DNA of 64,000 nt from a virus (taxonomy: Duplodnaviria > Caudoviricetes): positions 25,712 through 89,711 of IMG/VR virus record IMGVR_UViG_3300020048_000076. One strand, written 5' to 3'. This document shows, in pieces, positions 1-64,000 of this stretch. Made by a program: the position numbers and the translations under genes. Each line of letters opens with the position of its first letter. Within the stretch, counting starts at the first letter, position 1. A model generated the notes under the pieces. It saw nothing but the letters and a program-made list of their open reading frames with translations, searched no databases and was not told the DNA's origin.

Positions 1-423
1 ACCTATACTAGAACTGTTGCCGGTGCAACAACTGCTACTTGGTCAATCTCTCCTCCAATAGGTTGCACTCAATTTCGTGTTGCTGGCATTAGTGCTTCTG
101 TAACAACTGCTTTTGTTGGTACATCTACTCCTGCTAAACTAGGTGTTGGTGTTGCTGGTAACGTAAACGTAGCTGGTTTTATTGACTTTGGTACTGCTGC
201 GGTACCTGCTGCTGTTAACACAGCGGTCGGTTTTAGCAGCCAATACGTCAGAGGCACAAACCCTGTTTACGGTACAGTTAATTTAACTGGTACATCTAAT
301 ACTATTTCTGGAACACCTACCATTCCTGAGGTAGTTGGCCCAGCTTTGATCACTTTAACAGCTTCTACTGGTGGTTCTCCAGCTGGCGCAGCTACTGTTG
401 ATATTACTTTAGACTGGTTCTAA
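1..423 (+). CDS. 5'-truncated virion protein, possibly head decoration/minor capsid protein
   Basis: Frame 1 open from base 1 to TAA at 421-423 (TYTRTVAG...ITLDWF); Gly/Ala/Thr/Val-rich; precedes small head-associated genes. Absent from the ORF track because it has no start in the window. Confidence 0.5.
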   Translation, partial: TYTRTVAGATTATWSISPPIGCTQFRVAGISASVTTAFVGTSTPAKLGVGVAGNVNVAGFIDFGTAAVPAAVNTAVGFSSQYVRGTNPVYGTVNLTGTSNTISGTPTIPEVVGPALITLTASTGGSPAGAATVDITLDWF

Positions 424-456
424 TACAAACAACATAAAATCTTTAAGGAGATTAAC

Positions 457-678
457 ATGGCAGATTATAATGCAGATGACAGCAACAAAATGGCTGTTAA
501 CACAAGCTTTCCTAAATCAGGCTTATCAGCTGGTGTAACTGATGGTTTATCTATGGTGGAATCACTTCCACGCGGTAACGTTGAAGCAGAACAAAAAACT
601 TCTGGTTCTATTTTCCGTCAAGATAAAGTAACTGAATCAGTATCAGGTAACGGCAAAAACTTTAACTTTTTACGTTAA
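457..678 (+). CDS. hypothetical protein (virion cluster)
   Basis: 73 aa ORF with strong AAGGAG RBS. Confidence 0.7.
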   Translation: MADYNADDSNKMAVNTSFPKSGLSAGVTDGLSMVESLPRGNVEAEQKTSGSIFRQDKVTESVSGNGKNFNFLR

Positions 679-680
679 TT

Positions 681-923
681 ATGATTACCATTCAAGCAAA
701 TGTTGTCTTGAATGGTCTTGATGCCGGTGATTACAATGATCCGGCTAAAGACCCTGTTCAGACAGGTTTTATAGACGAAGGTTCGGCATGTGCTAAAACA
801 GGTACCGCTTGGGCAGATACAAGCTATGGAACTGAATATGGGCATGGTAAACGTTTCGATTATGAAGAAACACCAAGTATGACTAAAATACCAGGAAGGA
901 ATACTCCAGATGTCGCTCGATAG
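681..923 (+). CDS. hypothetical protein (virion cluster)
   Basis: 80 aa ORF tightly packed between neighbours. Confidence 0.6.
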   Translation: MITIQANVVLNGLDAGDYNDPAKDPVQTGFIDEGSACAKTGTAWADTSYGTEYGHGKRFDYEETPSMTKIPGRNTPDVAR

Positions 924-1128
924 ATCAAGACCTTATTCAGAAATCGACCCTATTAATGCACCTATTGCCTATATGCAAGATGGTGAAAAGTTCGATAAAA
1001 ACGGTGAATCTTTAGAAGAACCTAAAGTTAAAGCCCCTACTTCTACAAAAGCACCAGTATCTGCTAAAATAGCGGCTTCTGCCAAAGTAGAAGAACCTTC
1101 TGTAGAAATAGCGGAAGATATAGCTTAA
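910..1128 (+). CDS. hypothetical virion-associated protein
   Basis: LDRSRPY...QDGEKFDKNG motif typical of small post-capsid phage genes; AGGAAG upstream. Confidence 0.6.
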   Translation: MSLDRSRPYSEIDPINAPIAYMQDGEKFDKNGESLEEPKVKAPTSTKAPVSAKIAASAKVEEPSVEIAEDIA

Positions 1129-1178
1129 ACACCTACCTGATGTAAAAAATCAGGCCAAACAGTTAGGACACCGATAAC

Positions 1179-1874
1179 ATGCTAACGCTTGCAGACCTGC
1201 TCCGCAGAACTAGATCACGCTTAGACGATTCGGTGGCTCCTTACCTATGGTCAGATTCAGAGTTAATAGACTGTATTAACGATACGATAGCGGATGCCGC
1301 TATACGTGCAAATTTATCAGTACAAGATGATGTCCCTATCGTCTTTACACAAAACGTAGATTTAACATGGAAAGCCAAATACGCATTGCCCAGCAATGCG
1401 CTTTCAGTTAAAAGCGTTTATCTAGCCTCACAACCTCAATATCCTCTTATTCGTACCAGTTTTAGCAGCATCCAGAGAAATACTAACAGTATTCCTACGC
1501 AATTAGGCTCTCCTTATGCCTATGCACTTGATCAAACTAAAGCCGGTTTAAACGAGTTTACAGGGATGTTTGTTAGGGCTATTACGTTTATCGGTACGCC
1601 TACAGTAGCTGATACGGCAATGCTCAGTATTGTCCGTTTACCTAGTTTATTAGAAGGTGATGATGATATTCCAGAAATCGATGAGTTATTTCAACCTGAT
1701 TTAATCTACGGAATAACCGGATTAGCATATTTAAAAAGAGATACCGATACGTTTGACCCTAAAAGATCACAACGAGATTTACAAGTTTTTTCTGATCGTT
1801 TCGGAGAAAGACTTCCTGCGGTAGTAATAAGAGAACGTCAAACTGATGTTCCTATTGAAATGATACTATACTAA
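1179..1874 (+). CDS. head-tail adaptor / tail tubular protein A-like
   Basis: N-terminal LxDLLRRTRSRLDD...WSDSELIDCIND helix pattern and C-terminal YLKRD motif; position after head genes. Confidence 0.65.
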   Translation: MLTLADLLRRTRSRLDDSVAPYLWSDSELIDCINDTIADAAIRANLSVQDDVPIVFTQNVDLTWKAKYALPSNALSVKSVYLASQPQYPLIRTSFSSIQRNTNSIPTQLGSPYAYALDQTKAGLNEFTGMFVRAITFIGTPTVADTAMLSIVRLPSLLEGDDDIPEIDELFQPDLIYGITGLAYLKRDTDTFDPKRSQRDLQVFSDRFGERLPAVVIRERQTDVPIEMILY

Positions 1875-1905
1875 CAGTATCTAAAACAAAATTTACGGAA
1901 ACCTA

Positions 1906-2262
1906 ATGGAACATTTAATATCGCTTTTATTCTTTGCGCGTGACATAGCACACAGAGAACACCTAAAAACAAAATCTTATGCACAACACATGGCTTTAAA
2001 TGGTTTTTACAGCGTTATTGTGGATAATGCAGACGCTATAGCTGAAGCGTATCAAGGTAAATACGGTCTATTAACTAACATGGCCATACTTGGACATAGT
2101 GGTGATATGCCGATAGTAGATGAATTAACCAGTCATTTAGAATGGATTAAAGAAAACCGCTATAAAGTATGTTCAAAAGACCATACGGCGATTCAAAACT
2201 TAATTGACGTTGTGGAAGAAACATACCTTTCAACTTTGTATAAATTGCGGTTTTTAAGTTAA
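1906..2262 (+). CDS. DUF5856-like ferritin-fold four-helix protein
   Basis: AHREHLKTKSYAQHMALNGFY...DAIAEAYQGKYG...IQNLID...STLYKLRFL pattern. Confidence 0.65.
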   Translation: MEHLISLLFFARDIAHREHLKTKSYAQHMALNGFYSVIVDNADAIAEAYQGKYGLLTNMAILGHSGDMPIVDELTSHLEWIKENRYKVCSKDHTAIQNLIDVVEETYLSTLYKLRFLS

Positions 2263-2289
2263 AATATTGCAAGGGCAAAAGGTGTTACT

Positions 2290-2568
2290 ATGTCACAATA
2301 TATGGAATGCGAAAGCAATAAAGGGTGTGTAGTAATGGCAGATATGAACTGTAGAATAGCCAAAGTTGAACAACGACTAGATAGTTTATGTCGAGAACTT
2401 AACGACGATAAAGAAGAAAGCCGTAGGCAATCAGATAGGATATTTGATGCTTTAGATCAGTTAAAAAAAGAAGGGGAGAAACATAAAGGCTTTTTTGGCG
2501 GTATTGTATTTACAGTAGGTGCTGTATTTGCAGCCTTTGTGTATTTCTTTGGAGATAAAGTTCATTGA
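2290..2568 (+). CDS. coiled-coil plus C-terminal TM protein (holin/XhlA-like)
   Basis: RIAKVEQRLD coiled coil then hydrophobic GGIVFTVGAVFAAFVYFF. Confidence 0.5.
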   Translation: MSQYMECESNKGCVVMADMNCRIAKVEQRLDSLCRELNDDKEESRRQSDRIFDALDQLKKEGEKHKGFFGGIVFTVGAVFAAFVYFFGDKVH

Positions 2569-2635
2569 CATTAGCACGTATAAATAGTATTTATATACGT
2601 TAAATATCCTATTCACCCGATAAGAGGGTTTCAAA

Positions 2636-3736
2636 ATGTTGGTATCAAAGTTTCTCGGTATTAGAAACACCGAACCTATTAGATCGATACCAAACAACGC
2701 TTGTTCTGAAGCCGTTAACGTAGACATCTCTGTAGAAGGCGCTATTAGCCAACGTAACGGTTATTCTTTAGCCAAATCAATCCCTATATCAACTGCCTAT
2801 TCCACTTTTGATCAAACGGTTTATGTTATATCAAACGGTATTTTAAATAGGGTACAAGATGATTTGACTCTTATACCTATCTGCCCATCAACGGCAACAG
2901 AATTTACAGACTTCGGTGAAGTGCTCTTCACTAATGATGGTTTGAAAATTCAAAATGGTATCGCTACCAATATTAAAATACCAAGTCCCACTATACCCCC
3001 AAATTTAAGCGTTATAAGCGGAAACCGTTTTGCCGGCACATACAGTGTTTGTTATACGTATCGTTCAGTTGACGGCATGGAGGGCGGTTCTTCCCCTATA
3101 GCTTCTATAGAACTAACATCAACGGGTAGTTTTTACATCGATCCTATTAATGCCCCTGCTGGTTTTACGGTAGTGGTTTATATTACTGATGTAGACGGGG
3201 CGGTGTATTACAATTATGAAGGTATTCAATTAGCCCAATATCAAACGCTATCACAACCGTTTCCAGATAAAGTAAAGCAAATAGCTTTTCACGATAGTCG
3301 GTTATGGGTAAGCCAAGCGCAAAGTAACGGATCAACAGTAATTTGGTTTTCAGACCCCTATCTCTACCACATATACGATGCTATCAATGGGTATATTGTA
3401 GTACCAGGAGAAGTTCGCGGGATGATGTCTGCTAACGGTGGACTTATTATCGGTACAGATAGCGTAATTTACGTGTTTGATGGGGATGTACTCGCACCTT
3501 TGACAACCTATGGCGTTATATCAGGAAGACCATTTGCTAGAGGAACTGATAGAACGGTTTACATGCACACTGAATGGGGTGTTTGTAGAGCTTTACCTTT
3601 TGCCAATATATCTTCTGATAAAGCTTCATTTGCTCCGGGCGTTAAGTGCTCTACTGCTTTGGTTTATCAAAACGGGTTACAGAAATTTGTAGCTTTAACT
3701 GACGGGTCAGGCGTACCGTTTAACGCTCGATATTAA
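2636..3736 (+). CDS. tail nozzle / DNA-stabilisation protein (P22 gp10/T7 gp12-like, short)
   Basis: KFLGIRN...EAVNVDIS...G.ISQRNG N-terminus; WFSDPYLYH and IIGT beta-propeller motifs. Confidence 0.55.
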   Translation: MLVSKFLGIRNTEPIRSIPNNACSEAVNVDISVEGAISQRNGYSLAKSIPISTAYSTFDQTVYVISNGILNRVQDDLTLIPICPSTATEFTDFGEVLFTNDGLKIQNGIATNIKIPSPTIPPNLSVISGNRFAGTYSVCYTYRSVDGMEGGSSPIASIELTSTGSFYIDPINAPAGFTVVVYITDVDGAVYYNYEGIQLAQYQTLSQPFPDKVKQIAFHDSRLWVSQAQSNGSTVIWFSDPYLYHIYDAINGYIVVPGEVRGMMSANGGLIIGTDSVIYVFDGDVLAPLTTYGVISGRPFARGTDRTVYMHTEWGVCRALPFANISSDKASFAPGVKCSTALVYQNGLQKFVALTDGSGVPFNARY

Positions 3737-3759
3737 ATTTTAAACATTAAGGAAATAAA

Positions 3760-4212
3760 ATGATTTCATATTCAACTGGTCTTATCAATTCAATGATGGG
3801 TACAACATCACTGAAAGCTACACTGGCTAACGGCGTTATCCGCGTTTACTCAGGTGCTCAACCCGCTTCAGCTGATTCAGCAGCTACGGGTACTTTGCTA
3901 GGTACTGTTACATTAGCAGGTGCAGCCTTTACCGAAGGGACTGTTACTAACGGTTTGGAATTTGATGCACCAGTCGGTAAATCTATTTCTAAAGCAGTTG
4001 CTGAAGACTGGAAGTTTAAAGGTATAGCCGCAGGAACAATCGGCTACATGCGTTTTCAAGGTAATGCAGCTGATAATCAGTTAAGCAGTATTGTTTTACC
4101 AAGAATCGATATGTCGGTCGGCATTACATCCGGTGACGTTAGGTTATCTACGGTTACTTCAGCCGTAAACTCTATTATCACAATAGATACTTTTACTATT
4201 ACCGCAGCGTAA
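3760..4212 (+). CDS. small virion/fibre-anchor-like protein, paralog 1
   Basis: IRVYSGAQPASAD...GTLL motif shared with 4638..5075. Confidence 0.6.
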   Translation: MISYSTGLINSMMGTTSLKATLANGVIRVYSGAQPASADSAATGTLLGTVTLAGAAFTEGTVTNGLEFDAPVGKSISKAVAEDWKFKGIAAGTIGYMRFQGNAADNQLSSIVLPRIDMSVGITSGDVRLSTVTSAVNSIITIDTFTITAA

Positions 4213-4222
4213 GGATTAAAAA

Positions 4223-4627
4223 ATGTCATTCTCAAACTATTTAGAAAAAGCTTTACTAGATCATTTAAATCAAGGAACCGCTTATACCCCTACTACAAAA
4301 TTCGTAGCGTTATATAAAACTGACCCGCTTGATGCTGCGTCAGGAACAGAGGTAAGTTCTACTACGGACGATACTGCGTATGCAAGACAGCCGATTTCAT
4401 TTGGAGCCGCTACTTTAGGAACCGGTATCGCTTTATCTTCAAATGCTCAAACGTTTGCAGCTGTTGCTTTAGGATCGGCTGCCTACACTGTAGGTTGGAT
4501 CGGTATTTTTGATGCGTTAACAGGTGGAAATCTGCTTGAATCAACTGTTTTAGGCGCAAGCGTTTCAAGAACAGCCGGTAAAACTTTGGCGTTTGATGTA
4601 GGCGCTATTACTGTTGCATTAGATTAA
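4223..4627 (+). CDS. small phage tail-fibre-type protein, paralog 2
   Basis: SNYLEKALLDH...ALY...YARQ motif shared with 28350..28769. Confidence 0.6.
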   Translation: MSFSNYLEKALLDHLNQGTAYTPTTKFVALYKTDPLDAASGTEVSSTTDDTAYARQPISFGAATLGTGIALSSNAQTFAAVALGSAAYTVGWIGIFDALTGGNLLESTVLGASVSRTAGKTLAFDVGAITVALD

Positions 4628-4637
4628 GGACATTATC

Positions 4638-5075
4638 ATGGCACTGAAAGCATCAACAGCATTACGAAACAACATGTTGGTAACTGGTAGTTTAAAATCA
4701 CAATTAGATGGTGGTTTTATTAAAATATATTCAGGAACCGTACCTTCAGATGCTGATTCTTCTATTGGAGCAGCCCAACTTCTTTGCACTATATCCGTAG
4801 GAGGGGTTGGTACAGGGTTGTCGTTAGCGTCAGCGGCTACACTTGGGTCTATTTCAAAAGCTAATGAAGTATGGCAAGGAGTTAATGGAGCAACTGGACT
4901 TGCTACATTTTGGCGATTTGTGAAAACAGGCGATACTGGCGGAACTTCGACAACAGAAGTTCGTTTACAAGGTAATGCCGCTACATCAGGCTCTGAATTA
5001 GTAATGACTAGCGTAACTTTAGCTAATGGGGCCACGCAGACTATCGATTACTTCTCTGTATCATTACCTGCATAA
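4638..5075 (+). CDS. small virion/fibre-anchor-like protein, paralog 3
   Basis: IKIYSGTVPSDAD...ATFWR...RLQG motifs. Confidence 0.6.
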   Translation: MALKASTALRNNMLVTGSLKSQLDGGFIKIYSGTVPSDADSSIGAAQLLCTISVGGVGTGLSLASAATLGSISKANEVWQGVNGATGLATFWRFVKTGDTGGTSTTEVRLQGNAATSGSELVMTSVTLANGATQTIDYFSVSLPA

Positions 5076-5098
5076 CTAGATAAAAGGGGTAATATCAA

Positions 5099-6241
5099 GT
5101 GCCAACCGTCAACAGAATATATACTTTAGGCACTTATACAGGTGAAGGTAGCGCTGCCCTTATATCTACAAACAACGGTACTTCGTGGACAGAAGCTACC
5201 GAGTTAATAGACCATGATGCGAGTGCGATATGTTCTAACGGTACCGTATTCTGCGTAACCCCTTACGACTCTGATAGTGTCTTTACAACTACAGATGGGA
5301 ATACCGTCACCTACGGTACGTTACCATGGGGTGGTAATTGGAATAATATTGCATGGAATGGGTTGGTATTTCTAGCGATACTTAATGATACTGATGTATG
5401 TGCGACTTCAACTGACGGCATTACGTGGGAAGAGCAGTTACTTCCAGCAGAGTTAACGTGGAAAGGGCTGGTGTATGGTTCTGGCGTTTTTTGTGCATTC
5501 GGCTACGGCCTTGATCCTAATGGATTCGAGGTTCCCCTAACAACTACTTCACCAGACGGTATTACATGGACTGGGTTTATAGCAATGGAGTATCCGTTTG
5601 ATCCTTATCCTGTTAGTTTTACACCTACTAATACAAGGAATAACCAAGTACATACTTTAGTAACCGGAGGTGGGTATCTTGGTTTCTTAAGACCTAACGG
5701 GGAAGGGGGAAGGGTAGTGAGCTCAGTAGATTCGGGGGCGACATGGACTCAATCTAGCACTCGTTGGAATTACGCGGGTGTTGCTCAAATGGCGGTAATG
5801 AACGGATTAGATATCGTCTACGCAGGATCGTATGGTTTTAACCCCTTACTCCCGACTTATGATAGGGATAGTTGCTATTTCAGCAATCTTAAAAAATACA
5901 ATATAGAAAACGATACAGATTTTATAGATGCAGCTTACGATGTAACGTCGGCTTCAATAGTAGCTACGTGGGGGGGAGACCCTTCTAACACGGTATTCAG
6001 CGTCACTTATACTGGGACACATTACTTAGTAATTACACGTCTAGGACTCCTTCGATCCACTGATGGTTTAAATTGGGAAGCTATAGAATATGACGGCGTA
6101 AACCCTTATCCCGGAAATAGATTCGGTAACATCTATGCAGGTCAACGGATATTAACGGCTTCTTTAAATATCTCTGATGTAGTCCCGCCGACGCCAAGGT
6201 TCTGGAAAGATTTAGTTAACTCTACAGAAACTGACTCCTAA
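5099..6241 (+). CDS. BNR/Asp-box beta-propeller virion protein
   Basis: Repeated S-x-D-G-x-T-W motifs (STNNGTSW, STDGITW, SPDGITW, SVDSGATW, STDGLNW); GTG start. Confidence 0.7.
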   Translation: MPTVNRIYTLGTYTGEGSAALISTNNGTSWTEATELIDHDASAICSNGTVFCVTPYDSDSVFTTTDGNTVTYGTLPWGGNWNNIAWNGLVFLAILNDTDVCATSTDGITWEEQLLPAELTWKGLVYGSGVFCAFGYGLDPNGFEVPLTTTSPDGITWTGFIAMEYPFDPYPVSFTPTNTRNNQVHTLVTGGGYLGFLRPNGEGGRVVSSVDSGATWTQSSTRWNYAGVAQMAVMNGLDIVYAGSYGFNPLLPTYDRDSCYFSNLKKYNIENDTDFIDAAYDVTSASIVATWGGDPSNTVFSVTYTGTHYLVITRLGLLRSTDGLNWEAIEYDGVNPYPGNRFGNIYAGQRILTASLNISDVVPPTPRFWKDLVNSTETDS

Positions 6242-8019
6242 TGTCTAACACCATCATTATGGGTGACGTTGCTGAAGGCCAGAAGTGGTTTGGCGAAGCT
6301 GAGTTCTTGAAACAGCAGTTAGTTAGTATTTATAACCGTACTAACCAGAACATGAGCACTTGGAAGCAAGTTAATGCTGATGTAAAGATATTTGTAAAAA
6401 TGGTTAACGGAAACCCGCAAGCGTTTATATTTACAGACGGAGGCTACGAGTTCTTTGTACCGACAAGTTTAATATCTTTAGAAACGTACCTAACAAACGG
6501 GATTGGTTTTTATAACGGTGTAGAAACATATCCACATAAAGTATTAATAAATGATGTTGGATATGAAGGTGCTATTTTAAATACATGGTATTCGGAAAGT
6601 AATTACGTAGTTAATATCGCAGCTGCTAAATACAGAAACATATTTACCAGACTAGGGTCTACTTATTACTACACCTCTGTTGGACCTTTTAGTTTATATT
6701 CTAGCGGCACTTCACTCGTAGCTAAGGGAGCGGTAGTAGCATCAAGTTCAAGTGCTAGTTACGGAAGATATGTATGGAGCATACAACCGCCTGCATCGGG
6801 CGGTATTTGTTATTTTGTAGTTCAAGACACGCAAACCCCCTATTATGAAAAAATACCAATTAACGGCAACTGGGAAGCTGATGACTATACAAACAGCTCA
6901 GCCGCTATAGGGTATTGGACGTTTGATAGATCAGGACTTAGGGCTTGTACTACGGTTTGGGTACGAGACTTTAGCAGGTTTGGAGCGGCTGTTACAAACT
7001 CAACAACTCCGCACATAGGTAATTTTACTACATCATATGTTCTTGAGATTACTATATCCGTAGACGGGGAAGGGGTTTTTTCAGGTATTCAAGTATCTAG
7101 GCAAGTTGAGACTGATGATTTCTGTATAGCGGCTGATTACGATTGGACAACTGAAGCAAATGAGTTATTAGTCACTACGCTCTATGGGTTTGATTACCGA
7201 GTAGATAAAGCTAAACCCGCTACACAAGATGATATTGATAACTCAGTGTATCTTGGAGACGAGATAGGGGAGCATTACCGCACAGAGTATAATTCAGGAA
7301 CGGCTGTCCGGCCTAGGGGCGTATATAAACTTGATAGTACCTACGTCATTGAGGAAACCGGAGAGGTAAAAGCAAACTATCAAGATGTAACCAGTGAATC
7401 TAGTGCCATCGATATTTGGATGAAAATAAGTACACTAGAAGGAGCTTCAATACTAGCGGTAGAACTAGCTAGTAACATAGATGTATTTACAAAAACTTCT
7501 AGTGCAGGGACATGGTTTGAGAAATCAGGGGCTTCATTTGTTAATAATATATCAGGACTAGATTTAAGAATAAGGGGTATAACGGGTTATTCTGAAACCG
7601 GAGCGGTAGTTGCTTCAGCGTATGACCAAGATTGGGATAACGGTAGTACCCTAACAATGAGTGGTAAACAAATACCTACAGGTAAAGGTAATTTTTATGT
7701 ACCCGATACTTTATATAGCCGTATTAAAATAATGACAATACCGCAAACAATAGCGGCTATACCTTATTTAAAAACAACTACCAATGAAATAAAAAACCTA
7801 TGTATTTATGCTCCCTATATATCTAATGAATTAACCGGTAATGCTTCGGCAGAGTTAGCTATTGATTTTAGGATTGATATTAAAAACGATAGCAGTACTG
7901 AAACCGCTATTCAATACGGGTATCATCGTAAAGTATACGAGGCTATCTATGCAGAAACACCTTACTTAAATAGGTATTTTATAACCGGCGCTTGGGCTAA
8001 GAAGAAGGATAGGAAATGA
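6241..8019 (+). CDS. tail-associated structural protein
   Basis: 592 aa beta-rich ORF, TAATG-coupled to upstream gene. Confidence 0.5.
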   Translation: MSNTIIMGDVAEGQKWFGEAEFLKQQLVSIYNRTNQNMSTWKQVNADVKIFVKMVNGNPQAFIFTDGGYEFFVPTSLISLETYLTNGIGFYNGVETYPHKVLINDVGYEGAILNTWYSESNYVVNIAAAKYRNIFTRLGSTYYYTSVGPFSLYSSGTSLVAKGAVVASSSSASYGRYVWSIQPPASGGICYFVVQDTQTPYYEKIPINGNWEADDYTNSSAAIGYWTFDRSGLRACTTVWVRDFSRFGAAVTNSTTPHIGNFTTSYVLEITISVDGEGVFSGIQVSRQVETDDFCIAADYDWTTEANELLVTTLYGFDYRVDKAKPATQDDIDNSVYLGDEIGEHYRTEYNSGTAVRPRGVYKLDSTYVIEETGEVKANYQDVTSESSAIDIWMKISTLEGASILAVELASNIDVFTKTSSAGTWFEKSGASFVNNISGLDLRIRGITGYSETGAVVASAYDQDWDNGSTLTMSGKQIPTGKGNFYVPDTLYSRIKIMTIPQTIAAIPYLKTTTNEIKNLCIYAPYISNELTGNASAELAIDFRIDIKNDSSTETAIQYGYHRKVYEAIYAETPYLNRYFITGAWAKKKDRK

Positions 8020-10412
8020 GTAACATACTACAAAAACTATTTATTACAGGGTATACGTTAGTACCGGAACGGACTACCCGAAGGTGGAATCCGCCAGTTA
8101 CTAAAGTTCAGAGTATGCCATTCCCTCAAAACGCACCAATAAGCAATCTCGGAGGGGGAACCTTAACAACTCAAGTAGTATCGGCAGTAATAGATGCTGT
8201 AATACCCTATCAATGGATTGTAAATGTAGACGAAATTAACCCGCTCCATCCGTACACAAGTGTAATATTTGTTCCGGTAGATAAAACATGGTATGTAACC
8301 CTTGTACCGGAAGATGCGGGTTTACCGCCGCAATGGAACATATACTCGACAGGAAATGTAAATGTATCAATAGACTATGTATATGCGGGTAGAAACTACT
8401 ATACACTCCCTAATGATATACAGATATCTGTAACGACTTCAGGTTACTACAGCTATGAAGTACAGCCTGCCTATTATAAAATAGACTACAATCCTAATAA
8501 AGGATGGAACTCGTCGGCCCGTTCTATAGCATCTATCTCGGGAGATGGAACCGCTACTTTCAGTAGCAGGATAGATACGACCGGCGCGGTTATAGGGTTA
8601 AACGAACTCTATGATAGTTTGGGAAGCGACTATTTTGAAATATCTTATGGGATATTTTTTAAGAAGGGTGCCTATGCTATCGTCGAGCAAGGGACTCTAA
8701 AAACAGGTTGGAATTATTTTAATGTAGCTGATGTATTTTCTATCTCACGTGTAAACGACGACATATTTTATTTAAAAAATGGGGTTGTATTCTATAAATC
8801 TTTTATACCCTCCACCGACGAACTGCTGTTAGACTGCTCCCTCTATACGGCAGGTGACGTTATATACAACGCATCCTTAGTAAATGGTTCTAGTATCATA
8901 GCGAGCACTGCTAATATTACCGCAACCTCCTCAATATATGCACAGCCTAAAGCAACCGCCAACCTAACTGCGCAATCTACTACAGGCTTTACAGGCGTTT
9001 ATAGCATAGACAACGGTATATATGCGTTAGCTAACATCAATGCTGTATCAAATATTAAGGTAAATAAAGACTTTGGCGGGTATCCAGCCATAAGTTCTAC
9101 CTCTACTTTAACCGCTATAAGCCATTCTACTACAGGAATTAGTGCTTCTCTCAGCCCAATGACCGCTTCGTTAACTCAAGGGTATGAGTTCTTTGCCGAG
9201 ATAAAAGCATCATTTGAGCCTATGACTGCGCAAGCTGGTATTGGTGAACTAACTATAGAAAACACTTATATAGCTGGAGCTTTTGAAGGACTATCAGTAG
9301 ATGCGGTAGGATTATCAGGTGAGAATACCTTAGATACAGTCATGCCACTATCGAGCATGATTGCACTGGCATCTGACCACCCATATGCTGCTATCTCCGG
9401 TACCTTGGCTTCTATGAAGGGCTATGCAGGGGAGTATCAAGATTTTGGTAACTATGCTTTCTTACCTTTCATAACTTCTAGTATCTTAGCGAATGGTTTC
9501 TCTACTGAACTTAACGGCGCAGATTTAACCTTTATCGATTCAACTATAGAAGGTTTCGGCGGTGCTATAACCGATGAAGATGAGTTGAGTAACTTCGTTG
9601 ACTTTAGACTCAGCAGTACCGGAAGCCATCTGGATTATGGCAACGCCAACATTGCGTTCTCTACGTTTACCCTGTCCAGTACCGGTATAGGTTATGGTAC
9701 AAGCAACACTACTATCGGGTTCATAAGCTCTACAATTACCAGCTTCGGCGGTGCTAATTCAGAATTAACAGCACCTATATTTACCCTAGCTAGTACAGGA
9801 TCGTACATACCGTTAGGCGGTGCTACATTAGACTTCTTAACATGGGCAGTATCGAGTAGCGGTACGCTTGATGCTGTTGGCAATGCCACTATAGGGTTCC
9901 CCGTCTTTACAACTGTTTGGGGGAGTGCAGCATTACCAGCGCCGTTTTTAAATTTATCGGCAACCGGATCAACCGCAGTAGCAAATTCAGTAGCTTACGT
10001 GTTAAATATAGTGACTAATGAATCAACGCGGTATACTAACCAGAATTGGGATCATATTGTGGTGTTGGGTAACAAACCTTACGGTGTAACCTCAACAGGC
10101 TTGTATTTATTGGAAGGTGCTACCGATAATGGAGTAGCTATTGACACATACATGGCTACTAAAGAAACTGATTTAGGGTCTAACATGGCTAAATCGATAC
10201 CGACTATTTATTTAAACAGTGATACGTTAACTTATACAACAGCCTATATGGATGGTGTTGCACAAACACCTCAAGCAAGCTCTTTTACAGGTCGTAAATG
10301 TCATCTATCAAGAGGTGCTGAAGCCCGTTATGTTAAGTTAAAAATATCAGGTATAAAAAACCTGCAAGGATTAGAAATTCTTCCTGAGCTTAAATCAAGA
10401 AGAGTTAAATAA
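8016..10412 (+). CDS. tail-associated structural protein with ~21-aa Ser/Thr stalk repeats
   Basis: ATGA overlap; FxLSSTG repeats ~21 aa apart; C-terminal AYVLNIVTNESTRY...GLYLLEG domain. Confidence 0.55.
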   Translation: MSNILQKLFITGYTLVPERTTRRWNPPVTKVQSMPFPQNAPISNLGGGTLTTQVVSAVIDAVIPYQWIVNVDEINPLHPYTSVIFVPVDKTWYVTLVPEDAGLPPQWNIYSTGNVNVSIDYVYAGRNYYTLPNDIQISVTTSGYYSYEVQPAYYKIDYNPNKGWNSSARSIASISGDGTATFSSRIDTTGAVIGLNELYDSLGSDYFEISYGIFFKKGAYAIVEQGTLKTGWNYFNVADVFSISRVNDDIFYLKNGVVFYKSFIPSTDELLLDCSLYTAGDVIYNASLVNGSSIIASTANITATSSIYAQPKATANLTAQSTTGFTGVYSIDNGIYALANINAVSNIKVNKDFGGYPAISSTSTLTAISHSTTGISASLSPMTASLTQGYEFFAEIKASFEPMTAQAGIGELTIENTYIAGAFEGLSVDAVGLSGENTLDTVMPLSSMIALASDHPYAAISGTLASMKGYAGEYQDFGNYAFLPFITSSILANGFSTELNGADLTFIDSTIEGFGGAITDEDELSNFVDFRLSSTGSHLDYGNANIAFSTFTLSSTGIGYGTSNTTIGFISSTITSFGGANSELTAPIFTLASTGSYIPLGGATLDFLTWAVSSSGTLDAVGNATIGFPVFTTVWGSAALPAPFLNLSATGSTAVANSVAYVLNIVTNESTRYTNQNWDHIVVLGNKPYGVTSTGLYLLEGATDNGVAIDTYMATKETDLGSNMAKSIPTIYLNSDTLTYTTAYMDGVAQTPQASSFTGRKCHLSRGAEARYVKLKISGIKNLQGLEILPELKSRRVK

Positions 10413-10443
10413 GTTAATTTATCCGCATAGTCGGGAGTAAAAA

Positions 10444-12360
10444 ATGTCATCAATAGATACTTTAATATCAAACGCTACAAGTAGAGCTAATACTTACGCA
10501 AACGCAACTGATTTTTTAGTTACCGAACTGCGAACGTTTATTAACGATAACCCTATAACTATAGCAAAACAAAATCTCGATTTAACAAACATAGCTTTAC
10601 CTACGTATGTTAAACCAGCTAAAGACGCTACGGCAATGCCGGTGTATGAACCACCAAAATCTAAATTACCAACGACACCTAAATTAGCTGATATAAATCA
10701 AGTTATAGCACCAGCGGCTAGAACAGAACCTACGTTAAATTTCTCCGGACTTTTTCAACAAATAGCCCCGTCTTCCAATTTACCGGACTTTAACGAAGCA
10801 GAACCCGATTTAAACATAAATGCGTTAGTAGCTGAAATGGACGCTATTGCAGAACCCATTTTGCAAAACATTAATATCCCTACGTTAACGCCGTTAAATA
10901 TTGGTGTAGCACCTACGTTAAATATACCTACATTTGACGCACCGTTACCGCCTGATGCTATCAATGACCCGGTAAACTATGCAACCGTTATGGATATTAA
11001 ATATCAGCAAATGTTGCCTGAAATGCAGAACTACATTGATGATAAAGTAACCGGTTGGATTAATCAGTACGCTCCTGAGTATGCGTCTTGGAGTGCAACT
11101 ATGCAAACCAAAGTCAGCAATGCTTTGAACGGAGAAGTGTTGCCAGAACAATACGAAACTGCCATGATCACAAGGGCTAGGGGGCGAGTTGAACGAGATT
11201 TTGATTCACTTGAGCAAGGTACATTAACTACCTATGCAAAACGTGGTTTTATGGAACCTCCAGGTGCTGTTATATCGGCTATGCTAACAGGCCGTTTAAA
11301 AAACGCTGAAGCTTTGGCCAATACCTCAACAGATATCTATATTAAAAAGACGGACGTTGAAGTACAGCACCTTCAGTTTGTTATGAATATTGCTTCTACT
11401 CAAATACAAGGTACTCGCGGTATTGCCATTCAGTATGCGGGTGTAGTCGGCAACAGTATGCAACAAGCCGCTTCATACGCTTCAAACATAGCAGATAAAC
11501 ACGCTAAGATTTTTGAACATTTAATGGCTAAATCAGACATAGCTATAAAAGTAATGGGTGCATTAAACGATCAATATCAAATCAGATTAAAAGCAGCGTT
11601 ATCAGGTTTGGAAGGATATAAACTACAACTAGAAGCTGAGAAAGCTAAAAAAGACGTAGAGATTGCCCAAATACAATTTGTAGAAGGCCAGATAAAAATT
11701 CAACAACTTCAAGTAAGTACCTATACCGCTTTAATAGAAGCCGTATCGCGTAAATCTTCACTGGAAGAATTAAAACTTAAAGGGTATTCAATTAGAGCAG
11801 ACGTTTATAAAGCAACCACCCAAGCTAAAGTAGCTGGGTTTGAAGTTTATAAAGCAGCATTATCTGGCGATAAAATGAAGATGGATGCTGAAATGACTAA
11901 ACTCACGGTGTTTGAAGACTTGATCAAAATCGATCAGCTTAATTTAGAAACCCAAATAAAAACAATTGATGCTACAAAAGCCCATAACGATGCACTGGTA
12001 GAAGTCTTCAAATCAGGCGGAGAAGTCTATAAACTGGACATTGAATCCGCTATACAAAAATTTACAGCCGGTGCTGAAGTTAAGAAATTAGCCCAAACTG
12101 TGTATACCACTGAATTAGAAAACGCAATTAGTTCGTTTAAAGCTAATCTGGAAGTACCATTAGTCATGTTGAACGCTGCAATTAAACAATATGAACTATC
12201 TGTAAATACAGCGATAGAAGAAGCTAAACTAGACATACAACGTTTAAATCTATCAGAGGACGCTTCAAAAGCATCTGTTGGTGCTTATGGAGCCATGGCT
12301 GGAGCAGCGTTAGGCAGCTTGAATACTATGGCTTCATCTGCTCTTAGCGCAGCTGCATAG
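10444..12360 (+). CDS. helical coiled-coil virion protein (tail or ejection protein)
   Basis: Pro-rich N-terminus followed by long Ala/Gln/Lys/Glu-rich helical region. Confidence 0.45.
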   Translation: MSSIDTLISNATSRANTYANATDFLVTELRTFINDNPITIAKQNLDLTNIALPTYVKPAKDATAMPVYEPPKSKLPTTPKLADINQVIAPAARTEPTLNFSGLFQQIAPSSNLPDFNEAEPDLNINALVAEMDAIAEPILQNINIPTLTPLNIGVAPTLNIPTFDAPLPPDAINDPVNYATVMDIKYQQMLPEMQNYIDDKVTGWINQYAPEYASWSATMQTKVSNALNGEVLPEQYETAMITRARGRVERDFDSLEQGTLTTYAKRGFMEPPGAVISAMLTGRLKNAEALANTSTDIYIKKTDVEVQHLQFVMNIASTQIQGTRGIAIQYAGVVGNSMQQAASYASNIADKHAKIFEHLMAKSDIAIKVMGALNDQYQIRLKAALSGLEGYKLQLEAEKAKKDVEIAQIQFVEGQIKIQQLQVSTYTALIEAVSRKSSLEELKLKGYSIRADVYKATTQAKVAGFEVYKAALSGDKMKMDAEMTKLTVFEDLIKIDQLNLETQIKTIDATKAHNDALVEVFKSGGEVYKLDIESAIQKFTAGAEVKKLAQTVYTTELENAISSFKANLEVPLVMLNAAIKQYELSVNTAIEEAKLDIQRLNLSEDASKASVGAYGAMAGAALGSLNTMASSALSAAA

Positions 12361-13807
12361 TAAAAACTATATTCCCACAATCATATATCCGAGAATAGCC
12401 ATTGAGTACCATGTTTTGTTTCTCGGATAAAAATTCGTCATAAACAGAAAGTAAATTTTTTAGTTTATGCTTTTGAAATTGATACCTAGAATATCTAACG
12501 CCTTGTTTAACATAAAAATAGTTGGGTTTAGAAACATGAGATTCAATAAACCCAACGGTTCTATACCCTAAACCGTTAAAATAGCGTCTATCACAAAAGG
12601 TTTTTATACCATCCGGCAAATAGGTTTTTATAAAATGTTTAATAAGCTTTGAAAAGCCACCTACAACAGACGTATTTATCTTGGTACACAATCTAACCAA
12701 CTCATACCAATTATCTGGCATATCGCCTAAAACCCGCCTCTTTTTTGAAAAAGTAGTAAGGGTTAGTAACTCACCGTTTTGATATAAACCTAATAGAATT
12801 TCAGCGTTTGCATAACCTTGTAAATGATTGTTTTTTAAAAATTCCTTAGCTTCTTTTAGCGGTACGGTTTTAATAATTGTTTTACGAGCGTAGGTAATTG
12901 TATCAGTCAAACATAGCCTATTTTTTACTATAGATTTTACTATCTCTTTTTTATCACTCCACTCATCATCAAATACTTGAATAAGACCACAACCGGCTTC
13001 AGTAGCCAAAACATGCTTATGCAGATGGTAGTTGGCATCCCTAAATCTATCGGAATGGTAGTAGATACCACAAAACTCTATGCCTAGTTTTTTAGCAGGT
13101 ACAAAGCAATCTAACTCAAAAGGTTTAATAACGGTTCTATCAGATAACGTTGTCCCTACCAAAGAGGATATAAAACCGGATAACTCTATTTCTCCATTAG
13201 AAGGACCAACAATCGAACAGGTTTTACAGCCTCTACCGTTTAAATGAGAATAAGGTTTTTGGTAAAAACGCCCATGTTCTGAACAAACTATTTCTACTTT
13301 AATATTTGATTTAACATAGTTAACCAAAGAGTAGTCATATTTACCACCATGTACTCTTAAAGCTTTGGCAATGAAATCTTCTTGAGTATCTCTTAGATTA
13401 ATAGAATTAAAAACACCTACACATTTTACGCAACCATAACTGAGATGCTGGCTTGGGGATTGTAAAAAAATACCATGAAGTTTACATATTATAGGTACTT
13501 TAACCATACGATTGGTATACACTATTTTTGAATAGTCATATTTATCACCGTGTACTTTTACTGCTTTTAATATAAACTCTTCTAAAGAACCTCTATTAGA
13601 ATCAGCTACTCTTAATACTGAACATTGTTGGCAACCTGCACCTTGTATATGGCCACCGGCTTTTTGTAAAAACTCACCGTGGATAGGGCAAATAATAGTT
13701 ACATTATTTCTGGAAATAGTATAGTTTACTAAAGAGTAATCATATTTAAGACCATGAACTCTTTTAGCTTTTTCAATAAATTCGGGGGTTGTGCATTTAA
13801 TAGCCAT
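12344..13807 (-). mobile_element. free-standing homing endonuclease gene: three DUF723-like repeats plus Hef-like PD-(D/E)XK C-terminal region
   Basis: Three FIxKAxxVHGxKYDYSxVxY...CxxHGxF units with CxxC; ELDCFVP...GIEFCG.YYHS and YARK...NHLQG...ELVR...GGFSKL...RIYDCG motifs; antisense within the virion operon. Confidence 0.8.
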
Positions 13808-13841
13808 AAAAACTCAGTTAGTTTTGTCAGTAGAGGGTTGG

Positions 13842-13894
13842 ATGTGGCGGGTGCGTTACTGAAGCGCATTTTTTCTCCGTCGAGATAGCCACGT
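13842..13894 (-). promoter_or_regulatory. structured 5' leader (three-way junction) of the endonuclease gene
   Basis: Minus strand GTGGC-TAT-CTC(GACG)GAG-AAAAAA-TGCG(CTTCAGTAA)CGCA-CCC-GCCAC. Confidence 0.55.
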
Positions 13895-13898
13895 AATT

Positions 13899-13943
13899 AG
13901 CATACCACAACATATATTGAATATAAACAGAATATGATACAAT
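13899..13943. promoter_or_regulatory. overlapping divergent sigma70-type promoters
   Basis: Leftward TTTATA(13922-27)-17 nt-TGgTATGCT(13899-13907); rightward extended -10 TGaTACAAT (13935-13943). Confidence 0.55.
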
Positions 13944-14002
13944 AAATGCAAATATTATAAATAAAACCCTAATATTATTAATTATTTAATAGGACTCAAA
14001 TA

Positions 14003-15874
14003 ATGGCCACAGATTTAAATCAACTTCCATCCGTTGCTCAACCGGCCATTCAACCTATATCTCGAATACCAGCGGTCATTCCTATGAATGAGCATCCGGG
14101 AACTAGAGTTATACCAACTACGTTACCACCTCCTATGCAAGGCGAGGTAATTGATCAAGCTGTATCCCCTACACCTGTTAATACGCCTATCGTATCAGAT
14201 ATGAGTAGCCCAGTTGCGCCAGCTGTTACACCTAAGCCAGCTGTTACACCTACACCTACACCTATAGCAGCAGCACCTATAGCAACTACACCTATGCCAT
14301 CGATAACCGATACTGTAAAAGGGGTAGCTGGTAATGCCATGGATGCCGTAAAGAACAAAGCTGTTGATATGTACAACAACGATTCCCAAGGCAATCCTGA
14401 AAACCCATTACAAGCGACTACACGTAGAATGGGTACTGCCGGAGGAATTATAAAAAACAAAGCATCTGATTTTGTAGAAGGGTTAAAACAATCTCCCGCT
14501 TCCGTATTGGAAGCAGCAAGACCTTTAGTTGAAGCAGTACCTAAAGTATTAGTTGGAAGTAAAGGGGTTGCTAATTTAGAAAAATTTGCTGGTACAGGTG
14601 CCAGTAACTTAACCACTAAAATAGGTGAAAAAGCACAAGAGGCTAAATCAGCACGAAGGTCAAAAACAGAACAACAAATTGAAGCGATACAAAAAGGTAT
14701 TGGTTCAGGATTTGGCGGAATGCAAGTATTAAAAAATCTAGCTAACATACCTGCTAATGCACCTGCTGATAAAGCTCTTGCTGATAAAGCTGCTGTTGAT
14801 AAAACTGCTGTTGATAAAGCTGCTGTTGATAAAGCTGCTGTTGATAAAGCCGCCACTGCACCAGAAGCAACCGCCACTCAATCTGTACAACCTTATAGCA
14901 GCACTGGTAAACCGGTTAGTACATTAGATGTAACAACACCTACTGGCGGAACCGGTAGAGTACAGTTTGCTGATGGAAGAAAGCTTTCTGATGCCTCTAT
15001 GCAAAACATACAAGGTGTTATGAAAAGAGAAGCTGATCCTGCTTTTAAAGCAAGACTAGCTGAAGAAAACGCCAGAGTAGAAAAAAGAATGGCCGAAGGT
15101 AGAGCTTCTAACGCACCTGCTCAACAACAAGTACAGCAAGTACAACAGCAACAAGCACCTGACTACTCAGGCGATATAGAAGAACTAATGTCTCAAATGC
15201 CTAGCGGATCGTCTACTGACAGTTTAGGTACGATGATAGCTAATAAATCAAAAAGAGCCGGTATTTTAGCAAGAGTGGGCGCTTTACAAAATGCTCAAAA
15301 GATGGCCGGAGAACGTGCTTCTGACGCTAATAGATTAGCTGCTGAACAAGCTCGTGCTCAAACCGCTGCTCAAACTGAACAAACAAGGTTAAATGAAGCC
15401 CGTCAAGATCGATTATCCGGTAGAGATTTAGAAGAGCGTAAGTTTGCACAAGGACAGGAAAACATTGAAGCTACTAGAGGAGCAACAGCAGCTGAAAGAG
15501 AAGCTACACATGGATATCAGCAAGCTACGTTACAACAAAGAGCGGATATCGCTGCAAATACGCCACGTCCCTATACGATAGGCGGAGAAAAAGTTAATGT
15601 TACACCAGCTGAAGTTCCAGCATTACAAAAACAATATGAAATATCTCAATACGAACATCCTGAAGGCCGTGGATGGTTTGAATCAGATACAGCTCAAAAA
15701 ACAAGGGAACAAGCAGGAGATACTGCAAGATGGGCTAAAGAACACCCTCAAGAAGCTAAAAAAGAAAGTAACGATGCCGACATGAATACTCTTTTGATGA
15801 GTGATGCAACTAAAGAGACAAAAGATAATGCTTTAGAAGCTTATAAACAGCGATACGGAACGTCATTTAGATAG
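14003..15874 (+). CDS. putative internal virion/ejection protein
   Basis: 623 aa low-complexity Pro/Ala/Gln-rich helical protein directly upstream of the giant polyvalent gene. Confidence 0.55.
   Translation: MATDLNQLPSVAQPAIQPISRIPAVIPMNEHPGTRVIPTTLPPPMQGEVIDQAVSPTPVNTPIVSDMSSPVAPAVTPKPAVTPTPTPIAAAPIATTPMPSITDTVKGVAGNAMDAVKNKAVDMYNNDSQGNPENPLQATTRRMGTAGGIIKNKASDFVEGLKQSPASVLEAARPLVEAVPKVLVGSKGVANLEKFAGTGASNLTTKIGEKAQEAKSARRSKTEQQIEAIQKGIGSGFGGMQVLKNLANIPANAPADKALADKAAVDKTAVDKAAVDKAAVDKAATAPEATATQSVQPYSSTGKPVSTLDVTTPTGGTGRVQFADGRKLSDASMQNIQGVMKREADPAFKARLAEENARVEKRMAEGRASNAPAQQQVQQVQQQQAPDYSGDIEELMSQMPSGSSTDSLGTMIANKSKRAGILARVGALQNAQKMAGERASDANRLAAEQARAQTAAQTEQTRLNEARQDRLSGRDLEERKFAQGQENIEATRGATAAEREATHGYQQATLQQRADIAANTPRPYTIGGEKVNVTPAEVPALQKQYEISQYEHPEGRGWFESDTAQKTREQAGDTARWAKEHPQEAKKESNDADMNTLLMSDATKETKDNALEAYKQRYGTSFR
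14759..14848 (+). repeat. six tandem 15-bp coding repeats (consensus GCTGCTGTTGATAAA = AAVDK)
   Basis: APADK-ALADK-AAVDK-TAVDK-AAVDK-AAVDK read directly. Confidence 0.9.
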
Positions 15875-15928
15875 TGTGTATACTCCACATATAAATTTTA
15901 AAAAATACATTTTAAAGGATATTAAATA

Positions 15929-18900
15929 ATGCCATCCAGCTCTCTTAATTTAGACGAAATTCTAGCAAACGCTTCTTCTACTAATACCTCTAAAGGAGCC
16001 CCTAAATCATCAGAACTGGACAAAATATTAGCTCCTTATGCAACTAAAACGCCAGAGCAAGTAGAACCAGAAACAGAACAAGGTAACATAGGTACTGACG
16101 TATTAAAATCAGTAGTTAGAGGTGCAGCGGGTATACCCGAAGCTTTAGCCGAACCTGTTCAAACCGTAGCCGGCGGTGCCGGTAAGCTGCTTGATATCGC
16201 AGCTGGAGAACAAGCTGAAGTAGGGCCAGCAGAAGCAGGTGTAGCCGAATACGGCGGCCTGATGCGTGAAGCCACTACTCGAAAATTAAAGAAAGCAGCC
16301 GCAGAAGCACTACCTTATTCAACCGCTACCCAAGCTTCACAAGAAGAGTTCGGTAAACAATTAGCCGATATCCAAGCTAACAAAGAAATGGGCTTGCCTG
16401 AGCGTGTTTATGAATCAGGTAAAGCGGCTATTACCCACCCAAGAGCGGCTATCCCATCAATCGGTGAAAGCGGAACACAGTTCTTAGCTGGCGGAGCAGC
16501 GGGTAAAGCATTAGGATTAGGCGCCAGCGCCTTTAAACAAGCCGTTGGTATTAACGCCTTGTTGGAAGGGGGTGGCGGTAGTGAAGGTGCAAGAGAAGAA
16601 ATCGCTAACACACCGGTAGAAGAATTACGTAAAGCGCCACGCTTTCAAGAATTAGAAACCCAATACGGTACTGATAAAGCGTTAAAGATTGCCCAAGAAT
16701 TAGCAGGTTCAGCTGCATTTACACCCTCTGCTATCGGCGGCGGTGCGGCTACTGCACTTACAGGCGGTGGTGCCGGCGGACGTTTATTAGAAAGTGCTTT
16801 TGGTACTGGCGCTAGAGAAACGATACAACCGGGTCTTAAAGGCATAGCTAGGTACGCGGCTAAAGAAGTACCTAAGTACATGGCCAAAGAAATACCTGAA
16901 GAAACGATTCAAGGTGTTACCGGACAATTAGGACAAAACATTGCGGCTCAACCTTATACTGGCGTACCTTTAACTGAAGGTTTGGTAGAACAAGGCGTAG
17001 CCAGTGGTCTACAAGGTGCAATCGGCGGTGGTGTTTACGGTGGTGCTGGTGTAGGTACAGATATAGCAAGAACATCTTTAGAACGTAGACGTGATGCAGC
17101 AGGAGCGATTGATGAAGGAAACCTTGACACTACAGGCACTGGAACAGCTTTACTTGGCGCAGACGGAAGCGTTATCCCAGCTGGTACTACGGGTGCAGGA
17201 ACTGGAGGAGCAGGTGGCGGTCAAGCACAAGGTGACGTTGACCGTACTGGAGCAGCACAAGCAGGTGCTGGAACAACAGCGGCTCAAGGTGCAGCTCCAA
17301 CAAGGACTGAGCAGGTAACATCCGATTTAATTAATACTTTAACAACAGCAATAACCACTAACCCAACTACTGGCGTTACATCTAAAGCCGCTTTGGCCGG
17401 TGTTACTTCAGGTGTAGCAGCACCTATAATAGACGCGGCAACTCAAGATACACAAGAAGCTCAAGCCGCTTTAGAAGCGCAACAAGATCAAGATGCTCAA
17501 GATGCGCAAGCTCTATCTACGCAACGCGATGTAGATATTCCAGCAGAAATATTTACAGGGTCTACAATAGATGGTAAGAAACCTGAAAAAGTTGCTTTTA
17601 TTGATGATACATTAAACCAATACGATTTTGCTATTAGTGATTTATTAGATCAAAAAAGACAAGCTGTAGAAAACGGAACGACACCACCTGTCGCTAACTT
17701 AGGAAGATTAAGAACGATAGCAAAAGATTTAGGTGCGCCGTATTTAAAATCCAGTGAAGGCGATTTAATACACAATATTACACTTCGATTATCACAACTT
17801 AGAACGATACAACAAGAAACAACAGAAAATGGCCTTAAAGAAACAACTACACCAACTACAGCAGCACAACCAACAACACCAGGAGCAGGTACTACTGAAC
17901 AGGCACCTCCTCCAATGGGCGAAGCCCAAGGTGAAACCGTCACTCCTCCAACGGGTACGGAAGCTACTACAGGATTAACATTTAATGACCAAGGCGAAGA
18001 CACAACCCAGATCGATAAAGAAGGGCAAGAAGACCAAGGGCAAGAAGAGCAAAAAGTAGCGCCTGTAGAACAGCATTTAGTCAATAACGTAAAAGTTAAT
18101 CTTAATAGCTTAACACCGACGCAACGAACTGAATGGGATGCGGCTAACGAAAACTATAACCTTGAAATAGGATATGCAAATAGTATTAGTGACTCTCAAG
18201 AACGAGGTAAACGTTTAAATGCGGCTGGCCAAAAGCTATCTGCTGAGAGAAGACGTATTACCGGACTTTATACGGATAAAGAACGTGTAAAAAATGTTGC
18301 TTTTGCTAATAAAATTAGAGAGGGTGCGCCTTTACAAACTAAAGATGGTGAGCAAGTTACGGCTGTATCTACACCTTCCTATGGAAAAGTAAAAGTAAGA
18401 TCAGCTTCTGGCGTAGAGAGTTCTATCCCAACTAGCGATCTTAAAGTAACCCCCGTTCAATTGCCAAGAGCAGAAACAATAACCCTACCTGATGGAACTT
18501 TAGAATTTGTTGGCTATAAAACAGAAGAAAAAGCGCCAGAAGCAAAACAAGCACCTGTATCAGCAGCAGCTGATCAACAACAAGCCCCCAGCGAAGCCGC
18601 TATTGAAGCAAAAGAAGCTTACCCTTTAACCGGTGCTGATTTCCAAGGTATTCATGTCGCTATTGAAAACCCAGCGGGAACTGTTCGCTCCGGTACAGAT
18701 GCCAACGGTGAAAAATGGGAAATACAATTAAAAGATAACTATGGAAGTATGCCTAATGTAAGGGGTGCGGATAAAGATCATCTTGATGTATTTACACCTG
18801 TTGGGCTTACCAAAGAACAAGAAGATAAAACTAAATACGCTTACGTAGTTGATCAGTATGTAGTTGATGATAACGGTAAACAGACAAATCAATTTGATGA

Positions 18901-21900
18901 GCATAAGGTTATGCTCGGTTACCCTAGTCTAGCTGCGGCTAAAGAAGCATACTTAAGAAATTACAATCCCGGTTGGAGTGGCTTTGGCGCTATTACCGCT
19001 ATGTCAATGGCCGATCTAAAAGCTAAGACTAATGAAGTTTGGGATAAACCAATAAAGCCTAAAAAGGTAAGAAAAGCAAAAGCCGCTTTTTACACAGCAC
19101 CATCTGGATTAGAAGAGCTTCAAGGCGCTATTAAAAAATTAGGCGGCATTAGAGATGCTAACGGACCTAAATCGGCTTTTTCTGATTATAGGGGAAGGCG
19201 TTATCAAGCCATTTTTAATAACGGTACTAATGCGTTAACCATGGATGACATGGCAACTTCTTTAAATCAATACGGCTATGATATAGACGGTGAAAATGGT
19301 TTATCAGAATTGCTATATGACTCATTAAGAGGAAATGAATACTACACGCCAGCTGGCCATGAAAATCTATTGGCTATTCAAGAAAAAGAAAATTTCAATG
19401 ATGAGCAAGCAAGACAATTACAAAAATATGAAGATGCTGTAGAAGAAGGGCTTATAGATAGCACAGATTTTGACGATGCTATTGGATATTTAGAAGACGA
19501 TTTTAACTTCGGTGACATAGTAACCGGAGAAGACCTTAATGACTTTTGGGGATTTAACGATGAATATGACGAGAGAACAGATGTTGGCGGTTTTGAAGGC
19601 GGCGAAGAGGCGGCAGGAGGAGAAACAGAAGAAGTAACACCTTATACACCGGGTGCGCCTTTATTAAAGACCTATACCCAAGAAGAAATACTCGATCAGC
19701 AAAATGAAGCTAAACGATTAGCAGCTGAAAAAGCGGCTGCTGATTTAGCTGCGGAGCAAAAAGCCCAAGCAGATAGAGAAGTTGATACGTTTCAAGACTG
19801 GATGTTAGGACTTGGCGGTACAGCAACTACTGATATGTTTGCCGAAGAAGGCATTAAGAACTTAGGCGGAGCTGAACCCGTACAGAAAACAGAAACTAAC
19901 GGCATAAAACAGCCTGAATTAAATAGTGATGACCTAGCAAAACACATAGCGGATGCAGCAAGGGATAAAGGCTATAGCTGGAGTAAGAATAAAGACGGAA
20001 CGTTTGATATAAAATCAAACGGTGTCCACATTGCTACAGCTGCATATCAACCTGATTCTGCTGAAGAACTAACGGCCTTAGTATTAAAAAACTATAAGAC
20101 CGCATTAGATCGTGAAGGTAAGGAATTACCTAGCAACCCAAAAGAAATGACTCGTGATCAATTTTATATTGCTAGTAGATTCGGAAAAATAATTAACGAT
20201 TTTGAAATTAGCGGGGATGACATAGCCAACAAGACTGGCGGCATAACGACTAATGAATATGGCGGGTTTGCGATTGATCACGATGCGCTATATGACCGAT
20301 TACAGAAAACAGACCTTGCACCTAGAATTTCTAAAGCGCAATTAGCAGATAGACTATTCAGTGCGGTTATGTTCTATTTGAAAAACCATCCATCCAGCGA
20401 TGGCAAACCATATAGAGCTTTAGCAAAAGCCGCTAAAACCAATCAAAAAGCAGCTGAAATATTCAGTTTTGTAAAAAGCGTAAATGCTAATTTTATTAAG
20501 CTAGATAAAGCGGATTGGCAAACAGCGGATGCAGAATTAACTAAACAGTTAGAGTCTTTACCGGAAGAGCTGTCTAAAGAATACGAACGTATATTAGGTG
20601 CGGGTCTTAATGCTGTTGATTTTGAACAGTCTATTAAAGACATGCAAGAAAATCTAACCCCAGCTGAAATAAAGGCGCTTGCTACTGAAACTAAAGCTGA
20701 TATAGAAGGGGAAGAAGCCACTAAAAAAATAGAGCAGTATAAACCTCAGTTTAGTAGGCAAGAACAACGTATTTTAGGTAAGTCAAGAAAAGGATTATCA
20801 AATAAAGAAGTTTTAGATCGTATTCCTGAATTAGCAGAACACGCTAAAAAAATGCGTGAAGCAGATTATATTACGGACGAAATGCGAGTAGAGCATCAAA
20901 GACTGGTTGATTTATATAAACCAGTTGAACCGTATGAATCAGTGCCAGAACCAGTGCCTGAAAAACAAGCAAGATTTGCTTTAGCAAATGGTAAAGGGCA
21001 AAGTGAGAAGAAAGCGGATAAGTATGGTTTACCAGCTGCATTCTTTAAACTAGGTGACTGGGTACAATTTAGATTAGATATACCTTCGTATTCTCAAAAC
21101 AATACTTGGATAAATTCTATACACACTCCAAAATCAATGACGGGTACTGATGCTTCATTTAAAGCAGGTCCTGTTGTTGGGTATGAATCTGCTAGTGCCG
21201 CCACCAATGTAAAATTTGGTGTAGGCCAAGATGACTCTTTAGATATTGCAACAGGTAAAAATAAAGGGACTATTGCCACAATACTTGGCCAATGGAAACC
21301 AATGTCTAATGAAGAGATGTACGAACGAGCCCAAGCTATTGTAAATCAAACTGCTCCAGATTATGCACAATGGACTCAAGTTGGTATGGATCCGGAACGA
21401 CATAGTTATTTTTATGACAGGGTTAACCAAGATGTCGTAGATAGCGCCGATGAAGTTATACAAATAGGACCGTTAGTTTTAGCTAAGAATGTGGTTTTTG
21501 GTGAAAAGAACCTTCCAAACCGCTATAGTAGACTAGAAGCGAAAAACGTAAATACGTTTGCCAATGCCCAAGAAGCTGAAAATGAATTAATTGATCAGTT
21601 TGGTCCTGGCATTGCCAACCTTATTAATACTAAAGTCCTTAACCTTACCCAAGGCCGTGACTCTTGGCCAGAATCGGCTAGAAAAGCAGCTGAAGGTTTC
21701 TTTACTGAAGCGGTTTACCTTAACGGTAAGGTCTATATCGATTTGCAGTCTACTGCTAGATATAGAATGAAGGCTGTTATCTTACATGAATTAGGTGAGC
21801 ATTTTAATCTTGAGCGGATGCTTGGCTTAAAAGGCTACGCTGATTTACAAAACCAAATTCGTAATCAATCAAGAGTAGAAGGTTCTGAAACGCAACGTGT

Positions 21901-24900
21901 TTGGAATCAAGTTAAAAATCTTTATCCTGATATAGATGAAGGCAGTAAGGAGTTCATTTCTGAGGTGATTGCTAAGTTAGGAGAGAATAACCCTAACCTA
22001 CCTTGGTATCGTCGCCTGATCGCTAAAATTAAAGCCTTCCTAATGGAACGTGGCCTAGCTAGAGGTTTTATAACCGGAACGCTAACTGATTCAGATATGC
22101 ACGAATTGCTAGTAGCTAGTTTGAAAAGTGCCATCCACGGTAGAACGTTAAATAAAGCATGGGCGTTTGGTGGAACTCCAGCTATGGCTTCTTCACAAGG
22201 CATACAAAAAGGAAAACTCTTAGCGCCTAACGGTAAACCTTCAAACCTTAATGCTGTGCAACATGCGCAAGTAAGAACACCTGAGTTCATAAAATGGTTC
22301 GGACCGTGGGAAAACGATCCTGAAAACGCATCTAAAGTTGTCGATGAGAATGGGGAACCACTTGTTGTTTATCACACTAGACAAAAAGGAAATGATTTTA
22401 CTAAATTTAGAAGCGGAACAGCAGGGCTTATATGGTTCGCTGATTCAAAAGCTGGGTCGATAATGGCTGCTATGGGAGAAGGTGACACAATAGAGGTTTA
22501 TTTGAACGCAAGATCACCCTTTAACACTAAAGAAACAGCCGTTCATTTTGGAGACATACCCTATACTAAATATAATGAAAAGTTAAACAGAGTTACCAGC
22601 GTTCTTGAACGTACTGGTGATGATCTTATTTATGTAGAAGATGAGTCTGGAATTGCTTTTGCAGTTCAAAACCCCAATCAAATAAAATCAGCTACCGATA
22701 ATGTCGGTGCATTCTCCAAAAAGAACGATGATATTCGTTACAGCCGTCCGGCTCCTGCCGCCGGTACTGAAGGATCAGCACAATACCAACAGCAGTACAG
22801 AGAATGGTCAGCTATTATCTCAGAAGGGTTTGATAAGCTATCTAGCCAAGTAGCTTCAGTTAAATTAGCTTTTTTATCAGTACAACAAATTGTTGAAAAC
22901 TGTAAAAAATACCTACCTGCTGCTTATAGTTATGAGAAGTACCGTAGGTTAAGAGATGGTTTACAAACGCAATGGGTATTGGCAGGTGATAAAGTCAGTG
23001 CTTTAACCCATAACATATTGACCAAAGCGCAACATGGTGAACTAACCGGCGTAGTTCAAGACTCTACTATTATTAATGTAGATGCTTCTAAAGCTTGGAC
23101 TGGCGTTAAGAAAATGCCGGCTACCGACATAGAAAGCGAACGGTATCTTGCTTTCACTCAAGCTAAATTTAATAGCAAATACACTGATGAAATTATTGAT
23201 TTTGCTAATCAGCTTAATGAGCAACACGCAATCAATAAGGTAAACCCATTAACCTTTTTTAATGGTAACGCCGCTTTTAACACTTTAGAAGATGCTCAAA
23301 CTTTTGAGCAATTTTTAAAAGCACAGGAATTAAGATATGCGGCCTTTACAGAAGCGCGTTATAAAAACCCAAATACTGATAGAAAAGCTAAACATCCTGC
23401 TTTAGTAGCTCGATATAACGTTATGCCACAAGCGTCTAAAGACTTCTATGTACAGTCTAATGAGCTGTTAAATAAGTTAGCTGATGCCAAACAAGATACA
23501 TTAGAAGAGCATGTAAGAGAAGCTATCCTAGACGGCAATCGTAGAATTGAAATGAACAAACTGCTTAGATTGCATTACGAAGCTAACCGATTATCACAAT
23601 ACTACGCGCCTTTATCTCGTTACGGTAAGTTCTGGTTCTATGGAAACTTTACAGACGGCACTAAAACCTTTCGTAATTTTGAAACTCAAAAAGCGCGTGA
23701 TAAAGCTTTGGAAGAATTTAAGAATTTAAACGGTGAAGACTCTATTATTGCAGACGGTAAATCTTTCAACAGTGCTTTGAGAATAGAAGGCGGATCAGAT
23801 AGCTTTATTTTACAAATTAACACATTGATATCCGGCGCTGGCCTTGATGAAGATATATCTGAAAAACTAAGAGATGATATCTATCAAATGTACCTGTCTA
23901 CACTGCCTGAAGTTTCTTTACGTCATAGTGCTCAACATCGTAAAGGCACTAAAGGTTATGAAGAAGATGCAGAACGCAACTTTGCTAATCACATGACCCA
24001 TGGTGCATCTCAGTTCAGTAACATGAAGTGGGGTAAGAAAATGGAGCAAACTATTAAGCAATTGCGCGATATTATCACCATGTCTACCGCACCTTATCGT
24101 CAACAAGATGGTTTACGTAAAATAGAAGCGGCCAGATTACTTTTAGGCAACTGGGAAGAACTCTCTGAACCCGGTGTACTAGAAGCGCAAATAGAAGCTG
24201 CTGAAAGTACACCTGAAGTTATTTTACTAAGGGAAGTTCGTAAAATACGTAATAAGTACAGAAGCCTAGATGCTTTAAATGATGCCATTGAAAGCGGTAG
24301 ATCGCTTTATGACGATGTAAGCGATGAAGCTTTCCAAGTGCTGTCTGATGATTGGGATAATTTAATAACCAGAGGCATGGTTGATCCACTTGAAGATAAA
24401 ATTAAACGGGCTAAGTTAACCGATAAAGCTAAGTTACTAAGAGCGGCTAAGGATTTGCGTAACTCTTTTGGCAAAATGGATGTGGATGATGCAACAGAAG
24501 CTTTAGATTTAGTTATTGAAAAAACTCAAGATATTTATGACGGATCAAAATTATTAAACACTTCTGAAAAACGTGTAAAAGCGGTTGATACTGTGGATGA
24601 GTTAGAGATGACTTTTAACGCCATGGTTAATTCAGCAACCACCGCTATGGATCAAGCAGCAGGTAGTATTAGACAATTTGGTTTCTTATGGAACTTAGGT
24701 GCCAGCATATCAAGTACCATTATGAACTTATTCCAAACACCCGGTGCGGCAATGCCGGTAGCCATTGGAAAGCATGAGTTCAACAACGTATTAAAAGAGT
24801 TTAACCATGCTTACAATGAGTTTATAGCGTCTGTAAAAAGCGGTAAATACGATGAAAACGGTAATGCGTCTATATCCGCCATTATGCAAGAACGCCTGAA

Positions 24901-26329
24901 TAGAATGACTGAATTTTCACCTGAATATATGGAGTTGAAAGGTGAGCTAGATGCACTTAACCTATTCAAACAGGATGGTACTGTTGCCAGAACACAAACC
25001 ATGGATATCATGGGCATTGGTAAAGAAGGTTATCAACATGGCGGTAAGTTAGGTGAGTTCTCTAAGAAAATGGGCTGGATGTTCCATCATGCTGAACGCT
25101 TAAACCGTGAAGTAACACTGGTAGCTGCTTATCGATTAGCAAGAGCTGAAGCCCTTAAAAAAGGCATCAAGATGGGTATAAACAGAAATGAAGATGTTGG
25201 CGAATGGGCGGATGCTGTTGAATACGCACGTTACGTTAATGATCGTTCACAACTGAATTACTCACCGGATAACGCCGCTAGAATATTTAGAGGCTGGCCA
25301 GCGGCTATTGCTTTACAGTTTAAGAAATATCAACAAGGTATGTTGTATCTTTGGGGACGTACACTGGCCGATAAATTAAACGGCTGGAAAAAGATGCCTG
25401 ACGGAACTCAAGAAGAAAAAGATGCTAAAGCAGCCGCTAAACTAGAGTCTCAACAAGCAGGAAGAACGTTTGTAGCGTTATTAACCATGCAAATGTCTTT
25501 TGCCGGTGCATTAGGACTGCCTTTAGTGGGTGCATTAACCGTTGTTGTTAATATGATCGGTGATGCTATATCTGATGCCGATGAGCCATGGGATTGGAGA
25601 AGGGAGGTTCGAGTAGGGCTAACTGATCTAACCGGTGAGTTCTTTGCTACAGCGGCTACTAAGGGGTTATTTAACGCTTTCTCTACTATTGGCATTCCAC
25701 TAGGTGATATAGCCGGTCGTATGTCTCTAGCCGATACTATATTTAGAGAACCTATGCAGAACATGGAAGGTAGAGATGAAGTTACTCAATACCTATCATC
25801 TATAGCTGGCCCATTCGGAGGTCTGGTTGGTAATGTATGGGAAGGTGTACGCTTGGCCGGAGAAGGTAATTATGCCAGAGGTGCTGAAACCGCTTCACCA
25901 AAAGTTATTAAAGATATCATTAAATCTACCCGATTTATGTCTGAAGGGGCTAGTTCAATAGATGGCGCTCAGTTAAAAGAGATGTCCTTCATGGAAATAT
26001 TTGAGCAAATGGCCGGTTTCGGAAGTGCTGAACTGGAACAGAAATATGCTGAACGTGGCTACTATAAAGAAGCTGAGAAAAGTATATTAAGTAAACGTCA
26101 AAAAATACTCCATGCAGCGGCCAAAGCTAGACGAGAAGGTGATACGTCTAAACAAGAAGAAGTGGCAGCTTGGAATGAGCGCCATCCGCTTAAACCTATT
26201 ACTAATCAAAACATTAGTGCTTCTATTAACGCTACTAAACTGGGTGAAAAGAAACGAGGGGTTAGGGGTTATACCACTGATCCAGATTTAGAATTAGCAT
26301 TTGATTTGCAAGATTATGATGAGGAATAA
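15929..26329 (+). CDS. giant polyvalent internal virion protein (InPase-like, zincin MPTase-like, ART-PolyVal-like, PLxRFG-type C-terminus)
   Basis: GIHVAIENPAGTVRSG...YG...GADKDHLDVF (~18640-19040); VILHELGEH (~21775); LLAPNGKPSNL...TPEFIKWFG...GEPLVVYH...QIKSAT (~22216-22745); YAPLSRYGK (~23610). Confidence 0.8.
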   Translation: MPSSSLNLDEILANASSTNTSKGAPKSSELDKILAPYATKTPEQVEPETEQGNIGTDVLKSVVRGAAGIPEALAEPVQTVAGGAGKLLDIAAGEQAEVGPAEAGVAEYGGLMREATTRKLKKAAAEALPYSTATQASQEEFGKQLADIQANKEMGLPERVYESGKAAITHPRAAIPSIGESGTQFLAGGAAGKALGLGASAFKQAVGINALLEGGGGSEGAREEIANTPVEELRKAPRFQELETQYGTDKALKIAQELAGSAAFTPSAIGGGAATALTGGGAGGRLLESAFGTGARETIQPGLKGIARYAAKEVPKYMAKEIPEETIQGVTGQLGQNIAAQPYTGVPLTEGLVEQGVASGLQGAIGGGVYGGAGVGTDIARTSLERRRDAAGAIDEGNLDTTGTGTALLGADGSVIPAGTTGAGTGGAGGGQAQGDVDRTGAAQAGAGTTAAQGAAPTRTEQVTSDLINTLTTAITTNPTTGVTSKAALAGVTSGVAAPIIDAATQDTQEAQAALEAQQDQDAQDAQALSTQRDVDIPAEIFTGSTIDGKKPEKVAFIDDTLNQYDFAISDLLDQKRQAVENGTTPPVANLGRLRTIAKDLGAPYLKSSEGDLIHNITLRLSQLRTIQQETTENGLKETTTPTTAAQPTTPGAGTTEQAPPPMGEAQGETVTPPTGTEATTGLTFNDQGEDTTQIDKEGQEDQGQEEQKVAPVEQHLVNNVKVNLNSLTPTQRTEWDAANENYNLEIGYANSISDSQERGKRLNAAGQKLSAERRRITGLYTDKERVKNVAFANKIREGAPLQTKDGEQVTAVSTPSYGKVKVRSASGVESSIPTSDLKVTPVQLPRAETITLPDGTLEFVGYKTEEKAPEAKQAPVSAAADQQQAPSEAAIEAKEAYPLTGADFQGIHVAIENPAGTVRSGTDANGEKWEIQLKDNYGSMPNVRGADKDHLDVFTPVGLTKEQEDKTKYAYVVDQYVVDDNGKQTNQFDEHKVMLGYPSLAAAKEAYLRNYNPGWSGFGAITAMSMADLKAKTNEVWDKPIKPKKVRKAKAAFYTAPSGLEELQGAIKKLGGIRDANGPKSAFSDYRGRRYQAIFNNGTNALTMDDMATSLNQYGYDIDGENGLSELLYDSLRGNEYYTPAGHENLLAIQEKENFNDEQARQLQKYEDAVEEGLIDSTDFDDAIGYLEDDFNFGDIVTGEDLNDFWGFNDEYDERTDVGGFEGGEEAAGGETEEVTPYTPGAPLLKTYTQEEILDQQNEAKRLAAEKAAADLAAEQKAQADREVDTFQDWMLGLGGTATTDMFAEEGIKNLGGAEPVQKTETNGIKQPELNSDDLAKHIADAARDKGYSWSKNKDGTFDIKSNGVHIATAAYQPDSAEELTALVLKNYKTALDREGKELPSNPKEMTRDQFYIASRFGKIINDFEISGDDIANKTGGITTNEYGGFAIDHDALYDRLQKTDLAPRISKAQLADRLFSAVMFYLKNHPSSDGKPYRALAKAAKTNQKAAEIFSFVKSVNANFIKLDKADWQTADAELTKQLESLPEELSKEYERILGAGLNAVDFEQSIKDMQENLTPAEIKALATETKADIEGEEATKKIEQYKPQFSRQEQRILGKSRKGLSNKEVLDRIPELAEHAKKMREADYITDEMRVEHQRLVDLYKPVEPYESVPEPVPEKQARFALANGKGQSEKKADKYGLPAAFFKLGDWVQFRLDIPSYSQNNTWINSIHTPKSMTGTDASFKAGPVVGYESASAATNVKFGVGQDDSLDIATGKNKGTIATILGQWKPMSNEEMYERAQAIVNQTAPDYAQWTQVGMDPERHSYFYDRVNQDVVDSADEVIQIGPLVLAKNVVFGEKNLPNRYSRLEAKNVNTFANAQEAENELIDQFGPGIANLINTKVLNLTQGRDSWPESARKAAEGFFTEAVYLNGKVYIDLQSTARYRMKAVILHELGEHFNLERMLGLKGYADLQNQIRNQSRVEGSETQRVWNQVKNLYPDIDEGSKEFISEVIAKLGENNPNLPWYRRLIAKIKAFLMERGLARGFITGTLTDSDMHELLVASLKSAIHGRTLNKAWAFGGTPAMASSQGIQKGKLLAPNGKPSNLNAVQHAQVRTPEFIKWFGPWENDPENASKVVDENGEPLVVYHTRQKGNDFTKFRSGTAGLIWFADSKAGSIMAAMGEGDTIEVYLNARSPFNTKETAVHFGDIPYTKYNEKLNRVTSVLERTGDDLIYVEDESGIAFAVQNPNQIKSATDNVGAFSKKNDDIRYSRPAPAAGTEGSAQYQQQYREWSAIISEGFDKLSSQVASVKLAFLSVQQIVENCKKYLPAAYSYEKYRRLRDGLQTQWVLAGDKVSALTHNILTKAQHGELTGVVQDSTIINVDASKAWTGVKKMPATDIESERYLAFTQAKFNSKYTDEIIDFANQLNEQHAINKVNPLTFFNGNAAFNTLEDAQTFEQFLKAQELRYAAFTEARYKNPNTDRKAKHPALVARYNVMPQASKDFYVQSNELLNKLADAKQDTLEEHVREAILDGNRRIEMNKLLRLHYEANRLSQYYAPLSRYGKFWFYGNFTDGTKTFRNFETQKARDKALEEFKNLNGEDSIIADGKSFNSALRIEGGSDSFILQINTLISGAGLDEDISEKLRDDIYQMYLSTLPEVSLRHSAQHRKGTKGYEEDAERNFANHMTHGASQFSNMKWGKKMEQTIKQLRDIITMSTAPYRQQDGLRKIEAARLLLGNWEELSEPGVLEAQIEAAESTPEVILLREVRKIRNKYRSLDALNDAIESGRSLYDDVSDEAFQVLSDDWDNLITRGMVDPLEDKIKRAKLTDKAKLLRAAKDLRNSFGKMDVDDATEALDLVIEKTQDIYDGSKLLNTSEKRVKAVDTVDELEMTFNAMVNSATTAMDQAAGSIRQFGFLWNLGASISSTIMNLFQTPGAAMPVAIGKHEFNNVLKEFNHAYNEFIASVKSGKYDENGNASISAIMQERLNRMTEFSPEYMELKGELDALNLFKQDGTVARTQTMDIMGIGKEGYQHGGKLGEFSKKMGWMFHHAERLNREVTLVAAYRLARAEALKKGIKMGINRNEDVGEWADAVEYARYVNDRSQLNYSPDNAARIFRGWPAAIALQFKKYQQGMLYLWGRTLADKLNGWKKMPDGTQEEKDAKAAAKLESQQAGRTFVALLTMQMSFAGALGLPLVGALTVVVNMIGDAISDADEPWDWRREVRVGLTDLTGEFFATAATKGLFNAFSTIGIPLGDIAGRMSLADTIFREPMQNMEGRDEVTQYLSSIAGPFGGLVGNVWEGVRLAGEGNYARGAETASPKVIKDIIKSTRFMSEGASSIDGAQLKEMSFMEIFEQMAGFGSAELEQKYAERGYYKEAEKSILSKRQKILHAAAKARREGDTSKQEEVAAWNERHPLKPITNQNISASINATKLGEKKRGVRGYTTDPDLELAFDLQDYDEE

Positions 26330-26480
26330 TTAACCCATAAATAATTAATTTACGCACCTATAAAGATTTAAATCTTCAACTACACTTAAAGATATCAGTA
26401 TAGCTTAAACGTTATGTTGATTTTGAGAGATGTTTCTCAGATGTCCCGGCATCATCCGGGCTAAGTATAGGAGAATTACT

Positions 26481-27371
26481 ATGGCTATCACAGATAGTGC
26501 AGGTAATGTTGATTTAAATTCTTTATTGAAAGGTGCGGAAATGGGCAATTTATTAGGTGGTACAGGTTCTGGTTCAGATAGCCTCGGCGGTGGACTTTTA
26601 CTCGGTTTGCTATTAGGTAGAACTAATCTATTAGGTGGCGGAACTGATGCTGCTGCGGTTGCTGCTGCTGATCGTCTAACTGCTGCTGATGTACAAAACA
26701 TAGTATCTGCAAATGCTAATTCACAAACATTAGGTAATGTTGAAGGTGAGATTTGGAAAGCAGAAGGTCAATTACAGGCTGCTTTAGCAGCTTCTACTAA
26801 TGCTGCTCAAATTGCAACTTTGAACTCAGAGATTGCTAATTTGCAAGGTCAAGGTGTTATAGTTAAAGCTGTAACTGAAGGTGCTGCTGCTATCGCCAAA
26901 CAAGGCGGAGAAGGTGTTGCTACTACCTTAGCTGCTTCTGGTAATGTTATTAATGCTGTAAATACAGGCAATGCTGCAACTGCTGCTGGTTTTGGCGTAG
27001 TTAATACTAATATTGCGCAGTTAGGTTCTCTGACTCTACAGGCAGTTAACAATGATGGCGATAAAACTCGTGCTGCTATTTCTGCGCTTGCCGCTTCAAT
27101 ACCTAATGCTCGTGAACTTGACTTACAACGTCAGTTAGCTGTAGCTTTGGATGACCATAGACATACTACTACAAGAGGTATTGTCGAATCTGGTAATACA
27201 ACTGTAACTACTAATGTTGCTCAATCCACTTCACAAGCACAGTTGCAGCAACAAGCAATTATTACTAATGGTTTGTTAGGTCAGTTGATTGCTTCTCAAC
27301 AAGCTACTAATACTGCTGTAACTATTGGAAATGGTAATCGCCCTACTCAAACAGCGAATAATGTTGGATGA
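26481..27371 (+). CDS. glycine-zipper/Ala-Gln-Asn-rich protein of unknown function
   Basis: ATG at 26481 after AGGAG RBS (track start 26430 is upstream of it); GGGLLLGLLLG hydrophobic segment. Confidence 0.65.
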   Translation: MAITDSAGNVDLNSLLKGAEMGNLLGGTGSGSDSLGGGLLLGLLLGRTNLLGGGTDAAAVAAADRLTAADVQNIVSANANSQTLGNVEGEIWKAEGQLQAALAASTNAAQIATLNSEIANLQGQGVIVKAVTEGAAAIAKQGGEGVATTLAASGNVINAVNTGNAATAAGFGVVNTNIAQLGSLTLQAVNNDGDKTRAAISALAASIPNARELDLQRQLAVALDDHRHTTTRGIVESGNTTVTTNVAQSTSQAQLQQQAIITNGLLGQLIASQQATNTAVTIGNGNRPTQTANNVG

Positions 27372-27558
27372 ATACCCGTAGCATTTGATGATATTTTTAT
27401 TACTACTAACATAACTGAAGTAAAATCTTGTTCAGATGATGAGCCGGAAGACATTTCACTTGAAGAGTATAAAGATACATCTTATGGGGATAGTAGCACT
27501 GGTAGAGGACATGGGAAACCTAGTCCTCGAAATGGTTTAGTTAATAAAAAGGTATAAC

Positions 27559-27930
27559 ATGACAAGTCCGATTATTTTATCTCTTGAACAACAACTCGCA
27601 GCACTAAAAGCTAGTGCGGAGACGTTAATCCCTGTTAAGGAACCGGCTGCGGTCAGCGCACCAGTTACGGTAAGTCTTGAAGATTTACGCAGCATGGTTA
27701 AAGAATTGATAGGGGAAGAAAGAAAGATGAAAGTCGGAGATGAAGTAGTACCTGATATTAAAGAATATACCATGTTGGAAGCCGTAAATTTAGCATTAAC
27801 CGGAGAAGAACAACGTTGGCTCTGTAAAGACGATGTTATCAAAGGTGTTGCTAATTTTATGGCGACCGATGATGGTCAAGTTATAACTAAGCAATTTATT
27901 ATTGCATATAGGAACTATTATGATAGTTAA
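27559..27930 (+). CDS. hypothetical protein
   Basis: AAAGGT RBS, 123 aa. Confidence 0.65.
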   Translation: MTSPIILSLEQQLAALKASAETLIPVKEPAAVSAPVTVSLEDLRSMVKELIGEERKMKVGDEVVPDIKEYTMLEAVNLALTGEEQRWLCKDDVIKGVANFMATDDGQVITKQFIIAYRNYYDS

Positions 27931-28159
27931 ACACAGTATAGAATCGACAACAGATGAGAGCGATGCCATGTATTCTATGGTTACTGGGATATGTCTAGCT
28001 GAATACCCAACCGTAGAAGCACAAACTGCTGCAATCATGGCTGCTAAAGATTCTTTTAAAGTTGCACTTGATAAACTGATAGACACAGCTTTTACATACG
28101 GTCAAAAGATCGGTAAATCGAAAGCTGATAAAACAGATACCGCGATGTATAGGGATTAA
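27920..28159 (+). CDS. hypothetical protein
   Basis: AGGA RBS before ATG at 27920. Confidence 0.55.
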   Translation: MIVKHSIESTTDESDAMYSMVTGICLAEYPTVEAQTAAIMAAKDSFKVALDKLIDTAFTYGQKIGKSKADKTDTAMYRD

Positions 28160-28170
28160 AAAACCTTTTT

Positions 28171-28206
28171 AAAAAGGGCAAATATTAAAAACATCTGCCC
28201 TTTTTT
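28171..28206 (+). terminator. possible intrinsic terminator
   Basis: AAAAAGGGCA / TGCCCTTTTT 10-bp inverted repeat, 15-nt loop, ending in T6. Confidence 0.5.
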
Positions 28207-28279
28207 AACCCTTTCATATTCCCCTTTTTAACCCCTTCTAAATACTTGATTTAAATACAAGATTGTGCAATCAAAAGGT

Positions 28280-28308
28280 TTGATAAATAGTGCTTTTTAG
28301 TGTACGCT
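28280..28308 (+). promoter_or_regulatory. sigma70-type promoter for the fibre operon
   Basis: TTGATA-17 nt-TACGCT, ~40 nt upstream of 28350. Confidence 0.6.
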
Positions 28309-28349
28309 TGTGAAAAATATTTCCTCTCTTCAACCAAAGGTTTATTCAC

Positions 28350-28769
28350 ATGGCAGCTTTAACTAACTACACCGAAAACAAACTCATCGATCATATCTTT
28401 AGAACAACCAAATGGACTCCAACTGGCCTTATCTATATCGGACTCGCAACAGCTATTACTGATGCAGGAAACGAAGCACTTACTATTACAGAAGTAATCG
28501 GCGGATCATATGCCCGTGTTGCAAGAAACCCTTTAGATGCTAACTGGGATGCACCTGTTAACAATAACGGTACAACTGCTAATACAGCCAGTATCCAGTT
28601 TCCAACTGCAACAGCTGATTGGGGTACGGTTACTCACTTTGTTATCTATGAAGCTGCTTCTGCTGGTAATGCTCTTATTTATTCGGCGTTAACTAACGCC
28701 AGAACGATTACCAATGGTACTACACCAAGTTTTGCTATAGGCGCATTGACTTTCCGAATAGACGACTAA
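28350..28769 (+). CDS. small phage tail-fibre-type protein, paralog 4
   Basis: TNYTENKLIDH...YIGL...GGSYARV...WGTVTHF motifs, similar to 4223..4627. Confidence 0.65.
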   Translation: MAALTNYTENKLIDHIFRTTKWTPTGLIYIGLATAITDAGNEALTITEVIGGSYARVARNPLDANWDAPVNNNGTTANTASIQFPTATADWGTVTHFVIYEAASAGNALIYSALTNARTITNGTTPSFAIGALTFRIDD

Positions 28770-28772
28770 GAT

Positions 28773-30998
28773 ATGGCTACTGTTACTCTACGATCTGCTG
28801 TTAATCGTGCTTTAACCAGTACAGAGATTGATAACAATTTTATTAATCTTGATACTGGTAAGGTAGAAGCTGGCACACCTGTCTTTACTGGATTGGTAAC
28901 TTTACCAAGTCAAGATATTGATATGACTGATTCAAGTTTGCCTGATATCGCACCAAGTTTAAACTTGGACTTTGCAAACGGAGAACAGTTAGACAGTAGA
29001 GTGACGTTTGGTCGAGGGAGTGCTGGAACTTACTATGACGGTAAGAGTGTTGCGAAAGCTGAGGAGAATTTGTTTACGCAGAGTAATTTTCAGGGTGGAT
29101 GGAACCTTAATGCGGCTACATATTCAGTGTCAGGCAGTATAGCTGCGCCTGATACAACTTTGAGTGCTGCCACGCTAACCTCAACAAATAGTGCTGTTGG
29201 CTCGCTGACGATTATATATCGTACAAGTAGTAGCATAGGATTTACTGGGATAGGAACATTTAGTGTTTACGCTAAAAAAGGAACTTCTAATTTTTTAGGT
29301 ATGTCAAATAGCACCACTGGCTCGTATGCTTGGGCTAATTTTAACTTAGCCACAGGGGTTGTTGCGAGTTCAGGAGGATGTACCGCGTCCATTGTTGATG
29401 CAGGAGCAGGATGGTATCGCTGCATTATGGCTAATATTACGATACCGCAAAATTATATAACCTATGCAGGAATAGATGCAGACCCAGCAAATAATACCAA
29501 TGTTTTTGGAGTATTTACATCAGGCAATACAATTTACCTTTGGGGCGCACAAGCAGAAAACAGAGCATCAGTTACAGCCTACACACCCACAACTACAGCT
29601 CCAATAACTAACTACATTCCAGTTTTACTATCTGCACCCTTAAACACCCCAAGATTTGACCACGATAGCAGACCTGCTTTCTATGGAACTTGTACGGTAT
29701 CGGGTTCTGCGGTAACGCTACCTACGACTTTCGCTGATGGTTCTAGCCCTTCCACTGTTAACAAGTTCTACAGTGGAAGTATCACCATATCAGGTACGTC
29801 TTATCCAATTACTAATTATGTAGGCAGTACACGAGTTGTTACGGTAACGGGTAGTCCTACGGCTGGTGTTTTTAGCTTGGTTAATAAGAACTATGGACAG
29901 AGTTTAGGGCTGTTGATTGAGGAGCAGAGGACTAATCTGGTTACTTATAGTAGTGATTTTAGTAATGGAATTTGGGGTAAAGTAAATAGCACTATTACAA
30001 CAACATCAAATATTGCGCCAGATGGTACTCAAACTACACAATCATTAATAGAATCGGTTACAAATTCAAGACATTTCGTTTACCAATTAAAATCCATAAT
30101 TGCGACATCTATATATTCTGCATCAGTATATATAAAAGCTGGAGTTAGACGATACGCAACACTAGGATTAAAAAATAATGTACCTTCTCTTTTATACGCT
30201 ATAAATATTGATTTATTAACAGGTGTGATAACAAACACTACTAGCGGTGGTTCTCCTACTGGAATTTCTTCAGCGGTAGTACCAGTAGGTAATGGTTGGT
30301 ATAGATGCACAATTAGTATGACTTCTATCACAGGAGATACAGCATTTTATTCTGCAATAGGGATATCAAATTCACCATCACCATCTTGGTCAGATGAGTG
30401 TGCATCTTATCAAGGCGATGGCTACTCAGGCATCTACATCTGGGGCGCACAGCTCGAAGCAGGTTCTTTCGCAACTTCCTACATACCCACACCTTCCAAT
30501 GCTACTGTAACAAGGTTTGCTGATAGTGCTTCTATGACAGGAGTGAATTTTAGCTCTTGGTATAATCAGAGTGAAGGGAGTACATTTTTTGAATGGAACT
30601 CTTATGGTTCTTCAGACCCTACTATGGGTATAAAATTTGATAGTGGCAGTGATGTTAATAGAATACAAATTGGTGCTACTACTAAAACTGGTCTAGCATT
30701 ACGAACTTATATAACTACAAATAATATAACACAATTAAGTTTAATTTTTGGTACTACTGCTATTAACTTATTTAGTAAGTCTGCGTTATCTTGGTCATCT
30801 AGTAGTTGTATAGCTTATTGGAATGCAACTACTAATAGTTATATAGGAACTATTTCTTTACCAATAGTTAATAGATTAATGATAGGTTGTGATTTTGCTC
30901 CAGGTGTTACTGGACAGATTAACGGTCACATCCGCAAACTTACTTATTACCCCAAAGCTCTAACCTCAACTCAGCTCAAAGGATTAACTAAACCATGA
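28773..30998 (+). CDS. fibre/adhesin paralog A (tail or head-spike fibre, ConA-like lectin modules)
   Basis: LNLDF, GLLIEEQRTNL, WGAQLEAGSFATSYIPT, NGHIRKLTYYPKAL blocks. Confidence 0.7.
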   Translation: MATVTLRSAVNRALTSTEIDNNFINLDTGKVEAGTPVFTGLVTLPSQDIDMTDSSLPDIAPSLNLDFANGEQLDSRVTFGRGSAGTYYDGKSVAKAEENLFTQSNFQGGWNLNAATYSVSGSIAAPDTTLSAATLTSTNSAVGSLTIIYRTSSSIGFTGIGTFSVYAKKGTSNFLGMSNSTTGSYAWANFNLATGVVASSGGCTASIVDAGAGWYRCIMANITIPQNYITYAGIDADPANNTNVFGVFTSGNTIYLWGAQAENRASVTAYTPTTTAPITNYIPVLLSAPLNTPRFDHDSRPAFYGTCTVSGSAVTLPTTFADGSSPSTVNKFYSGSITISGTSYPITNYVGSTRVVTVTGSPTAGVFSLVNKNYGQSLGLLIEEQRTNLVTYSSDFSNGIWGKVNSTITTTSNIAPDGTQTTQSLIESVTNSRHFVYQLKSIIATSIYSASVYIKAGVRRYATLGLKNNVPSLLYAINIDLLTGVITNTTSGGSPTGISSAVVPVGNGWYRCTISMTSITGDTAFYSAIGISNSPSPSWSDECASYQGDGYSGIYIWGAQLEAGSFATSYIPTPSNATVTRFADSASMTGVNFSSWYNQSEGSTFFEWNSYGSSDPTMGIKFDSGSDVNRIQIGATTKTGLALRTYITTNNITQLSLIFGTTAINLFSKSALSWSSSSCIAYWNATTNSYIGTISLPIVNRLMIGCDFAPGVTGQINGHIRKLTYYPKALTSTQLKGLTKP

Positions 30999-32563
30999 GT
31001 CTAATTATAAAAAGACAAGGCGTAGGTGGTAAAGGTTCTCCGCTTACTTCCAGTGAAGTAGATGCTAATGTCAATAACCTTAACAATGACAAAGTTGAAA
31101 CAGCCAACAGCACTTTCACTGGAACACCCAGTCTTGTTGATAACTTAATACCATTGACTGGAACGGTATTACCTGCTATCTACCCAACACTTAACCTAGA
31201 CTTTGCTAATAGCCAAACACTAGACCCAAGAGTTACTTTTGCCAGAAGTAGTACAGCGACTTATACCGATAAGACTGGTTTGGTTAAACTTGCCAATCCT
31301 AATATCCCTCGCTTTGACTTTGACCCAATCAACAGAAAGTGCTTGGGGCTACTGATAGAAGAAGGTAGAACTAATCTATTGGTTAATTCCACAATAGATG
31401 GAGCTAACCTTGCCACTCAGAATATAACCACCACTGCGGCTGCTAGAACTTTGAGCTTCTATGGAAGTGGAAGTGTTGCATTGTCGGGTAGAGTTAATAT
31501 GCTAACTAAGACTGAAGATCTTAACAACGTGGCGTGGGAAAAACCCGATGGCGCACTAACCATTACGGGTGGCGTTTCTGACCCGCTTGGTGGGTCAACG
31601 GCATTCACGCTAACAACATCGGCTGTCAATCAAAGATTTAGCCAACTTAATGGTTTGTCTAATATTTCTGCGTCGGTATGGATTCGACGTAGAACAGGCT
31701 CTGGTGCAATTGGTTTATTTAACGGGGCTGCTTGGTCTGCACTCGCTATCACATCGGAATGGAAACTATTTTCTGTCGCAGGTGGGTCACTTTTTTCTCT
31801 ATACTTGAGTGCATCAGGAGATGCTTTTGATGTGTGGCATCCCGATGTACGCCCAACTAACACCACCAACTTTTTACCAGCCTATCAAAGAGTTAATACA
31901 ACTACTGACTTTACTCCTGCAACAGCAACCATAGTCGGTCTAGGTGCTTATCCAACTCGCACAACTTATACCTATACTCCTACGGCTGGAACACTTACAG
32001 TAACTGTTAGTGGAACTGTTCAGTATGCCAATGATGAAGCGGGAAAGTTTGCCACAAGTTTTATGCCTACAGGTGGAAGTAGTTTTAGTCGGGTTGCTGA
32101 CAGTGCTAGTATGACTGGGGTGAACTTCTCTAGTTGGTTTAATCAGGCTGAGGGTAGTTTTTATATTGATGAGGATTTATTAGCACCTACTAATCAAGTT
32201 GATGGATACTCCATCCGAGTTGCGGGTGCTTCAAAACCATATGTAGTGGGATATAGAAATTCTCTAACAGCCACTAAAGCTGCGTTTGTAGGTTATTCTG
32301 GTGGGACAACTCAAATAATTGTAGGTAATCCCATGAAAATTGCTATGTATTATTCGCTAGTTAGCGGATTTTACAACGGCATAATAAATGCCACAATATC
32401 AAATGCAGATATAGCGATTGGGGATTTTAGTGGAATACAATCTACCATGATTATAGGCTCGTATGGCGGGGGTTCAGCAGGAAACCTTAACGGTCACATC
32501 AAAAAGCTTACCTATTACCCCAAAGCACTTTCATCTTCTGAACTCGTAGGACTAACACGATGA
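30995..32563 (+). CDS. fibre/adhesin paralog B
   Basis: Same conserved blocks; ATGA overlap. Confidence 0.7.
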   Translation: MSLIIKRQGVGGKGSPLTSSEVDANVNNLNNDKVETANSTFTGTPSLVDNLIPLTGTVLPAIYPTLNLDFANSQTLDPRVTFARSSTATYTDKTGLVKLANPNIPRFDFDPINRKCLGLLIEEGRTNLLVNSTIDGANLATQNITTTAAARTLSFYGSGSVALSGRVNMLTKTEDLNNVAWEKPDGALTITGGVSDPLGGSTAFTLTTSAVNQRFSQLNGLSNISASVWIRRRTGSGAIGLFNGAAWSALAITSEWKLFSVAGGSLFSLYLSASGDAFDVWHPDVRPTNTTNFLPAYQRVNTTTDFTPATATIVGLGAYPTRTTYTYTPTAGTLTVTVSGTVQYANDEAGKFATSFMPTGGSSFSRVADSASMTGVNFSSWFNQAEGSFYIDEDLLAPTNQVDGYSIRVAGASKPYVVGYRNSLTATKAAFVGYSGGTTQIIVGNPMKIAMYYSLVSGFYNGIINATISNADIAIGDFSGIQSTMIIGSYGGGSAGNLNGHIKKLTYYPKALSSSELVGLTR

Positions 32564-34560
32564 GTACCATTGTAAAACGCATCACGAAAGGTACTACGCT
32601 AACTTTATTAGAGTTAGATGCCAATATTAATAACCTGAATACAGGTAAGCTGGAAGTATCTGGAGGAACACTCACCGGTAGACCTAAACTTGCCAATCAA
32701 GATATTGATATTATAGAGCCTAAGTATCCCACTATTAAACCTTCTTTGAATCTGGACTTTGTTAGTAGCAGACAGCTTGACCCAAGAGTTACTTTTGCTA
32801 GGAATAGTACCGCAGCTTATTATGATGGGAAGACTACTGCGAAGGCTGAGGAGAATTTACTCACATATTCACAAGATTTTAGTAATGGGATTTGGGTAAA
32901 GGGAGGCGGTAGTGGTAGTATAGTAGTTAGTAATTCTACAGTTGCGCCAGATGGGACAAATACAGGCACTACTTATATTGCCGCTAATGGTGTAGGGTCA
33001 AATGCTAATGTATTGTGGGAAGGGTCAATCGGGTCTGGTAGTACAACATATACATATTCCGTATATCTAAAACAAGGAACATTTACATCAGCTAATTTTA
33101 AAATTTGTGTTTTTACTGGTATAGCACCCTCTGGATTTATTTCACAAACTGCCGTAGATATTGACTTAACTACTGGAAATCTTACAAACTTATCAAACGG
33201 AACATTTACATCCGTAGTACAAACATCGGTACCTGCAAATAATGGATGGTACAGACTTATTGTTACTGGTATAACTCCTTCTAATACTTATGGAATACAA
33301 GGCAGAATAACTACAGGCTCTACTGTAACTGGCGATGGTACTTCGGGATTTTATGTCTGGGGCGCACAGTTAGAACAACGCTCTTCAGTCACCGCTTATA
33401 CCCCAACTACCACCGCACCTATTACTAACTACATACCTGTATTAAAGTTTGCTCAACCTAATGTACCAAGATTGGATTATGACCCAATTACAGGGAAGGC
33501 ATTGGGATTGTTGATTGAGGAGCAGAGGGTTAATTTACTGAGTAATTCTGTTGGGAATGGAGCAAGTTGGAATGTTAGATCGGGGACTATTGTAACAACT
33601 GCAAATGCTCAAGTAGCTCCAGATGGCAATATAACGGCTACTCAAATAACAAAAACTGCAACAGTTGATAGTGTATGGCAGCAACCATTTACTGCAATTG
33701 TTGGTATAACTTATACTGCCTCTGCTTATTTTGAAAAAACATCTTATGCCAGTGTAATAGAACTTGCCATTAGATTGAGTTTTTCTGGGGGAGACTCAAG
33801 CGGATATCTTAGTTTTGATACTTTAACTGCTGCTTATGCAATACGATCTGGTGCATTGGGAGCGATATCTATTATAGATTGTGGACGTTATTGGAGGATA
33901 TGTATTACATCATCAGGAACAACTACAGGTACTCTTCACGAAAGTGATTTTATCATTCGTCCTATTATGGGCAGTGTTGTAGGTGGCTTTACTGCTACAG
34001 CAACTGGTTCTTGTATATTTTGGGGCGCACAGTTAGAAGTAGGTTCATTCGCCACAAGCTACATCCCAACAACCACTGGAGCAGTCACAAGAGTTGCTGA
34101 CCAAGCCAGTATGACGGGGACTAATTTTAGTAGTTGGTATAATCAGAGTCAGGGGGCAATGTATTGTGAGGGTGATACAGTAGTACCACAAGGCACGACT
34201 ATAGCTGAAAATTTCTGGAGCTTATCTGATAGTTTAGGTACAAATTATGTAGCGGGGCAGATATATAATCAGACAAACTATCTTATAATCAGGGTTGCCT
34301 CGGTAAATTCTCAAATCGGCTTACTTGGATATACTCCAAGTTTAGCATTAAAATCTACTTACAATTTAGTAGATGGTGCTTATACTTTTTGCAAGAATGG
34401 AGTAATGAGTGGTGTTTTAGCAATAAATAAAAACGGATCTTATACGCAAATGGGGTTGGGTAGTGTATTAGCAACAAACTACTTAAACGGTCACATCCGT
34501 AAGCTCACCTACTACCCAAAAGCACTCACATCAACCGAATTAGTCGCACTTACAAGCTAA
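32560..34560 (+). CDS. fibre/adhesin paralog C
   Basis: Same conserved blocks; closest in architecture to paralog A. Confidence 0.7.
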   Translation: MSTIVKRITKGTTLTLLELDANINNLNTGKLEVSGGTLTGRPKLANQDIDIIEPKYPTIKPSLNLDFVSSRQLDPRVTFARNSTAAYYDGKTTAKAEENLLTYSQDFSNGIWVKGGGSGSIVVSNSTVAPDGTNTGTTYIAANGVGSNANVLWEGSIGSGSTTYTYSVYLKQGTFTSANFKICVFTGIAPSGFISQTAVDIDLTTGNLTNLSNGTFTSVVQTSVPANNGWYRLIVTGITPSNTYGIQGRITTGSTVTGDGTSGFYVWGAQLEQRSSVTAYTPTTTAPITNYIPVLKFAQPNVPRLDYDPITGKALGLLIEEQRVNLLSNSVGNGASWNVRSGTIVTTANAQVAPDGNITATQITKTATVDSVWQQPFTAIVGITYTASAYFEKTSYASVIELAIRLSFSGGDSSGYLSFDTLTAAYAIRSGALGAISIIDCGRYWRICITSSGTTTGTLHESDFIIRPIMGSVVGGFTATATGSCIFWGAQLEVGSFATSYIPTTTGAVTRVADQASMTGTNFSSWYNQSQGAMYCEGDTVVPQGTTIAENFWSLSDSLGTNYVAGQIYNQTNYLIIRVASVNSQIGLLGYTPSLALKSTYNLVDGAYTFCKNGVMSGVLAINKNGSYTQMGLGSVLATNYLNGHIRKLTYYPKALTSTELVALTS

Positions 34561-34569
34561 AGGAATATT

Positions 34570-34827
34570 ATGAATATATATAAAGTATCTCAGGACTATA
34601 CTTGGGGCTGTGTTGCTTACGGTCAAGCTTGGATATGCGTAGCTGAAGATGAAGAGTCAGCAAAGTTCAGTAAATTAGATCATTGGGAAGATATAGAAGT
34701 CTATTCAAATCCTAACGATCAGAACAGTGAAATAGTACCCTTTACTGACTTCAAAGTAGAATTTATATCAACGTACGATGGTTCAAACCCAGAACCTCAT
34801 ATTATTTTAGTAAGCTATCCAGAGTAA
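34570..34827 (+). CDS. small acidic hypothetical protein
   Basis: AAGGA RBS; MNIYKVSQ...CVAEDEESAK. Confidence 0.65.
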   Translation: MNIYKVSQDYTWGCVAYGQAWICVAEDEESAKFSKLDHWEDIEVYSNPNDQNSEIVPFTDFKVEFISTYDGSNPEPHIILVSYPE

Positions 34828-34833
34828 ACAACA

Positions 34834-35313
34834 ATGAAAAGATTAATACTTACAAGTCCAAGTGGACTAACGATTGACCAACTAACAGCAGAACAACAAG
34901 CAGCCATTCAATCTGTGTTTGCTCAGTATGTGTTGCCAATGCCTGGCACTATTACGGCTGGAGAGTCTACCTACAGTATAACCAGACCTGACCCAGAGTC
35001 TGCAGTAGAAGTGCCATTGCCTGATGTTACTACTACCTTCACAGGTACTTGTATCTTAGATGCAGTAACCAATGATAACTTTGACCCAGCAGTAATAGAG
35101 CCACTAGGTCTACCTTTTGTACTGCTTGGCATGTGGCAATGGGATGGAAGTGAACATTCGGCTTTAATTAATCTATTGCCTCTAGCACCTGAGTTCATCA
35201 ACTATCTACCAGATGTGACTACTTACGATGCTGAAGGTAATGTAATTTCTACTAATCCACCTACTTTAACTATCCCCCATAACTGGTGTGGATGGGGAGA
35301 TGTTGTACTATGA
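34834..35313 (+). CDS. putative fibre assembly chaperone
   Basis: Acidic Pro-rich 159 aa protein following the fibre genes. Confidence 0.4.
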   Translation: MKRLILTSPSGLTIDQLTAEQQAAIQSVFAQYVLPMPGTITAGESTYSITRPDPESAVEVPLPDVTTTFTGTCILDAVTNDNFDPAVIEPLGLPFVLLGMWQWDGSEHSALINLLPLAPEFINYLPDVTTYDAEGNVISTNPPTLTIPHNWCGWGDVVL

Positions 35314-35690
35314 GTAACTTAATCGGAACTGCACCTGACCAAGTACCTGTTAATGGTATGTTAGGTAAACTAGCTTTTATAGATAGCGACCCTGCTTTCT
35401 CTGGTGCTATTGATGCGTTGCAAGCTGCACCTACTATTGCCAGTGCAGCTACTATTGCGCCTACTAACTTGATCACTTTTATAACAGGTAATGTAACTAT
35501 ATCGACTATTACACCACCCACTAATATCTTGGCTACGGGTGGTATATTAATTCTTATACCTAAAGATACTTCAACTTTTAGTACAATAGCTACGGGTGGT
35601 AATATTGCTGTTGCTACCTCTGGGGTTAAAAGCAAAGCATTAATAATGATTTATGATTCTGTCGCTAACCTTTGGTATCCAAGCTACTGA
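35310..35690 (+). CDS. virion structural protein
   Basis: Likely ATG at 35310 (ATGA overlap); IGTAPDQVPVNGMLGKLAF motif typical of fibre-associated proteins. Confidence 0.55.
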   Translation: MSNLIGTAPDQVPVNGMLGKLAFIDSDPAFSGAIDALQAAPTIASAATIAPTNLITFITGNVTISTITPPTNILATGGILILIPKDTSTFSTIATGGNIAVATSGVKSKALIMIYDSVANLWYPSY

Positions 35691-36568
35691 TGGCACAAGT
35701 TTATGGTGATGTAGCGTATAACACTGACGGCTATTGGTTAGCAGCAGAAGAGTATCTTGCTGCAACACCTAGTATGTCTGCGTCAGGTACAGGGACTTTG
35801 TTCTTTGTACCTCAAGTCTATGGTGTTTCTACTTATAACGCTGATGGTTATTGGTTAACCGCTGAAGAGTATTTAGAGTGTTCAACTGTTGCTGTTAGTA
35901 CCGGCCTCGGTAATATTTACTCTACTTTAAGCATATCAAGTACAGGCGTAGCGTTACCTTCAAGTATAGGTAATATCTATTCTGTTATGGGTTTATCTTC
36001 TAATAGCTATACGCTAAGTACAGGTATTGGAAATATTTATTCTACGATGGCTATTCAAGGTATTTCTAGCGCTGTTAGTACGATGACAGCCGGTATCTAT
36101 CTGTCCAGTCTATTACAAGGTAATCCAACTGCGATATCCTCAAGTACAGGGGCTATTAAACTAGACAGTTATCTGTACTCAAACAGCAGTGCCTCACCTT
36201 TAGGTACGGGTAATATTTACTCTACGCTATCTATTCAAGGTAGTGCTAATGCGGTTAGTACGCTACAGGCTAGTATCTATTTATCAAGTCTTTTAAGAAG
36301 TAATTCAGTTGCAGTAGCTTCAAGTACAGCGGCTATTAAATTAGACAGTTATCTATACGCTGCCAGCTTTGTTAATCCAGTTAGTACCGGTAATATCTAT
36401 TCAACGATGCTTATTCAAAGCAATGCAAGTGCAATAACTTCTACTTTTGCAAGGCTTACTTTTCCTTCTACTTACATTGGTCTTTTAGGCATCGACTCAT
36501 TGACACCGGTGCATACACAGAATACGCTTACACCTTTATATACTATTCAGGATTATTATGAGTCTTAG
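35690..36568 (+). CDS. repeat-containing virion protein (20-aa period)
   Basis: TGATG-coupled start; GNIYST repeats every 60 bp. Confidence 0.6.
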   Translation: MAQVYGDVAYNTDGYWLAAEEYLAATPSMSASGTGTLFFVPQVYGVSTYNADGYWLTAEEYLECSTVAVSTGLGNIYSTLSISSTGVALPSSIGNIYSVMGLSSNSYTLSTGIGNIYSTMAIQGISSAVSTMTAGIYLSSLLQGNPTAISSSTGAIKLDSYLYSNSSASPLGTGNIYSTLSIQGSANAVSTLQASIYLSSLLRSNSVAVASSTAAIKLDSYLYAASFVNPVSTGNIYSTMLIQSNASAITSTFARLTFPSTYIGLLGIDSLTPVHTQNTLTPLYTIQDYYES

Positions 36569-36860
36569 AGAAATCATATATTTAGACAGAGATAACGAGA
36601 TTGTGTTATCACTATCAACCAATGGGGTTGCTATTAACCATAGTTTAATTACACGTTGTCAGATTCATGTAGGCGATTATATAGTTGATAGCTTAACTAA
36701 ACCGGCCTTGTTTGATTTTACCAATGTGGATAAAATTATATTAACGTTGGGCAGTGAGCCTATTGAAGTTGGTAAATACATAGCTAAACTCTATATTTAC
36801 GATCTTGATAACCTAGATGGTGTGTCGTGGGGACAGCTTTCCGTAACGGTAAAATACTAG
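36558..36860 (+). CDS. Ig-like/BppU-like structural protein
   Basis: IYLDRDN...GKYIAKLYIYD pattern. Confidence 0.45.
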   Translation: MSLREIIYLDRDNEIVLSLSTNGVAINHSLITRCQIHVGDYIVDSLTKPALFDFTNVDKIILTLGSEPIEVGKYIAKLYIYDLDNLDGVSWGQLSVTVKY

Positions 36861-36875
36861 ATGTTATAATATAAC

Positions 36876-37316
36876 ATGTGTAAAAACCTGTTAGTTTTTG
36901 TACTGTTAACAGGCTGTGTTAATGCAAAGTATGAGCACTATGTTGAAGTTAATAAACTACCAGCTGTGTTTAATGAAAACGAGATAGATAGGTATTTATT
37001 AACGCAGTATAAGAACGTTGATAGAGAACAAGTACGGCTTATCTATTATAAAGATGAGGTTTATATCGCTGATGAATTAGCGGTAGAAGGGGCTAGGTAC
37101 AAGGTTAGCATAAAGATATTGGACTTAATTGCTAACTGTGCAATTAGAGGATGCAATAGAATAATCCATGCGCATAATCACGTTGGGCAATTCTTTGCAA
37201 AACCTTCCTCTGGGGATGTTGATACGGATGCTTTAGTAAAAGAACGCTTATCTTTTACCGATATAAAAATAAACTTGGTGGTCGTCGCTGATCACGACAC
37301 TTACTGGATACGATAA
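36876..37316 (+). CDS. lipoprotein with JAB/RadC-like metal-binding motif
   Basis: Lipobox LLTGC (Cys14); IIHAHNH...PSSGD. Confidence 0.5.
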   Translation: MCKNLLVFVLLTGCVNAKYEHYVEVNKLPAVFNENEIDRYLLTQYKNVDREQVRLIYYKDEVYIADELAVEGARYKVSIKILDLIANCAIRGCNRIIHAHNHVGQFFAKPSSGDVDTDALVKERLSFTDIKINLVVVADHDTYWIR

Positions 37317-37645
37317 TGAAAATACTATCACTTATATTACCGGCCTTACTCATAGGTTGCACTACACCGCAAACCTGCAATGACCTTGCGTATCAAGCGT
37401 CTAACAATGCGTTAAATCAAACGATAGACAAACTTGATGAGCATGTCGCTTGGATAATGATGAAGAAGGGGAACTCACAACTTCCTTCTATGCAATACAC
37501 AGCGAGTGATGAATCAACAATAGGCGAATCGCAAGACGTATCAGGTAAAAATAGTCCGACAGACTACACCGGACCAAGTTCCAGAGAAGCTTATGAAAAA
37601 ACCTTGAAATCGTGCAATATAAAGGTAACTATAGCGGCTAAATAG
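37316..37645 (+). CDS. lipoprotein of unknown function
   Basis: Signal peptide with lipobox LLIGC (Cys15). Confidence 0.65.
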   Translation: MKILSLILPALLIGCTTPQTCNDLAYQASNNALNQTIDKLDEHVAWIMMKKGNSQLPSMQYTASDESTIGESQDVSGKNSPTDYTGPSSREAYEKTLKSCNIKVTIAAK

Positions 37646-37734
37646 GGATATTCTTAGAATTAAGATATACTATATGCAGGTAACGTTTAACATATTTTGC
37701 ACATTCCTCAAAATTTAAAGTAAGGTAAGATCAC

Positions 37735-38094
37735 ATGAGCATACAAAACAGACAATTACTTACCGCTACTATCGCTTCAGGCGCTAGTTTTTCAAACACT
37801 ATCGATTTATCTTTTCATGTTTTAGTAGGCTTTGTTACCCCTGCTGCATGGACAACCGCGGCTATCGACATAGAAGTTTCAATTGATGGGGTTAATTTTT
37901 TCACTAATACTTATGATAGTTCCGGTATCACCACAGGGATTTACCTGACTCCGGTCGTATCCTCTGGCTACTCTGTTGATGCTTTAGCCTTAATACCTTA
38001 TAACTTTGTTAGATTCCGTTCTGGTACTACAGCAGTCCCTGTGAACCAAGCCGCTGCTAGAACTATTTCAGTTATCACTAGACCATTCATGTAA
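37735..38094 (+). CDS. small beta-sandwich virion protein (possible fibre/spike base)
   Basis: TIASGAS.SN.IDL...PAAWT.A.I..EVS.DG pattern; precedes fibre D. Confidence 0.45.
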   Translation: MSIQNRQLLTATIASGASFSNTIDLSFHVLVGFVTPAAWTTAAIDIEVSIDGVNFFTNTYDSSGITTGIYLTPVVSSGYSVDALALIPYNFVRFRSGTTAVPVNQAAARTISVITRPFM

Positions 38095-38097
38095 GCC

Positions 38098-40275
38098 ATG
38101 AGTTTACTATTACTAATTAAGAAGAAGTTCAATCCCCGTAACTGGTTCGCAAAAGGAGAACAAGGCGCCTGGTACGACCCCAGTGACTTCTTACCTAACT
38201 GGCGTAGGAATCTGCTGACTTATAGTCAACGGATAGGTGGAACTAATTGGAGCGCAATTAACAATGGTACTTTAAATGGTACAAACTATACTGCTCCCGA
38301 TGGCACTTTAACAGCAAGTCTTATTACTTCAACTGGGGCAGATTGTTATCTGATTCAAAACAATTCATTTACAACTGGAATACCTTACACTTTTTCTGTT
38401 TATCTAAGAGCAGATGCTAATGTAAGTATAAGTTTTGGTATAGGCGTAACTTTTACTACAGCGCCAATTACTACCACTTGGCAAAGATTTACATTTACGA
38501 TGAATGCCGTTGCTGGAATGCAGCAACGGATTATTATTGGGGGTATAAATAGTTGGGCTTCAGGGACTTCGGTCTATCTCTGGGGCGCACAACTAGATAA
38601 AAGCTCCTCAGCAACTGCGTACCAAAAGATCACTGACGGTATCCAAGATTACTACACCTACCAACCTCAACCTGTCTTATTCCAAGACTCCGCAGGCGTA
38701 ACGCCTGTAACCGCACTTGAACAACCTGTCGGCTTGATGCTCGATAAGTCGAAAGGCTTGGCGCTAGGTGCTGAGTTGGTGACGAATGGTGACTTTAGTA
38801 ATGGGTCTACGGGGTGGAGTTTAGATGCAGGATGGTCAGTAGCTGGAGGACTTGTAAACGGAACGGCAGTTAGTCCGGGCTATGGTATAGGTACTACAAT
38901 TGCAGGGGCAATAAATACTTGGTATAAGATAACAATTACTGTATCTAATTATGTGTCTGGATCAGTAGCAACGACTCTGTACAATGGCGATAATGGCCCA
39001 GCGTATAGCGCAAACGGAACTTATGTTTCTTATATTCAGAAAAAATCACTTTCGACTAATATTGCTGGTGTTTACGCTGCTACGGCTTTCACAGGCTCTG
39101 TAGACAACATCTCCGTCCGCCAAATCGCAGGCAACCACGCATTCCAAGCCACCAACGCTAACCGCCCGATACTGAGTGCGCGCGTGAACCTCTTAACTAA
39201 GACGGAGGATTTTAGTGATGCGACTGTTTGGGTTAAGAATGCCGGTACATCTGCAGTAGGTGGTTTTTTAGACCCAAATGGTACTTCCAATGCTTATACT
39301 GTTACAGCCTCACTAAATGGTTATATAGGTCAAACTACAACTGTAGCATTAGGTAATAATACCCTTACTTTTACTTATTCTATCTATTTAAAAGCAGGGA
39401 CTGTCACCAGCTGTAGAGCTACTATATATAGTCAGACTGGAGGGGCCAACACATATGTGGAGGTAGACTTAACAACTGGAAACAAATCTTCTGGTGGTAG
39501 TTGGACAAATACACCCACTGTTAGCTACGTTGGTGATGGTTGGTATAAAGTATCATTTATTACAACACCAACAGCCAGTGCATCTAATGGAAACGCAGGG
39601 ATTGTTGTTTATAATATGAATAACGCTGGTACGTTTCAAGTCTGGCACCCAGACCTACGCCCCACTAACTCAGGCGCACTACTACCACCTTATCAGCGTG
39701 TCAACACAGCTTCAGACTACGATAGTGTAGGCTTTCCGCTGTATCTCAAAGCTAACGGCACATCCAGCGCAATGTCTACTAACAGCATTGACTTTAGCGG
39801 CACGGATAAGATGACTGTGGTGACTGGGGTGCGGAAGTTGAGTGATGCTTTGGCCGGTATTTTTATGGAGTTGAGCGTTGATCGAACTGCTAATAACGGT
39901 ACTTTTGGGTATCTTGTTCCTAGAAGTCTCTCAGCAAATGAGCCTTTATTTTCTAGCAAAGGAACAATATTAGTAAATGCTGGAAATATTGCTAACTACC
40001 AAGCTGCGCCAGTTAGCTGGGTTTTATCAGGGCAATCATCTATATCTACACCATCAGTACTATCCCGCATAAATAGTTTGGATTATGTAAGTTCAACAGA
40101 TTCACAAGGCTCAGGAACTTACGGCAACTATCCACTCTACTTATTTGCAAGAACATCAGTTTCATACTTCAACGGCCAATTCTACGGTGCAATCATCCGA
40201 GGCGCACAATCTGACCAGAATTCAATAGTTAAAGCAGAAAAACTTATGGCAACAAAAACTGGTATAACATTTTAG
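38098..40275 (+). CDS. fibre/adhesin paralog D (lectin-like modules)
   Basis: GEQGAWYDPSD, RRNLLTYS, WGAQL, PVGLMLDKS motifs; shares a module with paralog B. Confidence 0.7.
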   Translation: MSLLLLIKKKFNPRNWFAKGEQGAWYDPSDFLPNWRRNLLTYSQRIGGTNWSAINNGTLNGTNYTAPDGTLTASLITSTGADCYLIQNNSFTTGIPYTFSVYLRADANVSISFGIGVTFTTAPITTTWQRFTFTMNAVAGMQQRIIIGGINSWASGTSVYLWGAQLDKSSSATAYQKITDGIQDYYTYQPQPVLFQDSAGVTPVTALEQPVGLMLDKSKGLALGAELVTNGDFSNGSTGWSLDAGWSVAGGLVNGTAVSPGYGIGTTIAGAINTWYKITITVSNYVSGSVATTLYNGDNGPAYSANGTYVSYIQKKSLSTNIAGVYAATAFTGSVDNISVRQIAGNHAFQATNANRPILSARVNLLTKTEDFSDATVWVKNAGTSAVGGFLDPNGTSNAYTVTASLNGYIGQTTTVALGNNTLTFTYSIYLKAGTVTSCRATIYSQTGGANTYVEVDLTTGNKSSGGSWTNTPTVSYVGDGWYKVSFITTPTASASNGNAGIVVYNMNNAGTFQVWHPDLRPTNSGALLPPYQRVNTASDYDSVGFPLYLKANGTSSAMSTNSIDFSGTDKMTVVTGVRKLSDALAGIFMELSVDRTANNGTFGYLVPRSLSANEPLFSSKGTILVNAGNIANYQAAPVSWVLSGQSSISTPSVLSRINSLDYVSSTDSQGSGTYGNYPLYLFARTSVSYFNGQFYGAIIRGAQSDQNSIVKAEKLMATKTGITF

Positions 40276-40282
40276 GATTATT

Positions 40283-40549
40283 ATGAATTTTACAAATTGC
40301 ACAATTATTATTTTAGCAGCAGATAGAGCAGCAGCTCAAGCACTAACTACGTCTGAATACTTTAACGCAGAAGCATCAGCGACAGGTGAATCTCCTGCAA
40401 CACATTACTTCACTTCTGGACCTTTTTCTAACACAGAAGTAGATGCACTTATTAATGACGGAATTTTAACGTGGGTGCGTTCCGAAGATTGGCAATCAGC
40501 ACTGGCAGGCTTGGGATTGGTTCAGGTTATTCCTACAGGAGATATATAA
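40283..40549 (+). CDS. small hypothetical protein, possible fibre chaperone
   Basis: AGGA RBS; follows fibre D. Confidence 0.55.
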   Translation: MNFTNCTIIILAADRAAAQALTTSEYFNAEASATGESPATHYFTSGPFSNTEVDALINDGILTWVRSEDWQSALAGLGLVQVIPTGDI

Positions 40550-40755
40550 TGGGTAAAGTATTTGGAGCTTTTTTATGGCTCAAACAAAACCTAGCACAGC
40601 CGAGTACGATGGCTTCTATAACTGGAGTGCTCGCTATGGTGGGTATGAAAGTAGACCACGGTGTAATACAAGACTGGATCAACGTATTAACATTGGGCTT
40701 TGGAGCATTAGGTTTCTTTCTGCAACCTGCAAAACCATTGGCAAAAGTGGACTGA
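40549..40755 (+). CDS. holin-like membrane protein
   Basis: TAATG-coupled ATG at 40549 with AGGAG RBS; QPST motif and two hydrophobic helices. Confidence 0.5.
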   Translation: MGKVFGAFLWLKQNLAQPSTMASITGVLAMVGMKVDHGVIQDWINVLTLGFGALGFFLQPAKPLAKVD

Positions 40756-40912
40756 TATTAGCGCTTTGTTCTTGTTCTACACTTCCGGTTAAAAGTTGTA
40801 AACCAACTATATCAGTGGCTAATGATAGCTATATGTTAACTACAACAGATAGTTTACCCTTAGCCACTCACTATTTAATTTTCTGTATAACCTGTTTTAT
40901 TGAGGATTTAAA

Positions 40913-41152
40913 ATGAGCATTAAGGGTATTATAATTGAGAAATTTGCTAAGTGGTATGTCGGCGGAGTAGCATTTGAGAGTATGAAAAGAATAGTATCAA
41001 GTTTAATGGATAGTGATCTTACTAATAAGCAGAAAAAAGCTAAAGCATTAAGTGAAATTGCTGAAATGGGCTATGCTTTAGGCGACTTTCTACTTGATAC
41101 GGGTATACAATTAGCACTTGGCTATTTGAAATCACAACCTAAATCTAAATAG
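40913..41152 (+). CDS. hypothetical protein, last gene of + strand late arm
   Basis: GAGGA RBS, 79 aa. Confidence 0.65.
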   Translation: MSIKGIIIEKFAKWYVGGVAFESMKRIVSSLMDSDLTNKQKKAKALSEIAEMGYALGDFLLDTGIQLALGYLKSQPKSK

Positions 41153-41153
41153 T

Positions 41154-41483
41154 TTATTGTTCTCTGCAATAACCACAATGGCCGTTCTCATCAATCGGAC
41201 CGCCATGCTCGCCAAATAAACCGCAGTTAGGGCAATCCCTCATGTTATCAACAGCGTGAGGTATTCCTGCTTCTAATTTTGATTGAACAGCATCCCCATA
41301 AAGATATTCCAGATTATGTCTTAACCGTTTAACGGTCATATCTATCCAAGCAGTATCTAACAGTGCTTTCATAGTTCCCCAACCTACTTTACGGGCTTCT
41401 TTTGAAGAAGGTGCAAAGATCAATATAGCGCCTTCTGTTGAACCCGCTTTACTATCAAAACCCATGTAGATATGTAGCGTCAT
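41154..41483 (-). CDS. hypothetical protein with C-terminal Zn-finger (CPNC...CGYC)
   Basis: AGGA RBS; two CxxC pairs. Confidence 0.7.
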   Translation of the reverse strand: MTLHIYMGFDSKAGSTEGAILIFAPSSKEARKVGWGTMKALLDTAWIDMTVKRLRHNLEYLYGDAVQSKLEAGIPHAVDNMRDCPNCGLFGEHGGPIDENGHCGYCREQ

Positions 41484-41513
41484 GTGTAATCCTATTGAAG
41501 TGAATTTGTTTGT

Positions 41514-41842
41514 ACTTAGATAAATAGACTCGGTTTACTAAGTCACATAGCTCCTTTTCCGCTATGCGCACCGGTTAAAAACTCAAAAAGTAATTACTCT
41601 TTTCTTCTTTTTAACACTCACCGTCAATACGCCCCGTGGCCTTTGGTCATCGTATATGTTTTGGTGTCAATATTACCCCCTAAAGGGAATGAGCCGAGCC
41701 TATTTATATAAGTCCTGACACTTACCCGGTCAGGTTAGGTATAACAGGTTTTTGTAGGCATTACTCTAAGTGCCAACTTAGTAAATCAAAACTGCACCTG
41801 ACTTTTTATAGAGGCAAGTGGACCTCTTACTACAAAAACCTG
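41514..41842 (-). ncRNA. candidate multi-domain structured RNA or long leader
   Basis: 13-bp perfect stem 41745-57/41830-42 closing three hairpins; 6-bp hairpin 41714-34; 22-bp imperfect stem 41514-35/41692-713 closing four hairpins; several G-U pairs only possible on the minus strand. Confidence 0.6.
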
Positions 41843-41846
41843 ATAA

Positions 41847-41876
41847 ATTTTACCGTAGCATTTGCTACAGTGTCAA
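41847..41876 (-). promoter_or_regulatory. sigma70-type promoter with palindromic operator
   Basis: TTGACA-18 nt-TAAAAT; spacer contains GTAGC-N4-GCTAC (41855-41868). Confidence 0.65.
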
Positions 41877-42044
41877 TGTTTTTTCTAGTGCTTTTGCCCT
41901 TTCAATATAACTATTAGCTAATTGAATTTCTTCTCGCATAACAATGTAACAATCAGCGTCACTTGCATTATCATAAAGATCACGGGCTAATTCCCGTAAC
42001 TGTTCTATTTTAAGCTCAGTTGCTTTTTGATACTCATCAACCAT
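41865..42044 (-). CDS. hypothetical 59-aa protein
   Basis: MVDEYQKATELKIEQ...KTLTL; TAATG-coupled to upstream gene; not in the ORF track. Confidence 0.55.
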   Translation of the reverse strand: MVDEYQKATELKIEQLRELARDLYDNASDADCYIVMREEIQLANSYIERAKALEKTLTL

Positions 42045-42424
42045 TAGCGTCTTCCGTGTATTTGAACGTGTAGGTATGCCATGGCTGCATACGCAATAGC
42101 ACCTAAAAGCTCCCTTTCAAAGTCAGCTTGGTTTTCTTTACCGCAAGATTCACCGGCTTTTTTCATCGCTTGGAATATCAAACCATTCTCTCCGGTTTGA
42201 CGAGAGATTGAATACCAGGGTTGGTCAAAGAATGGCGTTATATCACCGCCATGTCTAGCACCTTTACCTCTGGTAACTTGCGATATAACTGCATCAAACA
42301 CTTCTTGAAGCGGGTGTATTTCTTCATCAAACACTTCTTGAAGTGGGTGGGCTTCTTCAATTCTATTTTTTTTTATATTTTTTATTATGTTTTCGTTCAT
42401 ACCATCGTCGTCATAAATACTCAT
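42044..42424 (-). CDS. conserved phage protein (GKGxxRH...QAMKK...ELLGAIxY), possibly all-alpha NTP-PPase-like
   Basis: Motif pattern; internal 33-bp tandem duplication at 42292-42357 (HPLQEVFD twice). Confidence 0.55.
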   Translation of the reverse strand: MSIYDDDGMNENIIKNIKKNRIEEAHPLQEVFDEEIHPLQEVFDAVISQVTRGKGARHGGDITPFFDQPWYSISRQTGENGLIFQAMKKAGESCGKENQADFERELLGAIAYAAMAYLHVQIHGRR

Positions 42425-43257
42425 TCTTTATCTTCCTGTATTAAATTAATAAAAGTTTTAGTGGCAAAACCGCTGGCGTTTTTATGGCCACCGCCACCGT
42501 AGTGTTTTGCTATGGGCGTAACGTCGTAATCGCCTACTGAGCGAAGTGAAAACTGCCATTCCTCCCTATAGCCGTCATAAGAATAAATAACGGCGTAGGT
42601 ATCTGATTCTTTAGCTAATCGATTGCCTAACTCAGAAGCATATTTAGAAGGTGCATTACAAGCGATACCTTCTATCCCAGCTAAAGTAACCTTATGTTTT
42701 CTTTGAGCTAGAAAAGATATATCTTTGTCTTCTAATTTAAGTAAATCTCTACCGCGTAATACTAATTTATTGCTTTCATTCTGATCAGCAAATACGTTAT
42801 CCCACGCTTCAAAAGAAGGTTCTACAAAAGCTCTTATCGCGGCAGTAAACTCTTTTGTATAAGGCATTTCAAAACGCCATAAATCCCTATCCTGAATCAG
42901 CTTTAACCCCCATGGGATCGCTAAAGCAGGATGGAAATGTTCCCATGCCATAACACATCCGGAACGGTTCATATCAAATACAGCAAAAGATAAACCGTCT
43001 AAATCTTCCTTAGCAGTCATATGATGATCCAATACCAACAAAGATTTAGCTTCTTTGTGCATAGCTAACAGTACATCTCTTTTGTAACTAAAATCTAAGA
43101 TGTAAACTTCTTTACCGGTAACTTTAGGAGGGGGTTGTCCATAATGAGCTTCAATATATTCAGCTTTGTTGCCAAACTTAAACCATGCGGCGTAAGCAGC
43201 ACCAAAACCGTCTGTACAGTTACCATGATAAATAACGACTACTGGTTTAATACCCAT
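42421..43257 (-). CDS. DHH/DHHA1 family phosphoesterase
   Basis: YHGNCTDG, ILDFS, LDHH, QDRDLW, GGGGHKNASG motifs. Confidence 0.85.
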   Translation of the reverse strand: MGIKPVVVIYHGNCTDGFGAAYAAWFKFGNKAEYIEAHYGQPPPKVTGKEVYILDFSYKRDVLLAMHKEAKSLLVLDHHMTAKEDLDGLSFAVFDMNRSGCVMAWEHFHPALAIPWGLKLIQDRDLWRFEMPYTKEFTAAIRAFVEPSFEAWDNVFADQNESNKLVLRGRDLLKLEDKDISFLAQRKHKVTLAGIEGIACNAPSKYASELGNRLAKESDTYAVIYSYDGYREEWQFSLRSVGDYDVTPIAKHYGGGGHKNASGFATKTFINLIQEDKE

Positions 43258-43258
43258 T

Positions 43259-43655
43259 TTAAAATCCTTTTATATTTATCAATACAACGAGTGCAAGTAC
43301 AGTCATGGCGATAAACACAGAGAGAAACACCGCCGCTGTTTTTTCAAAGCCTCGGTGTTTTCTAAAAGTGTTAGTAAAAGAATCGTTCTTTTGCCAATTC
43401 TTTATCCATGATCTATTTGCATAATCTTTTTTAGTAGCCATTAGTTTTTCCTTATCTATTAATTTTAAACCAAGTGTCATAGGCTTCTTTAGGTGTTTTT
43501 CCGATGCCCGTTAACACCTTATATTTATTTTCACAAAACCAAGTCCCCTTTTTGCAATAGAGGTAAGGTTTAACATCTATATATTTACAGTATAGATTGG
43601 GTACTACCCATAAATTGATGGGTGGCAAATTAAAATCAGTCCATTTTAAAGTCAT
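43259..43655 (-). CDS. two small hypothetical genes (43259..43441/43480 and 43452..43655)
   Basis: Packed ORFs; the first has a C-terminal TM helix. Confidence 0.55.
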
Positions 43656-45082
43656 GTTTTATATTTCCTAGCCAAGCCTTTTTTCAAAGCTTCTTCAACA
43701 GTGCCTTTAGATTCTAACCTATCTAATATAATTTCATCAACCGTATCCCTGCCTATAATTTGATGGATAAATACCGGTCTGTTTAATCCTGCTTGAAACT
43801 GACGTACCGAACCGATACGCGCTATTACCTGTAAACGTAATTCTAAATTCCAATCGACTGCAAAGAACACGATAATATTAGTTACATATTGAAACGCATC
43901 TACCCCATGCCCACCGCTGGCAGGGTGCATAAACAATATCGGGATTAACCCTGCTTTGAAATCCCTCTCTACCTTTGGGTTGGTACTAAAATGTTTTCCT
44001 TTTGGGAAAGCTTTTAATAACCTCTCAAGGTCAGATTTAAATTGATACACGACAATAACCGGCATCCCATTGGCTTCTTCTATAACCGATTGCAAAGCGT
44101 CTATTTTAACTGAATGCAATGTTTCACTGTTGCCTTCATCATCATAGTACACGGCGCCATTAGTTATTTGTTGAAGTTTAGTGCTTCGGGTTGCAGCGGT
44201 AAACGCTTCTACATTTCCTGATTTCAATTCTATATAGAGATTCTTCTCCATTTCGTCATATATTTCTCTAGCAGCCGGCGGTAGATCAACGTAAATAGTG
44301 TTAGTAATCTCATCACCCAGTTTAAGGTAATCCTCAGCTCTCAGCGTAAAGGTAGTGGGTTCAATAGCATTCCTTATTTCTAATTCAGAATGGGGGAACA
44401 TTTCTTTACTGAAGCCATTAAAACCGGTTCTAAACCATCTCTGATCAAAAGCAGAATGGGAAGCGCCTAAACTTTGGCCTCTATCGATAAACCATTGCTG
44501 TCCCCATAAATCCTGTAACCCATTGGGGGCTGGGGTACCGGTTAAGTTTATCCAACGTTTAGTTTGGGTAAAAGCAACTTTGGCAATAGCCGATGTTCTT
44601 GATCCACCGGTGCAATACAAAGAAAAATGGCCACTTTTCAATTTTTTATAATGGCTTCTATGACTTTTTAAACGGGTGCTCTCATCCGCTACAACCATTC
44701 TAAATGGCCATTCAATTTTACCCATCTTAGTCAGCTCATCAATTAACCAGACTAAGTTTTCATAGTTTATACAATAGATATCTGCTTCAGCTTTAAGGGC
44801 ACTGCTACGTTCTTTTTGCGATCCGACAATGATAGAAAAAGTAAGGTGTTTAAGATGGTTCCATTTTTGGCTTTCTTCCTTCCATGTTGATCTAGCTACC
44901 CTGAGTGGCGCTATTATTAAAATCTTTCCGTGAAAGCCCGCTATCATTAAAGTATCAATAGCATCTAAAACGACACTGGTTTTACCCATACCCATAGCCA
45001 CAAAAAGAGAAGCTCTGGGTGTTTGTAAAAGAAAATTAGTCGCTTCCTTTTGATATTCCCTTGGTACGAAATCTTTTGCCAT
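43652..45082 (-). CDS. SNF2-related DEAD/DEAH-like helicase
   Basis: MGMGKT (Walker A), VADES (Walker B), LTGTP, HPASGGHG, QVIARI motifs. Confidence 0.9.
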   Translation of the reverse strand: MAKDFVPREYQKEATNFLLQTPRASLFVAMGMGKTSVVLDAIDTLMIAGFHGKILIIAPLRVARSTWKEESQKWNHLKHLTFSIIVGSQKERSSALKAEADIYCINYENLVWLIDELTKMGKIEWPFRMVVADESTRLKSHRSHYKKLKSGHFSLYCTGGSRTSAIAKVAFTQTKRWINLTGTPAPNGLQDLWGQQWFIDRGQSLGASHSAFDQRWFRTGFNGFSKEMFPHSELEIRNAIEPTTFTLRAEDYLKLGDEITNTIYVDLPPAAREIYDEMEKNLYIELKSGNVEAFTAATRSTKLQQITNGAVYYDDEGNSETLHSVKIDALQSVIEEANGMPVIVVYQFKSDLERLLKAFPKGKHFSTNPKVERDFKAGLIPILFMHPASGGHGVDAFQYVTNIIVFFAVDWNLELRLQVIARIGSVRQFQAGLNRPVFIHQIIGRDTVDEIILDRLESKGTVEEALKKGLARKYKT

Positions 45083-45519
45083 TAGTAAACAACAATCTCT
45101 ATTCCGGCTTCATTGAACATATTTTCAGACATAATCAATTCTTCATGCCAATGAACATTGGTACTTTCTGGGTTCATGGTAGGTACGTAAATTGTTTTAA
45201 TACCGGCTTGAATGATCAGCTTTGCGCAGTTAGTACAAGGGTATAAAGCCGTTACAATCAAACTAGAACCTAATAGCTTTGCGCCTACTCTAGCAGCTTG
45301 GGCAATCGCATTAGCCTCTGCATGAGCTACATATTTAAGTTTTATCTCACGGTTTTTATAACGTTCTTCAATATCATTAACGCCTCTTGGAAAACCATTA
45401 AATCCGGTAGTCAGGATATTAGAATCGTCATCAATGATAACCGCACCTACTTTGGTACTAGGGTCTTTTGATAAAGAGGCTATGGCTTCAGCTATAGGTA
45501 CAAATTTTAATGGGTTCAT
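45082..45519 (-). CDS. deoxycytidylate (dCMP) deaminase
   Basis: SKDPSTKVGAVI, GFNGFPRG, HAEANAI, PCTNC motifs. Confidence 0.92.
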   Translation of the reverse strand: MNPLKFVPIAEAIASLSKDPSTKVGAVIIDDDSNILTTGFNGFPRGVNDIEERYKNREIKLKYVAHAEANAIAQAARVGAKLLGSSLIVTALYPCTNCAKLIIQAGIKTIYVPTMNPESTNVHWHEELIMSENMFNEAGIEIVVY

Positions 45520-45878
45520 TATGTGCTTGTAGGTGGGTTTAAAGATTTATAAAAACTTACCATTCCTTTTAAAATAAGTATTAGCTGGTCTACACTTTCT
45601 TTTGAGTTTGCCATAAATACTCGATGTCCTAATTCTATTAAGCGATCAAACGCTCTTTGCTGGCCGGGTCTTAACGTTTTATTTGGTCTTTTTAATTCTA
45701 CAAAAGCTATTAACCCATTGGGCAATAGACAAATTCTATCGGGTTCATGCCTACGCACTTCGTACTTTAAAACCATGGCGGTAGGAAATTCCTCCGCCAT
45801 TCGTTTCAAAAAATACTCTTCAATAGCTAATTCTTTAACTATTCTTATCACTATGTATTCTCCTAAACAACTCTTCAA
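45519..45878 (-). CDS. VRR-NUC domain nuclease
   Basis: PDRICL...FVELKRP...LRPGQ motif; true start probably a little downstream of the track start. Confidence 0.85.
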   Translation of the reverse strand: MKSCLGEYIVIRIVKELAIEEYFLKRMAEEFPTAMVLKYEVRRHEPDRICLLPNGLIAFVELKRPNKTLRPGQQRAFDRLIELGHRVFMANSKESVDQLILILKGMVSFYKSLNPPTST

Positions 45879-46651
45879 ACGCTAAACCCCTAGCGTTTTG
45901 AATATTGATGCTGAACTTCATCAGTTCGGTTACCCTATCCATAAAGATATCTTCCTGATCTTCGCTAATATCTAATTTATATTGCTTAGATTTACTTTGT
46001 AAAAAGTCTATATCTGTTTGGATAGTATTGCTCATAGCTAATTCTCATAGTAGTTGGAAGGGTCTTTTACTCTGGCTATAGTAAGCATTTCTTCCACTAC
46101 TTGCACGAAATCTTCATCGTTTAAATCTTTAAATTCAGAAACGGTATCTGAAGGTATCTGGTATCTTTTCAATTTACCTTTGTGTTCTTTAGACGAAATG
46201 AAATGTCTAAGGTTTTCCACATAACCTTTTGCATAAAGCTTACAGCTTCCTGCTTCTTTAATTAACCACATCAAAGTATCCCTAAATATTGTAAAGCGCC
46301 ATTACCAACGATTAATATCAATGTTAATATCGCTAAAGTTGATTGGTGATCAGCACGTTTATACGCTTTTATTAGTATTTTCATTTCTTGATCAGCGCAT
46401 TCTAATTGTTTTTCTAAGGTTCTAGCATAAGCAATGTTGCTATCAAATGTTTTTGCATTCAAAATAATCAAAGCAGATAGCCTCTCTATTTCTCCTTTAT
46501 AAATATCACAAGCTTTATCAAAATCTTCATCTAAAGCTTTCAGATGATCTTCAACATCGTAAGCTTTCATTACATAGCCGGCATCATTAGGTTCTAAAGA
46601 ATCGATTCCGATATTACTTTTTATAAAATAGCGTTGGAGAGGCGTATTCAT
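45835..46651 (-). CDS. three hypothetical genes (45835..46035, 46038..46274, 46271..46651)
   Basis: Tightly packed co-oriented ORFs; the last is coiled-coil plus TM. Confidence 0.55.
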
Positions 46652-46655
46652 AGTC

Positions 46656-46931
46656 TTAATTCAAAGCGTCTTTAAGGGTTTTTGATAGTCTAAAAGCAAC
46701 TGTTTTTGAAGCAGCAATTTCTAATGCTTCACCGGTAGCTGGATTACGACCTGTTCTAGCAGAACGTTCTTTCGGAACTAATCGGCCAATACCTTGAATT
46801 TCAACAAAGTCACCGGCAACTAATGTATCGGTAATTACATCTGCAAAAATACTTAAAAAAGTAGTTACTTCAATTTGTGAAAATAAACTTTCTTTAGCTT
46901 GGATAGCTTTAATCAATTCTTTTTTAGTCAT
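46656..46931 (-). CDS. hup: HU/IHF-family histone-like DNA-binding protein
   Basis: MTKKELI...VEIQGIG...ERSARTGRNPATGE...I.A.K.VAF motif. Confidence 0.92.
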   Translation of the reverse strand: MTKKELIKAIQAKESLFSQIEVTTFLSIFADVITDTLVAGDFVEIQGIGRLVPKERSARTGRNPATGEALEIAASKTVAFRLSKTLKDALN

Positions 46932-46963
46932 TGTTGTTTTCCTATAAGGGTTTAAGAGGGGTT

Positions 46964-46994
46964 AGTGTAGCACTAGCTACGGGGTAGGTGTCAA
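46964..46994 (-). promoter_or_regulatory. internal promoter for the HU gene with palindromic operator
   Basis: TTGACA-19 nt-TACACT with extended -10 TGc; GTAGC-N4-GCTAC at 46967-46980. Confidence 0.6.
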
Positions 46995-46995
46995 G

Positions 46996-49149
46996 TTAAT
47001 CTTTTCTGTATTGATAGCTTTCAAAGCCAGCAGCGGCTAGGGGAATGTCTCCTGCCCACTCTGGTACGATCGCCATTATCTTTTCTAGCTCTTTTGAAGT
47101 ATACTGATCAGTATCAGGCACTTCGGTTACTAACTCATCGTGTACCGCCAATACAACTTTATAACCGGCGGCTTCAGCTTTTAACTGGCCGTGTTTAAAG
47201 ATATCTCTAGCAAAAGATTGACTAATGTTCTCACACAATTTTCCAGAGTAAGTTTTAGTCTGTTCCCATTTCTTAGTAAATTGGCCAACACCCTTAAATA
47301 CCAGCTGGCCGTCATCTAAGGTTTTCATACCGGGATAGCATATGTTATGGCCACCGGGTAATATGATCCTTACCCAGCTTCCTGATTTCCTTGCTATACA
47401 ACCATTGCCAAAAGGATGATCCGTATTAGGTAGTCTTACTGCACTACGCACTGCAACCTCTGTATCTGCCCAGAATTGAACGATAGCTGGGTTGGACAAG
47501 CGCCATAAGCGTTTTAAACTCTCCAGCGCAACAAACACTTCTTCTGATAAAAACAGCGTTCGTTTAGCGGTGTAATAAGCTTCCCAATTAGCACCGTCTT
47601 TAGCTTTCTCAGCTTTTACTTTAGCCGCTTTTATATCAAAGCTATCCTGCCATTTATAAAAACCTTTCGCTTCTTTTAAAACATCCTCTGGTACAACCGG
47701 CATTACGTTTTCAACAAGATCGTTAAGATCAACGTTGTAAGCCGTCATAAAAGCTAATAGCCCACCGCAACCGGAAGAGTATCCTAATGCCAACTCAAGA
47801 ATCTTACCTAAGAAACGCTGCTCTTTAGTCACGTCTTTAGGGTCTATACCGAACGCTTTGGCATAAGCCATCTTATAAAGATCATGGCCGGTGCCGGCAT
47901 CAAACGCTCTAAAGGCATCTAACTTCCATTCTTCATTAGCCAACCAAGCCAATACTCTATTTTCAATACCGGCTAAATCCGATATGGCCAACTTGCTACC
48001 GGCTGGAGCACAAATGGTATAGCGCAGAGCAGAGCTGGTTAATTTCATAACATCAAAACCGGCTATTTCTGCGTAATCACCTTTTATTGCGTCGATACCT
48101 TTTAGTATCAAATCGTGCTCAAGTACCGGTCTTGCAAGGTTTTGCGGCTGGATCATGCGCCCTCCGTCTCTGGAAGTGCGTGAAGCACCACAATACTGAA
48201 GTGTACCGCGCACTCGACTATCAGCACTGGTCACATCAACTATCTTTTTGTACTTGGCAGTAGAAGTTGTACTGGAACTTAACCTAACTGATAATAACTC
48301 TTTCAAAGCTGGCGGTGTGTTAACGTCTTCAACTAAACGTTCTATCGCTGCTTTTTGCATATTAGGAAGGTCATACCCATAGATAATAGCAATGTGCTTA
48401 ATCATGGCATCCCGTTGGCCAGCTGTATCAACATCGCCATTGGTCATGCGTTTAGTCGCTTTAGCTAAATCCTGTTGAGCAGAATCGATAGCATCCATAG
48501 CTTTATTAGCCAGCTCTAAATCCATGTACATACCTCTGGAATTTATCTTCTGGTCAAGTAGCCACAAATCCAATTCATTAGCTTGCTTTGGGTAATTCCA
48601 CTTAGGCGTCTTCTTAATACATTCCCGCATAGCGATAACATCGTTTCCGCTGTACTCAAGATACTTAGCCCAGTCTTCCGGATCAGTTTTTGGTGTAGCC
48701 CATTTAAATGAACCATCGCTTTGCTTTTTAGGTTTGCAAAACTTCATGACTAGACGTTTACCGTCTTTAATTTTTCTAAAGTCCTCTTTTAATCCTAAGA
48801 CTGTACCCAGTGCTTCTAAGCTGGCGGGTAAGCCATGGGATAAAGCAGCGGCCATGGAACAGCGATACCGACTAAGGGGTAATTTAACCTTCAATACGTT
48901 TTCTATCAGGTTTCTATCAAACCATGAATTGTGATACCAAAATATGACATCAGGATTAGCGAAGGCGGCTTTTAAATCATCAGGCATAGGATAGCCTTCC
49001 TCTTTACTCCAAAGCTTTACCTCGCCATCCTCAAACGCATAGCGGAAAATCTGAATATCAGTGGTCGGATGCTCTGCATATACTGCTGTGCCGTGTTTCT
49101 TCAAATCACATTCAGATTTCGTTTCTAAATCCGCGTAGCAATTAATCAT
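46996..49149 (-). CDS. polA: DNA polymerase family A (APSE/Bcep-like) with 3'-5' exonuclease
   Basis: DLET, HNSWFD, DVxAM exonuclease motifs; SDLAGIENR, R...KILELALGY, VHDE polymerase motifs. Confidence 0.92.
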   Translation of the reverse strand: MINCYADLETKSECDLKKHGTAVYAEHPTTDIQIFRYAFEDGEVKLWSKEEGYPMPDDLKAAFANPDVIFWYHNSWFDRNLIENVLKVKLPLSRYRCSMAAALSHGLPASLEALGTVLGLKEDFRKIKDGKRLVMKFCKPKKQSDGSFKWATPKTDPEDWAKYLEYSGNDVIAMRECIKKTPKWNYPKQANELDLWLLDQKINSRGMYMDLELANKAMDAIDSAQQDLAKATKRMTNGDVDTAGQRDAMIKHIAIIYGYDLPNMQKAAIERLVEDVNTPPALKELLSVRLSSSTTSTAKYKKIVDVTSADSRVRGTLQYCGASRTSRDGGRMIQPQNLARPVLEHDLILKGIDAIKGDYAEIAGFDVMKLTSSALRYTICAPAGSKLAISDLAGIENRVLAWLANEEWKLDAFRAFDAGTGHDLYKMAYAKAFGIDPKDVTKEQRFLGKILELALGYSSGCGGLLAFMTAYNVDLNDLVENVMPVVPEDVLKEAKGFYKWQDSFDIKAAKVKAEKAKDGANWEAYYTAKRTLFLSEEVFVALESLKRLWRLSNPAIVQFWADTEVAVRSAVRLPNTDHPFGNGCIARKSGSWVRIILPGGHNICYPGMKTLDDGQLVFKGVGQFTKKWEQTKTYSGKLCENISQSFARDIFKHGQLKAEAAGYKVVLAVHDELVTEVPDTDQYTSKELEKIMAIVPEWAGDIPLAAAGFESYQYRKD

Positions 49150-49408
49150 ATTCTTTTCCGCAAAACGGGCAATAGGTAAAGATCATGTGTTTTTTAGCTT
49201 TTCTTTGATTAAACCCACCCGCCTTTAAAGGATGGGAAGCAGTAAAATGTAGGTCAAAAAAACCTTTTTCTACAATATCACTACCCATACAAACGGTATA
49301 GTTTTTTATCTCAACTTTTACTGTGTTAGCCGTCGGATGCTCTTTTTCATAAAGAGCAATCGCTTTTTCTTCAATCTTTTCTCTGCAATCACAAGGCATT
49401 GGTTTCAC
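49142..49408 (-). CDS. small Zn-binding hypothetical protein
   Basis: CDC...CPFCG. Confidence 0.6.
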   Translation of the reverse strand: MKPMPCDCREKIEEKAIALYEKEHPTANTVKVEIKNYTVCMGSDIVEKGFFDLHFTASHPLKAGGFNQRKAKKHMIFTYCPFCGKEYD

Positions 49409-49649
49409 CGTTATTTTCTATTTGGTTAATGTATTCTCTGATATCCCCTAATCGCCAAAAGAACGCGGCACGTTTTCCACCATAAGGTGTTAATTGTCTA
49501 ACGGTCGGCTTGGGCAGCGTACCTTTTTGTATTCGTCTGGATACGTTATGTTGCTCAGTATGAAAAATACCAGCAAGGGTTAAACTATTAATTAAATGGT
49601 CATCAGGTTTATCAGCAATTTCTTTGAATAATTCTGGTTTCTTAGCCAT
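49389..49649 (-). CDS. AlpA/excisionase-like HTH protein
   Basis: VSRRIQKGTLPKP...W..GDIREYI motif. Confidence 0.6.
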   Translation of the reverse strand: MAKKPELFKEIADKPDDHLINSLTLAGIFHTEQHNVSRRIQKGTLPKPTVRQLTPYGGKRAAFFWRLGDIREYINQIENNGETNAL

Positions 49650-49650
49650 A

Positions 49651-50102
49651 TTATATTTTTATTTCATCTATTTTATTTTCCACGCCGCTTAATAAAAATT
49701 CAGCAGCGGATATACATTTTTTTAATTCATCTAAATCTATGGTTATTCTATCGGAATCTTGAGCTAATTGAAAAAAATATCCGCCGCCCTCATCTTGTAA
49801 AGTTACAACGATACTACCTTCAGAATAGATAGGATGCGCATCTGCTTGATGGATTGATACTGATATAGGGGTGATATTTAAAGTCATATGTCTGGGTCTA
49901 CGTAAGGGGTAAATGAGTTATGCCATTTGGTTAACGGTCTGCACCAAGTAGTGAAATTGGCTGTGTTAATGTAAACAACAGTAGTAGGGTAATCAAAATG
50001 ACTATCTAAGTCATCATTAGCTATGAGTATAACTCGGTAACGGGTACCATTTTTATGAGTCCACATGCTGTTAACTCTTGGTGTTTGCAAACCATCTATC
50101 AT
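49651..50102 (-). CDS. two small genes (49651..49887 hypothetical; 49884..50102 DUF1653-like)
   Basis: W.HKNG..Y.V..IA...VVY...W.RP motif in the second. Confidence 0.55.
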
Positions 50103-50116
50103 TTGGTTTCCTTTTC

Positions 50117-50150
50117 AAAGTTAAAAGCTACCGGCTATTAACCGGTAGCT
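50117..50150 (-). terminator. intrinsic terminator after the SSB gene
   Basis: AGCTACCGG/CCGGTAGCT 9-bp perfect stem (50126-50150) followed on the minus strand by a T-rich tail. Confidence 0.6.
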
Positions 50151-50166
50151 AAATACTAACTAGCGA

Positions 50167-50724
50167 TTAAGCTAAATCATCGCCTTCATCTTCTTCAAAA
50201 CCAAGATCGTCAAAACCATCAACAGTAACCGGGGCGGCACCGCCAAAAGATTCACCATCTTTTACGTATTGAACACTGACTAAACCTGATCTAACTGTTT
50301 TGCCATACGTGTTATCTTGCGGGAAGAAATCAACAATGGCATTAACGTAGCAGCCAGAATACAATTTTCCAGAACCTTTACCCAATGGAGTTTTATCTCT
50401 GTCAATAACAGCTGGAGCACCATCAGAATCTTTTCTTGAAGTGACTAAAGCCCAGTTATCAGCATAGCCGTTGTAGTCTTTAAGATTGCCGTCAGTAAAG
50501 CAGATTTTACCTACCGCTTTGGCTTTATCTAAGATCGCTGGTGCTTTAGCGCCCCATTTTCCGTCCGCTGTTTCTTTGATAGCCGAATCTATTTGTTTTT
50601 TTACATCGCTATCTGAAGGAATTAACAACGTACAACGATATGAAAAAGGGCCTTGACCATCAAATTGAACTGCTTCAAATAGATCAGGGAATGACAGACG
50701 GGCGTTTCTAATTACTATGCGCAT
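50167..50724 (-). CDS. DUF2815 family ssDNA-binding protein
   Basis: RLSFPDLF...YSGCYVNA...L..VQ..KDGE.FGG and acidic tail. Confidence 0.85.
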   Translation of the reverse strand: MRIVIRNARLSFPDLFEAVQFDGQGPFSYRCTLLIPSDSDVKKQIDSAIKETADGKWGAKAPAILDKAKAVGKICFTDGNLKDYNGYADNWALVTSRKDSDGAPAVIDRDKTPLGKGSGKLYSGCYVNAIVDFFPQDNTYGKTVRSGLVSVQYVKDGESFGGAAPVTVDGFDDLGFEEDEGDDLA

Positions 50725-50773
50725 TTTATTTACCTTGTAGTATGGTTATATGATTGTATGGTTAATTATTTAA

Positions 50774-51652
50774 CTAAGCTAAATCTTCTAGTTTATATTC
50801 CAATACCTCACCGGGTAAAGCAACTAATCCTAAATGATGTTCGATAGTTAAAATTGGCAACGCGGCTAATGCTTCTCCATAAGGGTCAAGGCTTTCACCT
50901 TTCGCGTTCATGGGCGCTACTTTTACTTTTCCTTCACTACGGCTTATTAAGGGCTGTAGCTTTGACCATAGCTTTGGTCTTTTCTTTAGCAGTTTTTCTG
51001 CACTGGTAGGGCTAATAATTTTCTTGTCATACATTTCATCGACTTTTAGCTTCATTGCTTTCATAGCTTGTTCAACTTCGTCTGCATCTTGCCAAGCGCG
51101 ATTACCTTGTTGACCTTTAATTAATTTCCACTTCCCAGATTTATGTCCTGCTAACATCTCCGATAGCATACGTGATTCTACTGCATCAATCCAGTCATTA
51201 AACAAACCTTTTACTGCGTACATTCTAGCCAACGTTTTAAAATTAACATTGGGTAAATTAGCAATAGCTTGCTTAATGGGCAAGATCAATTCACTACCGT
51301 CACCATCGCTTTCTGTAATAGCATCCAAATTATCTAACCCGTCTGTTGTAACAGGGGCTAAAACTTGCTCTACTAATTCTCTGGCTAAAGCAGGGCATTT
51401 ATTTTTTGCTTTGCACCATTGGCAACCTTTTTCACTGGGTTTTAAATAATCTTTTTCCCATTGAGCTTCATCATAAACAGGATTACTATTTAATCTTGCT
51501 TGTTCACATTTAGCAATGGCCGTTTTAGCATCTTCAGCAAACCGGAATAACCATGTCATATCACATGTCCATTCCGGATCAGTCGGCTCACTTCTCAACC
51601 GTGGTTGGAAGATAGACATCCTGATCGTTTTTACTTTACTCAAATCTAGCAT
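50774..51652 (-). CDS. DUF2800 (Cas4-like PD-(D/E)XK) nuclease, C-terminal half
   Basis: MSIFQPR, CQWCKAKNKC, GKWKLI.G...R.W, ISPTSAEK motifs; own GAGGA RBS. Confidence 0.8.
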   Translation of the reverse strand: MLDLSKVKTIRMSIFQPRLRSEPTDPEWTCDMTWLFRFAEDAKTAIAKCEQARLNSNPVYDEAQWEKDYLKPSEKGCQWCKAKNKCPALARELVEQVLAPVTTDGLDNLDAITESDGDGSELILPIKQAIANLPNVNFKTLARMYAVKGLFNDWIDAVESRMLSEMLAGHKSGKWKLIKGQQGNRAWQDADEVEQAMKAMKLKVDEMYDKKIISPTSAEKLLKKRPKLWSKLQPLISRSEGKVKVAPMNAKGESLDPYGEALAALPILTIEHHLGLVALPGEVLEYKLEDLA

Positions 51653-52284
51653 AAGTCCTCCAAACTGAGTTCAGTTTCATACACATCTGCTTTTTTAAAA
51701 TAATGATCATCTAAAGCACCTAATGCGTAACACATCATTTGCTTGTTTTCTTTAGCTGATACTTCTTTAAACCCGTATTTTAAATCAATAATGGTTAATT
51801 CAGTACCGTCTTCAGATAACACAATAACGTCACCGGTTCCGAATGCGCCTGGCATTCCAATGAAGTTACCAAAATGAACACGTTGCTCTACAAGCAGCGT
51901 ACCTTTACCTTGTATTTCTTTTACGTAGTCAACAAAACTGGTTATGTAATTAACCATTTCTGTATCAACTTTCCAGATACTTCGTTGTACGGCACCTTCC
52001 GGTAAAGCTTCTGCTGACCAACATTGACCATCACGATCACCTTTCTTTTCCCAACAGACAATACCAAAATGATGATAGCTTTCAGGTGTTCTGTCTTTGG
52101 ATAAGCATTCAGAGGCTAAAAAATGAGCAGCACTACCTTCATCTGCATAAGGACTATAAGTATCTTCAATACCTTCTTCCATTACGTTTTTACCTGAGCA
52201 CGTCATCCATCCGTCAGCACCGGAGGCACTGTACCGGTGATGTTGTTCTAGGCTTTCTGTAAGATCAGTCATTTTCTGTCCCAA
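51646..52284 (-). CDS. DUF2800 nuclease, N-terminal catalytic half
   Basis: HH.YSAS...WMTC, EGSAAH, EQRV, FGTGD, IIDLKYG, CYALGAL motifs. Confidence 0.8.
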   Translation of the reverse strand: MGQKMTDLTESLEQHHRYSASGADGWMTCSGKNVMEEGIEDTYSPYADEGSAAHFLASECLSKDRTPESYHHFGIVCWEKKGDRDGQCWSAEALPEGAVQRSIWKVDTEMVNYITSFVDYVKEIQGKGTLLVEQRVHFGNFIGMPGAFGTGDVIVLSEDGTELTIIDLKYGFKEVSAKENKQMMCYALGALDDHYFKKADVYETELSLEDLC

Positions 52285-52289
52285 TTGGT

Positions 52290-52799
52290 TTAAGCTAATT
52301 GATCGTCTTGCTCTTTTTCAATTGCGTCAATCGCTTGTTGAGACTGTTCTACTAAACTATCCCATAAAGTTGGATCGATTTCACGGCCACCTTTAGGGCT
52401 TTTGAAAACACCTTTAATTAATTTAATCAAAGCATCTTTGTCCATTTGACCTAATTTAGAGGTAACGGGCAATACATGTTTTTCATAAAACTTTTCGTTA
52501 CGAACACCTGCTGGCAAAGTAAATACTTTGCTTTCAACAACTTCTTCTAATTCTTCTAATTCTTCTTCAACAACTTCTACTGGCGCTGCTTTCTTTTCAA
52601 CTTTAGCCGCTACTGGCGCTGCTTTCTTTTCAACAACAGGCGCTGCTTTCTTTTCAACAACGGCAACCGCTTCTACAGCAGCTTCTGTTGCAATAGGTGC
52701 AATCGATGCAGAATTTAATTTAGCTGCTAATAAAAGAACGGCTGCGGAATTAGATTCAATTGCTTTTGTTAAGGCTTGTAAATCATTTTCTATTGACAT
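52290..52799 (-). CDS. APSE-like conserved replication-module protein with VEKKAAPV x3 repeat
   Basis: MSIE..LQALT.AI N-terminus; repeats at 52578-52658. Confidence 0.65.
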   Translation of the reverse strand: MSIENDLQALTKAIESNSAAVLLLAAKLNSASIAPIATEAAVEAVAVVEKKAAPVVEKKAAPVAAKVEKKAAPVEVVEEELEELEEVVESKVFTLPAGVRNEKFYEKHVLPVTSKLGQMDKDALIKLIKGVFKSPKGGREIDPTLWDSLVEQSQQAIDAIEKEQDDQLA

Positions 52800-52855
52800 A
52801 TGTTATCTCGTGTTAAGTTGTTTAAAGTGGTTTGCCAAAAGGATTTGGTGAGATA

Positions 52856-52937
52856 AGGTTAAGCTTGTTTAACTGATGTGTCAAGTGCTTTATTTTTATT
52901 TCTTTTTTTATTTATGTTGTGTTAGCATGTGACACAT
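52856..52937. promoter_or_regulatory. divergent control region of the replication arms
   Basis: Leftward TTGACA(52879-84)-17 nt-TAACCT(52856-61); rightward GTGACA at 52929-34; TGACACAT present in inverted orientation twice. Confidence 0.65.
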
Positions 52938-52975
52938 TATTAACATATCAAATTTTAATATAGGTACCTTTTTAT

Positions 52976-53278
52976 ATGGGCTATTACAAAAATCCACAAA
53001 ATAAAGCACTGTCGGCATGGATTAAACAAGCGTCACAGCCTGTTTTAGATGCTTTTATTACACTTGCTGAAACATCTCCGGCTACTTATCGCCAATGGGT
53101 AACAGGTAGGCGTAAATTATCGCCGGAGAAAGCCGCTATAGTAGAATCAGCTATGATTGATTTAGCTAATTTTTATCCTGAAGCTCCTTTTGCTTTAACT
53201 CGTGGGGATTTATGCGCGGTTTGCAAACAATGCCCCCACTTCATTAAAAGCACTGAAAAAGAATCGCTTGTCGAATAA
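52976..53278 (+). CDS. Cro-like HTH regulator
   Basis: TSPATYRQWVTGRRKLSPEKA HTH-like segment; C-terminal CxxCxxC. Confidence 0.6.
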   Translation: MGYYKNPQNKALSAWIKQASQPVLDAFITLAETSPATYRQWVTGRRKLSPEKAAIVESAMIDLANFYPEAPFALTRGDLCAVCKQCPHFIKSTEKESLVE

Positions 53279-53346
53279 CAATCGTCGCACTGCCTCCGTC
53301 TCCTTGAGTTCAAGGTCGATAATTATACTTTAAAAAGGCGTATTGT

Positions 53347-55830
53347 ATGGAAGGGAAACAAAGCCCACCTCTGTTGGGTTCAGAGATAACATTTCTCAAA
53401 AATGTTAGAAATCCTAAGAATTTTAAAACGGTTACATTAAAAGAAGCGCTTCAAGCGATTAAAAATGAAACCTATGCCCAGTTAGTAGCTCCACTAGAAA
53501 TGATGCTATTGATGGGTGATGACGAAGGTTATAAACAAGGTAAGAGTGAACTACCTTCGTATTGTTATAACGGTACATTTATCGATAAGTTAGCCAATGT
53601 TAATTTTGTTCAATCCAGTGGCTTAGTGCTGATTGATATTGACGGTTTGGGCATAGACGATTTAGTTGAGGCCAATGGTATATTGACTAATGACTCACAT
53701 GTTGTCTTTACCCATAAATCAGTATCCGGTTGCGGTATTAAAGCGGCTATCCGCGTTAACCCTTTTATTATTAAAGACGATGCGTCTTTTAAAAATGCCT
53801 TTAATCAGATAGAACATTATTTATTAAATAAAGGTCTGGAGATTGATACTTCGGGTAAAGATATCAGACGGGTGTCTTTTATAGGTTCCGATAAAAATTT
53901 ATATTTTAATAAGAACGCTAGTGTTTTTCCTATCGAAGCTTCTTTTAGTAAGCCTATTGCTAAAACTATTACTAATCCTATTACTAAAGACGTATCAGTT
54001 ATAGAAATAGACGGCCTTAATTTTAAAGAGGATGAATCATCAGATGCCTATTCCCCTATTACTTTAGAAGACGGAAACATCCCGTTACACAACATCACGT
54101 TAGAAAACGCAGCAACTTATTTACCGACTGAATATGATCTTAGTTATTCACAATGGTTACAAGTCGGTGCGGCGCTGCATCACCAATTTGAGGGTAGCGA
54201 TGAAGGTTTGGTTTTATTTGATACCTGGTCACAAAACATTCAAGGGTATAAAGATTTTGATGATTGTGAATCAAAATGGCGATCCTTTGGAAAACGCTCC
54301 GGCGGATCGATTATTACTTTCCGCAGTCTTATTGCCCAATACAATAAAAAGCATGAAAAGTTAGCCGCTGCCAGCGATGTAGATGCGTCAATCAAAGCGA
54401 CAAAGCTATTATCAGATTGTGATGATTATCGCCAATTGAGTAACGTTGCTCCTAAACTCTGGAAGCTGGCTAATAAAAATGTCACCTTGGAAATGGATTT
54501 CCTAGAAGCTTTAAGAAGTAAGTATTCAGATTTAAATAACGGTAAAGTGATGTCCAGAGCGGATGCGCTTCGGGCTCTTAAAATGAAGCCGGCTAAGACG
54601 ATTGCCGAAGCAACCGATATCACCGTTAGATTATCACAAACTGAGGATGGTAAATATCCAGCTACTATTGATAATGTTTATGCTGCGGTATCAAGTCCTC
54701 AATTTTGTGGTATTAAAATAGGTTTCGATGCTTTCACTGATTCGTTAATGATCCGTCAAGGCGATAGTGGTTGGTCGCAATTTAGCGATGTTCATTACAC
54801 CAATTTAAAATTAGTTTTAGCCGGTAAAGATTTTCTTGATGTGAGTACAGAACGCATACGGGAAATCGTTTATAAGGTTGCCCACGATAATGAGTTTGAT
54901 TCTGCTCAAGATTGGTTAGGCGGATTAACTTGGGATGGCATACCTCGTGTTTCCGTATTTATGAAGGATTATTTAGGTGTTGACGATTCGCCTTATGCTA
55001 CTGCGGTATCTAATTACATGTGGTCTGCCATGGCAGGTCGTATCCTTCAACCAGGTTGTAAAGCGGATATGGTGCCGGTTATGAAAGGCGGACAGGGAAC
55101 CTTCAAATCAACGGCTGTTAAAGCGTTAGTTCCGGATGAGATACTTTATACGGACTTTTCTTTTACCGAGCATGAAGACAGTATAGCGCGTAAGTTTAGA
55201 GGTGTTATCGTTGCTGAAATCGGGGAGTTGAAAGGTTTAAATTCTAAAGACGAAGAGCATATTAAAGCGTTCATTGTAAAAACGCATGAGAAATGGACTC
55301 CAAAATACAAAGAATACACAACAACATACCCTAGACGGGTGATTATGTTTGGTACTACCAACCAAGAACAGTTTCTCTACGATCCTACTGGAAATAGACG
55401 CTGGTTGCCGTTCGAGGCTGGTAACATCAATACTCTTAATATTATACGAGATCGCAATCAACTCTGGGCAGAGGGTGCATCTATATACCGTGAGCAAGGT
55501 ATACTATTTAGTGTAGCTGAAAAATTAGCAAAGTGTGAACATGCTAAATATGAATTAGTAGATGACTGGGCAGAAGCGATTGGTTTATGGCTAGAAGGTG
55601 CGGCAAACCTTGAGGATATCGATTTAGGTGCTGGCATTTCAACATTAGAAATATTAGCTGGCGCATTACATATCGAAGCCCGATTTGCCGGACAGCAAAA
55701 CAAACGCCGTGTGGGATCAGTTATGAAAACACTCGGTTATGTAAATTTACAATGTTACCGAGCTAAAACTAAAGGTTGGTTTTGGCATTTAGAAAAACAG
55801 AAAGAACTTACCGTAGAGGACTTAGCATAG
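53347..55830 (+). CDS. primase-helicase: BT4734/VirE-N + PriCT-2 + VapE ATPase
   Basis: LIDID, SVSG.GIK, DIRRVSF; WLQVGAALH...FD.WS; GGQGTFKST, EIGEL, GTTN, GNRRW. Confidence 0.88.
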   Translation: MEGKQSPPLLGSEITFLKNVRNPKNFKTVTLKEALQAIKNETYAQLVAPLEMMLLMGDDEGYKQGKSELPSYCYNGTFIDKLANVNFVQSSGLVLIDIDGLGIDDLVEANGILTNDSHVVFTHKSVSGCGIKAAIRVNPFIIKDDASFKNAFNQIEHYLLNKGLEIDTSGKDIRRVSFIGSDKNLYFNKNASVFPIEASFSKPIAKTITNPITKDVSVIEIDGLNFKEDESSDAYSPITLEDGNIPLHNITLENAATYLPTEYDLSYSQWLQVGAALHHQFEGSDEGLVLFDTWSQNIQGYKDFDDCESKWRSFGKRSGGSIITFRSLIAQYNKKHEKLAAASDVDASIKATKLLSDCDDYRQLSNVAPKLWKLANKNVTLEMDFLEALRSKYSDLNNGKVMSRADALRALKMKPAKTIAEATDITVRLSQTEDGKYPATIDNVYAAVSSPQFCGIKIGFDAFTDSLMIRQGDSGWSQFSDVHYTNLKLVLAGKDFLDVSTERIREIVYKVAHDNEFDSAQDWLGGLTWDGIPRVSVFMKDYLGVDDSPYATAVSNYMWSAMAGRILQPGCKADMVPVMKGGQGTFKSTAVKALVPDEILYTDFSFTEHEDSIARKFRGVIVAEIGELKGLNSKDEEHIKAFIVKTHEKWTPKYKEYTTTYPRRVIMFGTTNQEQFLYDPTGNRRWLPFEAGNINTLNIIRDRNQLWAEGASIYREQGILFSVAEKLAKCEHAKYELVDDWAEAIGLWLEGAANLEDIDLGAGISTLEILAGALHIEARFAGQQNKRRVGSVMKTLGYVNLQCYRAKTKGWFWHLEKQKELTVEDLA

Positions 55831-55895
55831 AACTAAGCAGCAGCCCCGACTCCAACCTTTAAAAGGAATTTTTGTTAAGGATGACTAAGGCCATG

Positions 55896-56015
55896 CCAAC
55901 GAGCTTGAATTTGTACTATTGCTTACCCTACCTATGCTGCATAGAAATTATCAATAGGTGGGGATGAGTTACACGCAGGGGCTAATATTTTGCGCTAAAT
56001 AGTACGTTGGTTTTT
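55896..56015 (+). ncRNA. candidate structured RNA/attenuator
   Basis: CCAAC+GTACTATT pair with AATAGTAC+GTTGG, followed by T5; internal ~15-bp stem 55921-35/55954-69 with G-U pairs on the + strand. Confidence 0.5.
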
Positions 56016-56036
56016 ATTAACTCAAAAAGGAAAACT

Positions 56037-59016
56037 ATGAATGAACCTAAAAAACTTAAACCCCTACATATGGATATGGCTAGATGTATCGGTGAGGATT
56101 GTTTTGTAAGAGAAACCTGTAGGCGGTATTTAACAATCGATTTAGACACTGAAAAAGGCAGATACACCTATTCATTTTTCAACCCTGAAACATGTAATTC
56201 AAAAATAGAGGTTAGCGATGAGCAACTATAACGACGAAATAAAAGAACTTAAAGACCGTATTGAATACTACAAAGAATCTATACTTGAACTGGAAGAAAC
56301 CATAAAAGATATAGAAGCCTCAGATGTGTGGGAACCGGAAGGCGGCGGTTTTTATATTAATTGTGGCGGTGAAACATATGAGTGCGCTAGTGATACTCAT
56401 ACAAGAGAGTTTGGAGCGGAGCGGCGATCTATAGAACAAGCAGAGCAAGCCAGTATTGCAATGCGACGGTTTAACCGACTCTTAGCCTACAAAGATGAGT
56501 TTGCACCTGACTACGTATTTAATCGGGCTTTTAACAACTGTTATGTGTATTTTGATTATGATAATACCTATAGGGTTTCTAACACTTCATGTTATTGCGA
56601 ACCTACTACGGTCTATTTACCGGAAGAAGCGGCTAAAGAACTGTGTAAAAAATTAAACTCAGGTAAGGTGGTTTTATGAGTCGTGAGAGAGCCCTGTTAG
56701 AAAGATGGGTAATGCAAAACAATTTTGCAGAATACTACGCATTGAGAGAAGAAACATTAACATTCCTAGCTCAACCAAAGGAACAGCTTGAGGAAGATAA
56801 AAAATCGAAGGTTGATTTTCAAACACTCAGTGAAATGGGATTAAAACGACTACAAGTATCTAATGATTTAGTGCTACAAGAAAGCTGTGCTAAATCACCT
56901 ACAGCTCTTCTTGCTGAAAATGGAAATCTGATCGAAATTATAGAGTATAAAAAACTTTTTGAAATTAGAAACTTTATTGATGAAATTTTAAATTACGCAG
57001 ATACACCTCAAATAGGAGGTGAGGATGAATAAAGCGAGAGAGTTGCTGGAAAAAATAAGTAGAAACATGAAGTACCTTCATTATGATGAGTGTAATAAAG
57101 ACCTGAGAGATGAAATAAAAGAACTACTCGCACAACCTGAGCATAAAGAAGATCCTGTGGCTTGGATGCACATAGATGGGGATAGTTGCTGCACGAACAA
57201 TACAAAATTATATGGCGGAGTTGACAAAGGGTATTCAATACCACTTTATATGTCACCTCCAGTTAGAGATCCTTTGAGTGATGTTGAAGTGCTAAAAATA
57301 GCAATTAAAATAGCTGGAGATATAGGCATAGAGCATGACCCAACAGATTTTGAAGGTACAGGTGTATTTGAACTGGCAAGGGCTGTTGAAAAAGCACACG
57401 GTATAACTGGAGGTGAAGAGTGAGTATTGTTGAATGGTTTGCTACGGTTACTTCCGTAGGATTAGCGTGGGCAGTCCTCAGCTTTCCATACTTAATTGAA
57501 AAGTTATTAAAAACTATTAGGAGAAATCGATGAGTAAGCCATTAGCTTGGATTAATGCAATAACGGGTGACGTTACCACAGTAGATTGCAGCGACACCTT
57601 ATTGTGGGCGCCTCTTTACATAGCACCGCTTAAAGATGTAAACGTAGATTTACTGGAAGCACTGCAAGATTTAATGGCCGATCTTAAACTTAGAGCATCT
57701 CTTACAGATGAACCTAATGTTTTAGATGTTAGCCATGGTCGTTACATTAAAGCTGAAAAAGCTATAGCTAAAGCACTTGGAGAGAGTTATGAGTAAAGAA
57801 CCTGTCGCTTGGCGAACGTATCGAGTTGTTACAGATGATTGGAAATATTCCGATTTTCCTTATAAATTAGATTTAACATGCCAACCACTTTATACGAGAA
57901 AAAAACCCTTAAGCGATCAGGAAATTTTAGAGACTGCTTTGGCAGTCGCTATTAAACTGGGAGTAAAAGATATAAGCATTAATGAATTAAAAAAAGCTGG
58001 TGTGTTTGAATTGGCGCGGGCTATTGAAGATGCACATGGGATAGGAGAATAAAATGAACGCTGAAAAACTAAAAGAAACAAGAATGAAGATTGCAACTAA
58101 CTTACTACAAGGATTAGCTGCAATAGAAGGGGCTACAAGTGGTGATCGCGTAATCAATAACGTAATATGGGCATACAAAGTTGCAGACGAAGTTCTTAAA
58201 CAAGGGGGTTATGACGAAGCTAAAACTAAAAATGAAGAATTACGTAAGTTAGAACAACGTGTTGCTGAATCAGAATTTAAAGCTCGATTAGCAAGAGGCA
58301 ATAAAGACAGCTTACATGTTGGAATTGTAGGAACTAAAGAGCTTGATTACTCTAGTCTTTCTCAAGGCGAACAACAAAGAATAGTAGAAATAAGAAAAAC
58401 TTATGGTATTAGAGATGAGGAATAAAACAATGACAACTAAGACTGAAAAATACGCATTAGATGCAGCTGTAGAAGTAGCAAAACTTTTTAATACGGGTTA
58501 TATGAACCTTGAAACAGTAGAGGTTATTGCAGATAGAATAAATGATCAGATGTTGTTATTGGTAAACGATTTAACTGAGTTTATGATGGCCGAACATAAC
58601 GTTAAAGCACTTAAACTATTTGAAGACCAATCTGAACTTTATGCAAAGCAATTTGAAACTGACGTAAATAAACTAAGAGATCAGATAGCTATAACGGCTA
58701 TGAACGGTCTGTTAATAGGTGAACCTGATTTCCATACTGATTTGGGTAATGAAGCTGCTACGGCAGAAAATGCTTATGTTCTTGCCAATGCAATGTTAGA
58801 AGAACGGAAGAAACATTTATGAGTACAATCTATGTGGTGATGTGTCGTGAAGAAGACGATCTTTTAGATGGGTTTGCTGCGTATGCAATGATGGGGTTTT
58901 TGTCGGCAGATTATGTATTTGATATTGGCCAAGATGATTTAGCTGATTCAGCTTATAATCAAGCCGGTGCTATGCTGAGAGCAAGGCACCGGTATTTGAA
59001 TAGTAAAAAAGATTAA
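56037..59016 (+). CDS. array of ~10 small early-type genes (56037..56231, 56218..56679, 56676..57032, 57025..57423, 57420..57533, 57530..57796, 57789..58052, 58054..58425, 58430..58822, 58819..59016)
   Basis: ATGA/GTGA overlaps and GAGG RBSs; shared PVAW...PLY, LARA.E.AHGI and (F/I)A..A(M/L).G...AY..A..ML modules. Confidence 0.7.
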
Positions 59017-59537
59017 TATAATAGATGTTGCTGTTGGTTTTTCTTAACAGCAACAGCGTATAGCTCATCCTGACGCTGTTTACTTTTCTCATTGACGGTA
59101 ACGCCTTGTAAAGAAGTAGTAGCGGTACCACCGTCTTCTATGCAAGGTCTGCCTACCCTTTTAAACGCTGCGCGGACATCATCGTTTCCACACATTATTT
59201 CTTTTGCAACTTGGGCATCACCCATGTTTCTAATTTCTCTAGCGTTCAATCGTCTGATACAGTCCGGGTCTTCCCAAGTTGTACCAAGGGCAATACTACC
59301 GCCGGAAAACCCTGCGCCCATACTCGTACTACCTAAACATACGTCATTAAACGATGAGGATAAGCCTGGCGCCACGGCCATACCTACTGCTCTACTCGGA
59401 TCAGAACCTACCGCAGTGGATAGGTTTCTAGCATCGACATTTGTATTAGCAGTCACCGGGATATTAGTTGACTGTGTTGCATCAGCAAACGCTAAACAGG
59501 GTACCAATAGGAAAGGTAAAAACTTAATCATGGTCAT
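59013..59537 (-). CDS. exported Cys-containing protein
   Basis: Signal peptide (KFLPFLLVPCLAFA); C...C...C...C pattern (DVCLG, DPDCIR, IMCG, RPCI). Confidence 0.7.
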   Translation of the reverse strand: MTMIKFLPFLLVPCLAFADATQSTNIPVTANTNVDARNLSTAVGSDPSRAVGMAVAPGLSSSFNDVCLGSTSMGAGFSGGSIALGTTWEDPDCIRRLNAREIRNMGDAQVAKEIMCGNDDVRAAFKRVGRPCIEDGGTATTSLQGVTVNEKSKQRQDELYAVAVKKNQQQHLLY

Positions 59538-59955
59538 GGTGCGGTGTAATAGTTGAAGTTACCAAGGGATAATCTGTCAAAGTAGTTATGACTGTACCGG
59601 ATGAAACAGCGGATACACCTTGTGTAACGCCATGGATATCAACAATGTTCCAAGTCGGTGTAGCATAACCTGTACCGGTTGCTGTAGAAGCAGCCGTACC
59701 GGTAATTGAATTGGCTATAGTGGGTACAGAATTAACAACAGAAAGCGTTGACGCTCCGGTTAATGATGCGGTTGATGTTTGGCTTTCAACTTGGCCGATA
59801 CTAGCTGATACATTAGTTCCAACCATTACAGTACCGTTCATTACGGAAGTAATGTTAGCAATCGGTGTTGGTGGTGTAGCGAAAGCAGCAAGGGCAACTA
59901 CATTAAGAAGTATAAATGACGCGGGTATTGTTAATTTTTTCATTTTGTTTCTCAC
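59524..59955 (-). CDS. exported Thr/Ser-rich beta protein
   Basis: Signal peptide MKKLTIPASFILLNVVALAAFA. Confidence 0.7.
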   Translation of the reverse strand: MRNKMKKLTIPASFILLNVVALAAFATPPTPIANITSVMNGTVMVGTNVSASIGQVESQTSTASLTGASTLSVVNSVPTIANSITGTAASTATGTGYATPTWNIVDIHGVTQGVSAVSSGTVITTLTDYPLVTSTITPHHDHD

Positions 59956-60146
59956 AATTAAAGTTAAGGTTACTGATAGCCGGTTGGCTCACATCTAATT
60001 CTAGTTGAAACTTTTTTAATATTATCTTGAATATCGTTAGATAGATTTTTCCCTAACCTTAAACATACTTGATCATCTGCTAAATCAGGTACGACTATGG
60101 AATACATAGTCGTGTTTAGAAACACTATTAATATTAGGGTGTACAT

Positions 60147-61795
60147 CTAATCTTTATTATCCCTTTCCATTAACATCAAATCAGCGTAGTCATAAGATAC
60201 CCTAGTAACCTCACATCGATTAACCACATTATTACTGGCTATAATCCCTTGTAAAGCGGCCATGGCAAACTGATCACGTAGCCATTTCTTTTCCTGTTCA
60301 GGGTTTTCTTGTGGCGCTAACAATTTATCCGCTACACCGTCCAACATCTTCTGTTGTTCTCTTAATACTTGCGCTGGATTTGGCATTCTATTAAGAACTT
60401 CTTGTTCAACTAACATAGCTACTTTAAATATATTCTCCGTCATTACATATTCATGGTTGAAGAATATTTCGTTTTCATAAATGTTAAAACCCGCTTGTTC
60501 AGCTATTTTACGTACATCGGTCATTCTTCTATCCTCTCTACAGTTATAGTGTATTTGTCTGATATTAATGCTGCTAAATGGGTTATTAATTTGGCAGTAG
60601 CACCATAATTCATTGATAATGTTGCTATAGCGTATTGATCACCGTTTATCTGAAGTTGCACATGGTTATCATCATTAACACCTACCATATAAGGTGCTAG
60701 CGTATCTTCTTTAGGTTCAAATTCTTCAGTACCAGTGAATGTAGTGTAATCAGTTGAGCCATTTTTATCTTGCACAGGGTATCCTTTATAGTATTGAGTG
60801 GTTGGGGTAAACAATGTTTCAAAAATTGATTTATATAGCGATCCCATCTTTTTTCTCAACAGTGTGATAAAGCCATAACGCTAATGACAATTGATGCTAA
60901 CATTGCAGCTATCATTATCATTAACCTTATGTGTAAATTACTTATTTTTAATTCCAAATTTTCTTTGTCCATTCTTTTTCCTAGTGATAAAAAGTACCAT
61001 GTATAAAAAATAATGAAGCGTATACATATATTGAAAACATAACAGCCCCAATAAATCGATTATTTATTAAACGAATTATACACACCGCTCCTACGATTAA
61101 TGATGGAACAACCCACCAAATATTAACGTCCATAAAAATGTCCTGTTGAAATATCTATTCTAAAATATTAAGCATAGTTATTTTTAAGTCCTCCTCTTGT
61201 CTTATTTTTTGCATAATCTTACTGCATTTATTATGTTTACCATCTTTACCTCTGTGTTCTTTGCAGATAGGGCAGTAGGCGCTTAAAAGCATTCCTAGTC
61301 CGGATGTACTGCTACGCTCTTTTTGCTCTACATTCCCCTGCATTTGCCAAAATGGATCACCAAACCTACTCAAAATCGTGCCACATAGCTTTGTAAATTA
61401 ACTTAACCATGTGTTTTGGGTATATCCTCATATCATCCTCTTTATCTGGAAAGCAATCTGTTAACCATTCAGGCGGCTCTATGCCTAGTTCTTTTAAACA
61501 TATGAATAACTCTTTGGGTGATTGTCTAAAATTACAATCTAACCAAAAACATAAAGTCGCCGCAAACCCTGAAGTCATTTTTTCCGTTGGCTCAAACGGT
61601 AGAGTCTTTGAGTTAATAGCCATGGTTGTTATTATCATTATCATTAATGGTATTTGTTAATTTAAGTACCATCTCTTTTACATCATCATGAATATTAACT
61701 GCATTTATAACCATTTTTACCTCTTTTACGTTAGTCATCAGTAATACACAGTACATTTGTTCTATAATTTCTATTGCTTTTTTAGTAGTAACCAT
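60147..61795 (-). CDS. array of small genes (60147..60524, 60521..60847, 60856..60972, 60981..61133, 61155..61373, 61366..61644, 61613..61795)
   Basis: Packed co-oriented ORFs; the two shortest are hand-translated membrane peptides; 60147 carries RDQFAMAALQG. Confidence 0.6.
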
Positions 61796-61824
61796 TTTCT
61801 TTATCCTACTATTGTTTAAGGTAC

Positions 61825-62247
61825 CTATAGCTTAGTTCCGATTCCCGAAGAACCAAAGCCGTTCTCCCCCCTATTTGTCGGAGATAGCTCATCAATTATT
61901 TTAATTTCTACGTGAGGGACAGGCACTATCATCATCTGAGCAATTCGATCCCCTTTACTTATGTTGAAAGGTAAATCGCCATGGTTGAAAATAAGAACTT
62001 TAATTTCTCCCCTATAATCACTATCGATTACACCGGCACCTACTTCAACACCTTGCTTTACAGATAAACCACTTCTTGATTTCAAAATACCGCAATAGCC
62101 CATTGGTATCATTGTTTTTAAGCCGGTGCTTATCAGTTTTCGTTCATCTGGTTCTATAGATGTGAACTCATCCGCTTCAATATCAAATGCCGCATCTGCT
62201 GGATGTGCTTTCTTTAACTCTTTGGTTGCAAATACTACTATACTCAT
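61825..62247 (-). CDS. dut: trimeric dUTPase
   Basis: DAAFDI, SRSGL, GVIDSDYRGE, GDRIAQ, RGENGFGSSG motifs. Confidence 0.95.
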   Translation of the reverse strand: MSIVVFATKELKKAHPADAAFDIEADEFTSIEPDERKLISTGLKTMIPMGYCGILKSRSGLSVKQGVEVGAGVIDSDYRGEIKVLIFNHGDLPFNISKGDRIAQMMIVPVPHVEIKIIDELSPTNRGENGFGSSGIGTKL

Positions 62248-63958
62248 TAGTCTACCCTTTTTAATTCACTGTTAATTAGCCATTGTTCAACGATCATATT
62301 TAATACATCCATACCTTCAATTAATGTGTCATAGTGGCCTACGTAACTTTTTAAGCCCACTAGATTGACATTAGTTTTAAACCTACCTTCTTCCCCTGTT
62401 GTTTTTTCATCTTGGAATACCGCACCTACTTTGTACTTTCCTAGGTAATAGTGTTGATTACTTTCTGATTGTTTCCACATTACTCAAACCATATTTCAAT
62501 TTTTTCATTGATATAATCTGCTTCTACTTGAGCTATAGGATAGGGAACTTGATTTTCAACAACATCCTTACATTCTTTAACAATTAGTTTGGTAAATAAC
62601 ATAAGTTGCAGTCCACAATCATCCCCTGATTCAGAAAACCAACCATCCATAAAACCTGCTTGTTCAGCTAGTTCTCCAATTCTTTCAATGTTCATAAAAC
62701 TACCTCAATTTATTTTAAAGACAATATGTAGGTTCGCACCTACTTTGTACTTACCTAGATAATAATGTTGATTACCTTCTGATTGTTTCCACATTAGCTA
62801 TCCTTATTTCGATTAGTCCATTGAGACATTTCTTCTAAATAGGTACCGGTATACTTTTCTAATACTGCTTTTACTATGCTGTTGCCAACAATCATTGTTC
62901 TACCTGTTGAATCTTTAAAATAAATACCAGAACCTGTATTTAAACTTAAATTGTTTTCTTCTATGTCTTTTTGGCAAGCTTTAAAAGAATTTACATTTTC
63001 TTCAACTTCTTTTAAAGACATTACGTAGGTTTGCGCGTCTTTGTTATTACAATACTCACCGTCGATATCCCATGTATTAGTAAGAATATCTCCGTCATCA
63101 AAAAAAATAGCGCCGTGTACTTGGTCTTCATGTAATTCTGGGTAGATAGCATAGATAACTACTTTTAAACCGGATAGCGTAGTGTATTTTTTGTCTAAAG
63201 ATATCGTGTTCATAACGCTGCCTGAGTTTTTGTTTTAATATAAGGGCTTGCCGGAGCGCCTTGTGTTAAACATAAATTACATATTGTTTTATCAGTGAAT
63301 ATTAATTTATTTAATTCGGTTATAACCATACCTGAGTTACAGATAAGCATCTCTACTAACTCTGGACTGGTTATAGTATGTTCTTTAAGCACCCAACTAT
63401 TTGTATAACTTATAGTATCTGAGCCAAAGATATTCCACCACTCACGTTTTTGTATGTAAGGGGTTTTTATCTGTTCTTGCCAACTAAATACATAGGTGGT
63501 CATAAAATTACCTCACCACTATTAAGTTTGGCACATAGGGTCTTTGCTACATGCTCCGGAAAATAAACCTCTGCTGGGTGTATATTCGTAGAGGTTGATC
63601 CTGCTAACCATGTATGTTCTTTGGCATAAACATAACAATTCATTCCACCATACTGAAATATGTACCCTGCTGCAAACTCGTCACGGTACGCCAATAATCG
63701 GTTGAATCTTCGCATAGCAACAGCCGCTTTCTCCGCTTGTTCTTCGGTTGGGCGTTCTGTACCAAACAATTGCGATTTTGTCATGGTAATCGTTTTCATA
63801 ACCCTACCATTTGAACTTATTACCCATTTCCCACTTTTAGGTTCCCATTCTTTAGGTTTTTCCAACTCGGCTATTTGTTCATCTATTTTAGCTACCCGTG
63901 TAAGATAAACATTTCTTCGCGCTTTTAACTCTTCTTTATCATCTGATTCAACGTTCAT
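62247..63958 (-). CDS. array of small genes (62247..62480, 62480..62695, 62705..62794, 62794..63213, 63210..63503, 63500..63958)
   Basis: TAATG/ATGA couplings; 63500..63958 is a paralog of 56218..56679. Confidence 0.65.
62421..62796. repeat. 62-bp direct repeat (62421-62482 and 62735-62796, 58/62 identical)
   Basis: Aligned by eye; 4 mismatches. Confidence 0.9.
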
Positions 63959-64000
63959 TTCTTTTCCTCTTTTTTCTTCTTACCGAAGATAGCTTCCCAG

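Follow-up and report, generated by a model that had tools for sequence, protein, structure and literature searches.

A predicted structured RNA at the end of a phage replication arm, with a hairpin module recurring in other phages

In phage T4, the tRNA transcription unit includes RNA C and RNA D (species 1 and 2), which are structured, stable RNAs but not tRNAs and for which we know of no function. tRNAs themselves are characterized by a 7-bp acceptor stem, the D, anticodon and T arms and conserved bases in the T-loop and D-loop, and phage tRNAs can serve in counter-defence. In a riboswitch, a conserved ligand-binding aptamer works together with an expression platform, which is either a terminator/antiterminator or a helix in which the ribosome-binding site is masked. 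In RNase III processing sites, the double helix is mostly regular for about two turns (~20 bp). GOLLD and ROOL RNAs are often located near tRNAs and in prophages (PMC5737381), and phage leaders of the gp32 type and the gp20 type have been predicted (PMC10690425).

The RNA locus described in this work is located in a 64-kb stretch of DNA (hereafter the window), taken from an IMG/VR virus record of 89.7 kb (bases 25712-89711) that has direct terminal repeats. The feature is real, and the RNA represents a new family within a known kind, that of phage-encoded structured or stable RNAs. With confidence slightly above even, the locus is interpreted as a minus-strand structured-RNA gene and a divergent member of an uncatalogued stable-RNA module of phages. 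Rfam 15, which covers C4 antisense RNA, GOLLD, ROOL, pRNA, 6S, Y RNA, self-cleaving ribozymes and riboswitches among other families, yielded no match to the 64 kb at gathering thresholds, and no match to positions 41100-42100 even at E <= 10. Neither the window nor the whole genome contains tRNA or tmRNA genes detectable by ARAGORN. A tRNA or tmRNA identity of the RNA itself was rejected on the same grounds, as ARAGORN and the Rfam tRNA model gave no match and the first domain of the RNA has a 13-bp closing stem with variable inner hairpins. Among cultured phages (50,697 records), neither blastn of the region nor tblastn of the adjacent zinc-ribbon protein gave a match.

Genomic setting, promoter and predicted fold

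The plus-strand virion genes of the phage stop at ~41152 and face a replication arm on the minus strand, which encodes an SNF2 helicase, a dCMP deaminase, a VRR-NUC nuclease, a DHH phosphoesterase and a DNA polymerase. The final gene of this arm encodes a zinc-ribbon protein, and the RNA is found in the gap directly upstream of it. Coordinates of all elements are listed in Table 1.

Table 1 Elements of the RNA locus and its flanking genes (window coordinates; paired segments are given as predicted)
Element	Position	Strand	Description
RNA-bearing gap			381 nt, between the 59-aa ORF (41865-42044) and the zinc-ribbon ORF (41154-41483)
Promoter, sigma-70 type	41847..41876	-	-35 TTGACA 41876-41871, 18-nt spacer, -10 TAAAAT 41852-41847
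Palindrome GTAGCAAATGCTAC	41855..41868		In the promoter spacer; candidate operator
Domain D1	41745..41842	-	98 nt; closed by P1, then P2, then a variable region with one or two more hairpins
Stem P1	41842-41830 with 41757-41745	-	Perfect 13 bp, CAGGUUUUUGUAG / CUACAAAAACCUG
Hairpin P2	41827-41822 with 41815-41810	-	AGAGGU/GCCUCU
P4 motif	41714..41739	-	CCUAA, then a 6-bp stem CCUGAC/GUCAGG with 9-nt loop CGGGUAAGU
P4 stem arms	41734-41729 with 41719-41714	-	
Domain D2	41514..41713	-	200 nt; closed by P5, multi-way junction with four arms
Basal helix P5	41713-41694 with 41533-41514	-	19 bp plus one mismatch
Arms of D2			Hairpin; CACC/GGUG helix around an inner helix; nested helix pair; hairpin 41572-41541 with loop GGAAAAGGA
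Leader, 3' part	41484..41513	-	A/C/U-rich, unstructured, ~30 nt
Ribosome-binding site	41493-41490	-	AGGA, 6 nt ahead of the start codon
Zinc-ribbon gene	41154..41483	-	109 aa, CxxC...CxxC; putatively co-transcribed with the RNA

The promoter agrees with the consensus at 11 of 12 positions and is the only site in the 64-kb window that matches TTGACA-N16-19-TAWAAT. Its -35 hexamer overlaps the final codons of the upstream 59-aa ORF. Stem P1 begins 5-6 nt past the -10 hexamer, where the start site is expected, and the predicted 5' end of the transcript (~41841) is thus located inside the 13-bp stem. Six relatives keep the promoter, with TTGACA or TTGACC as -35 and TAAAAT, TAAACT or TACACT as -10 hexamer.

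The spacer palindrome GTAGC-N4-GCTAC is present in two copies in the window, where 0.03 are expected. The second copy (46967-46980) is located just downstream of another TTGACA, ahead of an HU-like gene. In the relatives, the arms of the palindrome are conserved and its central 4 nt are variable. The presence of two such sites suggests a shared regulator, and the RNA promoter is probably under operator control.

The RNA of ~330 nt is arranged in the order D1, hairpin P4, D2, with a linker of 10 nt between D1 and P4. The minus strand folds with a minimum free energy of -105.5 kcal/mol, compared with -81.1 +/- 5.4 kcal/mol for dinucleotide shuffles (z = -4.5), and none of 100 shuffles reached the same value. 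The fold of the plus strand is likewise better than chance (z = -3.5). The promoter, the 13-bp stem, the hairpins and the second domain reported in a preliminary description of the locus were all recovered, and the minimum free energy fold returns three inner hairpins in D1, the 6-bp hairpin at 41734-41714 and the second domain at 41713-41514. Its view that the structure is not a tRNA and that no terminator separates it from the zinc-ribbon gene holds as well. The three-hairpin cloverleaf that it described in the first domain is present in the fold of the window, but its second and third hairpins lack conservation, with different ones in their place in the relatives L067/L068 and L069/L070. 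Since these inner hairpins vary, D1 is better described as a closing stem, P2 and a variable region than as a fixed cloverleaf.

The ribosome-binding site of the zinc-ribbon gene is predicted to be mostly paired (probability unpaired 0.08-0.32), and the same is predicted in six homologues. Its partner is the segment just 5' of P4, in a weak 4-bp CCUA:UAGG contact. Both CCUA and UAGG are invariant across the relatives, so that the contact carries no covariation signal.

The zinc-ribbon protein is a member of a family for which a profile search returned 278 cluster representatives (E <= 0.001), all of which share the CxxC...CxxC pattern and an EGA-LIFAH-KEA motif. Pfam and PHROG provided no function for the protein or the family. 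After a poor first AlphaFold model (pLDDT 46), a model built with 64 homologues reached a pLDDT of 93. Foldseek reported no PDB structure at E <= 0.001 and the best VIA-align match had a Z of 4.5, so that no fold was assigned. Two more distant homologues from the same SNF2-DHH module lack the RNA leader. In L076 (52% identity), the gene abuts the preceding gene and has no long leader, and in L075 (54% identity) it is the second gene of an operon, behind a Mu Gp12-like gene. Since these distant homologues occur without the leader, the RNA appears not to be tied to the zinc-ribbon gene.

Conservation, covariation and strand

Relatives were found by exact-protein look-up of homologues of the zinc-ribbon protein and the 59-aa ORF product, by which eight syntenic metagenomic loci (L061-L063, L066-L070) were recovered. 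Scans of IMG/VR for close relatives with the zinc-ribbon protein, ORF126 and P0127 yielded nothing. The RNA is located directly upstream of the zinc-ribbon gene in nine of the nine clade loci. Intergenic identity across the relatives (88.5-96.6%) equals that of the neighbouring genes (85-98%).

The alignment of the clade (A3) has nine rows with eight distinct sequences from ~4-5 lineages, and its structure is the RNAalifold consensus. Standard pairs occupy 97.8% of the cells of the 94 consensus pairs. Two-sided changes that retain pairing are found in 15 of these pairs (35 cells), which, with so few lineages among eight sequences, represent a modest number of independent compensatory events. 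Controls in which the 3' partners were moved by 1-3 columns gave 0-3 two-sided pairs and 34-44% paired cells, and none of 500 column shuffles matched the observed values. Compensatory changes affect four pairs of P1 and, within D2, the five helices 6, 8, 10, 11 and 12. In L069/L070, four of the 13 pairs of P1 are altered on both sides with pairing kept. A comparison by hand shows that P2 switches from AGAGGU/GCCUCU in the window to UGGUGU/GCACCA in L069. P5 has wobble transitions only and no two-sided change. The centre of D2 (~41675-41610) is near-invariant among the relatives. A candidate kissing contact between the loops of P2 and P4 (CACUU with AAGUG) was rejected, as it does not covary in L069.

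G-U or U-G pairs occupy 51 cells (17 pairs) compared with 2 cells of A-C or C-A, so the structure is read on the minus strand, as the preliminary description had concluded from the G-U pairs. This asymmetry agrees with an RNA transcribed from the promoter, and a signal in double-stranded DNA would hardly account for it. The comparative data establish that selection on the minus strand maintains a conserved RNA structure.

D1 and D2 have no detectable homologue outside the close clade. A covariance model of D2 (R1) found a single copy in the genome, the RNA locus itself, and none outside the clade in ~80 other loci, including 59 helicase-related loci and the loci that bear P4. The 59 SNF2-helicase loci (<=49% identity) gave no match with nhmmer or covariance models. 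Exact-word scans of viral contigs for pieces of D1 and D2 gave 0 matches. A 19-mer found two matches in metagenomes, both in GC-rich coding DNA, and a 19-mer found one in a genome collection; all were judged to be chance. A MITE or other dispersed repeat was rejected, as R1 has one genome copy and none elsewhere and no duplication is found at the borders of D2.

The P4 hairpin and the link to phage tRNA loci

P4 is kept in every clade member and in the relative L075. Its consensus consists of CCUAACC, a 6-bp stem and the loop CGGGUAAGN. IMG/VR was scanned with the pattern CCTAACCNNNNCGGGTAAGNGNNNGG, in which 18 bases are fixed and three stem pairs are free, and 17 loci with 19 sites on 16-17 other viral contigs were obtained. 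One of these sites (L083) is probably a chance match to the T-arm of a tRNA. The conservation of loop and flank among the scan loci is partly built in by the 18 fixed bases; the informative positions are the free pairs. Across the 21 sites that were aligned, 99.2% of the stem cells are paired and all three free pairs covary (U-A/C-G; G-C/A-U; A-U/G-C/U-G), with two-sided changes in 13 cells compared with 0-3 in slid controls.

The P4 sites are located in ORF-poor gaps of 80-1400 nt. For the neighbourhood count, L075 was added to the scan loci and L083 was left out. tRNA genes are found within 1.5 kb of P4 in 6 of these 17 loci, and all nine tRNAs concerned are on the strand of P4. In these other phages, the module is situated within arrays of tRNAs or in long gaps without genes, and what follows it is often tRNAs instead of a start codon.

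P4 is typically followed by a long helix. At 15 of 20 sites (75%), a helix of at least 14 bp starts 0-8 nt past P4 and closes a domain of 65-215 nt, compared with 16 of 120 random positions (13%) in the same loci; outside the clade of the window, the count is 13 of 18. A looser cut-off of at least 8 bp was dropped, because 57% of random sites pass it. In many loci, the helix starts with a conserved CCAAC...GUUGG. The window has the same arrangement, as its motif (41739-41714) is directly followed by P5 and D2 with 19 bp and a 200-nt span. D2 shares this architecture and differs in sequence from the long-helix domains of the other loci. The tie to other phages consists of P4, the promoter and the shared architecture, without shared D1 or D2 sequence. 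P4 and the long-helix domain behind it make up an uncatalogued RNA module that recurs in the tRNA and stable-RNA loci of phages.

The promoter link comes from L075, in which a gap of 745 nt upstream of the operon contains, in this order, a promoter, a tRNA-Met gene and a folded RNA that ends in P4. The promoter (TTGACA-18-TAGAAT) has a -10 context, ACGGTAGAATTTA, that is nearly equal to that of the window, ACGGTAAAATTTA, with ACGGTA(A/G)AATTTA in common. The tRNA-Met begins 12 nt past this promoter, and after it come 354 nt of RNA with a strong predicted fold (z = -5.2). In P4 of L075, the loop CGGGUAAGU is identical and the CCUAACC flank is the same, and the stem changes from CCUGAC/GUCAGG to CCCGGC/GCCGGG with compensation. 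Against Rfam, the L075 region matches tRNA only. Long non-coding gaps of L072 and L073, more distant relatives of the replication arm, contain tRNA-Met as well. On the shared context, the promoter of the window is considered homologous, and indeed orthologous, to the tRNA-Met promoter of L075.

A covariance model of D1 and P4 (R2) matched L075 with 28 bits (E = 3.6e-5), mostly from P4. Homology of D1 was rejected, as R2 places D1 on a different, smaller hairpin, and P4 alone is convincing. Homology of D2 with a 129-nt long-stem domain of L075 was not demonstrated either (10.8 bits with both strands alike; nhmmer E = 0.5). The helix of the L075 domain, analogous to P5, has 22 perfect bp.

Possible roles and comparison with described phage RNAs

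According to the favoured interpretation, the host sigma-70 RNA polymerase would transcribe the RNA from the minus strand, and the transcript would start at the foot of P1, pass D1, P4 and D2 and continue into the zinc-ribbon gene. Since this phage lacks tRNA genes, its locus most likely corresponds to the tRNA-Met transcription unit of related phages. The RNA would act as a stable, probably processed, non-coding RNA, protected by the complete pairing of its 5' end and by its long basal helices, or released through them by RNase III. A conserved host or phage factor may recognize the P4 loop, which is invariant, and the D2 core, which nearly is. RNA C and RNA D of T4, as well as GOLLD and ROOL, provide precedents. 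Against this interpretation count the absence of a terminator and the mostly paired ribosome-binding site, which also fit a cis-acting leader, the lack of detectable D1 and D2 homologues outside the close clade, the small number of lineages in the clade alignment, the 18 bases fixed in the P4 scan, and the finding of tRNAs within 1.5 kb at only about a third of the P4 sites.

The main alternative, which is unlikely but has to be taken seriously, is a cis-regulatory 5' leader of the zinc-ribbon gene, either a riboswitch or a protein-binding leader. In that case, D2 and P4 would be the binding site of a ligand or protein, and pairing of the CCUA 5' of P4 with UAGG would govern ribosome access. 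Such a role is consistent with the constant position of the RNA upstream of the gene in all nine clade loci, the read-through without a terminator and the pairing of the ribosome-binding site predicted in six homologues. P4 of L075 is likewise located 20 nt ahead of the ribosome-binding site of the operon's first gene, and a CCU motif is again predicted to pair there. The conserved core and the covarying helices would suit an aptamer, and D2 resembles one in its near-invariant centre. However, no terminator/antiterminator or other expression platform is seen, and the sole candidate is the 4-bp CCUA:UAGG contact, both sides of which are invariant. Zinc-ribbon genes at 52-54% identity lack the leader, P4 with a long-helix domain is elsewhere found in tRNA arrays and gene-free gaps, often with tRNAs downstream, and the leader of 360 nt exceeds the gene of 330 nt. 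A stable non-coding RNA is considered the likelier option, ahead of a regulator dedicated to the zinc-ribbon gene.

A further and doubtful proposal extends the stable-RNA interpretation to all P4 loci: P4 and the long-helix domain would form a new, widespread class of stable phage RNA that travels with phage tRNA genes and acts in trans. One conserved factor, such as an enzyme that processes or modifies tRNAs or a nuclease of host defence, would read the P4 loop and the CCUAA flank, and the variable long-helix domains, here D2, would be exchangeable payloads or decoys. The RNA might then take part in counter-defence during infection.

That the locus is mainly a device for RNA processing or stability is improbable. 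Its helices would be RNase III sites, analogous to those in the early mRNA of phage T7, the paired 5' end would shield the mRNA, and the domains as such would be functionless. By sequence alone, P5 with 19 bp and one mismatch has the length and regularity of an RNase III site (about two helical turns), the analogous helix of L075 is perfect over 22 bp, and the 5' end is buried in the 13-bp stem. The earlier suggestion of an RNase III substrate is plausible for this basal helix. Yet a device of this kind needs neither an interior of 160 nt in which five helices covary and a core of 65 nt is near-invariant nor a hairpin loop that is conserved across distant phages. Least probable is a DNA-level element (a replication origin, hairpins in single-stranded DNA or a MITE-like insertion with terminal inverted repeats), for which the position at the end of the replication arm, the 20-nt inverted repeats that bound D2, the absence of D2 from the L075 leader, and the better-than-shuffled fold of the plus strand could be cited, but against which stand the excess of G-U over A-C cells, the conserved promoter exactly at the 5' stem, the single genome copy with none in ~80 other loci (unlike a mobile repeat), the lack of iterons and of an AT-rich unwinding element, and the fact that P4 is always on the strand of nearby tRNA genes.

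The preliminary description had proposed an unrecognized minus-strand phage ncRNA or leader, which is supported by the covariation, by conservation at the level of genes and by the lack of a catalogued family. The connection with phage tRNA loci and the broad distribution of the 6-bp hairpin go beyond that description. Its idea of a functional unit of RNA and zinc-ribbon protein is weakened by the leaderless homologues and by the occurrence of P4 elsewhere near tRNAs rather than near this gene. The analogy to the antisense RNAs P1 C4 and P4 CI, which it had also raised, was not supported, as there is neither a match to C4 in Rfam nor a convincing target in the phage genome. The best complementarity to phage mRNAs is one 14-mer, where 0.2 are expected, in the DNA polymerase mRNA (49036-49049); it comes from the variable part of the RNA and was rejected as a target.

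The locus provides a testable phage RNA with a defined promoter, a structure backed by covariation and a short conserved hairpin. Phages encode many structured RNAs without a known function, few of which have strong comparative support together with a clear genomic logic. P4 ties this RNA to unrelated uncultured phages and their tRNA loci and, with 26 nt, is a compact handle for collecting the family, a bait for a binding partner and a target for mutation. It raises the question of whether non-tRNA RNAs from phage tRNA loci take part in takeover or counter-defence. If the RNA is instead a leader of the zinc-ribbon gene, it is an unusually large and modular one for a phage family without assigned function.

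Among the described systems, P1 C4 and P4 CI are also small structured phage RNAs derived from a longer transcript, as would be the case here if the RNA is processed. The present RNA differs from them in that it is much larger, has no C4 match in Rfam and has no conserved complementary target in the phage genome. With riboswitches and protein-binding leaders of phages (PMC10690425), it shares a conserved structure between promoter and ribosome-binding site with no terminator in between, but it has no recognizable expression platform, its module also occurs without a downstream coding gene, and homologues of the gene occur without the RNA. GOLLD and ROOL are likewise large multi-junction RNAs of phages and prophages, often near tRNA genes and with no assigned function (PMC5737381, PMC12286853). 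In contrast to these, the RNA of the window has no Rfam match at E <= 10, is about half their size or less and is modular, D1 being variable and D2 specific to the clade. RNA C and RNA D of T4 differ from it in that the phage of the window has no tRNA and in that its RNA is larger (~330 nt) and runs into a protein gene. By description, the likeness to these T4 RNAs lies in the genomic setting, as the homologous promoter drives a tRNA-Met in L075 and P4 is found among tRNAs of the same strand in several phages.

Candidate operator and complementarity of the RNA

The palindrome GTAGC-N4-GCTAC occurs twice in the 64-kb window, compared with 0.03 copies expected, and its variation in relatives is confined to the central 4 nt. 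Judged from sequence, it is a candidate operator common to the promoters of the structured RNA and the HU-like gene. Both copies are listed in the table, together with the other mapped elements.

Mapped features in the window and in related viral sequences
Feature	Sequence	Position	Details
Palindrome, copy 1	window	41855-41868	just downstream of minus-strand TTGACA, before the RNA
Palindrome, copy 2	window	46967-46980	just downstream of minus-strand TTGACA, before the HU-like gene
HU-like gene	window	46651-46930	
P4 hairpins	L084	4225-4250, 4736-4761	same strand as each other
P4 hairpins	L090	8450-8475, 8857-8882	same strand as each other
Long-helix domain	L075	2150-2278	129 nt; perfect 22-bp closing helix; directly after tRNA-Met in the leader

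Within D2, the 200-nt domain closed by a long helix, the hairpin at 41572-41541 is exactly complementary, along its 5' arm and loop, to 14 nt of the DNA polymerase mRNA (49036-49049). About 0.2 matches of this kind are expected by chance, and the complementary segment of the hairpin varies among relatives.

Related elements in other viral sequences

Two viral contigs recovered by the P4 pattern scan of IMG/VR (L084 and L090) each carry two copies of this 6-bp hairpin, spaced 400-510 nt apart. Their doubled occurrence on the same strand suggests tandem modules of P4 plus domain. An int-alpA RNA (RF02996) is located about 1.3 kb from the hairpins of L090.

In a more distant relative of 88 kb (L073), a single non-coding gap holds a normal tRNA-Met (9354-9431) and a segment (8762-8891) that the Rfam tRNA model matches end to end over 130 nt and that is therefore read as a tRNA-like gene carrying about 55 nt of inserted sequence. 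The long-helix domain of L075, another distant relative, matched no Rfam family. Its likeness to part of D2 is weak (20/26 nt against the close-clade locus L063) and not significant.

The zinc-ribbon protein family

The zinc-ribbon protein encoded downstream of the RNA (41154-41483, minus strand) belongs to a sizeable phage family of 278 cluster representatives, across which four cysteines are invariant and an EGA-LIFAH-KEA motif is found (alignment A6). AlphaFold predicts its structure with confidence (pLDDT 93), and the PDB offers no clear counterpart to this model. A frameshift removes the C-terminal zinc ribbon in L063, where the upstream RNA is intact.

Possible hosts and virion module

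Assemblies of Methylomonas and Methylomicrobium contribute some of the named homologues of the DHH protein (42421-43257) at 52-53% identity, which weakly hints at methanotrophic Gammaproteobacteria as hosts of the phage group. The virion module contains an ORF of 3466 aa (15929-26329), which is about equal in size to the virion RNA polymerase gp50 of phage N4.
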